NCBI GenBank assembly: GCA_041653015.1
Contig: JBAZGG010000006.1
Span: 574-64,573 of the forward strand
Direction of reading: 5' to 3'
Length of the DNA: 64,000 bases
Origin: Bacilli bacterium
Lineage (GTDB): Bacteria > Bacillota_I > Bacilli_A > RFN20 > CAG-826
Below are positions 1 through 64,000 of the stretch, piece after piece. The position numbers were made by a program, and so were the translations under genes. Under the pieces are notes generated by a model. The model saw only the letters and a list, made by a program, of their open reading frames with translations, was not told the DNA's origin and did no database searches. Numbering within the stretch: the first letter of the stretch is position 1; each line of letters starts with the position of its first letter.

Positions 1-4
1 CATC

Positions 5-1885
5 ATGTGGATATTCCTCGTCCTATTAGCTTATTTTGTAGAAAATGCTGTCGTTTTTACTTTTCCATTTACAAGAGGTTTCTCCGTTGTGGAGTATTCG
101 TGTTTGTTCATCGGATTAATCGCTCTAGGAGCATGCTATGTCTTTTTTGAAAAAAAGTACAACGGATTTCAATTATCAAAAAAGGAGTTATTATTCGGCA
201 TTATCCTCTTATCGCTGTTGACTATTAACATCATTGTGATATTGACCGCTCCTGACGCTTCAATCAACGAATTTGTCGCGCCGAGCGGAATCACTTATTT
301 TGCAATTTATGAAATATCTGCTGCTCAGCGAGTGTATTATTGCCTTGCCGCCGTTATCGCTTTTGCTGTTCCGTTCATCATCGTGTGTATTTTGCCAAGA
401 AAGTTTTATTCCTTTAGCCAGTTTAACATCGTGTACTATGCTTGCTTAATCGTCGCTGGCCTATCGATTATTTTTAGCCTTATTTTTGAATTTAATAATT
501 ATGTTTTGTTCTTCACAAAATTTTCATCGATGCAATCGAGCGAATACGCTATTCAATCATTCTTCTTCAATCGCAATATCTATGGTTTATTCTTGTTTGT
601 CTGCATCTTCATCTGCGCTTATTTAAATTGTCGCAAACATCATTGGTATTACTATTTGATGATGGCCGTTCTCTTGCTCTTCATGTTCTTCACGCTCGTT
701 AAGACGACATTAGTGCTCGGCGTCGTCTTTGTTTTCATCTATTGCGTGATTCGCATCGTCACCACTTTCAAAGAGAACATGAAGCGCAACGCCATCATCT
801 CTTCGATTATCGGTGTTATCATCATCGCCGGAGTTACTGTTCTCATCTCTTCATATTATGTTCACGCCCCTCTTCTTCTTAAGATTAAATCTCTCTTTGA
901 CCGATTATTTATCGATGTCGGCCAATCGACATTTGCCTCGAGAACTGTCATCTGGAATTATTCATTTCTCATCATCGGTGATATTCCACATTTTATCTTC
1001 GGTCGAGGAATAGGGGTCTTCGATTCCTCCTTATATGCGATGACCTCATCTGATCCAAATGTTTTAGACATCACATCCTTCGCTCATAATTCAGCTATCG
1101 ATCTTCTCGGAAAAGGTGGCATTTTATACCTGCTGCTCTATCTCGCCTTGATGGTCTATGGCGTCTATTCCCTTTTCAAGATGGCGAAATATCATCGTTC
1201 ACTCGCTTTAACCTCTCTATTATTTGTCTTTATGATTTTAGTCGCTGGAATGCTCGAATGCTGGTATTTCTTCTCCTTCAATATTTCGAATATTTTGTTG
1301 ACCATTCTCGTGTTTGTGCCAGCCTTTTCCTTCAACTATCAGCAAAAGCACAAAGAGCAGTTGAGCAGCGGTGTTCAGCCACGCCTCAACCTGCCGTTTA
1401 AAAACGTTGTGAAAAAACCTTATTCATTGCCGCATATTCTGACCCTTTTAGGTCCGGTGATCGGTTTTGCCATCGGCTCTCTCTCATTCTTCGTCAATTA
1501 CTGGAACTTCAGCACTATTTCGCTCATTCTCATCATCGTTCAAATCGTCTTATTACTCGGTGCAGTTTTTCCGTTCGCTTTCTACGTCTATCATTCACAT
1601 CATAAAAAGGATGGTCACAACATCAATTGCTTCATGTTTTATGCGATAAGTTTGGTGAGTATACTCGCCCTTTCGACGCTTCTGTCTTTAATCCCTGGAA
1701 TAGTTGAACCGATATCACTTGTGATATTATTCGTCGTCACCTGCATCGTTTACTATTCGGTTATGATGATATTTGAGTTCCCATTCTTCCCATTTTATAA
1801 ACTCATAAATAAAATTGATGCCTTCGTGCAAAAAATCTTTGCTAGGCAAATCGCTAACGATTCAAAAGAAACTCGCAATCAATAA
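5..1885 (+). CDS. Polytopic membrane protein, O-antigen ligase / Wzy-type polysaccharide polymerase-like. It may be 5'-partial at the window edge.
   Basis: The 626-aa ORF has more than ten hydrophobic helices and a large loop region. It sits directly upstream of GT2 and GT4 glycosyltransferases. The frame starts at nt 5, so upstream extension cannot be excluded. Confidence 0.45.
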   Translation: MWIFLVLLAYFVENAVVFTFPFTRGFSVVEYSCLFIGLIALGACYVFFEKKYNGFQLSKKELLFGIILLSLLTINIIVILTAPDASINEFVAPSGITYFAIYEISAAQRVYYCLAAVIAFAVPFIIVCILPRKFYSFSQFNIVYYACLIVAGLSIIFSLIFEFNNYVLFFTKFSSMQSSEYAIQSFFFNRNIYGLFLFVCIFICAYLNCRKHHWYYYLMMAVLLLFMFFTLVKTTLVLGVVFVFIYCVIRIVTTFKENMKRNAIISSIIGVIIIAGVTVLISSYYVHAPLLLKIKSLFDRLFIDVGQSTFASRTVIWNYSFLIIGDIPHFIFGRGIGVFDSSLYAMTSSDPNVLDITSFAHNSAIDLLGKGGILYLLLYLALMVYGVYSLFKMAKYHRSLALTSLLFVFMILVAGMLECWYFFSFNISNILLTILVFVPAFSFNYQQKHKEQLSSGVQPRLNLPFKNVVKKPYSLPHILTLLGPVIGFAIGSLSFFVNYWNFSTISLILIIVQIVLLLGAVFPFAFYVYHSHHKKDGHNINCFMFYAISLVSILALSTLLSLIPGIVEPISLVILFVVTCIVYYSVMMIFEFPFFPFYKLINKIDAFVQKIFARQIANDSKETRNQ

Positions 1886-2787
1886 TTGTTTTGTACGATA
1901 TAATTGTCTATTTGTGGAATTTTATTCTCGTTAAATAAACCGAGCGATTTGTATAGATAATTGTTCAATGTGTTTCTTTCGAGGAGCAAAACTTTGTTTT
2001 CCGCATCGCGCTCATAGAAATATTTCTCGTTCGATTTAATCGCAGTGATCATTATTCCAACTTTTTCTTGTTCCGAAAACTTGTAGATATTCTGTGTGAT
2101 GCGGGAGCAGATAATCGATTGATTTATTTCGGATAAAAACATGGTGACATCGCTTTCGATTTTGTCTTGAATGCAGATTAATTCGCCTTTGATATTTAAA
2201 CCGAATTGGATCGTTCCATCTGTGATTTCGCTCGTATCAAAATTTTGACCTAAATCAAATAATGACGAAACCAGCTGCTGAGTATTCGGTCCTTTATAAA
2301 GAGCTCCATATACTGAAGAAACGACGCTATCCTTATAAATTTTGTAGATGATTTTGATATCATTCTCATCAAAAAATCTCAACTCGTAGATATTGCTGAC
2401 ATAGTGAACAGTTTGGTAGTGGTTATCAGTAGGAACGAGCGAAATATCGCTTTCGTTGAAACATTCCGTATATAGTTTATCGCTATTTGCATATTTGGTT
2501 CGGCTTGAAACACTCCTGCTCTGTTTCACATATTGAAATTGCGAGCCGAGTTCTAAGCTCTCTAAATAAAGGCTTTCTTCAGCGATCAAGGATTCGCTTC
2601 GACATTCTAAAGAATTAGTATTGGAGTTATCGATATCGGCACACAGTTGTTCAAAGGTGATAGATTGATCGACGATAGTGTTATCTATCTCATTATTTTT
2701 TGAACAGGAAACAAGGCATAATGAGACGAGAGTTGCACAGGCGATTGAAGAAAATTTTAATTTTCTCATAGGCAAAGTATAGAACAA
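1879..2787 (-). CDS. Hypothetical lipoprotein
   Basis: N-terminal signal peptide with a canonical lipobox (LVSC followed by SKNN). No recognisable catalytic motif. Confidence 0.45.
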   Translation of the reverse strand: MFYTLPMRKLKFSSIACATLVSLCLVSCSKNNEIDNTIVDQSITFEQLCADIDNSNTNSLECRSESLIAEESLYLESLELGSQFQYVKQSRSVSSRTKYANSDKLYTECFNESDISLVPTDNHYQTVHYVSNIYELRFFDENDIKIIYKIYKDSVVSSVYGALYKGPNTQQLVSSLFDLGQNFDTSEITDGTIQFGLNIKGELICIQDKIESDVTMFLSEINQSIICSRITQNIYKFSEQEKVGIMITAIKSNEKYFYERDAENKVLLLERNTLNNYLYKSLGLFNENKIPQIDNYIVQNNY

Positions 2788-2822
2788 AAAATATGTTTTA
2801 ACAAGTTAGCCCCTGTCATATA

Positions 2823-3755
2823 ATGTTAGAAACAATTATGGAAGAAATTCTCGTCTCAATTTTAACAGCTACCTTCAATCGCGCTCATCTCTTAAGAGAA
2901 ACGTTAACTTCTGTTCAGAATCAAAGCTATCGGAATATCGAATATATCATCCTTGATGATGAATCGACTGACAATACGAAAGAAGTGGTGGAAATTTTCG
3001 CGAAAAGTGTTCCTTTCCCTGTCCGCTATATCTATCACAAAAAATGCTATAAACATGGAGCGATGAATATTCTTTTTGCTGAAGCGAGAGGAAGATATGC
3101 GGTCATGGTGGATGACGACGATACGCTATTGCCAGACGCCATTAAAGACTTAGTGTCAATTTTTAAGTCGCTGCCGAATAAGAATGACTATGCTTCAGTG
3201 GTGGGTCGCGCCACGATTAATACCACTGGTGAGATGGAAGGTGAGCTATACCCCGATGATATCAATGAGAAGCCTTGGAAACGCTCTTTAAAAATGGCGA
3301 GAAAAATTTCTGGTGATAAGCTTTCGCTGATGAACCTCGATATATATAAAAATTATTGCATACCCACTCCCGAGGGAGTTAGTTTTGTCACCGAATCTGT
3401 TCTGTGGAATGAAGTGCTATCGCAGTATCGCGAATACTATACGAATATCGTCGTTCTCAACTGCACGAGGCACGCAGGCTATCATTTGAGCGCGCCGACA
3501 AAGAATTACCAATATTTTTTGAACTGGTATTTCTATTCTTTGTACATGCTCAACAACAAAGAAAAATATCCTCTGTTTAAAATAGATCGCTCTTTTCAAC
3601 GTTTGAATTATGCGGCATTTACTTGTAGAGTAAAAAAAGAGGACAAGGAAAAGTTTGGTGAACTGAAATATAAAAGCGATAGATTTTTAATCGCTTTGTT
3701 GATGCCGATCATGTTCTTTGTTCAATTAATAAAATATGGAAAACGCCAAGATTAA
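2823..3755 (+). CDS. Family 2 glycosyltransferase
   Basis: GT2 N-terminal fold motifs: ILTATFNRAHLL, YIILDDESTDNT, and the acidic DXD-like VMVDDDD. Confidence 0.7.
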   Translation: MLETIMEEILVSILTATFNRAHLLRETLTSVQNQSYRNIEYIILDDESTDNTKEVVEIFAKSVPFPVRYIYHKKCYKHGAMNILFAEARGRYAVMVDDDDTLLPDAIKDLVSIFKSLPNKNDYASVVGRATINTTGEMEGELYPDDINEKPWKRSLKMARKISGDKLSLMNLDIYKNYCIPTPEGVSFVTESVLWNEVLSQYREYYTNIVVLNCTRHAGYHLSAPTKNYQYFLNWYFYSLYMLNNKEKYPLFKIDRSFQRLNYAAFTCRVKKEDKEKFGELKYKSDRFLIALLMPIMFFVQLIKYGKRQD

Positions 3756-4872
3756 AGTTTTATATATTATTCCATCACTAAATTTAGGTGGCATGGAAAC
3801 TTTTGCTGTCAATCTGTTTAAAGCCATCGATAAGAATCGTTTTGAGATTCATTTTTTGCTCAATACCTATGGTTCGAAAGACTACTACTTGGATGAGGTG
3901 ACTAAATTAGGAGGAATCGTTCACAAGACCGATAAGGATATGATATCGAACAAATTTAGGCGCATTAATAAGTTTCAGAAAGACATCATTAAAATTATCG
4001 AAACTGAAAAGATTGATGTCGTTCATATCCACACCTGCTACTCACTCCTTTACATAGCTGCAAAAGCTGCGAAAAAGGCCGGATGCAAAACAATTATTAT
4101 CCATTCGCATTCGACGAGCGCAAATCAGGAGCGTTTTCTGGCAAAAGTGTTCAGATATCGCGCCAGAAAATACGCGACTAATTATTTCGCTTGTGGCCTC
4201 GAAGCGGGCAATTGGCTATTTGGCAAGAAATTCTTGTTCTATAAGCAATCAAAAATCATACCAAATGGCTTCGATGTGAAAAGTTATAAATTCTCGCGAG
4301 ATCAACAAGTTGCTCAAAGAGCAAAATATGGTATCTCTGAGAGTGATTTTGTCATCGGTATGGTCTCTCGTCTAGCACGCGTAAAGAATCATATCTTTAT
4401 GCTAAATGTTTTTAATGCAATCAAGGATAGAAAGCATCTCAAACTAGTGATTGTCGGCGATGGTCCTGAAAAAGAAAATATTCAAGCATTTATCAACGAG
4501 CACAATCTCGTTTCACAAGTTAAACTATTAGGGCTTAAGAGCGATGTTTCATCAATTCTCAATATGTTTGATCTCTATGTTCTGCCTTCATTATATGAAG
4601 GTATTCCTACATCCGCTTTAGAGGCTCAGGCCAATGGTCTTCCCTGTATCATAAGCGATAGGGTGGACGCTCATTCCAAACTCCTCGATGATGCTTGTTT
4701 CCTTCCGATTGATTTCGGTACGGATGAATGGGTTAAGCAGATCGATATCATTAGGCATAGCCCCAAAGGAATTAATATCCGTCAAGAGAACAACCAAGAA
4801 ATAATCGACAAAGGCTATGATATGGTTGATGTCGCTAAGCAAATTGAAGAAGTTTATTCTATTAACAAATAG
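3736..4872 (+). CDS. GT4 (GT1-family) glycosyltransferase
   Basis: C-terminal EX7E-type motif EGIPTSALEAQANGLPCIISD, typical of retaining GT-B glycosyltransferases. Overlaps the upstream GT2 by 20 nt, so the two are an operon. Confidence 0.75.
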   Translation: MENAKIKVLYIIPSLNLGGMETFAVNLFKAIDKNRFEIHFLLNTYGSKDYYLDEVTKLGGIVHKTDKDMISNKFRRINKFQKDIIKIIETEKIDVVHIHTCYSLLYIAAKAAKKAGCKTIIIHSHSTSANQERFLAKVFRYRARKYATNYFACGLEAGNWLFGKKFLFYKQSKIIPNGFDVKSYKFSRDQQVAQRAKYGISESDFVIGMVSRLARVKNHIFMLNVFNAIKDRKHLKLVIVGDGPEKENIQAFINEHNLVSQVKLLGLKSDVSSILNMFDLYVLPSLYEGIPTSALEAQANGLPCIISDRVDAHSKLLDDACFLPIDFGTDEWVKQIDIIRHSPKGINIRQENNQEIIDKGYDMVDVAKQIEEVYSINK

Positions 4873-4888
4873 TTTTCCTTTCCTTTTA

Positions 4889-4917
4889 TTGATTACGAGT
4901 AAAGTTCAATATATAAT
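4889..4917 (+). promoter_or_regulatory. Sigma-70-type promoter for tRNA-Leu
   Basis: TTGATT, 17-nt spacer, TATAAT. The -10 ends about 10 nt before the mature tRNA 5' end. Confidence 0.5.
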
Positions 4918-4926
4918 TTATTGCAT

Positions 4927-5014
4927 GCCCGAGTGGTGAAATTGGTAGACGCACTGGACTCAAAATCCAGCGAGTGTTGAACTCATACCGGTTCAAGTCC
5001 GGTCTCGGGCACCA
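4927..5014 (+). tRNA. tRNA-Leu(CAA)
   Basis: Acceptor stem GCCCGAG/CTCGGGC, anticodon loop CTCAAAA (CAA), long variable arm (type II), genomically encoded CCA. Confidence 0.85.
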
Positions 5015-5146
5015 GCTCAATTAATTTGAATTCATTCATTAGGTTGAATTTTAGGTCTGGTTATATGAAAATCAAGTGTTTTGTTGCTTATAATTATTTC
5101 CTTTGCTATGCGTTAATTGTATTAATTGAAAAATAGAGAACTTATT

Positions 5147-5656
5147 ATGAAAAATAAAATGAGCACACAAACAATTATATGCGTTCTGTGTTTGCCAATA
5201 TCGTGTCTCCTGTTTAGCTGCCGTCGGCCTAATCCTATTTTAGAACAGTACTCTGATTTTCTTCATGTTGAAAATATGCTCGAGTATTGTCTGACTTATG
5301 GTGTTTATAATGGCGAAGGCAAGTTTTATCTTGATGGTAACACTCGCTTTGATGATGTTGTTGTGGATGATGGGCGACTTTGTTCCGCTCTTTTATCTTT
5401 AAAACTCGTTGAAACGGCCGTTGATATACAAGATAGTTCAATGGAAAATCTGACAAGGCTAGTTAATTATTATGTTCCATTTGATGATTACGCGTATGTC
5501 GTAGTATATGAAGGCGACATTTTAGGTTGCGAAATTTATCCCGACCTATCCATTCCATATTGCAGATATTTCGATTTAGAAAGAGGAAAAGCGCTGGAAT
5601 TGTACACATTAGCGGTAGATGTTCGCGACGATGCTAATCAAAAACAAATCCATTGA
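5147..5656 (+). CDS. Hypothetical secreted protein or lipoprotein
   Basis: Signal peptide with LLFSC. The ORF in the track begins at a TTG (5126); an internal ATG at 5147 is the more plausible start. Confidence 0.4.
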   Translation: MKNKMSTQTIICVLCLPISCLLFSCRRPNPILEQYSDFLHVENMLEYCLTYGVYNGEGKFYLDGNTRFDDVVVDDGRLCSALLSLKLVETAVDIQDSSMENLTRLVNYYVPFDDYAYVVVYEGDILGCEIYPDLSIPYCRYFDLERGKALELYTLAVDVRDDANQKQIH

Positions 5657-7467
5657 TCATATGTTAATTTTTCTCAACAGTATGTCCGTTTATTCACTTG
5701 ATGCATTGCATTAGAATTGACAATAAATAACTTATAATTCTTCGAAGACCATTGACTTTGAATAGCTATAATTTTCAAATTATTAAAATCGTCTCTGCAA
5801 CGCGTAATCCGCATCAATCGTTTAATATTACGGATTTCTTCATATTAATATGAAAGTATCGTGAAGGTGTCGAAAACGTAATGGTTTTACAACTTTAAGG
5901 AATTGAACTTGCTAGGTTAACAAATTGGCTAATGTTAATCGCACATGAAGGTAGTGGTCGTGTAATTTCATGCAAGTTCATCACATTATAAAAGTTATGA
6001 TGATGGACGTTGACGATTAAAAGCGTTATTAACTTACAAACTATATCTCGTTCTTACATATACCATTACACATGAAAACATAACTTGTGAATGACTTAGA
6101 ATTAACGAAACTAAGTTTGATAAAAAGAAACTTTTTCGTCGTATTAATTTCTTTCTTTGATGCGTTATTATATATATGAAAACGATGGTATTTTTGTATA
6201 CTAATTTCTATTTCGAAATCCACCAAATGATTTTGTGATAGAGTTACTCAAAAAGGACGTTCATTGTTTTCCTTCTCAACTGGTTATTAACGAATTACAA
6301 AGCTAAAACAAGAGAAGAATAATTAGTTCGTATGAACAAATTAAAGAGGCATTAAAAAACAAATACTGCGACATATAGTTTAGCATCGAGAGCAAAACAG
6401 ATGCTGACAAAGCTTGTATTGAAAGTGACAAAGAGATTACTCATAACATGAAATTATTATCGACATGCAAGATTAACAAACCATGATTGACGCACTATTT
6501 TGTAGAAACGCTGTGAAAATTCCTCTGTTTGAAAAAAACGAAAAAGCAAGATATAAATGGTTCAACGATACCCATTATCTGGGTTATTTTTTTGAATTAT
6601 TGTTTGACATATAAAATGATTTCAAAAACTACATTTTTATTACTTTGGACAATTGTTTTTGAATCATCATCAAAACTAGAATGTGAATTCAAGAAAATTG
6701 TAGACAGAAATATTGAAATTTTATCGTTCGGCTCAGTTCAGAAATCATTAAAATGCTTCTCAATTGAAGAAAGAATAGATTCCGAAGTTGTCACGAGGAA
6801 GGATTTGTCCCAAGAAATTTGAAAGTTATTGAAATTAACGAAAATATATCAACTTAATTTCACGATTGTATTTTCAATTTATTTTCTTCAGAAATTGAAA
6901 TATCTTGGGAGAAAAATTTCGAAAACAATATTACCATATATAAAGCATCTTTCGATGACATTATTTGCCAACTTTCTCTATCAAAAAAAATCAGCTTGCA
7001 TTTTTTCTCATGTTAATTTAGCGAATTAATTGAACGAAATGGAAATTGAAGTAAAACTATTTATTTAATCGAAATTAAAGTTTTCAATAATTTCATATCA
7101 TTATGAGAAAAAGCAAAAAAACAACGGGCAATCTTTGTTGGTTCCTTTTATTGAATATTTCGAAGCCACAATCAATCAATCCCTCAAGCCTAAAGAACTA
7201 GTGTAAGACACAGATGATCCACCATTTTAATCTCTGATATATATTTGATTAATCTAGTTCAAAAACTGCACCAATCCACATTTAATCAAAGATTTCGATT
7301 TTTTAAAATCTCCAATTGTGTTTTTGACATTTTTGACTATTCAGAGAAACTTTGCATCGGCGTATATATGGGTGCTAAACATATTATTCTGCAAGTAATG
7401 CGATGAATAATGCGATACTCTCTTTTCTCTTGCAAATTTGTTATATACTATTTATAAGGATTGATAT

Positions 7468-8838
7468 ATGTTTTCAAAATATAAAAGTATTCATGAAGCG
7501 ATGCTGTTGGTTTATGAAGAATTAGAGAAAATAATTAAAAAGAACAAAATTACGGAGATATCAAGATCAAAGGAAATCGAAATAATTTGGAACTCGCTTT
7601 GTTTATCTTTTAGTTCCTATGCCCGTGATATTAACGTTTTTTTAGAGAATCTTGATAAAACGTATGATTCAGTAATGCCAAAATATGACTTTTTGGTGGC
7701 ATTTCTGTGGTTCTATGATAAAGAACGTTTATTCGCTCCTTTGAATGACAAGTTTAAATATAAAAATTTGGCATTCTCAGGCACCTATAGCAAAAGCACT
7801 ATTGAAGAAGGAATTCGAATTCGTGATTACTTCATTTTGCCAATAATTCATAGTGAAATAAAGGGCAAACTTATTAACAATTACGAAAAAATTGTTAGCA
7901 AAACCGTTCACGAGAAAAATATCATAAATAGATTTCTATTGAATTATTCAATTGTAAAAAACAAAGATAATCTGATTTCTTTGAAAACAATTGAGATGCA
8001 CAAATTTGTTGAGCGTATCAAAAGTAATGGATTGAAAGTAGCTCTAAATCCTATAGCATATAAAAACTTTGAATACTATTTTACGATGATAACTCACGTG
8101 AATCCATGCCCGTCTTTCTCCGTGAAAGTTGTTGAAGACCATGAAAAAGAATTAATTAATGTTTTTTCAGATTCATTGAACAAAAGCGTGGCCAAGGGTG
8201 TTGATCTTATTATATTTCCCGAAATGCATTTGACTACAAAATTGCTTGAGCAAATACCATCTATGATAAAGTACTTGAAAATAGAAAGACAAAGTTTAAT
8301 CATGGTAGGTACTCTATCGAATGAAACCTCCAACATGGCTTATTTATTTGATAACTATGGTAATTTAGTTTTAAAACAAAAAAAATATGGACAGTTTCTT
8401 TTGAGGGATCCTAATAATATAAACATCTCTTATGTCGAGGGCAGAGAATGGAATGATGCCGAAGATGTTTTGCTAGCTTTGCTAGACATAGTTGATTTCG
8501 GAAGAATGTCAATTTTTATTTGCAAAGATATTTATGAACCTAAAAAAAAGGATGCATTAATCAATTGTTCGGTTGATTTTCTTTTAATGCCATCATATTC
8601 TGAATCAAATTCAATCTCTGATTGTTTAAATGACTTAGCAAAATCGAGGGTAATTAGTTTTTTTGTGAATTCTTTTAATGCTTTTCTAAAAAAGAAAGAA
8701 AACATCGAAAAAATTCTTGGCAAAGTTGTATTGCCGTATTGGGATGAATGGCACAAGCAGAAATTTGTTGAGCATGTTTTGAATCCAAAAATCACGCGAA
8801 TTGAAAGAGGCAGCCTGACTATCGATTTAATTCTTTGA
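7468..8838 (+). CDS. Two-domain protein: an unknown N-terminal domain of about 230 aa fused to a carbon-nitrogen hydrolase (nitrilase-superfamily) domain
   Basis: The C-terminal half carries the E-K-C catalytic triad context of CN-hydrolases: DLIIFPEM (Glu), LVLKQKKYGQF (Lys), MSIFICKDIYEP (Cys). The N-terminal half has no recognisable motif. Confidence 0.55.
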   Translation: MFSKYKSIHEAMLLVYEELEKIIKKNKITEISRSKEIEIIWNSLCLSFSSYARDINVFLENLDKTYDSVMPKYDFLVAFLWFYDKERLFAPLNDKFKYKNLAFSGTYSKSTIEEGIRIRDYFILPIIHSEIKGKLINNYEKIVSKTVHEKNIINRFLLNYSIVKNKDNLISLKTIEMHKFVERIKSNGLKVALNPIAYKNFEYYFTMITHVNPCPSFSVKVVEDHEKELINVFSDSLNKSVAKGVDLIIFPEMHLTTKLLEQIPSMIKYLKIERQSLIMVGTLSNETSNMAYLFDNYGNLVLKQKKYGQFLLRDPNNINISYVEGREWNDAEDVLLALLDIVDFGRMSIFICKDIYEPKKKDALINCSVDFLLMPSYSESNSISDCLNDLAKSRVISFFVNSFNAFLKKKENIEKILGKVVLPYWDEWHKQKFVEHVLNPKITRIERGSLTIDLIL

Positions 8839-8940
8839 CTCTTTTCCACATATCCTATATTGCATTTATTTGAAATCTATGATTGTTCATGATATTATTA
8901 CAATGTGAATGAACAATGATGAACTAATGAGGAAAAGAAT

Positions 8941-9669
8941 ATGACGAGAGTAAAAATTGATTTAAATAGAAAAATTGATGTATTAAGACAAAGAGTTTTG
9001 GATTTTGTGCTATTGGATAAGAGAGACAGCGACGCTGATTATGAAAAACTCGTCTACTCTATTCAAGAGATTGAATTAAGCCGAGATGACGAGTTCGAGA
9101 AAGGCTACCTAAAATGCTTAGCTGATATATTGACCGCAAAAGATATTTTCGATACGGATACAAAGATTTTTGTTGACATTAGCAAACACCAGAATTCTGC
9201 AGCACTTGTTAGTTTATTGGCAGAGCATAATTCTCTTGGGCATCAAGAACTTGCAGAAAAACTTAAATTGTCCAAACAAGGACTCTCCAATCTTATAAAA
9301 GCTTTGTCCGAAACAAGAATTACTGACGAATGGAAAGTAGGAAGAAGCAAAATTTATTCTTTGACAAAAAAAGGTTTCTTGTTTTTGGAATGGTATGATT
9401 TGAATAATAAGAAATTATTGTTGGAGAAAAACAGCGCGTGGTTTGAATGGTTGAAAGATAAATTTGAGCCGTCTGCTGTTGTCGATAATCACGTCCCAAA
9501 TTTTGCAAAAGTTGAACCAGATAAGAGTTTTATTAACGCTAAGTGTGTGCTTAATCGAATTATAGAAAATGAGAATTCGCAAATTATTGATATTAGGGGT
9601 CAAGATTCAACGTTATATAAAGATGGTAATAAATTGCTGCTTAGTATGGCTTTGGGAGGAGAAAGATGA
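8941..9669 (+). CDS. Winged-helix (MarR/PadR-like) DNA-binding protein
   Basis: Central HTH segment LGHQELAEKLKLSKQGLSNLIKALSE, followed by a wing (WKVGRSKIYSLTKKG). Overlaps the downstream GIY-YIG gene by 4 nt. Confidence 0.5.
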   Translation: MTRVKIDLNRKIDVLRQRVLDFVLLDKRDSDADYEKLVYSIQEIELSRDDEFEKGYLKCLADILTAKDIFDTDTKIFVDISKHQNSAALVSLLAEHNSLGHQELAEKLKLSKQGLSNLIKALSETRITDEWKVGRSKIYSLTKKGFLFLEWYDLNNKKLLLEKNSAWFEWLKDKFEPSAVVDNHVPNFAKVEPDKSFINAKCVLNRIIENENSQIIDIRGQDSTLYKDGNKLLLSMALGGER

Positions 9670-10094
9670 AACAAGAATACTATTTAAAATTTAATGATTA
9701 TGTCGAGAATCCAAAAAATCTTCCAAGTGTGTCAGGAATATATTTAATTCGTAAGACAAAAAGAAAAAATGACGGGACCTTATCAGTTGAGTTATTGTAC
9801 GTAGGCAAAGCAGAAAACTTGAATGATAGATTTTCAGATCCAAACAAACACGAAGGATATGTCAAAGCTCAAAAATTATGTTCAAATTCAAAAGATAATT
9901 CGTATGTTTCAATTTCGTATGCCGAATGCCCAAAAAATAGTCTTGATAGAGTTGAGGCTTGTCTCATTTATACTAGCAAACCCAAACTCAACACTTTTAA
10001 TACAAAAACATTTGATTACGATGCAACCACTGTGTATGTTGGCGGTATAAGAAAGTCGAGCCTTGATAATATTAATGTCGCACAAAAAAAATAG
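9666..10094 (+). CDS. GIY-YIG domain nuclease
   Basis: GIY-YIG motifs SGIYLIR ... LYVGKAENLNDRF ... conserved Glu (VEACLIY) ... Asn. The 142-aa size is typical of standalone GIY-YIG effectors. Confidence 0.6.
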   Translation: MKQEYYLKFNDYVENPKNLPSVSGIYLIRKTKRKNDGTLSVELLYVGKAENLNDRFSDPNKHEGYVKAQKLCSNSKDNSYVSISYAECPKNSLDRVEACLIYTSKPKLNTFNTKTFDYDATTVYVGGIRKSSLDNINVAQKK

Positions 10095-10745
10095 CGTCAA
10101 ATACGTAGCTCTGTTCTATATTACTTGTGCTGTATCCATCTTTTATTTTTGAAAATAAGCACATTTTTGATTCCAAATCGTTTTTTTAAGTAAATTCTTT
10201 TTTTGTTTTATATTGATTTTATACTAATTGTGCACCGAAAAGTTTCTTATAAATGATGTTAGTCAACCTATCAAGAAAATTAGGAATGCGGAATAAAACT
10301 AATTTACTGGATTGAATTGAGATAACTCATCCCGTTTAATGCGATTTAATAAAATCGCAAAGTGCGTATGAAAAATCTAGAATCGTCTTGATTGAAATCA
10401 TCAAAACTGTCAAACGTACATTAAGAATTTTTTCAAACATACACTGAAACCTTAAAGAAGAGTGAAACTTTGAGTAGAATGTTTGTGCTAATGTGTTAGC
10501 GTTTGTGAAAGAAAATGGATAATGAAACCCATGAGTCTATTGCTAATAATAATTGCAATCTAACTTTTTAATTAAGTAGATTGAGTCGACAACAAACCTT
10601 TAAGAAAATGATTTTTCGATGCAACAATATAAAGAAAAATAGTGGGGAGTCGTTGTTTTTTATTTGGATGTTTTCGTCACTATGTTAAAATAACATTCAA
10701 TATCATCACGAATAATTTATACAACTCAAAAGAAGGGATTTAGAT

Positions 10746-11384
10746 ATGTACGAATTTGTTTCTAAAAACGAATTAAAGCCCGTTAAAGCAAAAATTGATT
10801 TGATAATTAGAAATCTTCAGCGACTATTAAAACAAGACAAAATAACATTTAAATCTATTCTTGTCGGTAGCGCAAAGAAACATCTTGTCACAAGATTAGT
10901 GGATGGGAATAAGGGATTTGATTTCGATTATAATTTGTCACTTCAAAAATGCCCAGATAATATTTCTCCAAAAGAGCTTAAAACACTTTTTCTTAGTAGG
11001 TTAAATATCGTACTAGAAGATAGTGGATATAAAAAAGCCGAAAACAATACACAATCAATGACCATCAAGTTTCTTGATTCTAGAAATAGCAGAATTATTC
11101 ATTCTTGTGACATTGCTATTGTCAGCGATCATGAGGAAGAAGGAGAGACGTTTCAAAAGATACTGATTTTCGACAAATCGAATAAAAAATATATTTGGAA
11201 TAAACGGCCACTCGTGAAGAATTATTCCGCAAAATTATCAAGCATACTCAGCAATGGCTTGTGGCATGAGGTTAAAGAAGAATATTTAAATCTAAAGAAC
11301 ACTAACAATGATTCTGAAAAGAAATCATTTCAACTGTATCTGGAAGCTCTAAACAACGTGTACAACCATTATGACTGGAATTAA
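10746..11384 (+). CDS. Polβ-superfamily nucleotidyltransferase (SMODS/CD-NTase-like or MNT-like)
   Basis: GS...DxD active-site pattern (VGSAKKHLVTRLVDGNKGFDFDYNL) plus a third acidic residue on a later strand (HSCDIAIV). RBS AAGAAGGGA upstream. Confidence 0.55.
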   Translation: MYEFVSKNELKPVKAKIDLIIRNLQRLLKQDKITFKSILVGSAKKHLVTRLVDGNKGFDFDYNLSLQKCPDNISPKELKTLFLSRLNIVLEDSGYKKAENNTQSMTIKFLDSRNSRIIHSCDIAIVSDHEEEGETFQKILIFDKSNKKYIWNKRPLVKNYSAKLSSILSNGLWHEVKEEYLNLKNTNNDSEKKSFQLYLEALNNVYNHYDWN

Positions 11385-12099
11385 AGCAAAAAAACTTTCT
11401 TTGAATCTTTCAAAGGATGAATTCATTAAAAAAATGATTTTTCATACGGATGATGAAATTGAAAGATGTAAGAAGTACCTAGACTTGAAAGGCGTTGAAT
11501 ATCATATTGTACTTGCTAATTTTATTGGGTTGAATAACCATGGGAAGGTGGAATATAAGAAGGTTTCGTGCCTTTATCAATACGATAAAAGGATTCGAAA
11601 TATTCTTTACAAATATATATCTGCCTTTGAAGAAAGTATAAGAGCGTTTATATGCAATAAATATAGCCAAACAATTGATTCGTTCAAGAAAATTAGTGAA
11701 TCAATATGCGAAAGAATAAGCAGAGGTGGCAGTTTATCTCGTGAACTTGAAGATTTGGATTTAGGCAAGCTTTTGAATCTTGCTAAGAAGCTTTCGGCCG
11801 AAGAAAAAAGTAGATTGTTTGGCAAAACTGAAAAACTATCTGAAAACCTGAATGCAGTTAGGGAGTTGCGGAATGCAGTAAGTCATCATCGGCTACTATT
11901 CATTTATGAAGACTTTGAGACATGCTTTATCGATGGTAAAGAACTTGATTCCTTGCAAGCAAACATACTCAATCTTTATAAATTGATTAATCCCTATTAT
12001 CAAGAGTTTTTCAAAATAGCAATAAACGATGCGATTAAAGCCGACGATGATAGAGAATTTACAAACGCTATTCCAAAGACAGCTATTATTCGCATATGA
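11371..12099 (+). CDS. Abi_2 (AbiD/AbiF-like) HEPN-domain protein
   Basis: Rx4H HEPN motif in the Abi_2 context ELRNAVSHHRLLF. Overlaps the upstream nucleotidyltransferase by 14 nt (translational coupling). Confidence 0.55.
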   Translation: MTGIKAKKLSLNLSKDEFIKKMIFHTDDEIERCKKYLDLKGVEYHIVLANFIGLNNHGKVEYKKVSCLYQYDKRIRNILYKYISAFEESIRAFICNKYSQTIDSFKKISESICERISRGGSLSRELEDLDLGKLLNLAKKLSAEEKSRLFGKTEKLSENLNAVRELRNAVSHHRLLFIYEDFETCFIDGKELDSLQANILNLYKLINPYYQEFFKIAINDAIKADDDREFTNAIPKTAIIRI

Positions 12100-12211
12100 A
12101 AAAATATTGAAAGAATATGTTTATGTATAGGATGTCGGTTAAGAAGCCAAAAAGAGCGAAGAACAAAAATTTAAGGGTACTGATCGCGAGGCATATAATA
12201 CTGCTGGAAAA

Positions 12212-12760
12212 ATGCCGACAGCAAAATTTAGGAGTGTTGCTTACCATTTTGAAAAGTTGCGACACTCTTTGTCTTGTTTCAAACACAAAGAAATCCCAAC
12301 AATAAAGAAAATACAAATAAGCAATATCTCGAAATATACTCGTATGAAGAAATCTAAAAAATTGAAATACTTTGTCAAACGGAGATCCACAATAGTGGAA
12401 ACACCTGATTTTATTTCGCATGCAACAAAAAGAGTTATATTTAAGATTAGTCGGAAAATAGAAAAAATAATAATTCAATCCCTTTTTACAACAACAGAAA
12501 TAAATGCTATTTTCGTCATATATAAGACCATTAGAATAATTGTCGCCACAAAAAAGGTTATTGTGTCATTAGAAGGTTTTGTTAAAAATATCAGTCATAC
12601 AAGAGAATTCTTTACGTATTCTGAGGACGGACACTATGAAATCCTGGATGATTTAAAATCATTTTTAATAACACTTCAGTCAGGCAAAGAATTTGTCGAT
12701 AATATGAAGAAATTGTGCCAAACTATTGGATTAAAATACGAGCCTTTCAAGAAATCGTAG
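12212..12760 (+). CDS. Hypothetical Lys-rich protein (uncertain)
   Basis: ORF only, no motif. It overlaps an antisense ORF (12086-12478), so its reality is uncertain. Confidence 0.25.
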   Translation: MPTAKFRSVAYHFEKLRHSLSCFKHKEIPTIKKIQISNISKYTRMKKSKKLKYFVKRRSTIVETPDFISHATKRVIFKISRKIEKIIIQSLFTTTEINAIFVIYKTIRIIVATKKVIVSLEGFVKNISHTREFFTYSEDGHYEILDDLKSFLITLQSGKEFVDNMKKLCQTIGLKYEPFKKS

Positions 12761-13248
12761 CGAGCTTCAGATGTAACAAGCATAGTCAATACTATCTAAT
12801 TATTTTGAATCATTTTTATATCCAATATGTTAGTTATTTGATTGCGGAAATATGATAAATGAACGATTGAAGTTGACAAAATGCACATTATAAATACCAC
12901 GTTTCTTAATCTACACTTTTCGCTATGATTGATGGCTGTTGGCGGATCATTGCTGCTAACAGTTGTTCGCCACTTTGATCATAAATCACAGACACATTGT
13001 CTATAACACTTTGATTGAAGGCATCTTTGCCTTAATTAACTCAGTGCTTTTTAATTGCCCATAAACCTACGCCGAGTGGGAAAAGTTGTTAAAATGTTTT
13101 TCCTATGTTAAATAATGAAATCATGTGAATGCCAATGGTTGTACAACATCAAATTTGATATCTATTAATGTAAACGTTGCTAAATTTAGATTTTATGTTT
13201 ACAAAATGAGTTAAGCAATAATATACTTGAAAAAGAATAGGAGTATTT

Positions 13249-13848
13249 ATGAAAAATCAAAAGAGTATTTTAACGATTACCGCTCTAGCTCTTTTATGTA
13301 TCCCGATTGGCAAAATTCTCATCGACACAGGTCACATCTCTTTGATCGATGGTGCGAATGCTGATATCACAAAATATACAGTTCGACTCGATTCGACCAA
13401 TACGCCATCATTTTTAGGTGAGAGCTCTCTCGGATCAAATGAAATGGCAACGCCTAGTCGAAGTGTTCCATGGGTATATTACTCTGGATCTCGCACTTAT
13501 CCAGGCGCTCATATGGCCGTCGGTGATCTCTTGACTGGCTCGCAACAATTTACTTCTAGCTCTGTGAATTTTACTGGTGCGATCAGCGTGACGATCGATT
13601 GGACCTTGCTCAACGATTTGAATCCGCACGATGTTTCTGTGATGCTTTACAGACCCGGAGTCTATCCGATGAATATTTTATATTTCGATGGATTAACCTC
13701 TCCTCATACCTTTACGAGAACGGATATGGGCGCCGCTTATAAATCTCTTCATATCGGTCTTCAATTTTTCACGAATGAATCCGCTCCTGATGCGATTTTC
13801 GTCCTAAACTCTCTTGAAGTGGTGTACGACTGTATTCCCGTTTCTTAA
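13249..13848 (+). CDS. Secreted protein, paralog A of a duplicated family
   Basis: Signal peptide, then conserved blocks shared with the convergent ORF 14017-14631: YTxRLDSTNTPxFL, TPSRSVxW, LTSPHTFTRxD, AIFVLNxLEVVYDCIP. Confidence 0.55.
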   Translation: MKNQKSILTITALALLCIPIGKILIDTGHISLIDGANADITKYTVRLDSTNTPSFLGESSLGSNEMATPSRSVPWVYYSGSRTYPGAHMAVGDLLTGSQQFTSSSVNFTGAISVTIDWTLLNDLNPHDVSVMLYRPGVYPMNILYFDGLTSPHTFTRTDMGAAYKSLHIGLQFFTNESAPDAIFVLNSLEVVYDCIPVS

Positions 13849-14016
13849 TCGACAAAGATAATCGACATTATAAAAAGTGCGAGTTCAATTGAATTCGTGT
13901 TTTTTAATATACTGTTCTGTTAACCGAGAAATGGTGCAGATTTTTTAAACTATTAAAACTATAAAAGCGCCCCGCTGATTATATAGCGGAACGTTTTACT
14001 ATGCGATTGATGATAT

Positions 14017-14631
14017 CTAAGCAGCGGGAATGCAGTCGTAAACAATCTCTAAATAATTGAGAACGAAGATTGCATTTGGTGCGCCGATATCTGCTTGAAC
14101 CTGCAATACCATCTGAAGCGATGAATAGGGATCGCCGATATCGGCTCTTGTAAAAGTGTGAGGTGATGTCAGCCCATTAAGATTCAAATAAGTTGGAGGA
14201 ATAATAAATTCTCCTCCAACAGGATAGCAATTCATATTGATATTGCTTCCAGTTAAACCATTGAGAGCCATCCAGCTGACTGGTATGCTCAAGACACCAG
14301 TGATGGGAATGCTGGCATTGTTTCCTAAACTTCGAACACTAGCTAAATCTGTCATAGCGAGGTGCGCTTCAGGATATGATGTCATCCCTGTTTCATATGA
14401 CCACACGACGCTACGACTTGGTGTTGAAAATAGATATGATCCAGTAGGAAGTGGCTCCTCGCTCAAAAATTCTGGAGTGTTGGTCGAGTCTAGTCTAATG
14501 GTGTATTCGGTTAATTTTGCCCCTGCCATATCCGCGACAGAGAAGTGACTCGTATCGACGAAAAGAAGAGCTAATGGGATGCACAAAGCGATCAGACCAT
14601 TAGCCACAAAAAACCATTTTTGTTTTTTCAT
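14017..14631 (-). CDS. Secreted protein, paralog B
   Basis: Same conserved blocks as 13249-13848. Convergent orientation, with a hairpin (CCGCT...AGCGG) between the two stop codons. Confidence 0.55.
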   Translation of the reverse strand: MKKQKWFFVANGLIALCIPLALLFVDTSHFSVADMAGAKLTEYTIRLDSTNTPEFLSEEPLPTGSYLFSTPSRSVVWSYETGMTSYPEAHLAMTDLASVRSLGNNASIPITGVLSIPVSWMALNGLTGSNINMNCYPVGGEFIIPPTYLNLNGLTSPHTFTRADIGDPYSSLQMVLQVQADIGAPNAIFVLNYLEIVYDCIPAA

Positions 14632-14940
14632 AATATTCGTCTCCTCATACAGAGCATTAATTATTTTATTTACGCATGTTTATGCTGAAAATCAAATATT
14701 ATCATAGCCTTATCTTGTCAAATTGTGCTCTTTTGACACAATTATGTCGCAACTTTAAAAAGTTGTTTCACTAGATAGACTTCACATCGAATTTAATGAG
14801 TTCAATCTATCGCATAGTTCAAGCGTTTTTAATCGCGATGTTTTAACAGCATTATGTTTTCGTAATTGATGAAGGCACATAAGTATTATGAATCGCGTTT
14901 TTTATTAGTTTTGTCGTATCAAAACTGATAATATTAAGAC

Positions 14941-15915
14941 ATGAATAATGAAATTGAAGTGTCAGTCATTGTTCCTGTTTACAATTCGATCAAATACATT
15001 CGTCCTTGTCTGGATTCAATCTTAAATCAAGATTTTCCTCACAGATATGAAATACTGATTTCTTTTTATCCATCGACCGATGGGACGGATGAGATAATCG
15101 GTGAATATGAGAAGCAGAATAGTTCAATCACGCTTATAAAAAATTCACAGAGAGGGATTAGCTTCTCACGATTCGACGCTTTGAAACACGCGCGTGGTAA
15201 ATATATATATTTTGTTGACGCTGATGATTTTATCGCTCCGACGACACTCAAGGTGCTACACGAGCTTTTAGAGGCATATGATGCCGATATATCGCATTGC
15301 AATTTCTACGTCATCGAAAATAGGAATGGCGTTGATGAAATAAAACTCAATCCCTTTTCTTTAGATGGAGTGTTCGATAAATATCAAGCGATAAGGTATT
15401 TGCAACAAGACACCAAAATACGGAGTTTCTTTTGGACGAAGATGTTTAAAAGAGAACTATTTGAAAACCTACCTTACGATCTCCATTTGGAAAATTGGCA
15501 AGGGATGTTCGATGATGCCTTCCCCAACTTCGTCTTGTTCTCTTCCGCTAAAAAGGTTGTTTCGACAAGCAAGCCTCTCTACTATTATCGAAAGGGGCAG
15601 GAAGGCAGCGATTCTTCAAAGCTCAATCCGAAGCGAATGAATTATCATATCGACGCCTATGCCCTAGAGAGATATTTTATCGATTTATCAAATGATAAAA
15701 AGCTCTTTAAAGAGTATCGCCACACGGTATCTCGTTATCGCTGGACATTATATTTTGATGCTTATGTCTCTCGAAAGATTCCCAATTATCATTTTTGGAA
15801 AGAGATTAAAAACGCTAATCGAATGTTGAAGCTATTTAAGCGCAAAGAAAACATTCCTGTTTCTGGATATGAATATGAAAATAACCTCAAGCGCGTTTTT
15901 AATATAAAAAAGTAG
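14941..15915 (+). CDS. Family 2 glycosyltransferase
   Basis: VSVIVPVYNSIKYIRPCLDSILNQDF and YFVDADD (DXD) motifs. Confidence 0.7.
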   Translation: MNNEIEVSVIVPVYNSIKYIRPCLDSILNQDFPHRYEILISFYPSTDGTDEIIGEYEKQNSSITLIKNSQRGISFSRFDALKHARGKYIYFVDADDFIAPTTLKVLHELLEAYDADISHCNFYVIENRNGVDEIKLNPFSLDGVFDKYQAIRYLQQDTKIRSFFWTKMFKRELFENLPYDLHLENWQGMFDDAFPNFVLFSSAKKVVSTSKPLYYYRKGQEGSDSSKLNPKRMNYHIDAYALERYFIDLSNDKKLFKEYRHTVSRYRWTLYFDAYVSRKIPNYHFWKEIKNANRMLKLFKRKENIPVSGYEYENNLKRVFNIKK

Positions 15916-15924
15916 TGGTCAACT

Positions 15925-17877
15925 ATGGATAGATCGAGCAAGAGATATCTTAAAAAATTAATACGAACGTCTCTCGACAGATTGAAATCGAGCGATTATT
16001 CTTTTTCGGCGATTTACGATGTGATTTTTTCTTTTTCAGACGAGACCTATTTTGAGACGTCGAATAATGGCATCATCGAGAAAATAACCTATGGACAAGT
16101 CCATGAGAAAATAGAGCGCGCCAAAAGCGCCATCGCGCATAGATTAGAAGGCATTCCAGCTCACTCCTTTGTCGCTCTCAAGTTGGATAATTGTGAAAAC
16201 TGGGTCATCGCTTTTTGGGCTATTCTCAAATCTGGATATCGCCCTTTTCTCGTCAACACGAGGATGAGCGATAGCTTTAATGATCAACTATTGAAGGCGC
16301 TCGATATCAAAGCCGTTATCAGCGATGCCCCCTTTCTTAACTATCTATTTGTTGATGTTAAAGAACTCGCCTACGCTGGTTTATCAGATATCGATTGTCA
16401 GTGGGCGGATGAGATCGCTCTTTCTACTTCGGGAACGACGGGCAAACCAAAAGTTTGCGTCTATGATGGCAGAGCCATATCGATGCAAATATTGAACTCG
16501 GAATACGCATTGAAAGAGAATTGGACGTTAGCGTCTTTTGACAAAAAAGAATTCAAACATTTAGCCTTCCTGCCTTTCTATCATATTTTCGGTCTGACCG
16601 CTTTGCTCTTATGGTTCTCATTTTTTGGGCGAACATTTGTGTTTTTAAAGGATATTAGCCCAACGACGATTGCGAATACATGCCAAAGGCATAACATCAC
16701 CATTTTCTTCTCTATTCCGATGGTGTGGAACCTCACCGCGCAATCGCTGATTAAAGAAGTGGAAAAACAGGATAAAAAAACGATCGATAAATTTTATCGA
16801 GGTCTTAAAATATCTAACGATTTGCAATCAGCATTCCCTAAAATAGGAAAAAGATTCGCTATTCGCGCTTTTAGAAGCGTTCGTGAAAAGATGTTTGGCA
16901 ACGGCTTAAAATTCGCCATCAGCGGTGGTGGATATATTCCGCAAAAAACACTCTATATAATGAATGGCTTAGGATATTCGCTCTACAATGGTTACGGAAC
17001 GACGGAAATCGGCATCACATCTGTCGAATTGCGCTACTCGAGCAAATGTCGCAATCTAGGTTCGATTGGAAAATCCTTCCCCTCTGTTCAATATCGAATA
17101 AGCGATGGTGAACTATTGGTTAAAGGCAGTTCGTTACATAAAGGTCTATACATCGATAATAAATATATCTTAAGAGATCATGATGAGTTCTATCATACTG
17201 GCGATGTCGCATCGATCGATAATCGTGGTTATTACTATATTAAAGGGCGCAAAGATGATCTGTTCATCGATGACTCTGGCGAGTTGATCTCCCCCGATTA
17301 TGTCGAGAGCTATTTCTCAAGTCCGTATCTGAGCTCGCTCTGCGTGCTGGGAGTCGTTGAGAATGGAAAAGAGGAATTGACGCTTGTCTTTGAACCAAAG
17401 ATAGGTATCAATCCATATCAAGAAGCGAAGCTGTACGAACACATAAAAAAGGCGAATCAGAACATTCCTGATTTCATGAAGATCAAATCGTTCCGCAAAT
17501 CTCTTAAAGAACTGCCTCAAGTGATCAAAGGCACCATCCAACGGCAAGTGTTAAAACGCGATATCGAGATTTCTCCAAGCGATTATCCGAGCATAAATAT
17601 CGCATCGCTAAAAGAGATCGGTGATGAACAGATCACGGATATCGAGCGATCGCTGACGGATGAAATCTGTCTCATCTTCGCATCCTGCTTCAATCTATCG
17701 CCTCGCGAAGTAAAAGCGGATTCCGACTTCTTGTATGATTTGCATGGCACTTCGATGCAATACTTTGAAATCGTTCACACCATCGCTGATAAATACAACA
17801 TCGAATTCACCTTTGAGAAGAATGACATCGTCACCACACCGCGACAGTTCGCTCGTCTAGTCATGAGGAAATCATAA
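15925..17877 (+). CDS. Adenylation (AMP-binding) enzyme fused to a C-terminal carrier-protein (PCP/ACP-like) domain
   Basis: Core motif LSTSGTTGKPKVCVY and YHTGD... in the N-terminal ~500 aa. The C-terminal ~80 aa carries a carrier-like serine motif DSDFLYDLHGTSMQYFEI. Confidence 0.65.
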   Translation: MDRSSKRYLKKLIRTSLDRLKSSDYSFSAIYDVIFSFSDETYFETSNNGIIEKITYGQVHEKIERAKSAIAHRLEGIPAHSFVALKLDNCENWVIAFWAILKSGYRPFLVNTRMSDSFNDQLLKALDIKAVISDAPFLNYLFVDVKELAYAGLSDIDCQWADEIALSTSGTTGKPKVCVYDGRAISMQILNSEYALKENWTLASFDKKEFKHLAFLPFYHIFGLTALLLWFSFFGRTFVFLKDISPTTIANTCQRHNITIFFSIPMVWNLTAQSLIKEVEKQDKKTIDKFYRGLKISNDLQSAFPKIGKRFAIRAFRSVREKMFGNGLKFAISGGGYIPQKTLYIMNGLGYSLYNGYGTTEIGITSVELRYSSKCRNLGSIGKSFPSVQYRISDGELLVKGSSLHKGLYIDNKYILRDHDEFYHTGDVASIDNRGYYYIKGRKDDLFIDDSGELISPDYVESYFSSPYLSSLCVLGVVENGKEELTLVFEPKIGINPYQEAKLYEHIKKANQNIPDFMKIKSFRKSLKELPQVIKGTIQRQVLKRDIEISPSDYPSINIASLKEIGDEQITDIERSLTDEICLIFASCFNLSPREVKADSDFLYDLHGTSMQYFEIVHTIADKYNIEFTFEKNDIVTTPRQFARLVMRKS

Positions 17878-19199
17878 TGTTTTCCGCTCTTTTTCGTTTT
17901 TTGGTGAAGGTGACGAGCTATCCTGTCGCCCTCTTATTTTTTAAAACAAAAACATATTATGAGAGTTCAAAGAAAGAATCGAAAATTGGCCGTGGACCGG
18001 CGATCATCATGTCCAATCACACCTCCGCTTACGATTTTATTATGCTCATCTTTAAATTTCCTTTTAGGAAGCTGCGATTTTTAATCGGCGAACTCGTCTA
18101 CAAAAATAAGTTCAACGCCTGGATCTGCAATCGCTTTTTATGCATCAAGGCCGATAAGACCAGTGGCGATATGCGCTATATGAATGAAGCGGTGAAGACA
18201 TTGAACAAAGGCGGAATCGTCGGCACCTTCCCCGAAGGGCACATGATTCACGATGGCAAGATCGATACTTTTAAACCGAGCGTCGTTTATTTGGCTTTAG
18301 CCACTGGCGCTCCTATCATTCCTGTCTATACGAACGGACGATATTCATTTAAGCACCGAACTCGCATCAATATTGGCAAGAAAATATATCTTCGCGATTA
18401 TTGTTCTAATTTAAATCCCAGCCCGGAAGAAGTAGAGGCGCTATGCCACATGCTCAACAGCAAAGTGAAAGAGCTTCAGAAACAAGAGAGATTATTTGAG
18501 CAGTATCACACCCAAAACATCATCGACTTCAAATGGTTTGTTTTAGATTTAGTAAAACTCTCTTCGCTTTTTATCATTCCAAAAATCTATATCGTCTTTC
18601 CGACGAAGAAGCATTATGTTCAAGGCGCCTCTCACAAATTGTTGCACATTCATGGTCGCGGCATCATCATGTCTAATCACTCGAGTTTTATCGATCCCAT
18701 CATGATGCATATCTATTACTATAAGCGGCGAATTAGAATCGTGGCGGCGGAAGAGTTATTCTATCAGACACCGCCGATAACGCGTTGGTTTCTAAAGAAG
18801 ATTGATTGCATTGAGTATCGGCGCATCTCACAGAATAATGTCGACATTAAAATGTTTGGTGAATGCGCTAATGTCTTGCGCGCTAATGGCATCGTTGGGA
18901 TATTTCCGGAAGGCCATATCGAACAAGAAAAGGATATGATGGAATTTCAAGGCGGAGTAGTTTTGATGGCTCTCGTCAGCGACTCTCTGATCTATCCTTA
19001 TTATCTCGTCGATCAATATCGCGCCTTTAAGATGCAACACGTTATTTTTGGGCCGCCGATCAATCTTAAAGATTACTATGAAAAAGGAACGCCGATCGAT
19101 GTCAATTTGGTCAATCGCCTAACCATCATAGTGTCGAAGAAGATGGCGGAACTTAAAGATGAAGGTGTAAAATTACTATCAAGACCTAAAAAACATTGA
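17877..19199 (+). CDS. Tandem-domain lysophospholipid / glycerol-3-phosphate-type acyltransferase (two PlsC/LPLAT domains)
   Basis: Two HX4D motifs (SNHTSAYDF and SNHSSFIDP), each followed by an FPEG motif (GTFPEGHM, GIFPEGHI). Start overlaps the upstream stop (ATAATG). Confidence 0.7.
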   Translation: MFSALFRFLVKVTSYPVALLFFKTKTYYESSKKESKIGRGPAIIMSNHTSAYDFIMLIFKFPFRKLRFLIGELVYKNKFNAWICNRFLCIKADKTSGDMRYMNEAVKTLNKGGIVGTFPEGHMIHDGKIDTFKPSVVYLALATGAPIIPVYTNGRYSFKHRTRINIGKKIYLRDYCSNLNPSPEEVEALCHMLNSKVKELQKQERLFEQYHTQNIIDFKWFVLDLVKLSSLFIIPKIYIVFPTKKHYVQGASHKLLHIHGRGIIMSNHSSFIDPIMMHIYYYKRRIRIVAAEELFYQTPPITRWFLKKIDCIEYRRISQNNVDIKMFGECANVLRANGIVGIFPEGHIEQEKDMMEFQGGVVLMALVSDSLIYPYYLVDQYRAFKMQHVIFGPPINLKDYYEKGTPIDVNLVNRLTIIVSKKMAELKDEGVKLLSRPKKH

Positions 19200-19220
19200 A
19201 ATATTAATGGAGGTATTAAT

Positions 19221-20738
19221 ATGTTGGATCGCATCGCTTATTTCAAAGGTATTCTCGCTCCGGGAGATTTTGAAAAATTAAAAAGGTATAAAACGATCAA
19301 TGAATTATTGGAAGACGTCTGCCACAGATATGCAGATGAAGCCGCGATCAAATGGAATGCCGGTTCAAAGACGTATGGCGAATTATATGCCGAAGTGGCC
19401 AAGACTCGTGGTCTTTTGCTATCAAAAGGGCTTAAAAAAGGTAATCACGTCGGCGTGATGTTCTATAACGAATATGATTTCGTTCGCAGCATTCTCGCCG
19501 TGACGACTTTGGGAATGGTGGCTGTGGTCATGCCCACCTCTCTTCCGCCACAGGTCATCTTTGGACTATCTCATAAGTTTAAATTGGATGGACTAGTCTA
19601 TGCTAGCGATGTCGAAAGCAATGTTTCTGCCGCTAAAGCGATGAGCTTAAAAATTTCCTTCGTCAACGCTTCTGAACTCAGTTTAGGCGCGGCTGCTCCT
19701 ATGGAGAAAGTCGAGCTGAACACACCTGCTGTCATCATGTTTACCGGTGGCACAACCGGTGCGCCAAAAGGTGCTATATTGAGCCATGGCAATCTATGCC
19801 GAGGTGCTCTCAATGGCACTTATGGTCCAGGTCGCGCTTTCAAACGAAGATATCTATCTTTAATTCCATTTACACACGTATTTGGTCTCGTGCGAAATCT
19901 ATTGAGCGTCTTAGAGACGGGCTCATCGTTATATCTAGTGAAAGATTCCTCAGCCTTTGTTAAGGAGATGGCCATCGCCAAGCCTGAAGCGATGGTGTTA
20001 GTTCCAGCTTTAGCCAATATGGTCTATGGTCTTGTCATGGCGTATGGAAAAGGAATTTTAGGCGGTTCTCTCGAGTTCATCATCTGTGGTGGCTCAGTCG
20101 TCTCTCCGGAGTTGATCAATCGCCTTTTAAGCGTCGGCATCATCTGCTGCCCAGGCTATGGATTGACGGAGACCGCCAACCTCGTCAGCGGCTCTGGTGA
20201 ATATGCGAGAAAACCCGCTTCAGTAGGCTGTCCATATCCCGATCAACAACTAAAAGTTGTCAACGGCGAACTGTGGATTAAGGGCGATAATGTCTTCTTG
20301 GGTTACTATGGTGATGAAGAAGCGACAAAACAAGTGTTTGAGGATGGCTGGTTCAAAACTGGCGATCTCGTCTATTTTGATGATGAAGGATTCTTATATA
20401 TCATCGGTCGAAGCAAAAACTTAATCGTGCTAGATAGTGGAGAAAAAGTTTCTCCAGAAGCGTTGGAAGCGCTCGTCAACGCCAATCCTCTCGTCGCTGA
20501 TTCCGAAGTGTATCAGACTCGGGATGAACACGGCACTCAGATCATCGGAGTGGAGATTTTTCCAAATATGCGCGCTCTCGAAGCTAAACAGATAAAAAAT
20601 CCGCAGGAGATGATACAGAAAATAGTAGATGGGATAAATGTCTCTCTCGCTAAGCACGAGAAGATTAGACAAGTCATCGTTCGCGACAAAGATTTTCCTC
20701 GAACGCCAGCGATGAAGATTATAAGGAGTAAACGCTAG
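19221..20738 (+). CDS. AMP-dependent synthetase/ligase (fatty-acyl-CoA / acyl-ACP synthetase-like)
   Basis: MFTGGTTGAPKGAILSHGNL adenylate-forming core, a GYGLTE motif, and WFKTGDL near the C-terminus. Confidence 0.75.
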   Translation: MLDRIAYFKGILAPGDFEKLKRYKTINELLEDVCHRYADEAAIKWNAGSKTYGELYAEVAKTRGLLLSKGLKKGNHVGVMFYNEYDFVRSILAVTTLGMVAVVMPTSLPPQVIFGLSHKFKLDGLVYASDVESNVSAAKAMSLKISFVNASELSLGAAAPMEKVELNTPAVIMFTGGTTGAPKGAILSHGNLCRGALNGTYGPGRAFKRRYLSLIPFTHVFGLVRNLLSVLETGSSLYLVKDSSAFVKEMAIAKPEAMVLVPALANMVYGLVMAYGKGILGGSLEFIICGGSVVSPELINRLLSVGIICCPGYGLTETANLVSGSGEYARKPASVGCPYPDQQLKVVNGELWIKGDNVFLGYYGDEEATKQVFEDGWFKTGDLVYFDDEGFLYIIGRSKNLIVLDSGEKVSPEALEALVNANPLVADSEVYQTRDEHGTQIIGVEIFPNMRALEAKQIKNPQEMIQKIVDGINVSLAKHEKIRQVIVRDKDFPRTPAMKIIRSKR

Positions 20739-30055: not shown

Positions 30056-30706
30056 ATGAAAGTAATCATAGTAGGCTGTGGTAAATTAGGTTCTGGCTTG
30101 GCTATCAATCTATCAAAAAGAGGTCATGAGGTCACTGTTATCGACAATAGAGTTGAAACTTTTGAATTGCTCGGGAAAGATTTTAAAGGCGAAACGATTG
30201 TCGGCGTGGGCTTCGATAAGGATGTGTTAGTAAAAGCACATATTCTTAATGCGGATGCTCTTGTAGCTTGTAGCAGCAATGATGACGCCAATGCCTTGAT
30301 CGGGCGCATTTCAAAAAATATCTATAAAGTTCCAACGGTTATATCGCGTCTATATGATACTCGCAGCGCGGAGATTTATCGCACGTTGGGTTTGCAGACG
30401 ATTTCGACGACCACTTGGGGAGTGACGAGAGTAGTTGAAATGCTCAGCTATTCACAACTCGATAGCGTTTTGAGCGTCGGAAACAATAACGTTGAAATAA
30501 TCAGGATTGATACTCCTGCTCTGTTAATCGGCAAAACGGTCAATGAAATATATTCTATCGGTGAATTTCAAGCCGTGGCTATCAGCAGGGAGAATACAAC
30601 TTTTATTCCCACACTTGGAACTGCACTGCAGAAAAATGATGTCATCTATATTTCTGTTATGGCTTCTTCAATAAAAAAATTGAAATCTATACTCGGATTA
30701 TATTAA
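30056..30706 (+). CDS. TrkA/KtrA-like RCK-domain protein (TrkA-N Rossmann fold + TrkA-C)
   Basis: MKVIIVGCGKLGSGLA NAD-binding glycine motif. 216 aa. Starts 3 nt after the ATPase stop, preceded by RBS AGGAGGAAAG. Confidence 0.7.
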   Translation: MKVIIVGCGKLGSGLAINLSKRGHEVTVIDNRVETFELLGKDFKGETIVGVGFDKDVLVKAHILNADALVACSSNDDANALIGRISKNIYKVPTVISRLYDTRSAEIYRTLGLQTISTTTWGVTRVVEMLSYSQLDSVLSVGNNNVEIIRIDTPALLIGKTVNEIYSIGEFQAVAISRENTTFIPTLGTALQKNDVIYISVMASSIKKLKSILGLY

Positions 30707-30718
30707 GGAGGAAAAAAC

Positions 30719-31381
30719 ATGAAAGTTTTAATTATTGGTGGTGGACAAGTCGGATTATATATCGCTAAACTCCTCTTGAGTAATAATTGTGAAGTCAAAG
30801 TCATCGAAAATAGAGATGGATCAGTGGCCAAACTTAAAAAGGCTCTTCCTGAAGGAACTGTTGTTGTCGGCAGCGGATCAGATCCAAATATTCTTGAATC
30901 GTGTGGAATCGGCGATGCTGATGTTGTGGCCGCCGTTACAGGAGCAGATGAAACAAATCTTGTCGCGGCGACAATCGCTAAATTTGAATTTGGTGTTCCG
31001 CGCGTAATAGCTAATGTTAACAATCCATCTAATGCCTGGCTCTTTAACGCGAGTATGGGAGTGGATGTCACGCTCAATCAAGCTGATTTGATGGCTCACA
31101 TCGTCATCGAAGAGATGGATTTAAAAAATATGATGACGCTCATGAAAATGAATCATGGCAATTTTTCTATCGTTCAAGTCAAGGTTTCAGCTAATTCGCG
31201 AGCAGTCAATAAAGATATCAAGGATTTAGATCTCCCTGCACAAGCGGTGCTATTCGCTATCTATCGAGGCGAGAATGTTCTTATTCCTCGCGGGAATACC
31301 ACTATTTGTAGCGGAGATGATGTCTTGGCCTTCACCGATGATGAGGGAAAGATTAGAATCAATGATTTATTTGGCAACTAA
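30719..31381 (+). CDS. Second TrkA/KtrA-like RCK-domain protein
   Basis: MKVLIIGGGQVGLYIA glycine motif. 220 aa. RBS AAGGAGGAAAAAACATG. Confidence 0.7.
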   Translation: MKVLIIGGGQVGLYIAKLLLSNNCEVKVIENRDGSVAKLKKALPEGTVVVGSGSDPNILESCGIGDADVVAAVTGADETNLVAATIAKFEFGVPRVIANVNNPSNAWLFNASMGVDVTLNQADLMAHIVIEEMDLKNMMTLMKMNHGNFSIVQVKVSANSRAVNKDIKDLDLPAQAVLFAIYRGENVLIPRGNTTICSGDDVLAFTDDEGKIRINDLFGN

Positions 31382-31570
31382 TAATTCGAATTTCTAAATT
31401 ATTTTTATCGATGCAACAATGATGTGCTATCTTTTTTTGGAATCGTTTCATTTGATGCGTATTTTTAACTCATCAACCGCGCTTTAGAAATTGATATATC
31501 TATGATAAGATATAAATTGTATAGCGATTTGCTCATATGAATTATTTAGAAATAAAAAGGATTTTATAAT

Positions 31571-32551
31571 ATGAAAACTATCGGTTTTATCATCAGCGAT
31601 AAAGAATCGGAAAAGCGTCGCGCTGCTCTCCCTTCTGATCTAGCAAAAAATGTTCACAATCTAGATTTTGTCTATATTGAAAAAAATTATGGAAAAGTGT
31701 TGGGTCTCTCTGATGACGAATATCGACGCATCGGCTGTCACGTTGTTTCGCGGAAAGAAGTGATGAAGCAAGACATCCTTTGCGATCCAAAAGTGGGCGA
31801 TGCTAAATATCTAAGAAAAATCACGAATAAAACTGTTTTTGGATGGATACATGCTGTTCAGAATAAAGAGATTTCGGATGCGATAGTCGATGGAAGGAAT
31901 ACAGGCATTGCCTGGGAAAATATGTTTGAGAGCGATAAGCACACCTTTTATCGCAATAATCAACTCGCCGGAGAAGCGGCTTGCTTGCATGCCTTTATTC
32001 ATCACGGCTCATTACCAGCGGGCAAAAAAGTGGCGTTATTAGGTTTCGGCAATGTCGCCCATGGAGCATATGATGTCTTGACTGCTCTAGGAGCCAAAGT
32101 CGATATTTATCGAAGGAATCAAGAGCAGGAATTCAAAGATAACATAGCTAATTACGATGTCATAGTTAATGGCATTTTATGGGATGTGAAAAGAACAGAT
32201 CACATCATTTATAAAACGGATTTAAAAAGGATGAAGCCAAATTGTTTGATAATCGATATTTCGTGTGATCGCCATGGTGGAATTGAATCTTCCATCCCAA
32301 CGACGATTGAAAATCCGATATATGTCGTTGATGGTGTGACGCATTATGCTGTCGACCATACGCCTACTTTAGTTTATCGTGAGGCTAGTGCGAGCATTTC
32401 GAAAGCGATAGCCCCTTTTCTCGATCAACTGATTGAAGGAAAATTTGGAGAAGTATTGAAACAAGCTTTGATAATAGATAGAGGAAAAATTATCGATAAG
32501 AGAATAATCGAATTCCAAGCGAGTCACCGAAAATCAGAATCTTCTAAATAA
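31571..32551 (+). CDS. Alanine dehydrogenase/PNT-family NAD(P)-binding enzyme (N5-(carboxyethyl)ornithine synthase-like)
   Basis: Rossmann motif VALLGFGNVAHGAYDVLTALGAKV. A size of about 326 aa matches the CEOS/AlaDH small-subunit family. Confidence 0.5.
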   Translation: MKTIGFIISDKESEKRRAALPSDLAKNVHNLDFVYIEKNYGKVLGLSDDEYRRIGCHVVSRKEVMKQDILCDPKVGDAKYLRKITNKTVFGWIHAVQNKEISDAIVDGRNTGIAWENMFESDKHTFYRNNQLAGEAACLHAFIHHGSLPAGKKVALLGFGNVAHGAYDVLTALGAKVDIYRRNQEQEFKDNIANYDVIVNGILWDVKRTDHIIYKTDLKRMKPNCLIIDISCDRHGGIESSIPTTIENPIYVVDGVTHYAVDHTPTLVYREASASISKAIAPFLDQLIEGKFGEVLKQALIIDRGKIIDKRIIEFQASHRKSESSK

Positions 32552-32642
32552 CAATCGCTTATTATTATTTAAAATAATAAAATAGATTATAGTATCATAT
32601 AGTAATAACAATCGCTTATCGAGATTGTGTTGGAGAGAAATC

Positions 32643-33794
32643 ATGGCAGGTTCATTCATCAAAAAGGCTGTTAGAAAAATTCCGTTACTAAACAAAATAT
32701 ATTATCGAATGGCTCATCTTGAAAGCGTTCAAAAATTTCGTGCGAAAGTTGAAAACAAATCGGCTGTTCCTGAAGAGCAGTTGCTTTCCGCGCCAGACAT
32801 CATTATCGATTGGAATAGTGATGTAAAAAAACCACTTGTTGGATTAGTAAAAGATGGCGCCGTTCATGGCTATTATGAAAAATATGAAAAATTCCTACTA
32901 GCAAACAAAATACCCTATGAGTTTTATGATCCGAGTCGTAGCGATTTCTTTGAAAAGGCTCAAAAGTACGATGTCATCATTTGGAGAGTCACGGATAAAG
33001 TGACTGGTCTATATGAAGCTAAACAAAAAATTGAATTCATTGAGAAGAATAGTAAAACACTAGTCTTCCCCTCATATAAATCGTTGTGGTGCTATGAAGA
33101 AAAAGTTCGACAGTGTTGGTTTTTTGCCAATAACGAAATACCGCATATCAAGTCTTTTGTGTCCAATAATTATTTGGAATCGCTCGATTATATAAAGAGA
33201 GCAGAATATCCAATTATTTCGAAAGAGTCGACTTCCTTTTCGTCGCTCGGTGTCGACAAGATCAAGTCATATAAAAGAGCTCGCAAAATTGTTAATGATG
33301 TCTTCGCAAATGGAAAAAAATCGACGTATAGCTGGATGAAACAAAAGGATTATGTTTTGTTTCAAGAATATGTTCCAAATGAGGGATATGATTTAAGAAT
33401 TGTCGTTATCGACGATTTCTTTTTTGGTTATTATCGCTATCCTAAGAAACATGATTATCGCGCCTCTGGCTCCGGCATCGTCGTGAAAAAAGATATCGAT
33501 ATTGAAGCTTTGGATTTTGCGCGAAAAGTGTATGCGAAGTACGATGATTCAGTCATGCTGGCCATCGATATGATAAAAGATACTCGCGATAATCAGTTCA
33601 AAGTTGTTGAAACTTCTATTTTTATCGGCTGTGAGACATCGCAGCAATTAAAAGTCGATGATGTCGCTGGAGTCTATCGCTATCGCGCTGGCAAGTATGT
33701 GTTTGAAAAAGGCAATTTTTGGTTGCAAGAAGTCACTCTTAAAGTATTTTTTGAACGATATATCAAAAAGCAATTAATGGGCAACCAAAAATAG
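32643..33794 (+). CDS. Putative ATP-grasp domain protein
   Basis: Segment DYVLFQEYVPNEGYDLRIVVIDDFFFGYYRY resembles the ATP-grasp central/C-terminal region (RimK-like). Start ATG 32643 follows RBS GGAGAG. Confidence 0.35.
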   Translation: MAGSFIKKAVRKIPLLNKIYYRMAHLESVQKFRAKVENKSAVPEEQLLSAPDIIIDWNSDVKKPLVGLVKDGAVHGYYEKYEKFLLANKIPYEFYDPSRSDFFEKAQKYDVIIWRVTDKVTGLYEAKQKIEFIEKNSKTLVFPSYKSLWCYEEKVRQCWFFANNEIPHIKSFVSNNYLESLDYIKRAEYPIISKESTSFSSLGVDKIKSYKRARKIVNDVFANGKKSTYSWMKQKDYVLFQEYVPNEGYDLRIVVIDDFFFGYYRYPKKHDYRASGSGIVVKKDIDIEALDFARKVYAKYDDSVMLAIDMIKDTRDNQFKVVETSIFIGCETSQQLKVDDVAGVYRYRAGKYVFEKGNFWLQEVTLKVFFERYIKKQLMGNQK

Positions 33795-33861
33795 ATATTA
33801 AAAGAAACTTTAACTGCGATATTTAAAATATTAAGTTATATAATGATGTTGAGGTGCTCAT

Positions 33862-35232
33862 ATGGATATTGAAAAAATTGTTTTAGATCAGCGTGCCTAC
33901 TTTAAAACTGGTCTCACTCTGCCTCTAGAAAATCGCAAAAATAATCTTGAAAGTATTTATCAATTGCTGCTCAAATATCGAAAGAGATTCAATGAAGCTT
34001 TTATGCTGGATTATAACAAGTCAGAATTCGATGTCTTGTCTACCGAATACTATCTTCTTTTAGAAGATTGTAAATTTCAAATAAAAAATCTTCGAAAACT
34101 CTCCAAACCCAAAAGAGTTCGAACGGGCATTCTAAATTTTCCTAGTAGAGGTTATTTATTACAGGAACCATATGGTGTCACTCTTATTATGGCTCCATGG
34201 AACTATCCGCTTCAACTCGCTCTCGATCCATTGATGGGAGCGATTGCCGCAGGGAATACCGCGGTAGTAAAACCTGCATCTTACGCCGCCAATGTGAGCC
34301 GAGTAATCTATGATATGTTTCAAGAATTCAATAATCCTAATTTAGTCAGCGTTGTTCTCGGGGGAAGAGATGAGAATCAAGCTTTGCTTGACCAACGTTT
34401 TGATTATATCTTTTTTACCGGTGGAGATGCCGTTGGAAGAATTGTGCTTGAAAAAGCTGCGAAATGGCTCACACCCGTTTCTCTTGAACTAGGAGGTAAA
34501 TCTCCATGTATTATCGACGAAGATGCCGATATAAAATTGGCTGCTAAACGCGCAGTGTGGGGAAAATACTTGAATGCAGGTCAAACTTGCGTTGCTCCCG
34601 ACTATGTTTGCGTTCACGAGTCTGTTCATGACCAGTTCATAAAAGAAGCGATAAACTATGTGAAAACGTTCTATTATGTCGATGGTAAAATATCGGATGC
34701 TTTTCCATATCTAATCAATGATAAGCACCTTCAGAAAGTGTATTCTTTTTTAGACCCCAACAAAATCGTCTATGGTGGGAAAATTTCAGGGCGAAGTTTC
34801 GAACCGACAATCATGGATCGCGTCACTTGGGATGATCCGATTATGCAAGCGGAGATCTTTGGGCCGATCATGCCCATAATCACTTTTAATAATCTCGATG
34901 AGCTATTATCAATTATCAATGGCAAAGAAAAACCATTAGCCTTTTACTATTTCTCAAAGAATGTTAAGAAGGCCAAATATGTTATGTCTCTTTCATCGTT
35001 TGGCGGTGGATGCGTGAATGACACCATAATGCATTTAACCAATAATAATCTTCCTTTTGGTGGAGTTGGTCGGTCTGGAATGGGCTCTTATCACGGCGCG
35101 CAATCATTTAAAACATTTTCCCATCAGAAAAGCGTTTTAGTGAAAGGGAAACTAGAGATTAATACTAAGTATCCTCCCAACACACCCCAGAGTCTTAAAA
35201 TGATAAAAAAACTTGGGCATATCAAAGATTAA
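33862..35232 (+). CDS. NAD(P)+-dependent aldehyde dehydrogenase
   Basis: ELGGKSP (Glu active-site motif) and GQTCVAPDYV (catalytic Cys). Confidence 0.85.
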   Translation: MDIEKIVLDQRAYFKTGLTLPLENRKNNLESIYQLLLKYRKRFNEAFMLDYNKSEFDVLSTEYYLLLEDCKFQIKNLRKLSKPKRVRTGILNFPSRGYLLQEPYGVTLIMAPWNYPLQLALDPLMGAIAAGNTAVVKPASYAANVSRVIYDMFQEFNNPNLVSVVLGGRDENQALLDQRFDYIFFTGGDAVGRIVLEKAAKWLTPVSLELGGKSPCIIDEDADIKLAAKRAVWGKYLNAGQTCVAPDYVCVHESVHDQFIKEAINYVKTFYYVDGKISDAFPYLINDKHLQKVYSFLDPNKIVYGGKISGRSFEPTIMDRVTWDDPIMQAEIFGPIMPIITFNNLDELLSIINGKEKPLAFYYFSKNVKKAKYVMSLSSFGGGCVNDTIMHLTNNNLPFGGVGRSGMGSYHGAQSFKTFSHQKSVLVKGKLEINTKYPPNTPQSLKMIKKLGHIKD

Positions 35233-35307
35233 AAGGCGACAAATAATTGCAACAACTGTCCTATTTGTTTTTCTCAGTTGGAATAAGATGTTCATGGAGG
35301 AAAGTGA

Positions 35308-36144
35308 ATGAATCTGATTGAAACGTTTCGCAAAGCGATACATCACATTGATTCGAATCTAGATAAGAATCTTTCGCTGAACAATATCGCTTCAGAAGTG
35401 TTTTTGTCGCCATTTTACTTTGACCGACTCTTTCATATCTATGCCGGTATTCCTGTGAGTGAATACATCAAGAATAGAAAGATGTCGGAGGCGGGTAAAT
35501 CTCTTCATTTCAACAAAAAAGCTTCGATTATTGATATAGCTTTTAATTACGGTTACTCATCGCAAGAAAGTTTTTCTAAAGCTTTTAAACGCTTTCATGG
35601 TGTGACACCAAAACAAGCTAAATATGGTGCGAAACTTTTTTACACACCTCCGTTAGAAATAGTTGTAATTATCAAGGGAGGAAATACGATGGATTACAAA
35701 ATTGAAAAAGAAAAGGAGTTTGCGATTGTCGCGCTTGTGAAGTCATTTTCGAATGCTGATTCTCAGACGCAGATACCATTGTTTTGGGATGACTACATCG
35801 CCAAGGGATATCGAAAAGATGTTCCCCCGATGCTCGGAGTTTGTTTTCAACAGACTTTAAAAAATGAGTTTGATTATGGGATTGGCTCTATCGAAAAGTG
35901 CGTCAAGAGAATTCCGGCTGGATTCAAGACGATAAAAGTGCCCGCTCAAACATGGGCCAAATTTTATGTTCACGGACCGATGCCAAAAGCGATTCAAGAC
36001 CTGTGGTGTCAAGTCTATAAAGAGTGGCTCCCAAATTCTGATTATGAAGTTGTCCCAGGATTTGATTTTGAATGCTATGACGAAGGTGACACTTCAAGCC
36101 CAGATTATCGTTCGGGCATTTGGATCGCTGTCAAAAAGAAATAG
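35308..36144 (+). CDS. AraC-family transcriptional regulator with a GyrI-like effector-binding domain
   Basis: N-terminal AraC HTH (NNIASEVFLSPFYFDRLFH ... GYSSQESFSKAFKRFHGVTPKQ). C-terminal GyrI-like ~150 aa. Confidence 0.75.
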   Translation: MNLIETFRKAIHHIDSNLDKNLSLNNIASEVFLSPFYFDRLFHIYAGIPVSEYIKNRKMSEAGKSLHFNKKASIIDIAFNYGYSSQESFSKAFKRFHGVTPKQAKYGAKLFYTPPLEIVVIIKGGNTMDYKIEKEKEFAIVALVKSFSNADSQTQIPLFWDDYIAKGYRKDVPPMLGVCFQQTLKNEFDYGIGSIEKCVKRIPAGFKTIKVPAQTWAKFYVHGPMPKAIQDLWCQVYKEWLPNSDYEVVPGFDFECYDEGDTSSPDYRSGIWIAVKKK

Positions 36145-36159
36145 TTGTTGTCATTTAAT

Positions 36160-36192
36160 AAATAAGGCCCAGCAGTTGGGCCTTATTTTATA
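36160..36192. terminator. Bidirectional terminator between the AraC-type gene and clpB
   Basis: AAGGCCCAGCAGTTGGGCCTT perfect hairpin flanked by A-tracts and T-tracts. Confidence 0.6.
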
Positions 36193-38302
36193 TTTTTTCT
36201 ATGACAAATCGCTTATCTTTTATATCGATGATGTAATTGTCTTTCGTGTTCAGTTCGCCTTTGATTATTTTATTGGCGACCAGAGTTTCAATTTCATTTT
36301 GAATATATCGTTTAAGCGGGCGTGCTCCAAAGGCTTCACTATATGCGTTATCGAGGATGTATTGCTGAATTTTATCGCTGAACGAAATTGAGTAATAATT
36401 CTCTTGAAGTCTCTTTGATAAATCGTTGAGCATTTTTCCAACAATTTTTAATTGAGTATCCTTTCCCAATGGTTTGAAATAAACAATTTCATCAATTCGA
36501 TTAAGAAATTCAGGCTTAAATGTCTCGTGTAGCAGAGCCTCAACTCTGTTCATCTCTCCATGAAGAATGTATTCGCTTCCAAGATTTGAAGTCATGATAA
36601 TAATGGTGTTCTTGAAATCTACGACGCGACCTTGAGAGTCAGTGAGTCGACCATCATCCAAGATTTGTAATAAAAGATTAAACACTTCCGGATGCGCCTT
36701 TTCAATCTCATCAAAAAGAACGATTGAATAAGGGTTTCGCCTCACTTTTTCCGTCAGTTGTCCACCTTCTTCATAGCCGATGTATCCTGGAGGAGCACCA
36801 ATGAGGCGAGATGTTGAAAACTTTTCCATATATTCCGACATATCGATTCTTATGATATGTGACTCACTATCGAATAAAGCCTCCGCCAGCGTTTTTGCTA
36901 CCTCGGTTTTTCCGACACCGGTTGGACCTAGAAAAAGAAATGAACCTATCGGTCGGTTCTGATCTTTTATTCCCGCTCTTTGCCTTAAGATGGCATCGCT
37001 CACGAGCTCGAGAGCTTCATCTTGGCCGATAACTCTTTTTGAAAGGATGTTTTTAAGATCGAGGACTTTTTCTTTGTCCCCTTTTGTTATCTTGCTTAAA
37101 GGAATATTTGTCATTTTAGAAATGATTTTAGCTATTTCCTCTTCGCTGACGACTTCAGAGATCATCCTGTCTTCTTTTGCATTGCTTTCAATCTTGAGCA
37201 GACGCTTTTCTAAATCAGGTATTGTTTGATATTGAAGTTCGCTCGCCTTTTGATAGTCGACATGCGAAAAAGCGACACCTAAGTCAAATTTGGCCTTTTC
37301 TAACTGCATTTTTATATTTTTCGCTTCTTTAATATCAGTCTTCTCGATATTCCATTTCTCTGTTAACCCATCTTGCTCTGTTTTCTCTTTTGTAAGATCC
37401 TTTTCCAAGTCAATAAGACGTTTTTTAGACGACTCATCCTTTTCTTTTGAAAGGGCGACTTTTTCGATTTCAAGTTGTCTAATTTTTCTTGACACCTCAT
37501 CGAGTTCTGCGGGCATCGATTCGATTGCAACCTTGATCGATGCGCACGCTTCATCGATCAGATCAATTGCCTTATCGGGTAAAAATCTATTGGTTAGATA
37601 TCTGTTTGATAATGTAGCGGCCGCAATCAAAGCGTTATCGGTTATTTTCACGCCATGATATGATTCAAATCTTTCTTTTAATCCTCTAAGAATTGATATC
37701 GTATCTTCAACTGATGGTTCATTGATTAACACCGGTTGAAATCGTCTTTCAAGCGCGCGATCCTTTTCAATATATTGGCGATACTCATTGAGCGTTGTTG
37801 CTCCGATGCAATCGATTTCTCCTCTGGCGAGCATAGGCTTCAACATATTTGATGCATCAAGAGCACCTTCTGTTCTTCCTGCGCCGACAATCAAATGAAT
37901 TTCATCGATGAAGAGAATAATTTTTCCTTCGCTTTCCTTAATTTTATTCAGGACTGCTTTCAAACGCTCTTCAAATTCGCCGCGATATTTTGCACCAGCG
38001 ACAAGCGCCCCCATATCGAGTTCGTAGATTGTTTTATCCTTGAGTGTTAATGGAACATCATTTTTCACTATTCTTTCGGCAAGTCCTTCCAAAATGGCGG
38101 TTTTTCCAACGCCTGGTTCGCCGATCAAAATCACATTGTTTTTGGTTTTTCGAGCAAGAATCTGGACTATCTTTCTTATCTCATCATCTCGTCCTATAAC
38201 CGGATCGATTTTTCCTTTTTTAACTTCTTCATTAATGTTGCGGCCAAATTTCTCCAGCACTTTTTTGTCATTTGTATAGTTCTGCATCACTTCATTTTCC
38301 AT
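36188..38302 (-). CDS. clpB: ClpB-type AAA+ disaggregase lacking the N-terminal domain
   Basis: Two Walker A sites ([16 protein letters not shown]) and a long coiled-coil middle domain between the AAA modules. The protein begins just before AAA1. The short ~700-aa form is as seen in Mollicutes-type ClpB. Confidence 0.8.
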
Positions 38303-38548
38303 AAAACTTCACCTCCTGCATGCATGGATGCAACATTGTTATATAACAAAAATTGGCACTCGTCAAGGCAGAGTGCCAAAATTTATTATCATCGGCAAAT
38401 ATTTCGTTTAGAAATGTAGATTTGTTCATATCTATTTAATGCTAACAACTACAGCAAAATGGTTTTAATTTGACATTTGCTTTGTCTTTGTAGTTTTATG
38501 TTGTTAGAATAATAACGATATTTCAATTAATTGAAAGAGGTATTTCAA

Positions 38549-39034
38549 ATGGAAGATTATTCAAAGCGTTGCATCGATTTGCTCAAGGAACGTGGTGTTA
38601 CATTGGATGATATCGCTGAATGCGCTCGATTTTTGCAATCTGATTATCACGTAGATCTAGCCAAGGAAGAATTGCTTGAATCTGTTCGCAGCGTTATTTC
38701 TAAACGCGAAGTTCAATATGCGATTATGACCGCTATTGAACTCGACAAACTCGCTGAAAAAAATCAAATGAATGATAAAGAATTAGAAAACATGCTGATG
38801 AGAGATGAAGGATTGTTCGGCGTTGATGAAGTAATCGCCTACGGAATATGCAATATTTATGGTTCAATTGCTCTGACTAATTTTGGCTATATCGACAAAA
38901 AGAAATATGGCATTATCGCAAAGCTTAATGATGCTGGAAAAAATACTGGAGTATGCAATACATTCATCGATGATATCGTTGGTGCCATTGCCGCATCTGC
39001 AGCTTCACGATTCGCCCATCGTTGGATAAGATAA
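38549..39034 (+). CDS. PgpA/YutG-like (phosphatidylglycerophosphatase A family) protein
   Basis: Resembles the YutG/LtrC family by recollection (RGVTLDDIAE..., IYGSIALTNFGYIDKKKYGI, FIDDIVGAIAA). Unverified. ATG 38549 follows RBS AAAGAGGT. Confidence 0.4.
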   Translation: MEDYSKRCIDLLKERGVTLDDIAECARFLQSDYHVDLAKEELLESVRSVISKREVQYAIMTAIELDKLAEKNQMNDKELENMLMRDEGLFGVDEVIAYGICNIYGSIALTNFGYIDKKKYGIIAKLNDAGKNTGVCNTFIDDIVGAIAASAASRFAHRWIR

Positions 39035-39044
39035 ATAGTTAATT

Positions 39045-39929
39045 ATGCGAACCGACATTTTTACATCTATTTCTCTTGCTGAAGGTGACCTTCACTCTTT
39101 CACAGCGTGGTCTGACTGGGTCGTCTCTCTTTTAATGTTGGCATTTTTTGTCATTCTCTTTTATATAATTCACAAAATAGTCAAAAGAAAAATATTCGTT
39201 ATCATCTATTCGATTCTAGCATCTGGTGTTTTTATCGCATGGATTTTTTCTCTATATGTTCTATGCTATATATTTTTGGCTGGAATAGTTATTTTAGCCC
39301 TGTCGTGCTTCTATGCCAATATCAGCGAGCTGAGAGTGTATGCCGCCAATACTTTAAAAAAGGATTTCAGCACTGTTTTTGCTCATTCTAAACCAGATAT
39401 ACAAAAAATATTCGACCATGATAAATTTTATGAAGACATCAACACAGCCGTCATGTTTTTCGCTCAGCACAAGACTGGTGCAATCATGACCTTTGAGCGA
39501 CGAGTAAGTCTTAACGATTTGATAAAAAATGGCACGATGATCAATGCTCCAGTTAGCCCTGAACTTTTGGAAACGATATTTTATGAAGGAACAAGGCTTC
39601 ATGATGGCGCTGTTGTGATTCGTGGTAATACCATTCTTGCCGCTGCCGTCTATTACACGCCGACATCAAAAGCTTTATCTGGGAAATTTGGTTCGCGTCA
39701 TCGCGCAGCAATCGGTGTCAGCGAAATCACTGATTCAGTCACGGTTGTTGTCAGCGAGGAAACTGGTCGCATCTCTTTTGCCATAAGTGGTGAACTGACG
39801 AGAGTGTATCCAGATAAATTTATTGAACAGTTTCGCCAGTTGATGGAAGAAGATATTTTCGATGAAAAAAATGATAGCGATGTCGAAAATGTTCCTGATG
39901 CTGATACCGAAGAAAAGGATAAGAATTAA
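39045..39929 (+). CDS. cdaA: Diadenylate cyclase CdaA (DacA)
   Basis: Three N-terminal TM helices, then a DisA_N domain (HDGAVVIRGNTILAAAVYYTPTS, GSRHRAAIGVSE). The order cdaA-glmM-glmS is conserved in Firmicutes. Confidence 0.85.
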   Translation: MRTDIFTSISLAEGDLHSFTAWSDWVVSLLMLAFFVILFYIIHKIVKRKIFVIIYSILASGVFIAWIFSLYVLCYIFLAGIVILALSCFYANISELRVYAANTLKKDFSTVFAHSKPDIQKIFDHDKFYEDINTAVMFFAQHKTGAIMTFERRVSLNDLIKNGTMINAPVSPELLETIFYEGTRLHDGAVVIRGNTILAAAVYYTPTSKALSGKFGSRHRAAIGVSEITDSVTVVVSEETGRISFAISGELTRVYPDKFIEQFRQLMEEDIFDEKNDSDVENVPDADTEEKDKN

Positions 39930-41266
39930 TGGGAACAATAGCGCATTTTGGAACTGATGGTATCCGCGGAACAGCAAATGAGGGGCTAACGCCCCTTATC
40001 GCTTATCGCATCGGACGTTTTATCGGTCAATATCCAGCAAATCATAAGAATAAAATTATTATTGCTCGTGATACTAGAGTATCGGGCGATATGCTATCCA
40101 ATGCGCTTATCTCTGGTATGCTTGCGAGTGGATGTGCTGTTTTTGATATCGGTGTGTCAACAACACCATCGGTGTCTTTTTTAGTTGAAAATTATGATTT
40201 TGATTACGGAATTATGATTTCAGCTTCACATAATCCTTACTATGATAATGGGATTAAAATCTTTAATAAAAAAGGCGAAAAACTTGAAAATTCGATCGAA
40301 AAAATGATTGAGAATTATATATATGTTGGTAAAGACGATTTGCCCTTTGCTAAAAATGAAGAACTAGGTCGCGTGGAAGACGCTTCCAAATTCAAAGAAT
40401 TATATATTAATTTTCTGCTAAAAAAAGCGAAGGATCTTAACGGATTGAAAATATTAGTCGATTGTGCGAATGGTTCGAGCTCGATGATTTCAAAAGAAGT
40501 ATTCAATAAACTAGGCATTGAAGCTACTTATATTTGTGACAAACCAAATGGTCTCAATATCAATGACCGATGCGGTTCGACTCACTTAAATCAACTGGTA
40601 AACGAATGTAAAAAAGGTCAATATGATCTGTGTTTTGCTTTTGATGGCGATGCTGATCGCCTCATGTGCTTGAATGGCGATGGTCACATCATCGACGGTG
40701 ATGGCATTATTTTTGTAAACGCATTATCGCTTAAGCAAGATAACAAACTTCGCGATAATAAAGTTGTGATTACGGTTATGTCCAATATTGGTCTCAAAAA
40801 AGTCCTCGCTGCGAACGATGTCGATTTTTTAGAAGTCGCGGTTGGCGATAAATATGTCCAGGCCGCTCTTAAAGAGAATCATCTTTCTCTAGGAGGTGAA
40901 CAGTCAGGTCATATTATTTTTCTTGATGAATTGAATACCGGCGATGGCTTTTTGACGGCGATTAGTTTGATGAATATATATCGCTACAAACACGATATCT
41001 TTCTAAAAGCGATTACACAATTAGTGATCTATCCTCAAATTTTAGAAAATATTACAGTGGCAAACAAAGAAGCTATTATGTCAAACAAAGGTCTCAAAGA
41101 GCATATTTCAAAAATTGAGAAAAAGCTTGACGGAGATGGAAGGATTTTGGTTAGACCGAGCGGAACAGAGCCTCTCATCAGAGTCATGTGCGAAGCTAAG
41201 TCAATTGATACATGTCGCAGCGTTTGTGCAGATATTGTCGAATATATAAAAGATCTTTCTTTTTAG
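39929..41266 (+). CDS. glmM: Phosphoglucosamine mutase
   Basis: Active-site SASHNPYYDNGIK, metal-binding FDGDADR, GEQSGH. Overlaps the cdaA stop. Confidence 0.9.
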   Translation: MGTIAHFGTDGIRGTANEGLTPLIAYRIGRFIGQYPANHKNKIIIARDTRVSGDMLSNALISGMLASGCAVFDIGVSTTPSVSFLVENYDFDYGIMISASHNPYYDNGIKIFNKKGEKLENSIEKMIENYIYVGKDDLPFAKNEELGRVEDASKFKELYINFLLKKAKDLNGLKILVDCANGSSSMISKEVFNKLGIEATYICDKPNGLNINDRCGSTHLNQLVNECKKGQYDLCFAFDGDADRLMCLNGDGHIIDGDGIIFVNALSLKQDNKLRDNKVVITVMSNIGLKKVLAANDVDFLEVAVGDKYVQAALKENHLSLGGEQSGHIIFLDELNTGDGFLTAISLMNIYRYKHDIFLKAITQLVIYPQILENITVANKEAIMSNKGLKEHISKIEKKLDGDGRILVRPSGTEPLIRVMCEAKSIDTCRSVCADIVEYIKDLSF

Positions 41267-41278
41267 GAGAAAAACATT

Positions 41279-43054
41279 ATGTGTGGAATAGTGGGTGGAG
41301 TTGGCAAATTTGATATAAGAGATTATCTTTTGAATGGCCTTCGCGACCTCGACTATCGCGGATATGATTCAGCAGGAATAGCCTTTTCTACCGGCCAAAG
41401 TGTCGAAATATATAAAACGGCTGGAACAGTTGATTATCTCGATCAAATAGCTCCGAAACAAATTGATGCCTCGGCGGGAATTGGTCATACTCGATGGGCG
41501 ACTCATGGCGAACCGAGTAAAGTCAATGCTCATCCACAGGAATCGATGCGAGGGAACTTTGCCATTGTGCACAATGGAGTAATAGAGAACTATCGCGCTT
41601 TAAAAAACAGATTATTGGGCTATGGATATACTTTTAAAAGCGAAACTGATACAGAGGTTATCGTCAATCTTTTGGAGCATAATTTTCGAAAAAACAACGA
41701 TGTTCTTGATGGAATTCGTCGCACAATTGATGAACTTCAAGGTTCGTATGCGGTCGCTATCGTTTACAGGTATGAAGATGAGAAGATTTATTTCATGAAA
41801 AACCGTGCGCCTCTTTTAATTGGCGTTGGCAAGAAATGCAATTATCTCGCGAGCGATGCTGTTCCGATGATTAAGCAGACGCAAAAATTTATTGATTTAA
41901 ATGATTGCCAATATGGTTTTATTTCACCAGAAAATATCGAGATTTATTTAGGATATAGTAAGATAACACCTACATTTTCGACAAAAAATCCAGATGCTTT
42001 AAAAAAAGATTTGGAAGGCTATCCTCACTACATGCTTAAAGAGATTGAAGAGACGCCAGAGGTTATTCGTCGTCTAATCGACAATTATTATGATGGAAAA
42101 AAGTTTTTGTTTGAGAAGAATATGCTTGAAGCGATAAGGAAATCTGATGATGTCGTCTTCATCGCTTGCGGTACTTCATATCATGCCTCTTTGCTCGGCA
42201 AGCGATTTATGCTTGCCTTGGGAAAACGAAGTGAAGCTTATATCGCCTCGGAATGGGCTTATTATCCAATTTTTACTTCGCGTAAACCCATCTATATTCT
42301 TATATCTCAGTCTGGTGAAACAGCAGACTTGATAAAATGTCAAAAAATAATCAATGATCGCGGAGCAGTAAATGTAACGATTACGAATACGAAAGGATCC
42401 ACTCTGGAAAGAGATGCGACATTTTCATGCCTATTATATGCTGGATTAGAAGTTGCTGTCGCTTCGACTAAGGCCTATTCAGCACAGGTGTCTCTTCTCT
42501 CTTTGCTGATAGGTGCGCTTGAAAGGAAATATAATATAATTGATCAGTTATATTCCCTGAATGATGCTCTCAAAACGATAAAAGAGAAAAAAGAGGACAT
42601 TCATAAAATTGCTATACAGATAAAAGATAATCATGATGTGTTTTTCCTTGGAAGAGGAGGAGATTATGACGCCGCATTTGAATCTTCTCTGAAACTTAAA
42701 GAGATTACGTATATTCATAGCGAAGCTCTGGCGGGCGGAGAATTAAAGCATGGTCCTATTGCTCTAATTGAAAAAGGCACCCCTGTGTTCGGCTTTATTA
42801 GTGATATATCTATCGATTTAGCTATGCGTGGAAACTTTAAAGAAGTTGAAGCTCGAGGCGCTGTAGTATATTCTATTGCGACTGAGCCATTAAAAAAAGA
42901 AGGAGATGCCTTTGTTGTCCCTCTAGTAAATCCTTCTCTCGCCCCTTTATGCGATGTATATTTCGCCCAGTATCTTGCCTATTACACCGCTCTCGAAAAA
43001 GAAGTAAACATCGATAAGCCACGCAATTTAGCAAAAGCTGTAACTGTTGAATGA
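41279..43054 (+). CDS. glmS: Glutamine--fructose-6-phosphate aminotransferase
   Basis: N-terminal MCGIVG amidotransferase nucleophile and two SIS domains. 12-nt spacer with RBS AGGAGAAAAAC, so there is no room for a glmS ribozyme. Confidence 0.9.
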   Translation: MCGIVGGVGKFDIRDYLLNGLRDLDYRGYDSAGIAFSTGQSVEIYKTAGTVDYLDQIAPKQIDASAGIGHTRWATHGEPSKVNAHPQESMRGNFAIVHNGVIENYRALKNRLLGYGYTFKSETDTEVIVNLLEHNFRKNNDVLDGIRRTIDELQGSYAVAIVYRYEDEKIYFMKNRAPLLIGVGKKCNYLASDAVPMIKQTQKFIDLNDCQYGFISPENIEIYLGYSKITPTFSTKNPDALKKDLEGYPHYMLKEIEETPEVIRRLIDNYYDGKKFLFEKNMLEAIRKSDDVVFIACGTSYHASLLGKRFMLALGKRSEAYIASEWAYYPIFTSRKPIYILISQSGETADLIKCQKIINDRGAVNVTITNTKGSTLERDATFSCLLYAGLEVAVASTKAYSAQVSLLSLLIGALERKYNIIDQLYSLNDALKTIKEKKEDIHKIAIQIKDNHDVFFLGRGGDYDAAFESSLKLKEITYIHSEALAGGELKHGPIALIEKGTPVFGFISDISIDLAMRGNFKEVEARGAVVYSIATEPLKKEGDAFVVPLVNPSLAPLCDVYFAQYLAYYTALEKEVNIDKPRNLAKAVTVE

Positions 43055-43067
43055 GATAGATTAACTA

Positions 43068-43526
43068 CTAATCCATAGGCATTTTTTCTATCGAGATAAA
43101 TTTCACACCAATCTTTGAAAAACAATCCTTTAAACCATTTACTATTTCAATTCCACTTTTTGCATATTGTGTTTTTATGATACCATCGATATTGTGCCCT
43201 GAATAATGATACAATTTCACATCTAAAATCTCATATTTAACTAAAACAGAATCAAATCTTGAGACATTTACTTTTCTAATAACTTCGCCCATTTTATACA
43301 TTCCGACTCGACGATATAACAGCGGTGTGTAATATCGAAGACCACTTTTATATGTGCCGACATATAAGCCAAGACGCTCAATTAACGCTACATGATTTTT
43401 TTTAATGTAAATAAATCCCGACAGCAAAAAAAGAATAATACCAAGAGCAAGTATTATCAAAACAATTAAAGTAAATTCTAATGTTCCTATGTCTCTCATG
43501 ATAATGACTATATCACAACGAAGCAT
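43068..43526 (-). CDS. Small membrane protein, possibly SPFH/band-7-like
   Basis: One TM helix followed by VALIERLGLY, reminiscent of SPFH domains. Weak. Confidence 0.3.
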   Translation of the reverse strand: MLRCDIVIIMRDIGTLEFTLIVLIILALGIILFLLSGFIYIKKNHVALIERLGLYVGTYKSGLRYYTPLLYRRVGMYKMGEVIRKVNVSRFDSVLVKYEILDVKLYHYSGHNIDGIIKTQYAKSGIEIVNGLKDCFSKIGVKFISIEKMPMD

Positions 43527-43578
43527 TTATTGAATAATAAAAACCATGAAACTATAATTGATAAAGAGGAAGCGAAAA

Positions 43579-44184
43579 ATGGACAGCAAACATTACTTTG
43601 ATTTTATTATTAAAATGCAATCAATTGCGAAGATTGGGTTGAAGTTTACAACCGATCCTTATGCGAAAGAAAATTATGAAGAGATTAATTCTCTATCTAT
43701 GGCTATGCTAGAAGATTTTACAAAAGTTAAATTCGATAGACCCAATTACTTTGAAAGAAATGTCTACCCGACACCAAATATCTCTGTCAGAACTGTCATA
43801 AGAAACGAAAGAGGTGAAATTCTTTTCGTTAGAGAATCAAAGGATAATGCCTACTCTCTTCCGGGAGGCTGGTGCGATTTGTATGATTCGCCTCAAACAG
43901 CTGCTAAAAATGAAGTGTCTCAAGAAGCCGGTGTCGAATGTTCAATAAAAAGACTAATTGCTGTTTTAAACCATACACCGTTTAAAAACGATAAATCAAT
44001 TCCAGAATATGTGATAGTATTTGAAGGAGTTGTGGAAGGGAAATTTCATTCTCACTGCCACGAAACAAATGATGTAGGATTTTTCTCAAGAAAGAATTTG
44101 CCTATGATTTCCAGAAAGAATAGTCTTGTCGAGTTAAATAGAATATTGGATGCGATTGAGCAAGGCACAACGCTCTTTGACTAA
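43579..44184 (+). CDS. NUDIX hydrolase
   Basis: Nudix box GGWCDLYDSPQTAAKNEVSQEAGVE. ATG 43579 follows RBS AAGAGGAAG. Confidence 0.75.
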   Translation: MDSKHYFDFIIKMQSIAKIGLKFTTDPYAKENYEEINSLSMAMLEDFTKVKFDRPNYFERNVYPTPNISVRTVIRNERGEILFVRESKDNAYSLPGGWCDLYDSPQTAAKNEVSQEAGVECSIKRLIAVLNHTPFKNDKSIPEYVIVFEGVVEGKFHSHCHETNDVGFFSRKNLPMISRKNSLVELNRILDAIEQGTTLFD

Positions 44185-44247
44185 ATATAGAAAAAATTTG
44201 TATTTGAAATACAAATATTTTGCTACAATAAAAAACAGGATGAGTTT

Positions 44248-44745
44248 ATGGAAAGAATAGCGAAAACATCAGTTAGGTTAATGTCGACGGTTTTTGATTT
44301 CATAACATGCTTTGCCATTTCTCTCATTATAATAATTGGTGCCATTCTTTCTTTTGTTAATGCTTTGATGTCACCTACGAGTGCTGACGTTATAGCTTTG
44401 TTTGTAAGTTCATTGATAGCTGGTTCTTTAGTTGTTATATTTGTTCTTGTATACTTGATTGCAATTCCCACAATTTGGAAAGGGCAAACTCTTGGAAAGC
44501 GTTTTTTTCGAATTAAACTCGTTAAAAAAGATGGCAGTGATATTGATATCAAGACGCTGTTTGTTCGTGAAATCACACGAATTTGTCTTCTAATTGTTTC
44601 TGTTGGATGCAGTGCGCTTGCAAATTTTCTTTCTTTGACAATTTCAAAGTCGCATCTAGCCTTTCACGATGTTATAGCTTCGACGCGTGTTGTTAGTATC
44701 AGCGAAAATGCTGAAGAAGGAGTGAGTTATGGGAACACACATTAA
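44248..44745 (+). CDS. RDD-family membrane protein
   Basis: Three TM helices flanking a GQTLGKRFFRIKLVKKDG RDD-type loop. Confidence 0.65.
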   Translation: MERIAKTSVRLMSTVFDFITCFAISLIIIIGAILSFVNALMSPTSADVIALFVSSLIAGSLVVIFVLVYLIAIPTIWKGQTLGKRFFRIKLVKKDGSDIDIKTLFVREITRICLLIVSVGCSALANFLSLTISKSHLAFHDVIASTRVVSISENAEEGVSYGNTH

Positions 44746-45445
44746 TGCTAATCAAGGAGATTTTGCGAAAGTTGTATTAATGCCGGGAGATCCTCTTCGC
44801 GCTAAATGGATCGCGGAGACACTTTTGCACGACGTAAAACTTGTTACTTCACTCAGAGGCATTTTGGGATATACCGGTTTGACAAAAAAAGGTAAACGTA
44901 TCTCCGTTATGGCTTCTGGAATGGGCATTCCATCAATTGGAATTTATTCTTACGAACTTTATACTTCTTATGGTGTTGAATCAATTATTCGTATCGGAAC
45001 TTGTGGTTCTTATCAGAAAGAAATCGACTTATTTGATGTTCTTGTTTGCTCAACCGCCTCGACAGACTCTAACTGGAATTCCCAATTCGATTTGCATGGT
45101 GGCACGCTTTCTGCAGGTGCTGATTTTGAACTAGCCAAAAAGGCTTATGAAATTTTGAAAGTAAGAAAATTACCCCTTCATGTCGGAGATATTTTGTCGG
45201 CCGATGTGTTCTATGACTATGATAAAAATAACTGGAAGAAATGGGCTGATCTTGGTGTGATGGGTGTCGAAATGGAATCTTTCGGTTTGTATATTACTGC
45301 CAAGCGCCTTCACAAGCGAGCTTTGTGTTTGTTAACTGTAACTGATCACTTTATCAAAGAAGGTAAAGCAACTGCTGAACAACGCCAAACAGGTCTAAGC
45401 AAAATGATTGAAGTTGCTATTGAAGTTGCTGAAGATTTTGCCTGA
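44729..45445 (+). CDS. deoD: Purine nucleoside phosphorylase, DeoD-type
   Basis: MGTHINANQGDFAKVVLMPGDPLRAKWIAE N-terminus and GVMGVEMES motif. Confidence 0.85.
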   Translation: MGTHINANQGDFAKVVLMPGDPLRAKWIAETLLHDVKLVTSLRGILGYTGLTKKGKRISVMASGMGIPSIGIYSYELYTSYGVESIIRIGTCGSYQKEIDLFDVLVCSTASTDSNWNSQFDLHGGTLSAGADFELAKKAYEILKVRKLPLHVGDILSADVFYDYDKNNWKKWADLGVMGVEMESFGLYITAKRLHKRALCLLTVTDHFIKEGKATAEQRQTGLSKMIEVAIEVAEDFA

Positions 45446-46065
45446 TGACTACTCCACAAATCATTTTTGTAATCGTTTCTTCTGTCATATTTGTTTTTAT
45501 TGTTGGTCTTTTGTTATATAAACCAGTTTGCAGGTATATTTATCGAAAGAATTTTTCAAATATCTATGGAAAAACTTTGTATCAAGTCGCCCTAGACTTT
45601 GATTTTTATATAATCAATGATTTAGTACTTGCGCTCGACAATGAAAATGTGATGCACATCGATCATATTCTTTTTGGTGATAAGTACATATATGTGATAA
45701 AAGACAAATATTACGATGGTTTGATTGAAGCGACTGAAGATGATAATTCATGGATATTTACATCGCGAAAAGACAAAAAGAAAATCTATGTTGATAATCC
45801 TTTAAAAAACAATATATTACGCACGAATAAATTAGCTCTTATATCTGGTTTTGATCGCAGTTTGTTTATTTCTATTGTCGTCATTAATGATGGCTGTTTA
45901 GCGTCTTCATTCGCTGGAAAAAGCAAAGTATCATTTCTTGTCACAAAAGGCAAAGTAAAAAAACTCATAAAAGCTCTAGAAAGTCGCAATATTAGCAAAA
46001 TGAAAGAAAACCAATTAAAATTCGCTGTAAAAGACATCGCAAAACTTAATCTCAAAAAGAAATAA
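45445..46065 (+). CDS. NERD-domain protein
   Basis: N-terminal TM helix, then NERD-like segment DLVLALDNENVMHIDHILFGDKYIYVIKDK. Confidence 0.55.
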   Translation: MTTPQIIFVIVSSVIFVFIVGLLLYKPVCRYIYRKNFSNIYGKTLYQVALDFDFYIINDLVLALDNENVMHIDHILFGDKYIYVIKDKYYDGLIEATEDDNSWIFTSRKDKKKIYVDNPLKNNILRTNKLALISGFDRSLFISIVVINDGCLASSFAGKSKVSFLVTKGKVKKLIKALESRNISKMKENQLKFAVKDIAKLNLKKK

Positions 46066-46096
46066 AACCTAGATAAAATCTAGGTTAATGATATAA

Positions 46097-46170
46097 TGGA
46101 GCAGGCGACGAGAATCGAACTCGCATAGCTACCTTGGCAAGGTAGTGTTCTACCACTGAACTACGCCTGC
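46097..46170 (-). tRNA. tRNA-Gly(GCC)
   Basis: Reverse complement reads GCAGGCGTAGTTCAGTGGTAGAACACTACCTTGCCAAGGTAG...TCGTCGCCTGCTCCA. Anticodon GCC, U73, CCA. Confidence 0.85.
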
Positions 46171-46271
46171 AAACAGTTGCGTGTATTATTATAAATAAGT
46201 ATTAGTAATTATTCAAGAAGTAAAAAAGCTCTTAATAATTATCCGCCTGTTCATTTTAAAAGGAGAATATT

Positions 46272-47939
46272 ATGTCGCAGATTAAAGACTTGATTAACAT
46301 CATATTCCCAGATGTTAAAATTACTATCCAAAATCTTGAGAAAAAGTATCCAGAAAGAAGGCTTCCTTCAGGTGCTGAAGTGACAAGATTTGCTCCGAGC
46401 CCAACTGGTTTTTTGCACACTGGTAGTCTGTTCACTTCCTTAATCGCTAAAACTATTGCTCGACAAAACAATGGCATTTTTTATACTAGGCTCGAAGACA
46501 CAGACTCAAAAAGAGAAATTTCCGGTAGTGGAGATGAACTCATGAAACAGTTGGCTGTGTTCGGTGTGTCGCCGGATGAAGGTTTTTTAGCGGATAACAA
46601 AGAAACTGGCCTTTATGGTCCTTACGTTCAATCTAAACGAGCCGACATTTATCGAATCGTTATAAAACATTTGATGGAAATTGGTCGCGCCTATCCTTGT
46701 TTTTGCACTACAGAAGAGCTTGAACTGATAAGAAAAGAACAAGAATCATATAAACAGATGCCTGGCTATTATGGACAGTATGCAAAATGTCGTAATTTAT
46801 CTGTTGATGAACAGATCGAACGAATTCAGAGAGGTGAAAAATTTGTTATAAGATTTCGTTCAATGGGGAATCATTTTAGTAAAATCAAGGTTCATGATGA
46901 AATTAGAGGAGATATTGAAATAGCAGATAATGATCTTGATATTGTCATTTTGAAATCTGATGGTTTGCCAACCTATCACTTCGCCCATGTTGTTGATGAT
47001 CATTTCATGAGAACGACATTGGTGAGCAGAGGTGAAGAATGGATTTCTTCTCTCCCAATTCATATTGAATTATTTGAAGCGTTGAACTGGAAAGCACCAA
47101 AATATGCCCATCTACCTGTTATTATGAAATTAGATAATGGCAATAAACGCAAATTATCGAAGCGAAAAGATCCGGAGGCTGCTGTTAGTTATTTTATTGA
47201 AAATGGGTATCCACCAATTGCTGTGATTAATTATTTAATGTCGATTGCAAATTCGAACTATGAAGAGTGGACTATACAAAACAGATCATATGAATATCAA
47301 AAATTTCATTTTGATTTACAGAATATGTCTCTTGATGGTGCTTTATACGATATAGACAAGTTAGGTTATTTTTCGAAGGGTATAATATCACATTTTTCAG
47401 CTAAAGAACTGACGTATTTTGTGAAAACATGGAGTTCAGTATATAATCGAATGCTGTATTCGTTAATTGAACATGATGAGAGATACTTTGAAAAAATTAT
47501 GAACATCGAACGCGAAAAAGAGAATCCTCGTAAAGACTATGCAAAATACAGTGACATTTATCCTCTTATCCGATTCTTCTATGTTGATTATTATGAAATG
47601 ATTGTCGAAAATCATCCATATAATGAGCACATTTCAAAGAAAATAGTTTCTCAAGTTTTGGAATCGATAATTACTGAAAACGATTATTCTCTTGATGAAG
47701 AATCATGGTTTGAGTCGTTGAAGAAAATCTCTTTAAAGAATGGTTTCGCTGTTTCGAATAAGGATTATAAACTGAATAAAGATAAATTTTTGGGACACGT
47801 TGGTGATGTTGCCGAGATTCTAAGAATATCTTTGTGCGCATCAAAAAACTCCCCAAATTTATATCAAGTTATGCAAATCATGGGCAAATTTGAAGTCGAC
47901 AAGAGACTGGAATATGTTATTGATAACTTTCTTAAATAG
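46272..47939 (+). CDS. gltX: Glutamyl-tRNA synthetase
   Basis: HIGH-type motif RFAPSPTGFLHTGSL and KMSKS-type KLSKRK. RBS AAAGGAGAATATTATG. Confidence 0.85.
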   Translation: MSQIKDLINIIFPDVKITIQNLEKKYPERRLPSGAEVTRFAPSPTGFLHTGSLFTSLIAKTIARQNNGIFYTRLEDTDSKREISGSGDELMKQLAVFGVSPDEGFLADNKETGLYGPYVQSKRADIYRIVIKHLMEIGRAYPCFCTTEELELIRKEQESYKQMPGYYGQYAKCRNLSVDEQIERIQRGEKFVIRFRSMGNHFSKIKVHDEIRGDIEIADNDLDIVILKSDGLPTYHFAHVVDDHFMRTTLVSRGEEWISSLPIHIELFEALNWKAPKYAHLPVIMKLDNGNKRKLSKRKDPEAAVSYFIENGYPPIAVINYLMSIANSNYEEWTIQNRSYEYQKFHFDLQNMSLDGALYDIDKLGYFSKGIISHFSAKELTYFVKTWSSVYNRMLYSLIEHDERYFEKIMNIEREKENPRKDYAKYSDIYPLIRFFYVDYYEMIVENHPYNEHISKKIVSQVLESIITENDYSLDEESWFESLKKISLKNGFAVSNKDYKLNKDKFLGHVGDVAEILRISLCASKNSPNLYQVMQIMGKFEVDKRLEYVIDNFLK

Positions 47940-47959
47940 TGATTTAATCTAAATCACGT

Positions 47960-48034
47960 GGTCCCATGGTCAAGCGGCTAAGACGTAACCCTCTCAAGGT
48001 TAAATCACGGGTTCGATTCCCGTTGGGACTACCA
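47960..48034 (+). tRNA. tRNA with anticodon CUC (Glu), immediately downstream of gltX
   Basis: Acceptor GGTCCCA/TGGGACT (G1-U72), anticodon stem TAACC/GGTTA with loop CTCTCAA, T-arm ACGGGTTCGATTCCCGT, CCA. Isotype call is by anticodon only. Confidence 0.6.
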
Positions 48035-48113
48035 TCGATTGATTAACACCGAACGGTGTTTTTCTTTTTCAGATAACTACAACCATGTTGCATTTTTGTT
48101 GTATTATCTATTT

Positions 48114-48965
48114 ATGAAAGTATTGTTTTTATATTCTGATGCTACTGGAAAAGGCGTTTTTTTGAAAAGGATTGAATACATATCTTCTTATCTAAAAGAA
48201 ACATTTGATGTCGTCGATGTTGTAAAAACCAAATCCAAAGAGCATCTCCATGAAGTTGCCAGAGCTTCCTGTGGAATATATGATTCATTAATTTTCACTG
48301 GTGGTGATGGTACTTTTAATGATGTTATTAACGCAATCTCGAATGAAACGAACAGGCCAGTTCTTGGATATATTCCCGGTGGCACAATAAACGATATTGC
48401 AAAAAACTTTGGTATTCGCAAAAGTTTACGAAAAAGTTTAGAAATAATAAGACAAGGCCACATTTCTAGATTCGATATATGCAGGATTAATAGTCAGTAT
48501 TTTGCATATGTTGCTGCGATTGGCTCCTTTGCCGATATTGCCTATTCAACCAAACGGCAACGAAAAAAGAAATTAGGGAAAATTGCTTATTATTTTAAAG
48601 CGATAGGAGAAGCGATGGCTCCTAAGACTGTTAGAGCTGTTATCACTATTGATGGAGTGACAAAACAGATTTCAACACCATTTATTTTGGTTTTAAATGG
48701 GAAAAACGTTGGTGGTTTTTTAGTTAACCAAACAAGCGATAATTCAGATGGATTATTCGATTTGTTTTTAACTAAACCTGGTTGGTTTAATGGATTAATT
48801 CACTATTTGTTTTTCAAGATGAAAACAACGCATTACAAATGTTCATCTATATCAATTCACACGGATCAAAAAATGGCGTGGTGCATCGATGGCGAAATGG
48901 GACCTATTGGTGATGTCACAATCACTAATCTGCATCTCCATCTCGCAATTTATTCAAAGAAATAG
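48114..48965 (+). CDS. Diacylglycerol-kinase-family lipid kinase (YegS/DagK-like)
   Basis: GGDGTFNDVINAI catalytic motif. The track ORF begins at a TTG abutting the tRNA and a terminator hairpin (ACACCGAACGGTGT + T-tract), so the start is placed at ATG 48114 (MKVLFLYSD). Confidence 0.7.
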   Translation: MKVLFLYSDATGKGVFLKRIEYISSYLKETFDVVDVVKTKSKEHLHEVARASCGIYDSLIFTGGDGTFNDVINAISNETNRPVLGYIPGGTINDIAKNFGIRKSLRKSLEIIRQGHISRFDICRINSQYFAYVAAIGSFADIAYSTKRQRKKKLGKIAYYFKAIGEAMAPKTVRAVITIDGVTKQISTPFILVLNGKNVGGFLVNQTSDNSDGLFDLFLTKPGWFNGLIHYLFFKMKTTHYKCSSISIHTDQKMAWCIDGEMGPIGDVTITNLHLHLAIYSKK

Positions 48966-49081
48966 CAATTTTCAGCGATTTTTTCCGCAAATCCTCAATA
49001 TTTTAATCGATATTTTTATTTTTACATATACAATTTAATGGTTGATGTAATAGAATAAAATAGTAAAAAAAGGAGATAGTT

Positions 49082-50485
49082 ATGAAAAAAATTATAGTAG
49101 GTTTTTCTATAACATCAATCATTCTTGTTTTGGTCGGTCTTTTTGCCTTTATTTTTTTTCCATCATCAGGCTTTGGAAACAACACGTATCAAGTTTCGAC
49201 TGTTTTGAATACGATAATTGTTCAGTTTTACATTTGGTTTCTTCCTGAAAGTTCGACAGGTATAGTTAGCGAGTCTAGATTGCTCTTTTTCTTATTGCTT
49301 GTTGTAATGTTGCTTTTTTTGATATGTCTTACAGTTTTAAGTTTTGTATCAAAAAAGTATAAAAATCTATGGTTTAATTTGCTTTGGTTTGCTATTTGCG
49401 TTGTTACATTTTTTGGAATAGCCGCCTTTGTTTTCAATGATACATCTGATTCTTGGAGTTCAACAATTTCATTTAGTCATCTAATTAATAATTTGACTTC
49501 TGCGAATCCATATTCTCTTTTGATTTTTCTTATAGTTCTGACGATTATTTTAGCCGGAATTGTCATAATGATTCTCAATGGCGTACTCGATGTTATTTTT
49601 CTTTCCATAGAAATTTCACACAACAAAAAAAGAATACTAAATGCTAAGAAAAGCGAGTACGATCTTTCATTTGAGACGTCGGCGAATGAATTGCACGCAT
49701 TGAAGCATGTGGCAAATATTGATAATGATGTCATTTCTGTAAATGATTTAACGATAGAACAGGGGATTAAAGACACAAGCACTTTGCATGATTACGATCT
49801 CAAAACGACTCAATCTCAAAAGCGAGATACCTTGATTCCGGCTCCTCGATTGGTATACGTGAATAATGATAATAGTTACCATAGATCAGATATTTCTGGA
49901 AATGAAAATATGAATCAATTGACAAAAAATGATGTAGATAAAATACGAACAATTGTTCGCGAAGAAATTACACAAGCACTTTCTTCGTTAGGCTTGCAAA
50001 ATAAAGCGAGTGTCATTAATGGTAATAATTCAGAAAAAATTGATGATTTGCAAATCTCTAAGAAAATTATTCGTGTCCCTTTTGTAAAGCGAATGCTATC
50101 TGCTGATGATAGTATGAAGAAAAATTATCTCGATTTGAAAAATGAAGTAATGTCGTATGGCGTCAAGAGCAGAGTATCAAATTCAGGAGATACATTTAGG
50201 CTTCATACAAAAACATATTTAAAATTAACAATCGCGGGCAAATCACTTAAACTATATTTTGCATTAAATCCAAAAGATTACGAAAATACAAAGCTTCCCA
50301 TCACGGATGCTGCACATAAAGGAATTTATAAAGAGATACCCCTTGTTTTTAAAGTAAAATCAGAACTTTCTGTTCGAAGAGCAAAGCAATTAATTGCTGA
50401 TGTAATGGAAAAAGGCAACCTTGAACAGGGCAAAGTTGATAATGTTGATTGGATTAAAGAATTATCTAATTACGAAAATGATTAA
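49082..50485 (+). CDS. Hypothetical membrane protein (N-terminal multi-TM region, C-terminal soluble domain)
   Basis: RBS AAAGGAGATAG upstream. Five or six hydrophobic helices in the first ~170 aa. No motif recognised. Confidence 0.45.
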   Translation: MKKIIVGFSITSIILVLVGLFAFIFFPSSGFGNNTYQVSTVLNTIIVQFYIWFLPESSTGIVSESRLLFFLLLVVMLLFLICLTVLSFVSKKYKNLWFNLLWFAICVVTFFGIAAFVFNDTSDSWSSTISFSHLINNLTSANPYSLLIFLIVLTIILAGIVIMILNGVLDVIFLSIEISHNKKRILNAKKSEYDLSFETSANELHALKHVANIDNDVISVNDLTIEQGIKDTSTLHDYDLKTTQSQKRDTLIPAPRLVYVNNDNSYHRSDISGNENMNQLTKNDVDKIRTIVREEITQALSSLGLQNKASVINGNNSEKIDDLQISKKIIRVPFVKRMLSADDSMKKNYLDLKNEVMSYGVKSRVSNSGDTFRLHTKTYLKLTIAGKSLKLYFALNPKDYENTKLPITDAAHKGIYKEIPLVFKVKSELSVRRAKQLIADVMEKGNLEQGKVDNVDWIKELSNYEND

Positions 50486-50504
50486 TTGATGATGAGGCAA
50501 AATT

Positions 50505-51086
50505 ATGGACATGTTAAATAAACCAGGTTGGATCGAAGTCGTTACTGGTCCGATGTTTGCAGGAAAAAGCGAAGAATTAATACGCAGAATAAGACGATTG
50601 GAATATGCAAAAATGCATGTTTTGGTTTTTAAACCTATTGTTGATAATCGTTATTCAATTGATGAAGTTGTTTCCCATGCAAAAAATCGTGTTAAGTCGA
50701 TAGTCATTGCGAAATCGAATGAGATTTTACGACATATTAAAATGGACACTGATGCAGTTGTCGTCGATGAAGTGCAATTTCTTGATCATGAGATTATTGA
50801 TATCTGTGAATTGTTAGCCAACAGAGGTGTAAGAGTAATTGTCGGTGGTCTTGATACTGATTTTAGAGGCGAAGCATTTCCTATTGTTGCTGAATTGACG
50901 TCTAAAGCTGAGTATGTCACGAAGTTATCGGCCATATGTGTTAAGTGTGGTGCGCCAGCAACGAAAACGCAAAGAATTGTAAATGGCGTGCCGGCCTCAT
51001 ACGACGACCAGATTGTTGTGGTGGGTGCAAATGAACAGTATGAACCGAGATGCCGTCATTGCCACCAGATCGTGAAAAACAAATAG
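50505..51086 (+). CDS. tdk: Thymidine kinase
   Basis: P-loop VVTGPMFAGKSEELIRR and C-terminal zinc ribbon (CVKCG ... CRHCH). Confidence 0.9.
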   Translation: MDMLNKPGWIEVVTGPMFAGKSEELIRRIRRLEYAKMHVLVFKPIVDNRYSIDEVVSHAKNRVKSIVIAKSNEILRHIKMDTDAVVVDEVQFLDHEIIDICELLANRGVRVIVGGLDTDFRGEAFPIVAELTSKAEYVTKLSAICVKCGAPATKTQRIVNGVPASYDDQIVVVGANEQYEPRCRHCHQIVKNK

Positions 51087-51162
51087 TTTTTACCGATTTG
51101 CATTGCAACACTATAAATGTTATATTCTTTCATGCTGTTAAGCAAAGGAGTTGGTAATTATT

Positions 51163-52209
51163 ATGGACGATCCTATATCGTGGCCCTTAATAATCCTATA
51201 TATAGTTTTAATTATATTTCTTGTAGTGCTGAGTGCGTTTTTCTCGTTATGTGAAACAGCATTTGCCTGCATGAATCAATATCGAATGAAAGTGCGAGCT
51301 GATGACGGTAATAAAAAAGCTCAACTAGCATTAAAATTTTATGATAAGTTTGATAAAACGTTAATTACGGTACTCATTGGAAATAATATTGTGGCCGTCT
51401 TGGCTTCAGTGATTTCGACAATGCTTTTTGTCGGCATATTAAACGAAATGCATGTCGATCAGACAGTATCATCATTAATCGCTACCTCTGTAATGACGAT
51501 TGTTATATATCTTTTTGGAGATACCATTCCGAAATTTATCTCGAAGGCCATGCCGGATAAAATCGTTCTTCTAACAGTTTATCCCCTATCCTTTTTTTAC
51601 TATTTGTTCAAGCCTTTAAGCTTTGTTTACGAAGGACTGACAAGTCTATGCAGTAAGATATTTAAAATAAAAGAAAAACCGAAGATGACCGAAGAGGATT
51701 TTACAAATGTTGTTGAGTCCATCGAGGAAGAAGGCCTTCTTGAGAAAAATGAATCAGATATAATACAAGCGTCATTAGATTTTGTTGACAAAAAAGTTAA
51801 GGATGTTTTAACGCCTGTTGATCACATGTATGCATTGAATCTAACAAAATTGTCTCCGGATAAAATTAATAGTGCGCTGCAAAATACTGACTATTCGAGA
51901 ATACCCGTTTACAGTGGTTCTGTTAATAATATTGTCGGTATTTTACATGTAAAAACATATTTGCGAGCCTACCATCACAATCATGATGTGAAGATTGGCA
52001 AAGTTCTTCAAAGACCATTTTTTGTCTCAACGAAAATATCGATGGATGACATGATAAATGGTTTCAAAAAGTTCCATACGCATATTGCAATCGTTAAAAA
52101 TTCAGAGAACAAAGTAGTGGGTATGATCACCATGGAAGACGTGTTAGAGGAACTCGTCGGAAGCATTGGCGAACCAAATTCTTTGCTGAAAAATAAAGGG
52201 GTAAAGTGA
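51163..52209 (+). CDS. CNNM/HlyC-family transporter (DUF21 + CBS pair)
   Basis: N-terminal DUF21 4-TM region, two CBS domains, and C-terminal ITMEDVLEELVG. ATG 51163 follows RBS AAAGGAG. Confidence 0.7.
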   Translation: MDDPISWPLIILYIVLIIFLVVLSAFFSLCETAFACMNQYRMKVRADDGNKKAQLALKFYDKFDKTLITVLIGNNIVAVLASVISTMLFVGILNEMHVDQTVSSLIATSVMTIVIYLFGDTIPKFISKAMPDKIVLLTVYPLSFFYYLFKPLSFVYEGLTSLCSKIFKIKEKPKMTEEDFTNVVESIEEEGLLEKNESDIIQASLDFVDKKVKDVLTPVDHMYALNLTKLSPDKINSALQNTDYSRIPVYSGSVNNIVGILHVKTYLRAYHHNHDVKIGKVLQRPFFVSTKISMDDMINGFKKFHTHIAIVKNSENKVVGMITMEDVLEELVGSIGEPNSLLKNKGVK

Positions 52210-52210
52210 T

Positions 52211-53530
52211 ATGGATTATCTTCGCATTACCATTTTACTAATCATCCTTTTTGTTTGCCTCGTTTTTTCCGCTTTTTTCTCTTGCGCCGATATGGTGTAT
52301 TCTGTCGTAGATAAATTGCGTCTTCAAAAAGATGTTGAGAAGGGATCGAAACGCGCAAAATTAGCACTGAAATTCGCCACTGATTACGATAAGACCATCT
52401 CATCTATTATTTTCTCTAATAATCTAGTCAATATAGGCGCTTCATCAATAACTGCCATACTTGGATATCAAGTATTCTTGAGTTTTAATCAAGATTTTGC
52501 ATCGCAATGGGGTCCTTTTATAGCCGCCTCAATATTTGTGCTAATATTGATTGCTTTCGGCGAAGTTATTCCAAAGGTAATCGGCAGATCTTATTCTTAT
52601 CAATTTTCAAAGATCCTTGCTTATCCTATTAAATTCTTTATGATATTGTTTTTTCCATTCGTATTTGTTACAACTTGGCTCGGAAAGATTATCACAAAGC
52701 CTTTCTTTGACCACCATGAAAAACAAAACGATCGACAAGTGAGCGACGAAGAACTACAAGAAATGGTTTCGACGATTGAAGAAGAGGGTGTGATCGATGA
52801 AAATCAAAGTGAACTTCTCCGTTCAGCTATTGAATTTAAAGAAACTGAAGCTTATGAAATTATGACACCTCGTGTCGATGTCTTTGCTTTTGATATCGAT
52901 GACGATATTGAGAAGCTGATCAATAACGATGAGATTTTTAAATATTCTCGCGTCCCCGTTTTTGAAGGATCTCTAGACAATATCATCGGCATATTGTCGA
53001 CAAAGGTGCTGCTGAAAACAATGTTAAAGAAGGAAAAAATTGATGTGAGAAAAATTTTGGTTCCCGAAATAAATGTTCCTAGAGGCATGACAATATCTCA
53101 AATTCTTTCCATATTGAAGAAATCTCGCAGCCATATTGCGATTGTGAAGGATGAGTTCGGAGGAACTGAAGGCATTTTAACGATGGAGGATATCCTCGAG
53201 GAACTGGTTGGCGAAATATGGGATGAAACTGATGAGATAACTGAAATGGTTGTTGAGAAATCTAACAATGAATACATTATTGATGGATCGATGAATCTCG
53301 AGGATTTTTTTGAACTGGTCGGAATTGATAATGAAGAGGTTGACACAGATTATTCCACTGTTGGTGGGTGGGTGATTGATTACTTAGACCGTTTCGCGAA
53401 TAATGGAGATCATTTCGCGTACAAAAAAATCTCTGTTTTTGTTTTGAAAACTGATGAATTTACTGTAAAGCAGATAAAAGTCATTGTTCATCCAAAGAAA
53501 AGTCGAGCAAAGAAAAACGATTTAGTATAG
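52211..53530 (+). CDS. CNNM/CorC-family transporter (DUF21 + CBS pair + CorC_HlyC domain), tandem paralog
   Basis: Same architecture as the upstream gene, plus a C-terminal CorC/HlyC transporter-associated domain. Confidence 0.7.
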   Translation: MDYLRITILLIILFVCLVFSAFFSCADMVYSVVDKLRLQKDVEKGSKRAKLALKFATDYDKTISSIIFSNNLVNIGASSITAILGYQVFLSFNQDFASQWGPFIAASIFVLILIAFGEVIPKVIGRSYSYQFSKILAYPIKFFMILFFPFVFVTTWLGKIITKPFFDHHEKQNDRQVSDEELQEMVSTIEEEGVIDENQSELLRSAIEFKETEAYEIMTPRVDVFAFDIDDDIEKLINNDEIFKYSRVPVFEGSLDNIIGILSTKVLLKTMLKKEKIDVRKILVPEINVPRGMTISQILSILKKSRSHIAIVKDEFGGTEGILTMEDILEELVGEIWDETDEITEMVVEKSNNEYIIDGSMNLEDFFELVGIDNEEVDTDYSTVGGWVIDYLDRFANNGDHFAYKKISVFVLKTDEFTVKQIKVIVHPKKSRAKKNDLV

Positions 53531-53709
53531 AGTAAAAATATGTTGATAGGTCCTAGCAATAACAAGAAAATGCAAGAAAGGCCAGATAATGAGCCTCATT
53601 TTAACAAGAATAATAAAACTGATAGAAAAATTCTTGCAGCGGTTTTGCTCTCATCAATTGTTTTAATAATCTTAATCATCAGTATCATAATTATGTATGT
53701 CAGCGGTAT

Positions 53710-54609
53710 ATGGCATTAAAATACAAAAAATATCTGGATCAAAAGATTAAAGACTTCCATGGCACCAGCATATTGATTACTGGAGCCAATAGTGGAATAG
53801 GCTACGAAGCATCATTAGCTTTGGCATATAAAGGTGCACACATATATATGGCATGTCGAAATGTCGAACGTGCAGTCATCGCTAAAAAAGCAATTCTCGA
53901 AGAGGTGCCAGAAGCTCAAATCGAAATACTGCTATATGATCAAGCATCTATATCAAGCATTAAAAAACTAGCATCGAAAATCAAAGATGATGGATTCAAA
54001 CTCGATGGTTTTGTTTTTAATGCTGGGGTATATCATCCAAAAAATGGTTTAAAAACAGAAGATGGTTTCTCTTTGACGCTCGGAACGAATTATGTCGGCG
54101 CGAAAATATTATTTGAAAATTTAGAATCATATTTTGCTCAAAATAATACTAGATTAGTCTTTGTTGGATCTCTTGCGAATAAAAGAGTTTCTCCAAGGAT
54201 TATATACGCAAATATTTTTGGTGAAAAAGATTCTCTTTTTGCTCAGTACAAAATTTCTAAATATTGTATCATGCAAAATGCGTATCATTTATCTGTACAT
54301 AACAGAAACAATGTTGTCGCTGTCGTCCATCCCGGCGTTACTTCTACAAATATAATAAATGGATTTCCACGAAGATTTCAAAATGCCGCTCGCTTTGTTT
54401 TAAGGGCGTTCACGCATCCTGCCTCTAAAGCATCTTTAACAATTGTCTATGCTTTGAGCGAGAGCGTTTCTTCCGGATCATATATTGTGCCACGCGGATT
54501 ATTTCACATCGATGGATACCCCACGATATCTGCTATTCCTAAAAAGATTAAGAATAATTTTGAAAATGATTATCAGGAGATGCAACAATATTTGAAAGGC
54601 AAATTTTAA
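53710..54609 (+). CDS. Short-chain dehydrogenase/reductase (SDR)
   Basis: TGANSGIGYE (TGxxxGxG) and YxxxK (YKISKY). Confidence 0.8.
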   Translation: MALKYKKYLDQKIKDFHGTSILITGANSGIGYEASLALAYKGAHIYMACRNVERAVIAKKAILEEVPEAQIEILLYDQASISSIKKLASKIKDDGFKLDGFVFNAGVYHPKNGLKTEDGFSLTLGTNYVGAKILFENLESYFAQNNTRLVFVGSLANKRVSPRIIYANIFGEKDSLFAQYKISKYCIMQNAYHLSVHNRNNVVAVVHPGVTSTNIINGFPRRFQNAARFVLRAFTHPASKASLTIVYALSESVSSGSYIVPRGLFHIDGYPTISAIPKKIKNNFENDYQEMQQYLKGKF

Positions 54610-55175
54610 ACTGATTTGAGCGACTGTATATATTTTCTATAGACATCATCAGCAATCTCGTCGATACTCGCCTTTGACGTATCAATAACAAAATCCGTTT
54701 TCCCTATATTATTAAATGAAAAATCGACTCTATCGTTTAAGATTCGACTTTTTGCATTATTTGCATCATCGCCACGAGAGAGCATTCTTTCTAATCTAAT
54801 CTTCTCGTCAGCGTACATTAAAAAAGAAATTATTCGCTTGTTGTTCAGCTTCTTGAATGCTTTTAAACCATTCGGATCGACAATAACGGCTTTTCCATCA
54901 GCGATTTGTGCCTTTGAACATCCATAGTAATTGTCGTTATATAGGGTGTGTTCAGCGAAAGCATCCTTCAAAAGTAATTTTTCAAATTCTGCCTTTGCTA
55001 CAAAAAAGTAGTCTACACCATTTTTCTCATCTTTGCGCATCGGTCGAGTCGTGTGAGTAATCGCTTTTACAATGCCATATTTTTTTGCTAATAATTTGGC
55101 AACTTCAGTTTTGCCACTCGCTGATGCGCCAACTAAAATAATCATGCTTTGATTATAATGTTTCTCATCTCTCAT
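54606..55175 (-). CDS. Guanylate-kinase-like P-loop kinase
   Basis: VGASASGKT P-loop and TTRPMRKDEKNGVDYFFV guanylate-kinase signature. The true start may be the internal Met at 55145. Confidence 0.55.
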   Translation of the reverse strand: MRDEKHYNQSMIILVGASASGKTEVAKLLAKKYGIVKAITHTTRPMRKDEKNGVDYFFVAKAEFEKLLLKDAFAEHTLYNDNYYGCSKAQIADGKAVIVDPNGLKAFKKLNNKRIISFLMYADEKIRLERMLSRGDDANNAKSRILNDRVDFSFNNIGKTDFVIDTSKASIDEIADDVYRKYIQSLKSV

Positions 55176-55252
55176 TTAAAGTTTTTTCAAAATTCTTGTA
55201 TATATTCTCTCTTAATGAGAAAATATAAAAGCGGTTTTATAAAGGAGAATAT

Positions 55253-55954
55253 ATGGGAAAAATCATGTATACTGCTGAACTTGATGAATTATGTCAAGTT
55301 CATAAAGGTTGTGACCATGGTCCAGCTCCAATTCCTGAAGAGGGACAATGGGTTAGAAGCAAAGAAATTACTGACATTAGCGCGTTAAGCCACGGAGTTG
55401 GCTGGTGTGCGCCTCAGCAAGGGGCATGCAAATTGACACTAAATGTCAAAAGCGGAATCATCGAAGAAGCTTTGGTTGAAACCATCGGTTGCTCCGGAAT
55501 GACTCAATCTGCTGCTATGGCAGCGGAAATACTTCAAGGAAAAACAATTCTTGAAGCGCTTAACACTGATTTGGTGTGCGATGCCATAAACGTTGCGATG
55601 AGAGAAATATTTCAGCAACTCGCCTATGGTCGTTCACAGACAGCATTTTCGGAAAATGGTTTGCCAGTCGGCTCATCATTGGAAGATTTAGGCGGTGTCT
55701 TAAGAAGTCAAGTCGGAACTATGTGGGGAACGAGGAAAAAAGGCGTTCGATATCTCGAGATGACGGACGGATACGTTCTCGAGCTCGGACTAGATAAGAA
55801 TAGTGAAGTGATCGGATATCGCTATGTCAATCTTGGGAAAATGATGAAATCTATTAGAACGGGTGTCGATCCAAAGACCGCCTATGAAAAAGCCATCGGA
55901 ATTTATGGTCGTTTTGCAGAAGCCGTCAAAGTTATTGACCCTAGGAAGGAATAA
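55253..55954 (+). CDS. Hypothetical protein with a divergent NifU/IscU-like Cys motif region
   Basis: RBS AAAGGAGAATATATG. Segment ETIGCSGMTQSAAMAAEILQGKTILEAL resembles the IscU C-terminal Cys/helix. Weak. Confidence 0.3.
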   Translation: MGKIMYTAELDELCQVHKGCDHGPAPIPEEGQWVRSKEITDISALSHGVGWCAPQQGACKLTLNVKSGIIEEALVETIGCSGMTQSAAMAAEILQGKTILEALNTDLVCDAINVAMREIFQQLAYGRSQTAFSENGLPVGSSLEDLGGVLRSQVGTMWGTRKKGVRYLEMTDGYVLELGLDKNSEVIGYRYVNLGKMMKSIRTGVDPKTAYEKAIGIYGRFAEAVKVIDPRKE

Positions 55955-55960
55955 TAATTT

Positions 55961-56965
55961 ATGCAACCTGTAATTGAAAATTATGATCGTCGCAGAGAAA
56001 AAATTGAACTCTGCATGAAGGAATATGGCATCAAAGATTTTGATGATGCAAAAGCTATTTGCAGCAGCAGAGGAATTGACCCCTACAAAATTGTTAAAGA
56101 AACGCAACCGATTGCCTTTGAAGATGCCGGATGGGCTTATACGCTCGGATGTGCTATCGCCATTAAAAAGGGAGTGAAGACGGCTCCTGAAGCTGCTGAA
56201 GCAGTTGGAATCGGTTTACAATCTTTTTGTGTGCCTGGAAGCGTGGCTGAAATTCGTGCAATTGGATTAGGACATGGCAATTTAGGCGCGATGCTGTTGA
56301 GAGAAGAGACGAAATGTTTCTGCTTTTTGGCTGGCCATGAAAGCTTTGCCGCAGCTGAGGGTGCGATAAAAATTGCCCTCAATGCTAATAAAGTTCGCAA
56401 GAGTCCGCTTAAGGTCATTCTCAATGGATTAGGAAAAGATGCCGCTTATATTATTTCACGAGTCAACGGTTTTACTTATGTTGAAACCGATTATGATTTT
56501 AAAAATGATAAAGTGTGTATCATTCGTAAAGTTTCATTTTCTGATGGTCCAAGAGGGCAAATTTTATGCTATGGAACAAATGACGCTCTTGAGGGTGTCG
56601 CGATAATGAAATTAGAAGGTGTAGATGTTTCTATAACTGGAAATTCTACAAATCCAACAAGATTTCAACATCTAGTTGCTGGAATCTATAAAAAATGGTG
56701 TTTCGAACATAATAAGAGATATTTTTCTGTCGCAAGCGGTGGTGGAACTGGAAGAACGCTTCATCCAGACAATATGGGTGCCGGTCCTGCTTCCTATGGA
56801 TTCACTGATAGTTTAGGCAGAATGCATGGCGATGCTCAATTCGCTGGCAGTTCAAGCGTTCCCGCTCACGTTGAAATGATGGGATTTATCGGCATGGGGA
56901 ACAACCCAATGGTCGGTGCTACTGTCGCTGTCGCTGTTGCTATTTACCAAGCGATGAAAAAATAG
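55961..56965 (+). CDS. Conserved hypothetical Gly-rich protein
   Basis: 7 nt after the upstream stop. Motifs GGGTGRT and GFIGMGNNPMVGATVAV. No family recognised. Confidence 0.3.
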   Translation: MQPVIENYDRRREKIELCMKEYGIKDFDDAKAICSSRGIDPYKIVKETQPIAFEDAGWAYTLGCAIAIKKGVKTAPEAAEAVGIGLQSFCVPGSVAEIRAIGLGHGNLGAMLLREETKCFCFLAGHESFAAAEGAIKIALNANKVRKSPLKVILNGLGKDAAYIISRVNGFTYVETDYDFKNDKVCIIRKVSFSDGPRGQILCYGTNDALEGVAIMKLEGVDVSITGNSTNPTRFQHLVAGIYKKWCFEHNKRYFSVASGGGTGRTLHPDNMGAGPASYGFTDSLGRMHGDAQFAGSSSVPAHVEMMGFIGMGNNPMVGATVAVAVAIYQAMKK

Positions 56966-57078
56966 TCTTCATATAACGAGCCTCGGTTTTTTAAATGAAT
57001 TGAGGCTTTTTATTTTTGAAAAAGTGGGCACACTATTTTTTTCGATGACTAATAAGATAATAGGGAAGGAGAAATATA

Positions 57079-57426
57079 ATGGACACAAATGCTAAGACAT
57101 CAAATTTGAGAACAATGTCTCAGATGATGCTATCTATCGCTGAAAGCTATTTTGCCAGCCTTGATGCTGTTTTAAAAGGAGAAAAAAGAATAGTCTCTGT
57201 CTTGTCTGACAGCGAATCAAATGCTCGTTTTGAAAAACATAGAATGATCATTAAAGTTGTCGAAGACATATTCACAAAACTTGATCCGATTTCTCGAGAA
57301 ATAATTAACAACGATTTTTTTCATAACGAGAATAAGTTTTGGTGGATTAAGATTTATCCAACTTCAACATACTATCGTTTAAAAAACACTGCGCTGCGTG
57401 AATTTTTAGAATTGTATTCTAACTAA
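57079..57426 (+). CDS. Hypothetical small protein, first gene of the pilus/secretion operon
   Basis: RBS AGGGAAGGAGAAATATAATG. Followed 5 nt later by the next ORF. Confidence 0.35.
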   Translation: MDTNAKTSNLRTMSQMMLSIAESYFASLDAVLKGEKRIVSVLSDSESNARFEKHRMIIKVVEDIFTKLDPISREIINNDFFHNENKFWWIKIYPTSTYYRLKNTALREFLELYSN

Positions 57427-57431
57427 TTTAT

Positions 57432-58490
57432 ATGTTAAAAACAAAGACTGTTATCGCAATAGTTGTTTTTGCTGTGGCCGCTGTTGGGAGTGGTATTTAT
57501 AAAGCGAATAGTCCACTTTTCTATTTTTATGGCGAGAGTGGTCCTCTGCGCTTTGGAGAGAAAAATAACCTTCATTTTTTTGCATGTAATCGATCTACAA
57601 AAATAACGAATATGTCATTATGCGCTTATATTACAAACTCGAATGGAGTTGAAACGCGTTTTTATTATCAAATTCCTAAAACATATAAAAATTATGAGAA
57701 AAAGGAATACACGATTGAAATATCTTCTTCCTTACTTAAACTAGGAATTCAAACAATAAGACTGGCTTTGCTGAATTATGGTAATGTTTATCACCAGACA
57801 GCTTTCAGACTTTTTTGCCGGAATTTTTCATTAGATAGAACGGTGATACAACCAGATCAACTCGATAGCGATTATGTCGGTTTTCAAGATTATGTTAAGT
57901 TTAATTCTCTTGCTTCTCACTCTTACTATCGAGATATTTTTTCTTTTGAGGATTTTACCCCATTCAAAACGAGAAATTATTATCATCGCCTCGACATCTC
58001 ATCATTTTCGTTTTTCTTTTATAACGATTATTGTGAGAACAACTTATCGTATGAAAATTCGTACTTAGAAATTGAAGAAAATCAAAATCTGCAATTATAT
58101 CGATATGTATCGCCTGACAACTATAGTGGTTTTCGAAGGTTGAGTACGAAAATTGAAAGAGATCCGCTTTTTAATAATCACTATACAATAAAGCTTGATC
58201 AAAAATTATATGTTAATCCTCACACCTTAATCATGTCATCAACACAGCTCAGCGGTTTTGTTGAAACTCGGTATTTTTACTTTCCCAAAGCATATTATGA
58301 TGACTGCCATATCACTAATTTTCGGCTTGTGATAACAGGTCTTACTATTAATTATTACGATTTAAAATATTCGTTCACTTATGAGACAGATAAACCATTG
58401 TTGGGTAATTGCTCAATCGCTCAGTATTGCATAGAAACAAGCATTGGTGCCGACACCTCGTTTCCTTCTTATCAAGAGGTAATCAAGTGA
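57432..58490 (+). CDS. Hypothetical secreted protein
   Basis: N-terminal signal/TM segment. Ends with TGA overlapping the downstream GTG start (GTGA). Confidence 0.4.
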   Translation: MLKTKTVIAIVVFAVAAVGSGIYKANSPLFYFYGESGPLRFGEKNNLHFFACNRSTKITNMSLCAYITNSNGVETRFYYQIPKTYKNYEKKEYTIEISSSLLKLGIQTIRLALLNYGNVYHQTAFRLFCRNFSLDRTVIQPDQLDSDYVGFQDYVKFNSLASHSYYRDIFSFEDFTPFKTRNYYHRLDISSFSFFFYNDYCENNLSYENSYLEIEENQNLQLYRYVSPDNYSGFRRLSTKIERDPLFNNHYTIKLDQKLYVNPHTLIMSSTQLSGFVETRYFYFPKAYYDDCHITNFRLVITGLTINYYDLKYSFTYETDKPLLGNCSIAQYCIETSIGADTSFPSYQEVIK

Positions 58491-58885
58491 TTAACGTAAT
58501 TTTTTATCTGATCATTCTGGGAATGTGTCTAAATACTTTTTCTTTGTCGCTATCATTCGGCCATGTCAATCGTAGTTTTTTAATGCTCGCATGTGCCATT
58601 CCGGAGTCGAGTGTTGTCGTGACTGATGACCTAGAGCCATATTCGCCGTATTACGATGAGGAATACTTTCAGTTTCTTGTTAAAAACTATTTGCAAAACG
58701 AAATCACAGATTATGTTGATTCTGCTGAAGTTCGATACTTCTACTATTATCCAGAAGATGAATCGATGTGTACAGATCATCACTGTCAAGGCGCCTCAGT
58801 TACTTTAATTGCAAAAATAAAACTAATTTTTACTTATGAAAAAACATTGACATTTTCAATTCTTAAGGGTGATTTATATGAATAA
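58487..58885 (+). CDS. Hypothetical small secreted or membrane protein
   Basis: GTG start overlapping the upstream TGA, RBS AAGAGGT 8 nt upstream, hydrophobic N-terminus (VINVIFYLIILGMCL). Confidence 0.35.
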   Translation: MINVIFYLIILGMCLNTFSLSLSFGHVNRSFLMLACAIPESSVVVTDDLEPYSPYYDEEYFQFLVKNYLQNEITDYVDSAEVRYFYYYPEDESMCTDHHCQGASVTLIAKIKLIFTYEKTLTFSILKGDLYE

Positions 58886-59918
58886 GAAATTGCTTGAATA
58901 CATCGATTCATCATTTCTTGCTCCTTTGCTATTGTCATCGTCGATTACTGACATTTCTTATAATGGCGTCGATTTGTTTTATCAAGACAATGAAAAGGGC
59001 AGGCAAAAATCAGATATAAAAATAGAAACGCATCTCGCCATGGATTTTATCAGACAAATTGCGAATTTGAGCGAGCAGCAGTTTTCATATTCGAATCCGA
59101 TTCTCGATGTGAGCGTTGGTCGATATAGAATTAATGCTGTTCACGGAGCAATAGTTCGAGTAGAAAATGATAGAGCAGTATCTTTTTCTATCCGAATAGC
59201 CTCATCTAAATTGCGAATATCTGATGATAACTCGTTTATGCCTCACGAGATATATTCGTTGTTGTTAACGCTTATAAAATGTCATATTTCGCTTGTTATT
59301 GGCGGTGAAACAGGCACTGGTAAGACAGAACTTCAGCGATTATTGCTCAGTCATGTTGAAAAAAACGGAAGAGTTATTGTTATCGACAATATCCAGGAAC
59401 TAGAGGCTATAAGGCAGAATGCAGACACAGATATTACTTCCTGGCAAGTCAATGATTCTATTCTAGATGCTTCTTTTGAAAATCTGATTAGAAATGCCAT
59501 TCGCTCAAATCCTGATTGGCTCATCGTTGCCGAAGCGCGCGGAAAAGAGATGAACGATGTCTTGAATGCCGTCATGACTGGTCACCCAATTATCACAACG
59601 ATTCATTCAAAAGATATTCACTCTATGCCGTCGAGGATGGCGAGGATGGTCATGATGAAAAATGATCTTGTCACCTATGATTCAATTATGGATGATATCG
59701 CCAAGCATTTTCCAATTCTTCTTTATTTATCACGAGTCGTGATCAATGGTAAAATATTCAGATATTTATCCGAAATTGGCGAGTTTTGTGAAGAAACCAA
59801 ACGCGTCTCGCTAATTTATGAAAAAAAGAATGGCAAAGGCAAATTCTTTCCCATCAGCAATAGAATGGCACAATTTTTAAAAAATGCTAATTTTTCAGAG
59901 GAAATGATTCATGAATAG
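58869..59918 (+). CDS. VirB11/CpaF/TadA-family secretion ATPase (T2SSE superfamily)
   Basis: Walker A GGETGTGKT, Asp-box/Walker B WLIVAEARG, His-box TGHPIITTIHS. 349 aa. Confidence 0.75.
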   Translation: MIYMNKKLLEYIDSSFLAPLLLSSSITDISYNGVDLFYQDNEKGRQKSDIKIETHLAMDFIRQIANLSEQQFSYSNPILDVSVGRYRINAVHGAIVRVENDRAVSFSIRIASSKLRISDDNSFMPHEIYSLLLTLIKCHISLVIGGETGTGKTELQRLLLSHVEKNGRVIVIDNIQELEAIRQNADTDITSWQVNDSILDASFENLIRNAIRSNPDWLIVAEARGKEMNDVLNAVMTGHPIITTIHSKDIHSMPSRMARMVMMKNDLVTYDSIMDDIAKHFPILLYLSRVVINGKIFRYLSEIGEFCEETKRVSLIYEKKNGKGKFFPISNRMAQFLKNANFSEEMIHE

Positions 59919-60630
59919 AAATCTGTATTTAACCGCTGTTGCAATTTCTGTTATTTCATCGATTGTAGCCTATGTTGCAACATCTAATATTTACGTATGT
60001 TTTGCTATATTACTCGTATATTTATTCTACCTAATTTTTTCTGTAAAAAACGTATTGATCTGTTATAAAAATCGACTTGATAGAATTCACGAATGTTTCA
60101 ATTTCACAAATAGCTTCATCATCTCATTGAGCGTTAACAATTCGCTTCAGGCCGCTTATGAATGTGCAACTCTAAATGCAAAAGGCTACTTGCTTGATGA
60201 AACAAGCCACATCGAACATCTTCAAATAAATGAGCGTATTAATTATTTATCCAATTATTTCTCGTCCGATATCTACAAGATGTTTTTAAACATTATTAAC
60301 GCATATGAAGATCAGGGAGGGAATATATTGACGATGAGCGAAACATTAATCAAGGAATTGACTAGAATTGAAAATGAGACAAATGAATATTCATCATTGA
60401 GCAAAAAGCGAATTATTGAGTTTTCTTCATTGTGGATTTTAACATACGTCATCTTGCTTTTTGTTCGGTTTGCTTTGTCTCAATTTTATAATCAAATCTC
60501 TGCTTCACCTCTTTTCGTTGGATCAATCTGCATCTTTTTCGTCTTCGTCTTAATTTCCATTCATTTAATGATAACAATATTCACGCAGATAAATTTTGTT
60601 CTGAGGAGGAAAACTAATGAAAAAGTTTAA
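59911..60630 (+). CDS. T2SSF-domain (TadB/GspF-like) membrane protein
   Basis: TM-cytoplasmic-TM topology. Overlaps the ATPase gene by 8 nt. Confidence 0.5.
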   Translation: MNRNLYLTAVAISVISSIVAYVATSNIYVCFAILLVYLFYLIFSVKNVLICYKNRLDRIHECFNFTNSFIISLSVNNSLQAAYECATLNAKGYLLDETSHIEHLQINERINYLSNYFSSDIYKMFLNIINAYEDQGGNILTMSETLIKELTRIENETNEYSSLSKKRIIEFSSLWILTYVILLFVRFALSQFYNQISASPLFVGSICIFFVFVLISIHLMITIFTQINFVLRRKTNEKV

Positions 60631-61285
60631 TGCGTTAATCGTGATTTTGGGATTGGAAAAAGGAAAGGAAATAGCCAAAATCATTGTTATAAACGCAGTT
60701 TTGATAGCAATACTTGGAACGGCATTGTTTTTTCTTATGAAGGTTATTGTTTTAGCAATTGGATTAACAGTGATTATCACTTGCAATATTGGATACATAT
60801 CGCGTTATAGAACAATGGAAAAAGAATTATATCAACGGCGAGAAAAAGAATTCGTTGCCTTATTCACATACTTTGAAATTTATATATCAAATGGCGTGAA
60901 CATATATAACGCTTTGGAAAACATCGCGCAATTCGCGTCCCCATTTTTAAAAGAAAGAATAGGTCAATTACTATTTGAAATCGATAACGACAAAACTGTC
61001 CAGCCATATGTCAAATTTGCTCATTCTTTTCAATCGCTTTTAATAGAGCAATTGATGGTGAGTATTTTTCAAATGGTTGATCAAGGATGTAACTCCTCCT
61101 ATCTACGACAATTTCAATTGCTTTTCGACAAAATATCAGAAGAGCGATACAGACAAGACATTACCTCTAGACTTAAAAAAATAGAGATGCTCAGTATCTG
61201 CCCTTTGATTGGTGCTGGTATGATCACAATTATTATTACGGTCGGCATCGTTTCAATAATCGGGGGTGTCATAAGTGGGATATAA
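60617..61285 (+). CDS. T2SSF-domain (TadC/GspF-like) membrane protein
   Basis: YISNGVNIYNALENIAQFASPFLKERIGQLLFEI matches the GspF/TadC cytoplasmic-domain consensus. TM helices at both ends. Confidence 0.55.
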   Translation: MKKFNALIVILGLEKGKEIAKIIVINAVLIAILGTALFFLMKVIVLAIGLTVIITCNIGYISRYRTMEKELYQRREKEFVALFTYFEIYISNGVNIYNALENIAQFASPFLKERIGQLLFEIDNDKTVQPYVKFAHSFQSLLIEQLMVSIFQMVDQGCNSSYLRQFQLLFDKISEERYRQDITSRLKKIEMLSICPLIGAGMITIIITVGIVSIIGGVISGI

Positions 61286-61610
61286 AGTTGGCTTGCTGCT
61301 TTCCTTGGTATTTGTTTTTCAAATTTTCGTTCTCGGAGGTGATATTTTAGCCATTCAGTTTATTTATTCAGATATCGACAGCGTTTCTATGACGGCGGGA
61401 TATATGATTTCGAAAGAAGGTAATTACACCAGCGCAAAACATTTTGTTGAAGCGCAAAGCATGGTTTTTATTTGTGATGAGACTAACCCTCCGATGTATG
61501 GTGATCCATGGACATACTATGTCTGTGAAGATTATCAGCCACTCATCATCAAAAAAGATGTGATGCGAATAAGTGTGAAACGCAGTGTGATTATAGGTTT
61601 TTACAATTAA
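61275..61610 (+). CDS. Hypothetical protein with an N-terminal TM helix (possible minor pilin or pseudopilin)
   Basis: Overlaps upstream by 11 nt. N-terminal hydrophobic segment GLLLSLVFVFQIFVLGG. Confidence 0.3.
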   Translation: MGYKVGLLLSLVFVFQIFVLGGDILAIQFIYSDIDSVSMTAGYMISKEGNYTSAKHFVEAQSMVFICDETNPPMYGDPWTYYVCEDYQPLIIKKDVMRISVKRSVIIGFYN

Positions 61611-61624
61611 AGAGGAGGTGAATT

Positions 61625-61792
61625 ATGTCAGAAATAAAAGGTCAGTTATTTGCTATCTTACTCGTTGTTCTCGTTTTCGCATCGGTCGGAACCATTTTGG
61701 CTTCGGTGTATGTTAACGCAGCAAATGAAGTAGCAGAAAAAGTTGCTGATTCGAGCATCATCAGTGTGCCAAAAGCTTCAACAATTAGTTGA
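61625..61792 (+). CDS. 55-aa pilin-like protein (charged N-terminus, Gly, hydrophobic helix)
   Basis: Strong RBS AAGAGGAGGTGAATTATG. Sequence MSEIKGQLFAILLVVLVFASVGTILASVYVNAANEVAEKVADSSIISVPKASTIS. Last gene before a strong terminator. Below the 60-aa ORF-track cutoff. Confidence 0.45.
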   Translation: MSEIKGQLFAILLVVLVFASVGTILASVYVNAANEVAEKVADSSIISVPKASTIS

Positions 61793-61822
61793 TAGTCATC
61801 ATCATATAGATGATAAGAATGA

Positions 61823-61850
61823 GAAGGGCATGCCCTTTTCATTTTTAATT
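61823..61850 (+). terminator. Rho-independent terminator of the pilus/secretion operon
   Basis: AGGGCATGCCCT hairpin followed by TTTTCATTTTTAATTTT. Confidence 0.6.
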
Positions 61851-61917
61851 TTGCTATTCCTTTTAAAAGAATTGATTGTTATAATAAGCAAGCACGAAAT
61901 GTCAAAGGAGTTATCTT

Positions 61918-62151
61918 ATGGATGCAACGATGCAAAAGATTAAAGAATTATTTGCACAAAAATTAGGTGTTAAAGAAGTTGATTCGGCGAAAACATTAAA
62001 AGATTTAGGCCTTGATTCGCTTGACGTTGTTGAGCTGTTGCTCGATCTTGAAGATGAGTTTGGAATTCAATTCGACACGCAAGAGATGAGTTCATACAAA
62101 ACAGTGCAAGATTTATACAATGCTATTGAAGCAAAATTGACAAAGGTATAA
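61918..62151 (+). CDS. acpP: Acyl carrier protein
   Basis: 77 aa with the LGLDSLDVVELLLDLEDEFG canonical ACP motif. Confidence 0.8.
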   Translation: MDATMQKIKELFAQKLGVKEVDSAKTLKDLGLDSLDVVELLLDLEDEFGIQFDTQEMSSYKTVQDLYNAIEAKLTKV

Positions 62152-62164
62152 AATCTTATTCGCT

Positions 62165-62239
62165 GCCTACTTAGCTCAGTGGTAGAGCAATCGGCTGTTA
62201 ACCGATTGGTCGGGGGTTCGAGCCCCTCAGTAGGCGCCA
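62165..62239 (+). tRNA. tRNA-Asn(GUU)
   Basis: Acceptor GCCTACT/AGTAGGC, anticodon loop CTGTTAA (GTT), T-arm GGGGTTCGAGCCCC, CCA. Confidence 0.85.
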
Positions 62240-62245
62240 TTTTTT

Positions 62246-62322
62246 GGCCCGTTGGAGAAGCGACTTAACTCACATGCCTTTCACGCATGCATTCATGGGT
62301 TTGAATCCCGTACGGGTCACCA
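62246..62322 (+). tRNA. tRNA-Glu(UUC)
   Basis: Acceptor GGCCCGT/ACGGGTC, anticodon stem CATGC/GCATG with loop CTTTCAC (TTC), CCA. Confidence 0.75.
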
Positions 62323-62370
62323 CATTAACGAATCAGATCGCTCAAAAGGCGGTCTTTTTTCTTTTAAACT

Positions 62371-62403
62371 TTGGTTCACTTTTGGTTCACTTTTGGTTCA
62401 CTT
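62371..62403. repeat. Three tandem copies of an 11-bp unit, TTGGTTCACTT
   Basis: Read directly: ttggttcactt ttggttcactt ttggttcactt. Lies between tRNA-Glu and the AlbA_2 gene start. Confidence 0.8.
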
Positions 62404-62435
62404 TGAGATATCATATTTATGAATCGAGGTGTCCA

Positions 62436-63860
62436 CTTGTGAAACCTATAACCGAAGAACAACTGCGTGAATTTCTAAGAATGCCACACGAAACTGAATG
62501 GCTAGAGTTTAAAACCGATTGGTTTCAAAGCAATCAACTTGGAGAATATATTTCCGCTATTTCGAATTCCGCTTCAATGAATGGAAAGAAAGAAGGCTTC
62601 ATGATATGGGGGGTCGATAACGATAGTCACGATATCGTAGGAACAGAATTTGATTTCCGAGTTGATGTAAACAAAAACGAGCCACTTGAGCATTTTCTGG
62701 CTCGACAGCTATCACCGAGCATTGCTTTTCGCTTTGAAGAAACTGCGGTGGAGAATAAAAGAATAGTCATACTTAGAATCCCAGCAGCCATTAAAGTTCC
62801 AACATCATATGAAAAAGAGAGATGGCTGAGAATTGGATCTAGTAAAGTCAATCTCTCCAAATATCCAGAAAGAGAAGCGAATTTTTGGGAGGTACTAAAA
62901 CAAGGGCTTCCGACAATGGCCAACACTCCGTCAGAGTATCAAAATCTAACTTTCAACAAACTGTTTTCTTATTGCGACAATAAAGGACATCCACTAAACA
63001 AGGATACTTATAAAGATAATCTCCACCTTTTGACTGATGATGGACAGCATAACTTAGTTGCCAAGTTGCTTGCAGATAATGGTCATGTAAGCATAAAGGC
63101 AGGCCTTTTCAGAGGAACATCAAAAGCCGATACTCTCTATAGCGTCAAAGAATTTGGCAATACTTGCTTATTCATTTCTGCAGATTCGATTCTTGAATAT
63201 GGCGACATAATCAATATTTTGCAGGCGGATGAGGTGCATCGGGTTGCGGGAAGGAAAGAAATTCCACTATTTGATTCATCAGCGTATCGCGAAGCCGTTC
63301 TAAATGCGCTGATTCATAATAAGTGGGTTTCTGGTGATGCCCCAATGTTTGAGTTTTTCTCAGATCGAATCGAGATTAGGTCGTTTGGACCAATGCCGCC
63401 TAATCAGACATCTTCTGGTTTCTTCCGTGGGAATTCAAAACCTGTAAATAAAGAGTTGTCAGAAGCTTTTTCAACTCTTGGAATTAGTGATAGATTGGGA
63501 AGAGGCGTTCCTAAAATTGTCCATGCCTATGGGGAACAAGCTTTCTCGTTTGAAGAAGACAGTATTCTTGTTACGATTCCGTTTTCTGTTTTAGAAGACA
63601 AACAAGATAATATAAATGAGTTTGATGAACGATTAGAACTCAAAATGGATGAACTAAAATTGAACCAAAGCCAAAAAATAATCATTAAATCTATGTTTGA
63701 GAATCGCAATGTATCAATTTTTGGACTCATGGAAAAAACAGGATTAGGGAAAACCGGAGTCATCAAGAGCATCAAAATATTAAAGGAAAAGGGTTTGGTA
63801 ATTAGGACAGGAACTGCAAGAGTCGGCTATTGGTCCGTCAAAATTCAAGTGAACCAATAG
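62436..63860 (+). CDS. AlbA_2 (Schlafen-like, divergent AAA-4) domain putative DNA-binding protein with a C-terminal wHTH
   Basis: N-terminal AlbA_2 consensus (EEQLREFLRMPHETEWLEFKTDW ... ISAISNSASMNGKKEGFMIWGVDNDSHDIVG). C-terminal HTH-like KSMFENRNVSIFGLMEKTGLGKTGVIKSIKILKEKGLV. The track ORF starts inside the tRNA. The start is placed at TTG/GTG around 62436 after RBS GAGGTG. Confidence 0.6.
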   Translation, partial: LVKPITEEQLREFLRMPHETEWLEFKTDWFQSNQLGEYISAISNSASMNGKKEGFMIWGVDNDSHDIVGTEFDFRVDVNKNEPLEHFLARQLSPSIAFRFEETAVENKRIVILRIPAAIKVPTSYEKERWLRIGSSKVNLSKYPEREANFWEVLKQGLPTMANTPSEYQNLTFNKLFSYCDNKGHPLNKDTYKDNLHLLTDDGQHNLVAKLLADNGHVSIKAGLFRGTSKADTLYSVKEFGNTCLFISADSILEYGDIINILQADEVHRVAGRKEIPLFDSSAYREAVLNALIHNKWVSGDAPMFEFFSDRIEIRSFGPMPPNQTSSGFFRGNSKPVNKELSEAFSTLGISDRLGRGVPKIVHAYGEQAFSFEEDSILVTIPFSVLEDKQDNINEFDERLELKMDELKLNQSQKIIIKSMFENRNVSIFGLMEKTGLGKTGVIKSIKILKEKGLVIRTGTARVGYWSVKIQVNQ

Positions 63861-63881
63861 TGAACCAAAAGTGAGCCAATA
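63849..63881. repeat. Three tandem 11-bp units GTGAACCAATA / GTGAACCAAAA / GTGAGCCAATA, inverted relative to 62371-62403
   Basis: Reverse complement of TTGGTTCAC is GTGAACCAA. The first unit overlaps the last codons and the stop of the AlbA_2 gene. Confidence 0.8.
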
Positions 63882-64000
63882 GTGCCTAATCACCGATTCA
63901 GACCAAATGATGTGTCTTTCGGGCTTTGTTAAATGTTTTGCTGGCGCTGCGTAATCAGATTATGCCTGTAAATGATTTCCATTTATTTTTGAGAAACCTC

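Follow-up and report, generated by a model that had tools for sequence, protein, structure and literature searches.

A conserved gene pair encoding predicted nitrilase-superfamily and winged-helix proteins as a candidate conflict module in Bacillota and Mycoplasmatota

We describe a locus of three genes, here called A, B, and C, in a 64,000-nucleotide stretch of DNA from a Bacilli bacterium (GCA_041653015.1 JBAZGG010000006.1:574-64573; hereafter the window, with positions counted from its first letter). The evolutionarily conserved unit is the A-B pair, and the GIY-YIG gene C is a clade-specific, swappable third component, not part of the conserved core. Judging by its residues, A is predicted to be a catalytically intact hydrolase of the nitrilase superfamily, its fold being assigned from sequence, and B is a TubR/ArsR-like winged-helix (wHTH) protein with predicted DNA binding. 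The module lies in the company of genes for defence and mobile elements and so probably represents a bacterial immunity or toxin-antitoxin (TA)-like system that has not been described; it is probably a new conflict module, with an effector of a class already known. We give about an even chance to the reading of the locus as one of a rare and previously undescribed kind of conflict module, of two or three genes, that acts in defence or abortive infection with TA-like wiring.

Results

Locus layout and surroundings

All three genes were called as open reading frames on the + strand. Gene A (positions 7468-8838, 456 aa) encodes an N-terminal helical domain and a nitrilase-superfamily (CN-hydrolase) domain; gene B (8941-9669, 242 aa) an N-terminal helical region, a central wHTH, and a variable C-terminal tail; gene C (9666-10094, 142 aa) a stand-alone GIY-YIG nuclease domain. 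The stop codon of B and the start codon of C share four nucleotides (ATGA), and a GGAGG ribosome-binding site (RBS) lies upstream of C, inside B. The three reading frames of the original prediction exist at its stated coordinates, with the sizes it gave for A and C and the 4-nt overlap, and its domain calls (divergent CN-hydrolase, wHTH, and GIY-YIG) are correct.

The same prediction set the locus in an AT-rich island, which is borne out by a GC content of 0.28-0.33 over about 5.5-13 kb versus 0.36-0.44 in the flanks, and right after a tRNA gene, which is inaccurate: the tRNA-Leu gene (4927-5014) lies 2.4 kb upstream and does not immediately adjoin. Neither att-type direct repeats of the tRNA-Leu 3' end nor an integrase gene was seen in the island. 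Of the NTase and HEPN pair named as neighbours, the Abi_2/HEPN member is significant (4e-11); the NTase is weakly supported, by sub-threshold CBASS-cyclase matches and a GS...DFD motif. A scan found no intrinsic terminators on the + strand between A and B or after C. An Rfam search of positions 5000-13500 at E ≤ 1 gave no match, so the conserved A-B spacer is not a known RNA family.

Gene A

The nitrilase-superfamily domain of A (8023-8787, + strand) covers residues about 186-440 and carries the predicted tetrad E252, K306, E324, and C352. The motifs FPE, KQKKY, and FICKD noted in the original prediction are present and correspond to E252, K306, and C352; a second glutamate, E324, completes the tetrad. 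Among 90 family members, E252, N289, E324, and C352 never vary, and K306 is kept in at least 90%; the tetrad stands in the motif context of the superfamily (fPE, hxK, E, ICxD/E). When the family profile was compared with solved structures, the tetrad residues aligned with the catalytic residues of yeast Nit3 (1f89), which the 90-sequence profile matches at E 4.3e-7; DCase, Nit2, and NadE were matched as well, likewise with catalytic residues aligned (range for solved nitrilases, E 4.3e-7 to 1e-3). The sequence from the window, taken singly, scores below the Pfam cutoff for CN_hydrolase (PF00795; E 0.27, 11 bits; cutoff 23.2), and the nitrilase assignment is therefore valid at the family level only. 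The Pfam check proposed for the CN-hydrolase call thus has a divided outcome, the protein alone falling short and the family profile reaching solved nitrilases. The single sequence had no match in NCBIfam, and a PDB sequence search with a 4-sequence profile of A had none either. A full-length AF2 model built on the 4-sequence alignment was poor (pLDDT 45.6) and was not used for fold search; the alpha-beta-beta-alpha sandwich of the superfamily is, for A, a prediction from sequence.

The defence-associated nitrilase models of PADLOC outscore the generic Pfam model across the A family: RTasNitrilase is matched by 41 of the 90 members (best 5.6e-10) and CARF_nitrilase by 13 (best 5.8e-15), and PF00795 at E ≤ 0.01 by 14 (best 1.9e-5). 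This link to defence nitrilases is one of the family and of modest matches, the A protein of the window itself having no PADLOC match at E ≤ 1.

The N-terminal region of A (residues 1-185; 7468-8022, + strand) is predicted to have a bundle of four helices at residues 8-89 and, after it, a beta/alpha segment of lower confidence; the part outside the nitrilase domain is thus about 185 aa, shorter than the ~230 aa first proposed. It gave no specific fold match. A CARF domain was ruled out, the region being helical and not Rossmann-like, as was homology to B (hhalign probability 0.1%). Upstream of A, a putative -10 region (TG-T-TATATA / TATACT; 7439-7449, + strand) was read from the sequence ~20 nt before the start codon, and the aligned block GT.TA.A.T...GAGGA...ATG is kept in four close loci. 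The consensus promoter scan missed this -10 region because there is no good -35 hexamer.

Gene B and the A-B spacer

The wHTH domain of B (residues about 86-150; 9196-9390, + strand) aligns to TubR, ArsR, and MarR structures. The winged-helix call of the original prediction is upheld by the family profile, for which TubR (4aso) is the best relative among solved structures (E 1.2e-6) and which also matches PH0061, AdcR/ZitR, ArsR, and MarR proteins; the single sequence gives weak, sub-cutoff matches to HTH_11, MarR, ArsR, and the Csa3/CasR wHTH. Homologues of B measure 160-340 aa, and the conserved motifs of the domain are HxELA, LSN, and IGRxKxYSLT. Pfam gave no matches to WYL or WCX domains in B.

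Between A and B lies a putative internal promoter of the sigma-A/sigma-70 type for B-C (8870-8898, + strand; TTGAAA, 17 nt, TATTAT, extended TG), the best + strand match of the promoter scan (10/12, TG). It is kept in three related loci (L001, L002, and L004), and near-consensus promoters occupy the equivalent spot in four others (L007, L008, L013, and L021). A tandem direct repeat, ATGAAC-N4-ATGAAC (8909-8924, + strand), stands between the -10 element and the RBS of B with a period of about 10-11 bp, and an inverted half-site, ATTGTTCAT, lies in the promoter spacer (8882-8890, + strand), complementary to ATGAACAAT at 8909-8917; the GTTCAT core of the half-site is conserved within the close clade. 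The motif RTGAAC-N4-RTGAAC has one exact match in the entire 64-kb window, that at 8909-8924, where TRF independently reports a tandem repeat.

The same repeat recurs in related loci. Eight of the 15 first-fetched loci (L001-L005, L007, L008, and L013) have it in exact form, once each and always in the A-B spacer; it is exact in the spacer of the later-fetched L016-L018 and L027 as well, and variants occur in L021, L006, L009, L010, and L025. Conservation of the repeats extends to loci whose A proteins are only about 25% identical, and the repeat sequence covaries with the recognition helix of B. From these patterns, the RTGAAC repeats are probably the operator of B, as a candidate site. An RNA-level role for them is unlikely, since in L009, L010, and L025 they sit upstream of the -10 element. 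With its own conserved promoter and repeat operator for B-C, the locus would be two transcription units and not one plain operon. Of the three-gene operon originally proposed, the linkage is conserved and not a chance adjacency; the single promoter is contradicted by the conserved one between A and B.

Gene C and the third position

C scores above the cutoff for Pfam GIY_YIG_2 (23.8 bits; cutoff 22.4) and at 19.9 bits against GIY-YIG. Residues Y26, Y45, R55, E97, and N109 align with the UvrC GIY-YIG domain (1yd6), and G24-I-Y26, Y45-V-G47, R55, E97, and N109 are invariant across three C homologues. A search of PHROGs v4 with C returned no match. C is confined to three loci, the closest ones (the window, L001, and L002/L004; 66-78% identity). 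The gene behind B is GIY-YIG in these three, HNH-like in L021, and unrelated elsewhere, and it is absent in several loci. The HNH-like gene of L021 overlaps B in the position of C; its HNH call is sub-threshold (motif reading and a Pfam E of 0.023), and it had no match in PDB or NCBIfam. The 142-aa nuclease of the original prediction thus keeps its domain, with five catalytic residues present, and loses its place in the evolutionarily conserved unit.

Conservation and distribution

Among 5.8 billion proteins there are only three close A homologues (68-72% identity) and 203 distant representatives, mostly of 430-550 aa. Nearly every 90% cluster of the family has a single member, and the distribution is sporadic and low-copy, in Bacillota and Mycoplasmatota. 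Two of the homologues bear the JGI name 'predicted amidohydrolase'. The tblastn searches of A against INPHARED phages and PLSDB plasmids (72,556) and a pattern scan of IMG/VR found no relatives; the genome scan for relatives of A used a 10-sequence alignment.

A B homologue stands directly downstream of the A homologue in all 15 distinct loci with downstream sequence, a small sample; the conserved linkage that the original prediction proposed to look for is therefore found for A and B, and is not due to chance. The partners of A in the diverged clade II are B homologues too (hhalign E 1.3e-5). A and B co-diverge (Mantel r 0.92, a value reached in 0 of 5000 permutations).

The neighbours of the module are as follows: in the window, an NTase and Abi_2 pair; in L011, DptH-like/AIPR on one side and dndEDCA on the other; in L021, a D12 methyltransferase, an AAA_21 ATPase, and HicB; in L027, AbiEii, AAA_14, and a transposase; in L025, AAA_15/21 and DUF3226; in L028, conjugative-element (ICE) genes; in L001, a ParB-methyltransferase, SAM synthetase, HNH, and PIN. 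Some surroundings are housekeeping, L019/L020 lying between pilus genes and pheST, and L008 and L006 among polysaccharide genes.

Discussion

Proposed mechanism

By the profile matches of its family, A stands in the sequence neighbourhood of the DRT1/UG5 and CARF-nitrilase effectors, which makes it more likely an effector than a sensor; of the 'sensor or enzyme' role first suggested for it, the enzyme is retained and the sensor has become less likely. A would be an effector of the nitrilase type found in DRT1/UG5 and CARF-nitrilase proteins, with a family-specific N-terminal domain. B may bind the tandem RTGAAC repeats at its own promoter and so keep the level of itself and of the downstream gene constant. 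As the putative operator is not upstream of A, transcriptional control of A by B does not follow from the sequence. Several loci offer B no further gene to control, and still it invariably accompanies A and co-diverges with it, so its main job would be exerted on A: it may hold the nitrilase inactive, for example by blocking the oligomerisation that nitrilases require for activity. Alternatively, B might couple A to a DNA-borne infection signal. C would be an accessory second effector, a minimal GIY-YIG nuclease that lacks its own DNA-binding domain; its translation is coupled to that of B, which may target or restrain it.

In its fullest form, this proposal makes A and B a new family of anti-phage or anti-mobile-element systems, in which a defence-clade nitrilase effector is under the control of a repeat-binding, TubR-like wHTH protein and not of an RT, CARF, or NACHT sensor, and in which the slot behind B takes interchangeable effectors (GIY-YIG, HNH-like); we advance it tentatively, at somewhat below an even chance. 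It is genomic context that suggests an antiphage function. Binding of the repeats by B, control of A and/or C by B, a trigger, a nitrilase substrate, and an antiphage phenotype are elements that we infer, and physical contact between A and B or between B and C is purely conjectural.

Alternative explanations

Several features would also suit a plasmid or island addiction (TA) module without an antiphage role, in which an autoregulated antitoxin, B, counters A and/or C as toxins and the module persists because its loss kills the cell. The promoter and putative operator of B look autoregulated, the translationally coupled B and C follow the order antitoxin, then toxin, the family is sporadic and low-copy with 90% clusters that are nearly all single-member, and the module occurs in an ICE and beside transposase, AbiE, and HicB genes. 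Against this stand the sizes of B (160-340 aa) and A (about 450-500 aa), which are large for a type II pair, a putative operator that lies downstream of A and not before the toxin gene, and 72,556 plasmids without an A homologue. We consider a pure addiction role unlikely; as TA and abortive-infection functions are not mutually exclusive, it overlaps strongly with the conflict module that we favour. The third gene could, separately from A and B, be a selfish insertion. GIY-YIG and HNH are classic families of free-standing homing endonucleases, and C, like the HNH-like gene of L021, might be an insertion of this type behind B with no functional part in the system, as the variable and often empty third position and the confinement of C to the closest clade would allow. 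Yet C has only 142 aa and no DNA-binding extension, it shares 4 nt with B, which also holds a good RBS for it, it has no PHROG match, and across three loci with different flanks its divergence keeps pace with that of A and B (identities C 66-78%, A 68-72%, B 48-67%), and we find such an insertion decidedly unlikely.

A more mundane reading takes A for an ordinary metabolic or detoxification amidase, B for a ligand-responsive regulator of the MarR/ArsR type, and the nuclease for an unrelated neighbour. Most of the nitrilase superfamily are indeed small-molecule amidases, the JGI names of two homologues agree, B resembles the ArsR, MarR, and AdcR repressors, and several loci lie among polysaccharide or housekeeping genes. 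However, the promoter and putative operator serve B (and C) and not A; the family matches defence nitrilase models better than generic CN_hydrolase, and is extremely rare and patchy, without transporters or other metabolic genes as conserved partners; two independent kinds of nuclease gene overlap B; and the surroundings are repeatedly defence or mobile elements. This reading we regard as very improbable, and were the locus only a regulator and an amidase, the finding would be of little interest.

Significance

DRT1 immunity depends on its nitrilase domain, and such domains reappear as effector modules in UG5, CARF, and NACHT proteins. The substrate and killing mechanism of defence nitrilases were unresolved as of mid-2026 (PMC13275509). 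A compact module of a stand-alone nitrilase, a small putative DNA-binding partner, and a sharply defined cis element would be far easier to dissect, by genetics and by biochemistry, than a 1,200-aa filament-forming RT-nitrilase; if the proposal is true, this minimal two-protein system is possibly the simplest handle for finding the defence-nitrilase substrate. Since the repeats persist where the proteins have fallen to about 25% identity, and covary with the recognition helix, B and its candidate site could be tested at once as a protein-DNA pair. A slot for interchangeable nucleases would be a further example of modular effector swapping in conflict systems.

Comparison with known systems

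No named system is matched by all components in PADLOC-DB v2.0.0, NCBIfam r20, or PHROGs v4, and a search of the accessible literature for a defence system joining a nitrilase with a wHTH or GIY-YIG protein found only RT-nitrilase work, in agreement with the original statement that the combination matches no named system. For B, the only matches in PADLOC/NCBIfam are to the generic wHTH portions of Csa3/CasR, and for C the only one is to PDC-S14 (E 0.025).

Some type II TA modules, for example MqsRA and HigBA, place the toxin gene first and give the antitoxin a promoter of its own. The present locus resembles them in having an apparently autoregulated small DNA-binding protein, with its own promoter, downstream of a potentially toxic enzyme, and a translationally coupled partner gene; it differs in its much larger proteins and in a putative operator that is not upstream of A. 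To our knowledge, a nitrilase is not among the known type II toxins. Winged-helix repressors of defence loci are known in the BrxR/CapW type, and here too a defence-type effector locus comes with a genetically linked winged-helix regulator; B differs from these in lacking WYL/WCX, in being encoded downstream of the effector gene, and in appearing to regulate itself rather than the effector. TubR of the pBtoxis partition system, the best structural match of the wHTH of B, binds tandem direct repeats (the tubC iterons), and the putative site of B is likewise a set of tandem direct repeats, spaced by roughly one turn of the helix. TubR, however, has about 100 aa, a tubulin-like GTPase partner, and a role in plasmid segregation, whereas B carries additional regions at both termini, its linked gene encodes a nitrilase, and its putative site has only 2-3 repeats and lies at a promoter.

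The CARF-nitrilase proteins (PADLOC CARF_m7--CARF_nitrilase), predicted to be cyclic-oligoadenylate-activated ancillary effectors of type III CRISPR, have a sensor-plus-nitrilase layout in common with the locus; 13 of the 90 A-family members match them, and B weakly resembles the wHTH of Csa3/CasR/CARF3. The matches of A, however, span only the nitrilase half (profile positions 212-378), the N-terminus of A is helical and not CARF, and there are no CRISPR-cas genes nearby.

The apparent relation of A to the DRT1/UG5 and CARF nitrilases means that its enzyme class is not unprecedented in defence. Within the class 3 UG/Abi defence RTs (DRT1/UG1, UG5-large, and UG5-small), the nitrilases make up a separate clade, and in UG5-small the C-N hydrolase is a stand-alone protein (PMC9226505); the DRT1 nitrilase is the effector, which requires oligomerisation and whose substrate is unknown (PMC13275509). 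A appears to share with these systems a nitrilase of one sequence neighbourhood (RTasNitrilase matches in 41 of 90 members), and the A module shares with them an intact tetrad and a location in defence hotspots, the RT nitrilase being considered the effector (PMC13275509, PMC9226505). No RT domain was found in A, the window neighbours, or the called genes of related loci, and the window and related loci also differ in having no primase or transmembrane partner. In place of these, the present module combines a nitrilase with a small four-helix-bundle N-terminus, an obligate wHTH partner with a repeat operator, and an optional nuclease.

Gene organization and surroundings

Gene A (nitrilase-type protein, 7468-8838, + strand, 456 aa), gene B (winged-helix protein, 8941-9669, + strand, 242 aa) and gene C (GIY-YIG nuclease, 9666-10094, + strand, 142 aa) were recovered by ORF calling at exactly the coordinates of the original prediction, which had proposed an antiphage or abortive-infection operon. 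Plausible ribosome-binding sites precede all three; the stop of B and the start of C share ATGA, with GGAGG ahead of it. Public annotation lists the products as hypothetical, or under the JGI names ArsR regulator and excinuclease subunit. The genes lie 2.4 kb downstream of tRNA-Leu(CAA) (4927-5014), in a region of low GC content (0.28-0.33 across ~5.5-13 kb against 0.36-0.44 outside; window GC profile).

Directly downstream, an NTase-like + Abi_2 two-gene module (10746-12099) encodes a 212-aa protein with the GS...DFD motif of polymerase-beta-type nucleotidyltransferases, whose CBASS-cyclase matches were all sub-threshold, and a 242-aa Abi_2/AbiD (HEPN-type) protein with a significant Pfam match (4e-11); the two genes overlap by 14 nt. 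By sequence they resemble an NTase-HEPN TA/Abi pair, and the island looks like a small defence cluster. Two long AT-rich stretches, 5657-7467 (1.8 kb) and 10095-10745 (0.65 kb), lack ORFs >100 aa, and Rfam returned nothing for them at E<=1; neither an integrase nor an att-like tRNA-Leu repeat was seen. The stretches may represent decayed genes or unannotated RNA.

Conservation of the A-B pair

The complete trio is found again, flanked by other genes, in two more locus sets, one (L001) bordered by genes for a ParB-N6 methyltransferase, SAM synthetase, HNH, PIN and DUF3846, the other (L002 and L004) by an HTH_36 protein and unknown proteins. More distant loci were gathered by exact-protein look-ups, one genome scan and one metagenome scan, the genome scan yielding Mycoplasmatota WC30, a Tenericutes MAG, and Natronincolaceae and Clostridiaceae MAGs. 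A B-type gene directly follows the A homologue in all distinct loci having downstream sequence (15/15). It was found by HMM at E 1e-10 to 1e-81 in L006, L007, L008, L009/L010, L013, L021 and L027, the training set having excluded L009, L010, L013, L021 and L027; in L025 it is protein P0165 itself (B-family profile, E 1e-23). The second genes of the divergent clade II loci (L011/12, L014, L019/20, L028) matched the B family in profile-profile comparison (probability 80.6%, E 1.3e-5), over the segment from the KGY motif to the wing. Across 11 loci, pairwise A identities correlated strongly with pairwise B identities (Mantel r 0.92, 0/5000 permutations as high; r 0.86 once the close clade was removed), so that A and B are inherited as a unit.

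The gene after B changes. The GIY-YIG gene is limited to the three closest loci; its place is taken in L021 by a 144-aa HNH-like gene (11-nt overlap with B; DLDHIRP...NNLEPVHWVNNHDK; Pfam HNH at only E 0.023), in L007 by a gene for a 570-aa P-loop protein, in L009, L010 and L025 by genes for proteins of 451-453 aa without family match, and in clade II by genes for helical proteins of 150-244 aa, while L006, L008 and L027 lack an adjacent co-oriented gene. The conserved core is thus formed by A+B, and the slot behind B that C fills here is variable.

Surroundings differ among loci. The clade II genes of L011/L012 (1-13491) lie with their third gene between a DptH-like DUF87 protein (>1,700 aa) plus AIPR and the phosphorothioation cluster dndEDCA, a textbook defence island. 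L021 adjoins a D12 methyltransferase, an AAA_21/AAA_15 ATPase and HicB; L027 adjoins AAA_14/DUF4143, AbiEii and a transposase; L025 is near AAA_15/21 and DUF3226; and L028 lies within a conjugative element (AAA_10, TpcC and NlpC/P60 genes). L001, the closest A-B-C homologue, is set among genes (296-4250 and 7556-9222, including a ParB-N6/N4 methyltransferase) of a kind typically seen in anti-restriction regions of phages or mobile elements, and L006, L008 and L019/20 have housekeeping or polysaccharide gene surroundings. Searches of INPHARED phages, PLSDB plasmids and IMG/VR returned no relatives of A.

Gene A and defence-associated nitrilases

Scanned alone, gene A scored E 0.27 (11 bits) on Pfam CN_hydrolase, short of every curated threshold, and matched nothing in PADLOC or NCBIfam. 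A set of 5.8 billion clustered proteins contains only three close homologues (68-72% identity). When 1.84 billion representatives were searched exhaustively with a profile, 203 relatives emerged, nearly all of 430-550 aa, which indicates that the two-part architecture is conserved. In a 90-member alignment E252, N289, E324 and C352 are invariant, and K306 and the FPE and ICKD contexts nearly so. The family profile matched yeast Nit3 (1f89, E 4.3e-7) among solved structures, followed by N-carbamoyl-D-amino-acid amidohydrolases, Nit2, NAD synthetase and pantetheinase, and the Glu, Lys, second Glu and Cys of A fall on the catalytic tetrad of solved nitrilases in the profile alignment. The nitrilase motifs had thus been read correctly from the single sequence, with support arising at the level of the family (profile and 90-member alignment).

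Scanned singly, 14 of the 90 members reached Pfam CN_hydrolase (best 1.9e-5), 41 PADLOC RTasNitrilase (best 5.6e-10) and 13 PADLOC CARF_m7--CARF_nitrilase (best 5.8e-15). All of these matches are restricted to the nitrilase part, and from them the enzyme would belong to the sequence neighbourhood of defence-associated nitrilases, a clade apart from metabolic nitrilases (Mestre et al., PMC9226505). From its name and the same paper, RTasNitrilase appears to be the stand-alone C-N hydrolase found with UG5-small reverse transcriptases. In DRT1 the nitrilase is the effector and oligomerization is required; its substrate is still unknown (PMC13275509).

The nitrilase core probably starts near residue 185 (LKVALNP), as judged from the onset of profile matches and secondary structure. 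Residues 1-185, modelled from a 33-sequence alignment (pLDDT 76, pTM 0.74), contain a four-helix bundle (residues 8-89) predicted with confidence; the segment after it is predicted less confidently.

As a separate observation, the A gene of L019 (7241-8702), from a human-gut lineage, is broken into ORFs of 85 and 408 aa. Fragments of 82 and 408 aa in the same 90% cluster (P0166/P0167) are recorded on 26-32 contigs, so a frameshifted allele appears widespread.

Genes B and C and the A-B spacer

The single B sequence gave many sub-threshold wHTH matches (HTH_11, MarR, ArsR, and the C-terminal wHTH of Csa3/CasR/CARF3). The family profile matched TubR of pBtoxis first (1.2e-6), then ArsR, MarR and AdcR repressors, the match covering residues ~86-150; the wHTH is preceded by a conserved helical segment bearing a KGY/LGF motif, and the C-terminal tail is variable. 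C matched Pfam GIY_YIG_2 (23.8 bits, cutoff 22.4); its Y26, Y45, R55, E97 and N109 line up with the UvrC GIY-YIG domain and are unchanged in its three known homologues. With its 142 aa, C is essentially a bare catalytic domain.

In a promoter scan, the top-scoring + strand candidate of the region falls in the 102-bp A-B spacer (8870-8898; TTGAAA, 17 nt, TATTAT, extended TG). Directly downstream lies the tandem repeat ATGAAC-AATG-ATGAAC (8909-8924), also detected independently by TRF, and an inverted copy, ATTGTTCAT, lies within the promoter spacer (8882-8890). Among close loci the A-B spacer is more conserved than the coding ends on either side. RTGAAC-N4-RTGAAC occurs once in the 64-kb window and once each in 8 of a first set of 15 loci (L001-L005, L007, L008, L013), always within the A-B spacer; of the loci added to that set, L016-L018 and L027 likewise carry it there (with three repeats in L027). 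Variants are GTGAAC-N4-GCGAAC in L021, TGTYAAC in L006, and RTGAGT/RTGACT in L009, L010 and L025. L007, L008, L013 and L021 pair their repeats with near-consensus promoters. In the L009/L025 clade the repeats stand upstream of the -10 element, which favours an operator acting as DNA over an RNA element in the 5'-UTR; Rfam gave no match.

The predicted recognition helix of B covaries with the repeat: LSN/MTN with RTGAAC, FAN/LAN with RTGAGT/ACT, and LTR with the two deviant versions. TubR, the closest solved relative of B, binds tandem iterons. From this covariation, the placement of repeats and promoter, and the relation to TubR, we infer that B binds the spacer repeats and autoregulates its own gene, along with C in loci that have it. 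Upstream of A is a separate conserved -10-like element (~7439-7449), without the repeat. Just 5' of this putative promoter stands a tandem 9-nt repeat, TAATGCGAT-GAA-TAATGCGAT (7396-7416), whose conservation does not extend to L001, L002 or L005.

Two side observations concern B. In L002/L004 its called start overlaps the RTGAAC repeat (L002 5987-6002); alignment points to an internal Met (MARINIELN...) as the true start, the public call being probably 10 codons too long. L026 (1827-2348) encodes a 173-aa B-family wHTH protein (profile E 6.5e-12) without any A homologue, on a contig of many small ORFs and adjoining a T7 Gp5.9-like (RecBCD inhibitor family) gene; it may be a phage-borne copy, which raises the idea of decoy or anti-defence use of B.

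Interpretation

A-B(-C) is read most economically as a conflict module with the nitrilase as effector, the analogues being DRT1/UG5, CARF-nitrilase, and those NACHT proteins that carry a CN-hydrolase annotation. The autoregulated B would be the obligate partner of A. In several loci B has only itself to regulate, yet A is always found with it and the two diverge in step. The most likely target of B is therefore the protein encoded by A, which B would restrain or couple to a signal; for instance, B could block the oligomerization needed for nitrilase activity. A metabolic amidase with its regulator, and nothing further, fits poorly with the operator position, the rarity and patchiness of the family, the nuclease coupling and the genomic contexts.

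C would be an add-on effector, translationally coupled to B, and may borrow the DNA binding of B. A hitch-hiking homing endonuclease is less likely, because C is small, coupled to B, and co-diverged with A and B.

As a system, neither A+B nor A-B-C had a match in PADLOC-DB v2, NCBIfam r20 or PHROGs, and full-text literature searches returned RT-nitrilase work only. The chief interest of the module is that it offers a minimal way into the unsolved mechanism of defence nitrilases. The effector class of A is already known from DRT class 3, in contrast to its partner B, the cis element and the modular slot for a third gene.

Follow-up and report, generated by a model that had tools for sequence, protein, structure and literature searches.

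INTRODUCTION

How is an AbiF-type HEPN ribonuclease controlled when the gene coupled to it on the upstream side encodes a nucleotidyltransferase (NTase)? The question is raised by a two-gene locus in a 64,000-nt stretch of a 71-kb Bacilli bacterium MAG contig (JBAZGG010000006.1), the window analysed here. AbiF/Abi_2 proteins are among the most abundant single-gene defence annotations and belong to the lineage from which Cas13 evolved. Their regulation by a cis-encoded non-coding RNA (ncRNA) was worked out only in 2025.

Canonical AbiF or AbiD-F is a type III toxin–antitoxin (TA) system, whose ncRNA (abiF motif, Rfam RF03085) lies just upstream of the toxin gene. The RNA binds the HEPN dimer and blocks its non-specific toxic RNase activity; AbiF-type RNases are active by default and the bound RNA inhibits rather than activates them (PMC13064643, PMC12737573, PMC12373285).

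As far as we found, the present locus is an apparently undescribed AbiF-family toxin system, with an enzymatic protein partner replacing the RNA antitoxin. The first-pass annotation had called the pairing undescribed, and the searchable literature gave no description of it, while an earlier mention may exist in the primary AbiF–Cas13 paper. The Abi2 contexts given in a 2013 HEPN survey are R-M and ParB/HNH only, and a 2025 neighbourhood survey of abiF gives broad functional categories only.

RESULTS

The pair and its surroundings

Both open reading frames were recovered with the positions and lengths first assigned to them, as was their 14-nt overlap, where the junction reads ...CATT ATG ACT GGA ATT AA... 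(Table 1). In the annotation of the source contig, gene A is hypothetical and gene B an 'Abi family protein'. The pair lies within a low-GC stretch of ~29–33% GC against 38–44% in the flanks. This stretch comes after a tRNA-Leu gene (4927–5014) and splits a block of polysaccharide-synthesis genes.

Nothing convincing was found in the way of att-type direct repeats or an integrase bounding the low-GC island. Promoter and terminator consensus scans gave counts at the background level and were uninformative. The NTase/HEPN module is small, 1.35 kb.

Table 1. Features of the NTase/HEPN locus, numbered from the first nucleotide of the window
Feature	Position	Strand	Remark
Non-coding gap 5′ of the pair, 651 nt	10095..10745	.	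No Rfam family, no terminator-like site
Shine-Dalgarno of the NTase gene, AGAAGGGA	10731..10738	+	Duplex dG −8.1 kcal/mol
Gene A, miniature CD-NTase-like nucleotidyltransferase, 212 aa	10746..11384	+	Predicted from motifs, structure model and fold searches
GS motif of the NTase, G41-S42	10866..10871	+	Invariant in all homologue sets
Metal-binding DxD of the NTase, D59-F-D61	10920..10928	+	GS-x16-DxD spacing; invariant in all sets
Third catalytic aspartate of the NTase, D122	11109..11111	+	HSCD motif; invariant in all sets
Gene B, AbiF-like (Abi_2) HEPN ribonuclease, 242 aa	11371..12099	+	Predicted toxic effector
14-nt overlap of NTase 3′ end and HEPN start	11371..11384	+	Translational-coupling junction; HEPN without Shine-Dalgarno
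N-terminal Abi_2 signature, Y71-D-K-R-I-R76	11581..11598	+	Aligns to YRFDKKLR of PbAbiF (8vz6)
HEPN R-phi-xxx-H catalytic motif, R167-N-A-V-S-H172	11869..11886	+	Within ELRNAVSHH; H+2 is R174, not Tyr

Gene B is a short AbiF-type HEPN protein

The Abi_2 family suggested at first for gene B is confirmed by a match to PF07751 with E 4e-11 and 43.9 bits (gathering score 25.6). Further matches are to PADLOC AbiD (1e-7) and to phrog_2158, 'abortive infection resistance protein' (2.8e-9). The predicted structure has the AbiF fold with the HEPN R-N-xxx-H catalytic dyad and is covered almost wholly by the AbiF core. Against PbAbiF, 206 of the 242 residues align at 17% identity and gene B is ~55 aa shorter. 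It has no SAVED, CARF, STING or other sensor domain, its matches being to Abi_2/AbiD only.

The HEPN motif read from the sequence also stands, since R167, N168 and H172 are kept in 37/37 homologues, and it aligns to RNSCCH (R210/H215) of PbAbiF. Position 174 is Arg in 34 homologues and Lys in the other 3. In the N-terminal signature, Y71, D72, K73 and R76 are invariant among the 37 unique pairs. Y62 and Y80 are, with Y71, the other invariant tyrosines and Y36 is nearly invariant. Gene B is a member of Abi_2/AbiF in a shorter subfamily distinct from canonical AbiF.

Gene A is an NTase recognised by its motifs and predicted fold

NTP_transf_2 (PF01909) and SMODS (PF18144), the profiles proposed for gene A in the first-pass annotation, give no match even at E ≤ 1. 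There is no family-level match in Pfam, NCBIfam, PADLOC or PHROGs, and an HMM search of PDB sequences returned nothing significant. The best sequence signals, and the only ones, are sub-threshold N-terminal matches to CBASS cyclase models, namely NF041116 (E 2.6e-4, 20 bits against a cut-off of 200) and PADLOC Cyclase (E 3e-3).

The structure is predicted with confidence (pLDDT 90.5) and all best matches of the model in fold searches are CBASS cyclases, with CD-NTases ranked above TUTases in both searches. The protein is 80–150 residues shorter than typical CD-NTases. The NTase active-site signature first claimed for it is fully conserved: GS, DxD and D122 are invariant in 37/37 paired, 32/32 unpaired and 32/32 phage-borne homologues. 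As the 37 unique pairs have diverged to ~23% identity, the invariant motifs of the NTase and the HEPN are not chance matches.

Motifs, confident structure prediction and fold searches together are the ground for calling gene A an NTase. By its model it is an active-looking enzyme of the pol-beta superfamily, CD-NTase-like rather than MNT-like, and the CD-NTase relationship appears at the fold level only. Clustered at 50% identity, its family has ~1,100 representatives, and none of Pfam, PHROG and PADLOC has an entry dedicated to it. The 150 best representatives include no NTase-HEPN fusion, which could have argued for physical interaction; the double-length members are NTase-NTase tandems.

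The antitoxin RNA of AbiF is missing

No abiF RNA or other Rfam family was detected at E ≤ 1 in positions 5000–13500 of the window. The abiF RNA was also absent from 14 related loci at the gathering score and from 11 more at E ≤ 1. In the positive control, phage phiC2, RF03085 was found 75 nt upstream of abiF with 37.6 bits. A hidden abiF-type ncRNA was rejected because none was detected in the 651-nt gap or in the 25 related loci.

This gap is not conserved, being only 4–140 nt in most homologous loci and often just 4–40 nt. Immediately upstream of the HEPN gene there is, here and in most loci, no room for an ncRNA, since the NTase coding sequence overlaps the HEPN start. A very divergent RNA inside the coding sequence is conceivable. 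The position expected of the antitoxin RNA is taken by the NTase gene, and this is the most informative feature of the locus.

The pair is conserved and co-inherited

A HEPN profile search with one genome per species gave 34 loci, which are the best-scoring subset of the matches. The NTase gene is immediately adjacent on the same strand in 32 of these 34, with the NTase first in 27 and the HEPN first in 5. Of the remaining two, one stops at a contig end and the other is a gene fragment. The best-scoring 34 include no orphan HEPN, and the subfamily is always NTase-linked in that sample. Conservation in other genomes, the point on which the first-pass annotation let its reading depend, is thus observed.

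The hosts are Mycoplasmatota/Acholeplasmataceae, Bacilli, several Clostridia orders, one Spirochaetales MAG and one Elusimicrobiaceae MAG. Of 37 unique full-length pairs, 34 have the NTase first at a spacing of −32 to +9 nt; 26 of the 34 overlap, most commonly by −14 nt as in the window. The two proteins co-diverge down to ~23% identity across the 37 pairs (Mantel r 0.90, reached in 0/2000 permutations). Both enzymes are selected for catalysis and inherited as a unit.

The genes around the pairs are variable and rich in defence and mobility functions. They comprise serine recombinases, R-M components, AAA_14/DUF4143, DUF3800, PDC-S01 and Mokosh genes as well as an RT-protease/SLFN-helicase/nSTAND island. 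Such company and the conservation across phyla support the original claim of a defence module. No conserved third gene emerged when neighbours were clustered and 129 flanking proteins were scanned in bulk with Pfam and PADLOC; NERD is a recurrent neighbour, yet in a minority of loci.

Near a reversed-order pair (L025/L033), the PHROG matches were to regulators, methyltransferases and unknowns only. Genes in the related loci were called by a simple ORF caller with table 11, and a Mycoplasmataceae locus (L044) appears fragmented, probably owing to genetic code 4.

The HEPN start mostly lacks a Shine-Dalgarno

A strong Shine-Dalgarno precedes the NTase start in 91% of the pairs, with a median duplex dG of −9.3 kcal/mol over 34 pairs. 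At the HEPN start one is present in 3%, with a median dG of −1.6 and −1.9 in the window. The NTase Shine-Dalgarno is the stronger in 31/34 pairs (p = 6e-7).

The absence of a Shine-Dalgarno at the HEPN start, which overlaps the NTase end, marks the overlap as a translational-coupling junction and bears out the coupling first proposed. With a strong site at the NTase and none at the HEPN, HEPN synthesis probably depends entirely on ribosomes that have just finished the NTase, and probably yields less protein. Coupled downstream genes without Shine-Dalgarno occur in ordinary operons too.

Solitary NTases are common, also in phages

The sample comprised 63 NTase lineages. A HEPN partner accompanies 31 of them; in the other 32, which have none, all catalytic residues are retained. 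Midpoint rooting of an NJ tree, which carries no support values, puts paired clades on both sides of the root, with the unpaired NTases lying between them and enclosing the reversed-order pairs. The paired clades on both sides suggest, within the limits of this crude tree, that HEPN pairing is ancestral in the NTase family.

Most unpaired NTases are solitary. A few adjoin other nucleases, namely NERD with a Zn-ribbon in two or three lineages, a PLD-type nuclease and DUF5677, and one locus (L013) has NERD and the Zn-ribbon together with the HEPN. Some related NTases adjoin NUDIX hydrolases.

In IMG/VR, 41 viral contigs carry the NTase, 8 with the full pair and 33 as a solitary NTase in genuine phage genomes. 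IMG/VR contigs may include host flanks; the phage NTases cited here directly adjoin phage hallmark genes. Some directly follow the terminase large or small subunit gene, while others directly precede a ParB-DNA-methyltransferase fusion or stand beside an integrase or tape-measure gene. A HEPN tblastn search against GenBank phages gave no match, whereas IMG/VR contains the pair.

The full-length phage NTases (n = 32) are all catalytically intact, and 31 of them are 51–66% identical to the NTase of a HEPN-paired gut Eubacteriales host system. As intact solitary copies are common, phages included, and no such fold match was obtained, a MenT/AbiEii-like toxin was rejected as the identity of the NTase.

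DISCUSSION

A possible enzymatic antitoxin

We tentatively favour a two-gene abortive-infection or TA-like module, in which the NTase acts as an enzymatic antitoxin and its oligonucleotide replaces the AbiF ncRNA. Gene B would be an AbiF-type HEPN ribonuclease serving as a toxic effector and gene A its antitoxin enzyme or 'guard'. The NTase would make a short oligonucleotide from NTPs (or dNTPs) without a template. This product would lodge in the groove of the HEPN dimer that binds RNA and holds the active site, as the AbiFr ncRNA does in canonical AbiF.

The HEPN would be translated only after the NTase, and the guard would always come first and in excess because the HEPN gene lacks its own ribosome-binding site and overlaps the NTase stop. 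Infection may cut the supply of the product by host shut-off, nucleotide depletion, a phage nuclease or a phage inhibitor. The freed RNase would then degrade RNA and the infection would be aborted. The solitary intact NTases of phages may be antitoxin mimics for counter-defence.

We infer the direction of regulation from NTase to HEPN, and more than one line of evidence speaks for negative, TA-like control. The default state of AbiF-type RNases is active, and the antitoxin RNA is lost exactly where the NTase appears. The NTase-first layout, the HEPN start without Shine-Dalgarno, the lack of an orphan HEPN among the loci listed and the phages carrying the NTase alone point in the same direction. 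The asymmetry between solitary NTases and no solitary HEPN rests on only 32 loci. Negative regulation of the HEPN by the NTase, by whatever chemistry, has slightly better than even prospects.

Some observations speak against the guard. The HEPN, ~55 aa shorter than PbAbiF and 17% identical to it, may bind RNA differently from AbiF or lack its constitutive activity. The solitary NTases are numerous and diversified (32/63 lineages), which suggests a separate function; outside phages, it is not obvious how an antitoxin role would account for it. NTase-HEPN fusions, too, were absent from the 150 best family representatives.

Activation instead of inhibition

The NTase might instead be silent until infection and then make a cyclic or linear second messenger that activates the HEPN RNase for abortive infection, in the manner of CBASS or OAS-RNase L. 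We regard this as doubtful, though it is the main rival. CD-NTases are best known for making activating signals once infection has switched them on, and the activation of HEPN RNases by oligoadenylates is well established for Csm6/Csx1 and RNase L. The best fold matches of the NTase are all CBASS cyclases, and all the sequence signals it gives fall on models of such cyclases. The fold similarity favours activation at least as much as the guard.

The neighbourhood of the NTases points the same way. The pair is in a defence-island context, and the nucleases beside related NTases (NERD in three lineages, PLD and DUF5677) look like CBASS-style effector swapping, which counts against the guard. The NUDIX neighbours could be signal-degrading enzymes.

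Against activation, the HEPN consists of the AbiF core only, with no sensor domain such as SAVED, CARF or STING to receive a signal, and AbiF-type RNases are default-active and inhibited by bound RNA. The gene order, the HEPN start without Shine-Dalgarno and no orphan HEPN among the loci listed fit a safety layout. Phage solitary NTases that are intact and 51–66% identical to a paired one are hard to square with an activator of host suicide. Moreover, the NTase is 80–150 residues short of typical CD-NTases and reaches 20 bits where the cut-off is 200.

As in Type I CBASS, an NTase of cGAS/DncV-like fold shares a two-gene operon with a nuclease-type effector, and the setting is one of defence islands and prophages. 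The NTase, however, resembles CD-NTases in its predicted fold only, being ~100 aa smaller and below every CD-NTase and SMODS sequence threshold. The effector lacks a recognisable nucleotide-sensing domain and belongs to no known Cap effector family; we know of no HEPN/AbiF effector among the described CBASS systems. The gene layout, too, suggests negative rather than positive control. With a CD-NTase-like fold predicted, the sequence threshold missed and the effector's sensor domain lacking, the locus is not a demonstrable CBASS.

Covalent neutralisation

Alternatively, the NTase could transfer one or more NMPs onto a HEPN side chain, as in type VII TA systems, and the RNase would stay inactive until ATP falls or the modification is removed. 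We consider this unlikely. Every argument for negative regulation by the guard applies equally here. HepT/MntA shares both the logic and the gene order, with the NTase first, overlapping genes and the NTase catalytic residues required (PMC13000451). The invariant HEPN tyrosines Y62, Y71 and Y80, and the nearly invariant Y36, could be the acceptors.

The HepT toxin has the motif R-phi-xxx-H-x-Y, in which the Tyr is the oligoAMPylation site (PMC13000451). This HxY acceptor tyrosine is absent here, with Arg or Lys in 37/37, so the pair is not a HepT/MntA (type VII) member. Neither is the NTase a minimal NTP_transf_2-type MNT antitoxin with GSx10DxD. Its fold class, that of primer-independent oligonucleotide synthases, and its GSx16DxD spacing, with the missing acceptor, favour the guard over covalent neutralisation.

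As in HepT/MntA, a pol-beta-superfamily NTase with conserved catalytic residues lies directly upstream of, and overlaps, a HEPN RNase with R-phi-xxx-H, and the likely logic is an enzyme that keeps the RNase off. The HEPN/MNT analogy drawn in the first-pass annotation does not extend to family membership, as the NTase is CD-NTase-like, the HEPN is AbiF-like and the AMPylated tyrosine is missing.

RNA ends and chance adjacency

The NTase may instead tail or mark RNAs, as a TUTase- or MenT-like enzyme, and so generate or protect substrates of the HEPN, or it may repair or tag the cleavage products; the two enzymes would work together on one RNA target, with no mutual regulation. This is quite improbable, as it leaves unexplained what restrains a default-active AbiF-type toxin after the loss of the ncRNA. 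CD-NTases outrank TUTases in both fold searches. Toxicity would also be expected of an RNA-modifying NTase like MenT or AbiEii, whereas solitary copies are widespread and occur in phages too.

A chance neighbourhood of two genes without functional connection, or the decay of one into a pseudogene, might be suggested by the half of the sampled NTase lineages without a HEPN partner, but it is effectively refuted by the co-occurrence data (adjacency in 32/34 best-scoring HEPN loci; Mantel r 0.90, 0/2000 permutations), the conserved overlaps, the invariant catalytic residues and the otherwise variable flanking genes.

Relation to known systems

With AbiF/AbiD-F (Abi_2, PF07751), the type III TA systems and Cas13 precursors, gene B shares the Abi_2 domain, the AbiF fold and the HEPN dyad. 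The locus is not a canonical type III AbiF since the RF03085 ncRNA is absent. There is usually no intergenic room for it, and a coupled NTase gene stands upstream instead. The HEPN is shorter as well, ~242 against ~300 aa, and forms a distinct subfamily that is NTase-linked in all the loci sampled.

Hailong (HalB NTase with the HalA ion channel) and Panoptes (mCpol with its effector) resemble the guard in the proposed mechanism only, a constitutive nucleotide product holding a toxic partner off until infection removes it. By that analogy, Hailong would be its direct precedent. The effector here is a soluble HEPN RNase rather than a HalA-type membrane channel, and HalB is absent among the fold matches listed. 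OAS-RNase L of animals and Csm6/Csx1 of type III CRISPR likewise combine an oligonucleotide-synthesising NTase or polymerase with a HEPN-type RNase. Theirs, however, are ligand-activated through sensing domains (ankyrin repeats, CARF), of which the present HEPN has none.

Implications for AbiF control and annotation

In evolutionary terms, an AbiF-type RNase may have swapped its encoded RNA antitoxin for an enzyme making an inhibitory oligonucleotide on demand, with phages carrying stand-alone copies for counter-defence. Taken as a whole, this scenario is possible and rather unlikely. If it is true, the system would be a 'manufactured antitoxin', a hybrid of type III TA and Hailong-like guard systems. 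The copies in gut-Firmicutes temperate phages, beside anti-restriction methyltransferases, would then keep the host RNase off.

If the guard operates as proposed, it would join Hailong and Panoptes among the defences that depend on constitutive nucleotide synthesis, and the NTases carried by phages would form a new class of anti-defence gene. The NTase-linked subfamily would show a second way of controlling AbiF RNases. Among the cGAS/DncV-like NTases, the family would form a new and very small branch for which no family model exists. With the HEPN annotated as an 'Abi family protein' and the NTase as 'hypothetical', this two-gene system is miscounted as a single-gene Abi.

Solitary NTases of the phages

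The phage genomes among the homologous loci (L135-L166) carry solitary homologues of the NTase, the CD-NTase-like member of the NTase-HEPN pair, with the catalytic residues intact. Each of these homologues has a terminase gene, for the large or the small subunit, immediately on its 5′ side, and a ParB-DNA methyltransferase fusion follows immediately on the 3′ side. In 31 of the 32 full-length phage copies, the identity to the NTase of one HEPN-paired host system is 51–66%. The solitary phage NTase may be a counter-defence gene, an antitoxin mimic.

Tandem NTases and adjoining enzymes

Four family representatives without genomic context (P0105, P0112, P0127 and P0142; 376–444 aa) are tandem NTase-NTase fusions, in which the N-terminal copy is the more divergent one. 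These fusions hint that the NTase works as a dimer or pseudodimer.

In three distinct lineages of the NTase, the gene immediately 5′ of it encodes a NERD-family nuclease, and NERD may be an alternative or extra effector. NUDIX hydrolase genes recur just downstream of, or near, family NTases, where they might break down the NTase product.

Surroundings of the pairs

A ~160-aa protein with an HExxH-like motif (FHESRHAFQW) recurs 5′ of six pairs, and serine recombinases are often near it; this recurrence and proximity suggest that the pair is carried by integrative elements belonging to a related family. At L011, the homologous pair sits inside a dense defence island.

In the window, three co-directional genes upstream of the pair share its low-GC island and may form a second, uncharacterised defence module. 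Between them and the NTase gene is an AT-rich non-coding gap, which has neither an Rfam match nor an ORF and has no counterpart upstream of the NTase in the homologous loci. It could be a promoter or regulatory region, or the scar of a lost gene.

Downstream of the pair, the 182-aa candidate ORF has no family match, and neither it nor the antisense candidate has a conserved homologue next to other pairs. Farther on, two convergent paralogues belong to no Pfam family; both have N-terminal signal- or TM-like segments and a common C-terminus, ...VYDCIP.

Features around the family NTases and the pair
Feature	Position	Remark
NERD-family nuclease	L013:3747-4316	HEPN also present
NERD-family nuclease	L060:3979-4905	C-terminal topoisomerase-type Zn ribbon
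NERD-family nuclease	L100/L117	~88 nt upstream of NTase
NUDIX hydrolase	L090:5652-6107; also L016, L027	within 2 kb at L016 and L027
Solitary phage NTases (examples)	L144:3992-4630; L136:3938-4630; L152:3893-4657; L160:3989-4660
456-aa protein	within window 7468-10094	faint carbon-nitrogen hydrolase signal only
242-aa winged-helix protein	within window 7468-10094	resembles Csa3/CasR-type HTH regulators
142-aa GIY-YIG nuclease	within window 7468-10094	overlapping gene
Non-coding gap	window 10095-10745	651 nt
Candidate ORF, 182 aa	window 12212-12760 (+)	112 nt downstream of HEPN gene
Candidate antisense ORF, 130 aa	window 12086-12478	overlaps 182-aa ORF
Paralogues, ~200 aa	window 13249-13848 (+); 14017-14631 (-)	convergent
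Defence island	L011:175-5982 and 7546-12660	SLFN-like helicase, reverse-transcriptase-trypsin fusion, QueC-like protein, LRR protein, UvrD/nSTAND-type ATPase
HExxH-like protein	L001, L013, L016, L027, L051, L056	34-2,700 nt upstream of pair

At L044, from an uncultured Mycoplasmataceae, both NTase and HEPN seem fragmented under translation table 11, which is probably an artefact of genetic code 4 (UGA = Trp) rather than gene decay.

Follow-up and report, generated by a model that had tools for sequence, protein, structure and literature searches.

A conserved, unannotated eight-gene operon of uncultured Bacilli that probably encodes a minimal Tad/archaeal-branch type IV filament machine

Operon layout, conservation and regulator

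Eight tightly coupled genes (g1 to g8; Table 1) lie towards the end of the window, which is the whole 64-kb stretch of DNA analysed. The open reading frames, their coordinates and their tight overlaps were as described in an initial annotation of the sequence, and the operon is real. A GTGA at 58487-58490 provides both the stop of g2 and the start of g3, the following genes overlap by 8 nt (g3/g4), 8 nt (g4/g5), 14 nt (g5/g6) and 11 nt (g6/g7), and g7 and g8 are separated by a gap of 14 nt. The ribosome binding site of g1 sits in the 70-nt gap after the upstream hairpin. At the other end, the strong ribosome binding site and strong terminator ascribed to the last reading frame were both found, with g8 preceded by AAAGAGGAGG, a Shine-Dalgarno sequence 12-18 nt past the g7 stop serving it, and a 15-bp-stem terminator following it. 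In related loci, the 90 nt past g8 gave a median folding energy of -18.9 kcal/mol, as a raw value taken without a shuffled control. Nearly all parts of the operon are labelled "hypothetical" in databases.

Table 1. Coordinates of the operon, its genes and its flanking hairpins within the window
Feature	Position	Strand	Description	Basis
Upstream hairpin	56978..57008	+	Terminator-like hairpin of the preceding GGGtGRT gene; upstream limit of the operon	12-bp stem then T-run
Operon	57079-61792	+	Eight-gene operon, g1-g8	Tightly coupled; terminators at both ends
g1	57079..57426	+	115 aa, predicted cytoplasmic ArpU/sigma-70-region-4-like transcriptional activator, MG284/MPN403 family	NF045770
g2	57432..58490	+	352 aa, predicted exported protein, Sec-type N-terminal signal or anchor	One N-terminal hydrophobic segment
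g3	58487..58885	+	132 aa, predicted TM helix from the very start (MINxxF...), then extracellular domain	GTGA overlap with g2
g4	58878..59918	+	346 aa, predicted secretion ATPase (motor), archaeal-GspE/FlaI/VirB11/TadA group	PF00437
g5	59911..60630	+	239 aa, predicted TadB/TadC-like platform protein; 2 TM, cytoplasmic helical domain, 2 TM	Fold and hhalign
g6	60617..61285	+	222 aa, predicted platform protein, g5 paralogue	Sub-threshold PF00482, fold matches
g7	61275..61610	+	111 aa, TadF-like minor pilin or pseudopilin candidate	M-G/S-Y-K-x-G then hydrophobic helix
g8	61625..61792	+	55 aa, candidate major pilin: leader MSEIKG, Gln+1, 22-residue uncharged helix, variable C-terminus	
Terminator	61814..61847	+	Intrinsic terminator; 3' limit of the operon	15-bp stem then T-run

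The first gene, which heads the operon in at least 56 loci, passed the cutoff of NCBIfam NF045770 (1.3e-19; 69.9 bits against 37.3) and gave weaker matches to TIGR01637 (ArpU, 0.0016) and to phrog_248, a "transcriptional activator" (1.9e-5). By these matches, g1 belongs to the Mycoplasma MG284/MPN403 family, as an activator resembling ArpU and sigma region 4. It has no hydrophobic segment and is not a secreted or structural protein. The "two or three secreted proteins" initially proposed therefore do not include g1, a cytoplasmic regulator, and N-terminal hydrophobic segments are instead present in g2, g3, g7 and g8.

About 80 species-level genomes, all from uncultured Bacilli, carry the eight genes in identical order, and synteny of this extent, at some 80 loci in different species, is far beyond chance. 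A guanylate kinase gene lies upstream of the operon in 60 loci. In the window, g8 is followed by an acyl-carrier-protein gene, which at least seven loci also have downstream, and the chromosomal neighbours are shared by 60 or more species. Across loci, identity of the g4 ATPase ranged from 47 to 63%, with divergence tracking species. The constant gene order and conserved context together point to a vertically inherited core function. It is very improbable that the operon is instead a leftover or module of a prophage or other mobile element, serving transfer rather than a host function; g1 does match phage activator phrog_248 and ArpU, g4 has its best NCBIfam match in a TadA family associated with conjugal transfer, and tRNA genes lie downstream, but the neighbours stay the same across 60 or more species and include no integrase, relaxase or phage structural genes, the GC content equals that of the surroundings, and the divergence follows the species. 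The carriers, dozens of them, are uncultured small-genome Bacilli of the gut and rumen.

Secretion ATPase and platform proteins

Initial identification of g4 as a VirB11/CpaF-type ATPase with Walker A, Asp box and His box was upheld by a match to PF00437 (T2SSE) at 1.3e-22 and by motifs that are invariant in the family, namely Walker A (G143-T150), the Asp box (D170-E174), Walker B (D213-G222) and the His box (G235-H243). The start, however, had been placed at a GTG at 58869, whereas the conserved start is the ATG at 58878 (MN..., with M1 and N2 invariant in the family). NCBIfam scores, all under their cutoffs, were 114.6 bits for TIGR03819, 111.1 for VirB11, 92.2 for FlaI and 63.8 for ComGA. 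In the same search SpoIIIAA was matched weakly (2e-4). A profile search of the PDB returned 2oap (4.7e-28), FlaI (4e-22), HP0525 (6e-21) and CpaF (1.9e-18), with PilT, PilB and GspE at 1e-9 or weaker. On these profiles, g4 is assigned as a T2SSE ATPase of the archaeal-GspE/FlaI/VirB11/TadA group and not of the ComGA/PilB group. Identity with ComGA was rejected, its score standing against a cutoff of 300.

The next two genes had been described as encoding two T2SSF membrane proteins, with failure against T2SSF profiles named in advance as evidence to the contrary. At the Pfam thresholds both do fail, as g5 had zero matches in Pfam (T2SSF included) and g6 matched PF00482 at 0.0016 with 18.9 bits, below the threshold of 25.2; this outcome is overturned only by structure and profile-profile comparison. 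T2SSF was nevertheless the top recurrent Pfam family for g6 (7 of 34 members). The AF2 model of g5 (pLDDT 91.8, pTM 0.80) had as its top Foldseek PDB matches the cytoplasmic domains of OutF, EpsF and PilC (TMt 0.52-0.63), and the top seven PDB fold matches of g6, from a poor model (pLDDT 56), were all T2SSF domains (OutF, PilC, EpsF and TcpE; TMt 0.57-0.67), although the Foldseek E-values for both were weak, at 0.3-3. SpoIIIAB was among the lower fold matches of g6, at rank 25. The g5 and g6 families aligned to each other in hhalign (90.1%, E 1.6e-6, 194 columns), and the g5 family profile retrieved only 307 representatives of 1.84 billion, without reaching canonical T2SSF proteins. This paralogy, together with the T2SSF cytoplasmic domains that top the fold searches, identifies g5 and g6, as modelled, as a paralogous TadB/TadC-like platform pair with T2SSF-type cytoplasmic domains. 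Pairs of the TadB/TadC type characterise Tad and some archaeal systems (PMC6668835; bioRxiv 10.64898/2026.04.22.720090).

Pilin candidates and exported proteins

Among 65 distinct homologues of g8, leader residues E-4, K-2 and G-1 are invariant, M-6 is kept in 64 and S-5 in 62, and position -3 is I, L or V; position +1 is Q in 53, position +5 is I, V, M or L in all 65 and never Glu, and the 22-residue core is uncharged in 60. The MSEIKG N-terminus without Glu+5 or the Flp G/XXXXEY, as first noted in this one protein, is thus conserved across the family. Pairwise identity falls from 58% in the N-terminal part to 18% in the C-terminal part, and the nucleotide identities at codon positions 1, 2 and 3 (0.62/0.78/0.38) form a pattern by which g8 is judged to be a real gene. 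It has one predicted TM helix and a pilin layout with an archaeal-style signal, in which a basic residue at -2 precedes Gly at -1 and Gln at +1 and Glu5 is lacking, as in the EppA-type archaeal class III signal. The Flp_Fap and N_methyl searches suggested at the outset did not return a pilin profile for g8; across 47 homologues, neither these profiles nor Pilin_N and Class_IIIsignal had an accepted match, Pilin_N being weakly seen in two. Sporadic weak matches in the same set were to SpoIIIAC/AD in two homologues (best 8e-4) and to TrbC/VirB2 in two (best 7e-3).

For g7, PF16964 (TadF) was the only recurrent family, found in 14 of 36 members at up to 21.5 bits, below the threshold of 27.3, and always in register, with residues 4-64 on profile positions 11-71; g7 is consequently a candidate TadF-like minor pilin or pseudopilin. 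Neither g2 nor g3 had a family in Pfam or NCBIfam, nor g2 in PHROGs. The g2 protein is fast-evolving (mean column identity 27%), but its C-terminal module is conserved in the family alignment (YVNPxTLxMS...GF..T..FYxP, GDCxxSxYC), and we infer a candidate adhesin or assembly factor. The g3 gene was found in 75 loci, and its predicted extracellular domain has a conserved Cys pair.

As initially remarked of prepilin peptidase and secretin, neither is encoded locally, and searches of the window and of the flanks at 80 loci found neither an A24-like prepilin peptidase nor a GxGD[hydrophobic][KR] motif. This absence, together with the failure of pilin profiles on g8, its weak SpoIIIAC/AD and TrbC/VirB2 matches, the weak SpoIIIAA and strong VirB11 matches of g4, and the rank-25 SpoIIIAB match of g6, would suit a rather improbable reading in which no filament is made, g4-g6 being a membrane translocase or a "bindosome"-, SpoIIIA- or T4SS-like channel, g8 a small integral membrane subunit, and g2, g3 and g7 exported or anchored clients. 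The SpoIIIA (AA-AH) feeding-tube operon and VirB11-containing T4SS do share with this locus an ATPase of the same superfamily and small hydrophobic proteins, and SpoIIIA is likewise an eight-gene operon, whose SpoIIIAB has a T2SSF-like fold. However, the SpoIIIAC and TrbC matches (2 of 47 each) do not recur, no homologues of VirB4, VirB6, VirB8-10, VirD4 or SpoIIIAE-AH were found, g8 has one TM helix and not two, and the similarity scores are far below those to the TadA and FlaI families. Furthermore, the K-G leader, conserved N-terminus and hypervariable C-terminus of g8 form a pilin pattern, and g7, with its in-register TadF matches, also speaks for a pilus.

A proposed filament machine and its relatives

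The operon probably codes for a minimal type IV filament machine of a monoderm, belonging to the Tad/archaeal branch. It is most likely a variant of the Tad/archaeal kind of type IV filament that has gone unannotated, with filament formation, pilin processing and function as the conjectural parts. The initial proposal of a streamlined Gram-positive or "Mollicutes"-type, Tad-like filament operon with an atypical short pilin is supported by the ATPase, the platform pair, g7 and g8. In such a machine, g1 would control expression of the operon, and a class III (A24) signal peptidase, with its gene outside the locus, would cut the g8 leader M-S-E-[ILV]-K-G after the invariant Gly, leaving a mature protein of about 49 residues with one hydrophobic helix and a variable exposed tail. 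A hexameric g4 ATPase would dock on a heteromeric g5 and g6 platform, which would pull g8 out of the membrane for polymerisation into a thin, short Flp-like pilus, assembled like archaeal pilins without a Glu5 salt bridge. Low-abundance priming or tip subunits might be supplied by g7 and perhaps g3, and the large exported g2 could be a pilus-associated adhesin or assembly factor.

Tad/Flp pili, exemplified by Aggregatibacter tad and Caulobacter Cpa and, in monoderms, by Bifidobacterium breve, Micrococcus luteus and Bulleidia extructa, resemble this system in their small TadA/CpaF-sized ATPase, two separate single-domain TadB/TadC-like platform proteins, very short pilin lacking any globular domain and TadF-like pseudopilin, and, in monoderms, in having no secretin. 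The peptidase, too, is possibly encoded away from the locus, as is often the case for tadV. Separation of tadV from tad loci does occur (PMC6668835). In contrast to Tad/Flp, g8 lacks the Flp G/XXXXEY and fails PF04964, the platform proteins and pilins fall under all Pfam and NCBIfam thresholds, the g4 profile ranks archaeal GspE and FlaI over CpaF, and the operon has its own ArpU/sigma-like regulator and seems to be core and vertically inherited, where Tad is typically horizontally mobile. TadZ and TadV are both missing from the locus, whereas the Bulleidia tad operon opens with tadV (PMC12786226).

Archaeal minimal type IV filament systems (Epd or "system 1" and subsystem 4A pili) share the gene set, comprising an ATPase, two platform proteins, a short non-globular pilin and an adhesin-like protein (bioRxiv 10.64898/2026.04.22.720090), and the closest solved ATPases to g4 are archaeal. 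The host here is a bacterium, however, Pilin_N was only weakly seen in g8 homologues, and no EppA, PibD or FlaK peptidase was found locally. Profile scores and signal layout, rather than phylogeny, suggest the archaeal likeness.

The "Com-like" alternative raised initially did not hold. ComG is also a monoderm type IV filament operon of Bacilli with small pilin-like genes last, and the short K-G leader of g8 resembles that of ComGC, but g4 fell far short of the ComGA cutoff, ComGB carries both T2SSF domains in a single protein where two single-domain proteins are found here, the N-methyl motif and Glu5 of ComGC are missing from g8, and there is no ComGD-GG set.

It is unlikely, although less so than the absence of any filament, that the same machine serves DNA uptake, as a Tad-type competence pilus replacing or supplementing ComG in these auxotrophic small-genome bacteria and supplying a ComEA/ComEC channel with DNA to be used in transformation or salvaged for its nucleotides. 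Natural transformation by way of Tad-type pili has a precedent in the Flp system of Micrococcus luteus. Such a role would also fit the nature of the operon, which is core and vertically inherited and not an adhesion island gained by horizontal transfer, its dedicated sigma-like activator, of a sort often found in competence regulons, and the retention of competence systems in related reduced-genome Bacillota (PMC12786226). Against it, no comEA, comEC, comF or dprA was noticed in the window or conserved flanks, where open reading frames are only partly annotated, g4 is not ComGA-like, and g7 and g8 have no DNA-binding feature. In the gut or rumen, the likeliest role of the proposed filament would be to attach to the host, to particles or to other cells, and the fast-evolving exported g2 looks more like an adhesin under diversifying pressure than part of a DNA-uptake system.

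Operon layout and chromosomal setting

The eight co-directional ORFs of the operon, g1-g8 from 5' to 3', have the GC content of their surroundings and are enclosed by two terminator-like hairpins, which indicates that they form a single transcription unit. The junctions were as initially annotated, with a GTGA overlap at 58487 followed by four overlaps of 8, 8, 14 and 11 nt in turn, and the 14-nt gap between g7 and g8 contains AAAGAGGAGG ahead of g8. The start of the ATPase gene g4, previously placed at GTG 58869, was corrected to ATG 58878, as the homologues begin with M-N and both residues (M1 and N2) are invariant.

Features of the operon at window 57079-61792
Feature	Window position	Strand	Type	Location
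Terminator-like hairpin	56978-57008			directly upstream of operon
g1	57079-57426	+	ORF	
g2	57432-58490	+	ORF	
g3	58487-58885	+	ORF	
g4	58878-59918	+	ORF	
g5	59911-60630	+	ORF	
g6	60617-61285	+	ORF	
g7	61275-61610	+	ORF	
g8	61625-61792	+	ORF	
Terminator-like hairpin	61814-61847			directly downstream of operon

The g4 ATPase had 1693 relatives in the database, and a scan with one genome per species placed relatives in 232 matching stretches. Eighty loci were kept for comparison, all of them from metagenome-assembled genomes (MAGs) from gut, rumen and digester samples and labelled Bacilli, 'uncultured Mollicutes', Erysipelotrichaceae, Ca. Enteromonas or Ca. Fiminaster. The last of these is placed in Bacilli incertae sedis by NCBI taxonomy; Ca. 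Enteromonas, whose genomes measure 1.2-1.8 Mb, corresponds to GTDB order RFN20, family CAG-826 (PMC8035907). When the eight window proteins were compared with all locus ORFs using phmmer, g3-g8 were found in 72-81 loci and g1 and g2 in 51-56, the loci without a g1 or g2 match having either divergent versions at the same positions or truncated contigs. The gene order g1-g8 was constant across loci. A guanylate kinase gene lies upstream of the operon on the opposite strand in 60 loci, with genes for CNNM-type membrane proteins and an SDR farther upstream, and an acyl carrier protein gene lies 3' of the operon in the window and downstream in at least seven related loci. This conserved neighbourhood shows that the operon is a vertically inherited chromosomal unit and not a mobile island; an origin from a mobile element was ruled out by the conserved synteny.

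Several further features of the window and of individual loci were recorded. Between the guanylate kinase gene (54606-55175, minus strand) and the operon, the window has a NifU-like gene (PF01592, 7.4e-5) and a GGGtGRT-family gene (PF14057, 5e-184) at 55253-56965, a pair missing from the flank clusters that recur in the other loci, so that it looks like a lineage-specific insertion. Two tRNA genes, tRNA-Asn and tRNA-Glu, lie 3' of the operon and of the acyl carrier protein gene, in the stretch 62165-63860, where the longest ORF, 62244-63860, encodes Schlafen/AlbA_2 and HATPase_c_4 domains; as its 5' end overlaps tRNA-Glu, its true start must be farther downstream. Window positions 6001-12000, with a GC content of 0.29-0.32 compared with 0.35-0.44 elsewhere and several mid-sized ORFs at 7468-12099, may be an acquired island. 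MAG OH_PDB_148 carries two complete, divergent copies of the operon, L007 (JAEWMX010000013.1) and L045 (JAEWMX010000007.1), which are 65% identical in the ATPase, 59% in g6, 60% in g8 and 42% in g2, and represent either two paralogous systems in one genome or a bin of two organisms. Four loci of the 'cleanbin' series (L011, L014, L024 and L037) are titled Bacteroidaceae, Coriobacteriaceae, Oscillospiraceae and Lachnospiraceae, and their contigs carry most of the operon (g1 and g3-g7) in the usual order, as in Bacilli MAGs; the taxonomic labels of this series look unreliable.

Motor ATPase and probable platform proteins

The reading of g4 as a secretion ATPase was borne out by its match to PF00437 (T2SSE; 1.3e-22, 80.4 bits against a cutoff of 24.9), and the residues of the Walker A motif, Asp box and His box noted earlier were, with those of Walker B, invariant in the family. 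Its best NCBIfam match was the TadA-like TIGR03819, at 114.6 bits well under the cutoff of 373, with VirB11 (111.1 bits) and FlaI (92.2 bits) both far under their cutoffs and ComGA (NF041000) at 63.8 bits against a cutoff of 300. A search of PDB sequences with the g4 family profile ranked archaeal GspE (2oap) at the top (4.7e-28, 101 bits), followed by FlaI (4e-22, 82 bits), the VirB11 protein HP0525 (6e-21) and CpaF (1.9e-18, 70 bits), with PilT, PilB and GspE at 1e-9 or weaker. From this ranking of family and PDB scores, g4 is predicted to belong to the archaeal/Tad/VirB11 branch of the motor ATPases and not to the ComGA/PilB branch. 'CpaF', attached to one ATPase homologue, was the sole informative source name among the operon proteins; most of the others were unnamed, and such names as they had all read 'hypothetical protein'.

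The two membrane proteins g5 and g6 had been described as single-domain T2SSF proteins, an assignment that was to be given up if the two did not match T2SSF profiles. It failed at the Pfam threshold for both and is supported by fold search and by profile-profile alignment. Against Pfam T2SSF, g6 scored 18.9 bits (threshold 25.2), and T2SSF was the commonest weak match in its family (7/34 members); g5 had no Pfam match, and T2SSF appeared weakly in one of 33 members of its family and in two of the 35 most divergent ones. Among the listed homologues of g5 and g6 there was no Pfam domain, and any source name was 'hypothetical protein'. An exhaustive search of 1.84 billion proteins with the g5 family profile returned 307 representatives and no continuum to canonical T2SSF, and searches of PDB sequences with the g5 and g6 profiles gave nothing relevant. 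The AlphaFold model of g5 was confident (pLDDT 91.8, pTM 0.80), and in PDB it best matched OutF, EpsF and PilC, in each case the cytoplasmic domain (TMt 0.52-0.63, probability up to 0.95). The top seven PDB matches of the g6 model were all T2SSF domains (OutF, PilC, EpsF and TcpE; TMt 0.57-0.67, probability 0.77-0.99), to be taken as weak evidence only, the model being poor (pLDDT 56) and the homologue set too uniform. Alignment of the two families with hhalign was weak with a less diverse g5 alignment (22%) and, with a diverse one, reached 90.1% probability (E 1.6e-6) across 194 columns. Because the Foldseek E-values of the fold matches were weak (0.3-3), the evidence from models and profile-profile comparison that g5 and g6 are a paralogous T2SSF-type platform pair is good without being conclusive. 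Both Tad and some archaeal systems are marked by pairs of single-domain platform proteins (PMC6668835; bioRxiv 10.64898/2026.04.22.720090).

Pilin candidates and prepilin peptidase

The small ORF g8, the candidate major pilin, is a real gene. Pairwise nucleotide identity at its codon positions 1, 2 and 3 was 0.62, 0.78 and 0.38 (first 28 codons, 71 loci), and a Shine-Dalgarno sequence lies ahead of it, within the gap of 12-18 nt after g7, across loci. Its leader, compared in 65 distinct sequences, reads M (64/65), S (62/65), E (65/65), I, L or V, K (65/65) and G (65/65), so that, counted from the predicted cleavage after Gly, K-2 and G-1 are invariant. After the Gly it runs Q-L-L-G-[IVML], with Gln at +1 in 53 of the 65 and Thr, Ser or His in the rest, and with Ile, Val, Met or Leu, never Glu, at +5 in all; 60 sequences have no charged residue among the first 22 of the mature protein. 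The predicted mature length is 39-63 residues, and pairwise identity is 58% over the N-terminal 29 residues as against 18% over the remainder. In its sequence g8 has the pilin pattern: the protein is of Flp size, the helix that would serve assembly is conserved, and the tail, which would be exposed, varies.

The initial description of g8 as an atypical pilin, without Glu5 and without the Flp G/XXXXEY motif, held throughout the family: E-Y occurs in none of the 65 sequences, and neither Flp_Fap (PF04964) nor N_methyl matched g8 in searches with 47 homologues, among which Flp_Fap, N_methyl and Pilin_N gave no recurrent match. Of the archaeal pilin profiles (Pilin_N/Class_IIIsignal), Pilin_N matched in 2/47 only, with a best E of 0.059. 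The archaeal class III signal of the FlaFind/EppA literature has a basic residue at -2, Gly or Ala at -1 and a hydrophobic helix without Glu5; g8 fits this pattern, and its K-G/Q-L arrangement resembles class III signals of the EppA type. The preceding protein, g7, starts with M-[G/S]-Y-K-x-G followed by a hydrophobic helix. TadF (PF16964) was its sole recurrent Pfam family (14/36 members; best 21.5 bits against a cutoff of 27.3), and the matches were always in register, residues 4-64 falling on profile positions 11-71.

As the initial annotation had noted, no prepilin peptidase was found locally; the search covered the 64-kb window and the flanks of the related loci. The polytopic membrane ORFs of the window belong to other families (DUF2188-containing, DAC, RDD, NERD and Wzy), with no A24 peptidase among them, and none of the recurrent flank clusters or polytopic flank ORFs of the loci resembles a prepilin peptidase. 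A scan for the motif GxGD[hydrophobic][KR], covering every ORF of 100 aa or longer in the 80 loci and all six frames of the window, likewise gave no match. As tadV is often encoded away from tad loci (PMC6668835), the lack of an A24 peptidase in the window and flanks does not mean that there is none in the genome. The horizontally acquired tad operon of Bulleidia extructa, a related organism with a reduced genome, starts with tadV (PMC12786226), unlike the g1-g8 operon, which has no tadV.

Predicted regulator, exported proteins and kinship of the system

The first gene product, g1, had been counted among possible secreted proteins, which it is not, as it has no hydrophobic segment. With 69.9 bits it passes the curated cutoff (37.3) of NCBIfam NF045770, the C-terminal domain of the MG284/MPN403 family, residues 58-113 aligning to profile positions 2-57 of 57; further matches were to phrog_248, a phage 'transcriptional activator' (1.9e-5), and to ArpU (0.0016). 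The C-terminal half of g1 is conserved (LD..E..IINN.FF....Y..WW...YS.STYYR.K..A...FL) and looks like a sigma-70 region 4/ArpU helix-turn-helix. The gene is always first in the operon, and we infer that its product activates it. Neither g2 nor g3 belongs to a family in Pfam, NCBIfam or PHROGs; g3 begins directly with a TM helix, and g2 combines a Sec-type signal and a conserved C-terminal module with very low conservation (mean column identity 27%). Several g2 homologues (for example L005:1318-2343, L019:4582-5604 and L009:4493-5608) have a lipobox-like Cys right behind the N-terminal hydrophobic stretch (as in LIASC or MLTC), so some species may anchor the protein as a lipoprotein; the window g2 has no such Cys.

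Of the earlier designation 'Tad/Com-like', kinship with Tad was retained and that with Com was dropped. ComG has a two-domain ComGB, whereas the platform here is split into two proteins; ComGC has the N-methyl motif and Glu5, both lacking in g8, and g4 is not of ComGA type. Compared with Tad/Flp systems, g8 lacks the Flp pilin motif (PF04964), and TadZ/CpaE is absent, there being no ParA/MinD-like gene among the eight. With these two features missing and several profiles under threshold, the operon is not a Tad member in the strict sense, nor is it a ComG system. Archaeal Epd/4A-like pili share the class III signal pattern with g8; the archaeal pilin profiles gave no more than the weak Pilin_N matches in 2/47 homologues. 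A non-filament machine, SpoIIIA-like or T4SS-like, to which sporadic weak matches could point, was rejected, as these matches were not recurrent and the partner genes are lacking.

The best-supported interpretation is that the operon encodes a type IV filament machine of the Tad/archaeal branch in a minimal, monoderm form, which would work like a Tad or archaeal Epd/4A pilus. In such a machine g4 would be the motor, g5 and g6 the platform pair, g8 the major and the TadF-like g7 a minor subunit, with g3 and g2 as accessory exported proteins, g2 being an adhesin candidate, and g1 as the dedicated activator. Adhesion is the default function of type IV pili of this branch. DNA uptake is a possible function of the filament, for which nothing in this analysis speaks specifically.

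A wider proposal, tentative and on balance doubtful, is that the operon represents a distinct, undescribed type IV filament subfamily, belonging natively to an entire lineage of uncultured gut Bacilli and nearer to minimal archaeal Epd/4A pili than to canonical bacterial Tad, whose pilin has an archaeal-style K-G/Q signal and no Glu5 and is cut by a non-canonical peptidase or assembled uncut, and which a sigma-like factor encoded in the operon and akin to Mycoplasma MG284/MPN403 proteins would switch on. Literature searches returned no description of the operon, of its component families or of MG284/MPN403. Among the uncultured bacteria of human and animal guts, small-genome Bacilli (RFN20-type and relatives) are common, and a lineage-wide surface-filament machine, if true, would offer a concrete handle on their lifestyle, be it adhesion, episymbiosis, or DNA and nutrient scavenging. 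The type IV filament field would then gain a bacterial system with a pilin that has neither Glu5 nor the Flp motif, and the boundary between bacterial Tad and archaeal Epd-type pili, which is poorly resolved, would be extended. The MG284/MPN403 protein family gains a first genomic context from g1, and family profiles of g5, g6, g7 and g8 would let annotation pipelines recognise the system.

No clear conserved promoter motif emerged upstream of g1: the k-mer search yielded nothing beyond A/T-rich words and had an unsuitable control region. A hairpin that would sequester the g1 RBS was rejected as a general feature, being confined to a subset of loci and unconvincing in the window, where the g1 leader (57029-57081) gave no convincing fold (z 0.13). 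In about a quarter of the loci (for example L057, L060, L079, L039 and L063) a CCUCC/CCCCU-type anti-Shine-Dalgarno sequence 10-15 nt upstream could pair with the g1 Shine-Dalgarno sequence; on folding of the 50 nt upstream of g1, z fell below -1.5 for 28% of the 50 distinct sequences and averaged -0.56. This pairing may provide translational control of the g1 activator in part of the family.

Follow-up and report, generated by a model that had tools for sequence, protein, structure and literature searches.

Near the end of the window (the whole stretch of DNA analyzed here, 64 kb long and part of a 71-kb contig), a single protein-coding gene lies between two inverted arrays of 11-bp units, just past a pair of tRNA genes. 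ARAGORN places tRNA-Asn and tRNA-Glu immediately upstream, and Tandem Repeats Finder recovers both arrays, so that the layout given in the preliminary description, inverted 11-bp triplets around an AlbA_2 gene next to two tRNA genes, holds. The genes around the arrays are the tRNAs, an acyl carrier protein gene, a relB remnant and an MFS permease gene, and an Rfam search of the flanks returns the tRNAs and no other RNA family. The features of the locus are collected in Table 1.

Table 1. Features of the Schlafen locus and its flanks, in window coordinates unless stated otherwise.
Feature	Position	Strand	Basis
tRNA-Asn (GTT)	62165-62239	+	ARAGORN
tRNA-Glu (TTC)	62246-62322	+	ARAGORN
Left direct-repeat copy (tRNA-Glu 3' half, spacer, terminator)	62290-62361	+	blastn; alignment A3
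Terminator-like hairpin after tRNA-Glu, stem AGATCGC / GCGGTCT plus T-run	62335-62365 (hairpin 62335-62355)	+	
Upstream array, 3.2 x TTTGGTTCACT	62370-62404	-	Tandem Repeats Finder: period 11, 100% match
Predicted promoter TTCACT, 17-nt spacer, TATCAT	62386-62414 (-10 box 62409-62414)	+	consensus match; homology to relatives' palindromes centred on the -10 box
Ribosome-binding site GAGGTG	62427-62432	+	from sequence; 6 nt upstream of GTG start
Gene for 473-aa prokaryotic Schlafen	62439 (GTG)-63860 (stop end)	+	Pfam, AlphaFold2, Foldseek
Catalytic motif Ex4ExK, codons E18-T-E-W-L-E23-F-K25	62490-62513	+	sequence and alignment
Low-confidence linker, residues 384-394, ATPase-like domain to wHTH	63588-63620	+	AlphaFold2 pLDDT < 50
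C-terminal wHTH, residues 392-467	63612-63839	+	AlphaFold2 model and Foldseek
Two degenerate units, ATGAACTAAAA and TTGAACCAAAG	63649-63670	+	2 mismatches each, 11 nt apart
Terminal array, 3.4 x AGTGAACCAAT	63847-63884 (63848-63884 by Tandem Repeats Finder)	+	Tandem Repeats Finder: period 11, 88% match
Conserved arm X, about 80 nt	L001:1698-1775 (start in window, 63969-64000)	+	blastn
Right direct-repeat copy	L001:1775-1845 (64046-64116 on the window scale, beyond the window)		blastn; alignment A3

The encoded protein is a prokaryotic Schlafen that combines an AlbA_2/Slfn nuclease domain, a HisK-like ATPase domain and a C-terminal winged helix (wHTH). Pfam identifies SLFN_AlbA_2 at residues 18-139 (E 1.9e-17) and HATPase_c_4, a HisK-like ATPase, at residues 299-367 (E 4.8e-11), along with a weak match to HTH_11 that falls under the cut-off of that family. 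In the AlphaFold2 model (mean pLDDT 82.7), the C-terminus consists of three helices and a beta-hairpin, with K438-E450 (KTGVIKSIKILKE) as the predicted recognition helix. Foldseek matches the N-terminal part of the model to the SLFN13 N-domain, SLFN11, SLFN5 and the SAMD9 tRNase domain, and the C-terminal part to the wHTH proteins MarR, SlyA, NolR and ST1889; the best whole-chain match is PDB 3LMM (E about 5e-19). The Schlafen catalytic motif is defined as Ex4(E/D)xK (PMC13056530), and in an alignment of 28 homologs E18 and K25 are invariant and E23 nearly so. Work published in 2026 established that bacterial Schlafen nucleases are tRNases acting in phage defence (PMC13056530); the nuclease activity and the defence role of the window's protein are predicted. 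Relatives of the gene are frequent in type I restriction-modification (R-M) loci, and the PADLOC defence-system models give weak partial matches only (PDC-S50, 1.4e-6; Csa3, 3.6e-4). A stand-alone short wHTH protein, initiated at a methionine in the linker, was also considered, given 185 short homologs, but was rejected: the four places that were inspected turned out to be a scaffold gap (L107), contig ends (L108 and L109) and a decayed gene (L110).

The units of the upstream array read GTGAACCAAAA on the minus strand. The terminal array, as the preliminary description had noticed, begins within the gene, its first bases forming codons V471-N472-Q473 and the units taking in the TAG stop (...caa GTG AAC CAA TAG). 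Together, the two arrays form a 33-nt inverted repeat with 94% complementarity, its arms 1443 nt apart. They are real and exceed chance by far: when 1 mismatch is allowed, TTGGTTCACTT has 8 matches in the 64-kb window vs 1.38 expected, a count reached in 0 of 100 shuffles, and 6 of the 8 belong to the two arrays. The rest of the 71-kb contig contains no further arrays, and a literature search with the unit sequences yielded chance primer matches only. Inside the gene, the pair of degenerate units occupies the position homologous to the linker arrays of relatives described below, which is weak evidence because the second unit also codes for conserved L-N residues.

The upstream array spans the -35 hexamer of the gene's promoter and stops 4 nt short of the TATCAT box, if the promoter is placed by consensus; the predicted promoter is a 9/12 consensus match, and such matches are no commoner here than in shuffled sequence. 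The promoter-proximal, plus-oriented arm that is usual in relatives is absent from the window, where a 6/11 relic, ATGAATCGAGG, follows the -10 box.

The relatives of the gene allow the arrays to be compared across loci. The closest relative of the window protein, L019 (69% identity), has 3 x TCGGTCTACT upstream, followed by a TATCAT box as in the window, and its stop codon is overlapped by units containing AGTAGACTGA. The L019 unit AAGTAGACCGA and the window unit AAGTGAACCAA have 8 of 11 bases in common; the units have diverged between the two loci, yet the upstream and stop-codon arrays match within each locus. Conservation of this layout in L019 despite the diverged unit argues for selection. 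Arrays at or just 3' of the stop codon are found in all 4 members of the window clade and in 0 of about 80 more distant homologs. In L017 and L018 (59-60% identity), the arrays follow the stop codon only, with none at the promoter, a pattern for which a promoter-operator model gives no explanation. At the recognition-helix position that is compared across loci below, members of the window clade have hydrophobic residues, and their units are non-canonical.

Across the homolog loci, the units are 10-12 bp long and locus-specific in sequence (GTGGGTGATAAA, GTGGGGGATAAA, GTGGTAGATAAA, GTTGGGAATAAA and others), with the common frame GTG-N5-(T)AAA. At about 50% identity, 42 distinct loci carry an inverted repeat of 12-bp units; the spacer of this palindrome contains a TATAAT-like hexamer in 34 of them, 28 of these with TG at -15/-14, so that at many loci the units constitute a palindrome centred on an extended -10 box. 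The units accompany the gene into unrelated contexts, including type I R-M loci, a position beside phage tail genes and non-tRNA sites. Furthermore, the upstream units of homologs reappear within the gene, in the linker-coding DNA that precedes the winged helix. When 9-mer sharing is measured against the 250 nt upstream of each gene, upstream-shared 9-mers at -240..-210 nt from the stop reach about 0.10 in the same orientation and 0.08 in the inverted one, with a background elsewhere that is mostly 0.001-0.005; at least 1 linker-coding 9-mer is shared with the upstream DNA at 55 of 81 loci. In the (V/L)G(D/N)K repeats of the linker, the codon used for Gly tracks the non-coding upstream unit, with GGT accompanying GGT at 13 loci and GGG accompanying GGG at 7, and GGT/GGG discordance at 3 (Fisher p = 0.001, with phylogeny not corrected for).

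The residue at one position of the recognition helix varies along with the unit core: D is found with GG[T/C]N (15/15 loci), Y with AG[G/C]A (2/2), and Q with GGGG, G[T/C]AG or GGGT (13/13), phylogeny not being excluded for any of the three. In a pairwise logistic model, identity in the N-terminal region is no worse than wHTH identity as a predictor of a common unit core; the model could not separate covariation of the wHTH and the units from phylogeny. Shared ancestry can partly produce both the co-occurrence and the covariation of the units with the gene.

Because the relatives carry their own, different units at matching places, the arrays are most likely bound by the wHTH of the locus to which they belong. 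We consider it probable that both arrays in the window are cognate DNA sites of the C-terminal winged helix of the protein encoded between them, in other words, that the encoded protein would bind the units. The preliminary description had listed binding arrays for the encoded wHTH protein among its candidates; this suggestion gains support from the homologs' own units at the promoter position and within the gene, and further from the window and L019 arrays, which seem to have changed in step.

An alternative is that the arrays act as RNA, a duplex of about 35 bp enclosing the ORF in a read-through transcript of the tRNA operon and serving as a processing or stability signal. The complementarity of the arms, among whose differences one would be a G-U pair, is compatible with such a role, but complementarity by itself needs no tandem units. 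Between the tRNAs and the upstream array there is a terminator, and the predicted promoter follows the array, so the gene's own mRNA would be without the 5' arm. The same-orientation linker copies of relatives are unable to pair with a plus-oriented promoter arm, and no Rfam family matches. We regard the RNA explanation as highly improbable.

The gene and its arrays sit in a small inserted segment at the 3' end of tRNA-Glu, with the tRNA 3' half directly repeated at its borders. About 1.7 kb, including the Schlafen gene, is absent from the related genome L105, where the tRNA-Glu terminator is followed directly by relB-fic. The preliminary description had proposed a search for sites lacking the unit; in L105, which has no Schlafen gene at this place, the flanks match at 75-94% (L105:5-93 = L001:1-89 at 94%; L105:47-427 = L001:1800-2175 at 75%). 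In alignment A3, which comprises four sequences and has a mean column identity of 69%, the right copy of the repeat aligns with the tRNA-Glu 3' half and terminator, and the stem of the terminator hairpin recurs at L001:1820-1850. Ahead of the right copy comes the X arm, which is also found at the closing end of the relB-fic segment in L105 (L105:1200-1344 = L001:1698-1841 at 75%). That segment has the same direct repeat and X arm but no TTGGTTCACTT unit even at 2 mismatches. A GGTTCAC at L001:1800-1808, within the right repeat copy, was considered as a fourth unit and rejected; it belongs to the displaced tRNA-Glu 3' half, as the diverged acceptor end, and L105 has it as well.

These relationships bear on the proposal in the preliminary description of a minimal mobile cassette, inserted at the tRNA pair, with the arrays as its terminal inverted repeats. 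The insertion part stands in altered form, in that the segment is missing from L105; the part that assigned the ends to the arrays does not, because the bounding repeat is a different one, the tRNA-Glu 3' half with its terminator. Inverted copies of an array at both ends of a single gene do resemble a transposon-like cassette, and replication slippage, the functionless variant of this explanation, can produce short tandem units. However, there is no target-site duplication beside the arrays (flanks TTTTAAAC on the left and CCTAATCA on the right), no transposase and no other copy in the 71 kb, and L019 keeps the layout with a diverged unit, which argues for selection. That the arrays are transposon ends or products of slippage is, therefore, very improbable.

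The setting of the segment also suggests that the arrays could be arm-type sites for a tyrosine integrase acting in trans, at the inner ends of an integrative element at tRNA-Glu. In phage lambda, P'1-P'3 and P1/P2 are arm-type integrase binding sites. The segment has the distribution and the bounding repeat that such an element would have, the left array begins 9 nt past the left repeat copy, about 160 nt separate the right array from the right copy that follows it, and there are three tandem sites about 11 bp apart that are inverted between the two ends. L019 likewise is situated about 270 nt downstream of a tRNA-like 3' end, and in L015 a tyrosine integrase gene has two TTTTGGTTCAC units between its stop codon and a tRNA-Thr terminator. 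Against this stand the relB-fic segment of L105, which shares the repeat core and the X arm but lacks the units; the stop-codon arrays of L017 and L018, which have no tRNA within reach; and the position of the upstream array, which corresponds to the operator arm of about 40 homolog loci outside tRNA sites. A tblastn search with three tyrosine integrases gave nothing at E <= 1 in the 71-kb contig, and no integrase was called in L001. Binding by an integrase is, in our assessment, unlikely.

The arrays might also bind some other host or mobile-element protein, in an iteron- or partition-like fashion, with the encoded wHTH uninvolved. A scan for the two-unit pattern found 1 viral and 9 genome loci, and one for the three-unit GGTTCAC pattern found 6 viral loci; these 11-bp GGTTCAC-core arrays, in phage and genome contigs, lie beside primase/helicase-like genes, integrases, a streptococcal prophage replication module and an IS110 ORF, and the phage contig L002 carries three copies of the identical unit where an unrelated ORF stops. 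These matches, however, are motif-selected: for the 19-base pattern, 9 were found in 596 Gb vs about 4 expected (an estimate), and a single 20-mer match in the viral collection is unremarkable. There is no replication or partition gene near the window's arrays, and a foreign binding protein leaves unexplained why the units change with the gene across the family. We consider such a protein quite improbable. The scan also disposes of a widespread TTGGTTCAC element: copies of the motif elsewhere, for which the preliminary description had proposed a search, are missing from the 71-kb contig, and in other genomes the pattern matches are near chance level, in unrelated contexts.

Under the preferred explanation, recognition of both arrays by the encoded wHTH, the three upstream units would lie over the -35 region of the gene's own predicted promoter and reach up to its -10 box. 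Occupancy of this array would repress transcription, so that a potentially toxic nuclease would be under negative autoregulation. At the stop codon, the three inverted units would provide a second cluster of sites with the same specificity, which may increase local occupancy through a loop across the 1.4-kb gene or may be a roadblock at its 3' end. The sign of the regulation and the looping are parts of this proposal, and the role assigned to the stop-codon array, be it looping, a roadblock or something else, is a guess.

A further, doubtful possibility is that the wHTH of HisKinase-HTH proteins does more than routine, housekeeping autorepression and tethers the nuclease to the arrays of its own locus, at the promoter palindrome, the linker-coding DNA and, in the window clade, the stop codon. 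Occupancy of these arrays would help to keep the nuclease silent until infection or DNA damage releases or re-targets it. Should this be the case, an operator copy in the coding sequence would be a conserved, selected feature of a defence switch.

The domain organization places the protein in a known and large class. HisKinase-HTH proteins account for 19.2% of 5,930 pSlfn proteins (Nat Microbiol 2026, PMC13056530), and the window protein resembles them in having Slfn/AlbA_2 with E18, E23 and K25, a HisK-like ATPase and then an HTH. The pSlfn architectures assayed were Ig-like, DUF262 and HisKinase, and not HisKinase-HTH (PMC13056530); a term search of the main text of that article finds no mention of repeats or autoregulation, and it appears not to treat DNA sites. 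This class, about a fifth of bacterial Schlafen nucleases, has no known trigger, DNA site or regulation, and each of its genes would now gain a predicted DNA site readable from its own locus. With predicted sites per locus, EMSA, ChIP and reporter or looping assays can be applied to the class directly, and the family offers a large natural set of wHTH-site pairs for recognition studies. The layout itself is unusual, with tandem units flanking the -10 box on both sides and further copies in the linker-coding part of the same gene or at the stop codon; one synonymous codon position within the linker copies tracks the non-coding upstream units. The only PDB sequence match to the window protein is DIP2311 of Corynebacterium diphtheriae (PDB 3LMM), which is only 14-17% identical and uncharacterized, with no known function or DNA site.

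MarR/ArsR-type winged-helix autorepressors bind palindromic operators over their own promoters, and both the C-terminal fold of the window protein and the relatives' palindrome centred on the -10 box are similar. Unlike in those regulators, each arm here is a tandem array of 10-12-bp units and not one half-site, the DNA-binding domain forms the end of a nuclease/ATPase protein of 470 aa, and the coding sequence or the stop codon holds extra operator copies. Auxiliary operators are familiar from lac O2, inside lacZ, and a long-range loop from lambda CI, which binds three sites each at OL and OR, 2.4 kb apart. In the window, like sites are likewise grouped in threes at two places separated by 1.44 kb, the first at the predicted promoter and the second inside the transcribed region or at its end; in contrast to the lac and lambda sites, these are head-to-tail with an 11-bp period, and the distal cluster overlaps the regulator's own stop codon.

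Finally, integrase-less islets at tRNA genes, such as cis-mobilizable elements, are bounded by att repeats. The window segment shares with them the direct repeat of a tRNA 3' half, presence or absence between relatives, and varying cargo at one site (the Schlafen gene or relB-fic) with a common arm beside the repeat; it differs in that the 11-bp arrays are not the bounding repeat and in that no integrase is seen in the 71 kb. The locus in the window, then, appears to be not a new mobile element but a predicted regulated, defence-type gene in a variable islet at tRNA-Glu.

Comparison with relatives supports the proposal that the arrays flanking the Schlafen gene are binding sites of the encoded protein, and the units are most likely cognate sites of its own winged helix. 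The open reading frame (473 aa) most likely starts with GTG at 62439, 6 nt downstream of a GAGGTG ribosome-binding site, and its stop codon is at 63858-63860. The protein matches the Pfam families SLFN_AlbA_2 (residues 18-139, E 1.9e-17), HATPase_c_4 (residues 299-367, E 4.8e-11) and, below threshold, HTH_11. In the AlphaFold2 model (28 homologs in the alignment, mean pLDDT 82.7), a low-confidence linker (residues 384-394) is adjacent to a C-terminal domain with three helices and a beta-hairpin (residues 392-467). In Foldseek, the full-length chain resembles 3LMM, an uncharacterized protein; its N-terminus resembles SLFN13, SLFN11, SLFN5 and the SAMD9 tRNase domain, and its C-terminus the winged-helix proteins MarR, SlyA, NolR and ST1889. 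The Schlafen catalytic motif is present near the N-terminus as E18-x4-E23-x-K25, with E18 and K25 invariant in the homolog alignment. The abundant bacterial class of Schlafen nucleases concerned, the HisKinase-HTH fusion, comprises 19.2% of 5,930 prokaryotic Schlafens in a 2026 classification and is itself untested, not being among the architectures for which tRNase-based phage defence was demonstrated (PMC13056530).

As the preliminary description stated, the gene is bracketed by inverted triplets of an 11-bp repeat and lies right after tRNA-Asn and tRNA-Glu. Taken together, the arrays are an inverted repeat of 33 nt whose arms, 1443 nt apart, are 94% complementary. With at most one mismatch, the 11-mer occurs 8 times in the 64 kb, compared to 1.38 expected; none of 100 shuffles attained 8. 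The downstream array indeed begins inside the final codons (GTG AAC CAA TAG).

Features around the Schlafen gene (window coordinates)
Feature	Position	Description
tRNA-Asn	62165-62239	directly 5' of upstream array region
tRNA-Glu	62246-62322	directly 5' of upstream array region
Terminator-like hairpin	62335-62355	after tRNA-Asn and tRNA-Glu
Upstream array	62370-62404	3.2 perfect copies of TTTGGTTCACT
Downstream array	63848-63884	3.4 copies of the reverse complement AGTGAACCAAT, 88% match

The arrays had also been proposed to be terminal inverted repeats of a mobile cassette inserted at the tRNA pair. We reject transposon ends because there is neither a target-site duplication nor a transposase, and 71 kb contain no further array copy (the Logan contig L001 prolongs the window, which comes from a Bacilli MAG, by 7 kb). 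The insertion itself stands: the gene resides in an inserted segment at tRNA-Glu, but the direct repeat at this islet consists of the 3' half of tRNA-Glu and the terminator, not of the arrays. In a relative, contig L105 (MFS permease 83% identical), the Schlafen gene is absent and the tRNA-Glu terminator is directly followed by relB-fic. By blastn, L105:5-93 corresponds to L001:1-89 (94%), L105:47-427 to L001:1800-2175 (75%) and L105:1200-1344 to L001:1698-1841 (75%), and L105 contains an internal direct repeat (46-91 and 1301-1344). The relB-fic pair is intact in L105 (148-1166), at the same tRNA-Glu site, whereas just past the window end (L001:1898-2219) fic is lost and relB persists only in broken form, as two short ORFs. 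The simplest model involves two integrase-less islets, one carrying the Schlafen gene and the other relB-fic, that have the repeat core and a roughly 80-nt arm in common. In the window's genome they would have been stacked, with subsequent partial decay of relB-fic. No integrase was found in the 71-kb contig. The arrays could alternatively be arm-type sites of an integrase, given that the closest homolog's gene (L019) follows a tRNA-like 3' end and that in Candidatus Blautia equi (L015:1976-2161) the stop of a 443-aa tyrosine integrase is followed by 8 nt, AAGTGAACCAA twice, a terminator hairpin and tRNA-Thr, the arrangement that arm-type sites have in an attL. We rank this reading low because the relB-fic islet lacks any TTGGTTCACTT unit and neither of two other close homologs, L017 and L018, lies at a tRNA.

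Loci of homologs at about 50% identity (80 metagenomic and 5 viral) show a family-wide pattern upstream of the gene. In a simple tandem scan, 22 of 84 loci have an array of 10-12-bp units among the 250 nt upstream; unit sequences vary by locus within a common frame, GTG-N5-(T)AAA, which the window's GTGAACCAAAA matches minus one base. An inverted-repeat scan reveals a long palindrome (units, spacer and units in opposite orientation, e.g., aaatttaatacccactttattacccaca TGTGATATAATGCG tgtgggtaataaagtgggtattaaaatt in L023) in 42 distinct loci, with a TATAAT-like hexamer in the spacer in 34 of these and TG at -15/-14 of that hexamer in 28. In viral contigs L100-L104, a Schlafen-HisK-wHTH homolog at about 3001-4340 lies among phage tail genes, 88 nt upstream of the tape measure gene. 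Its own palindrome consists of TTGGGAATAAA units flanking a TGTGTTATAAT box, and the homolog resembles a self-contained moron.

Only three database proteins are more than 58% identical to the window protein. In L019 (69%), three TCGGTCTACT units precede a TATGCTATCAT box and units containing AGTAGACTGA overlap the stop codon; its unit AAGTAGACCGA is identical to the window's AAGTGAACCAA at 8 of 11 positions, and in both loci the upstream and stop-codon arrays agree in unit sequence. Both also retain the left arm, three units abutting a TATCAT box, whereas the right arm is reduced to a relic. A frameshift at seven consecutive G residues (590-597) interrupts the L019 gene, which is a pseudogene unless the sequence is in error here. 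L017 and L018 (59-60%) have arrays after the stop only: TGAGCATGTAAA three times at +25 from the stop (L017:5420-5456), and several pairs with a TGTAAAT end. The pairs in L018 (2340-2563) include TGCACCTTAAAT/TGCACCATAAAAT and TGATCCTGTAAA twice and flank, at the contig end, a TATTATAT box that may be the promoter of the next gene. Arrays 3' of the stop occur in none of the more distant homologs (about 80).

In the relatives, the unit recurs within the gene, about 210-270 nt before the stop, in plus orientation and with 12- or 24-nt spacing, where it encodes (V/L)G(D/N)K repeats in the linker preceding the winged helix. At -240 to -210 nt from the stop, 9-mers shared with the 250 nt upstream reach a frequency of about 0.10 on the same strand and about 0.08 in inverted form, against a background of mostly 0.001-0.005, and at least one such 9-mer is present in 55 of 81 loci. 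In L053, where one arm has two differing units, the linker carries both in identical order. The synonymous position of the linker Gly codon tracks the non-coding upstream copy (GGT/GGT in 13 loci, GGG/GGG in 7, discordant in 3; Fisher p = 0.001, uncorrected for shared ancestry). One position of the predicted recognition helix partitions with the unit core: D with GG[T/C]N (15/15 loci), Q with GGGG, G[T/C]AG or GGGT (13/13) and Y with AG[G/C]A (2/2); in the window clade, whose units are non-canonical, this residue is I, M, V or L. This partition is supportive, not decisive, because a pairwise model could not separate it from phylogeny. At the place homologous to the linker units, the window gene contains two degenerate units (63649-63670, 2 mismatches each, 11 nt apart), weak evidence because one also codes for conserved residues.

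Three homologs (L091, L094 and L098) possess a different, PF21247-type C-terminal winged helix and 7-residue linker repeats (TEIPPDR, ENTPDER), with no matching upstream DNA repeat seen. Many database 'proteins' of 60-146 aa are pieces of the window protein's family, truncated at the linker with the repeats (L107:2961-2970, L108, L109, L110) through a gap in the scaffold, the end of a contig or decay, suggesting that linker and promoter repeats break assemblies.

Similar arrays occur beyond the family. An IMG/VR phage contig with 54% GC (L002:3245-3277) contains TTTTGGTTCAC, identical to the window's unit, three times, overlapping the stop of an unrelated 165-aa minus-strand ORF (ending in RLGWVNQK) that has no Pfam match and reads the unit as VNQ, just as the window gene does. 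Motif scans also yielded nine genome loci along with GGTTCAC arrays beside primase/helicase or integrase genes. By our estimate, the numbers are near chance for the pattern lengths and collection sizes, and we read all these matches as unrelated site arrays. In phage contigs L003 (2838-2880), L004 (4134-4165) and L007 (12530-12640), 11-bp GGTTCAC arrays (GGGTTCACCAA 3-4 times, followed in L007 by inverted copies) begin at or just past the stop of large primase/helicase-like ORFs and look like origin iterons. In viral contigs L005 (1700-2000) and L006 (850-1100), several arrays of TTTGGTTCACG and its variants TTTGGTTGGCG and TTTGCTACCCT lie directly 3' of a 497-aa integrase gene. In Sphingobacterium, a block of about 190 nt conserved between two species (L014:700-1062 and L016:3240-3420) includes two TTGGTTCAC units; the neighbour of these units is tRNA-Met at one locus, and at the other it is a 418-aa integrase.

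Because the upstream array spans the -35 region and abuts the -10 box of the predicted promoter, its occupancy by the winged helix should repress the gene, a sensible control for a probably toxic nuclease. The stop-codon array would be a second cluster of the same specificity, which may contact the promoter through a DNA loop or obstruct polymerase at the 3' end. This mechanism does not account for L017 and L018, whose arrays lack a partner at the promoter. No description of the arrays turned up in a search of a library of papers. Autoregulation by cognate operators is of a known kind; the variant proposed here would have operator copies in the coding or stop region of the regulator itself. 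Phage lambda OL-OR and lac O1-O2 are sites joined by looping, and a loop between the stop-codon array and the promoter of the window gene, should it form, would be analogous to these.
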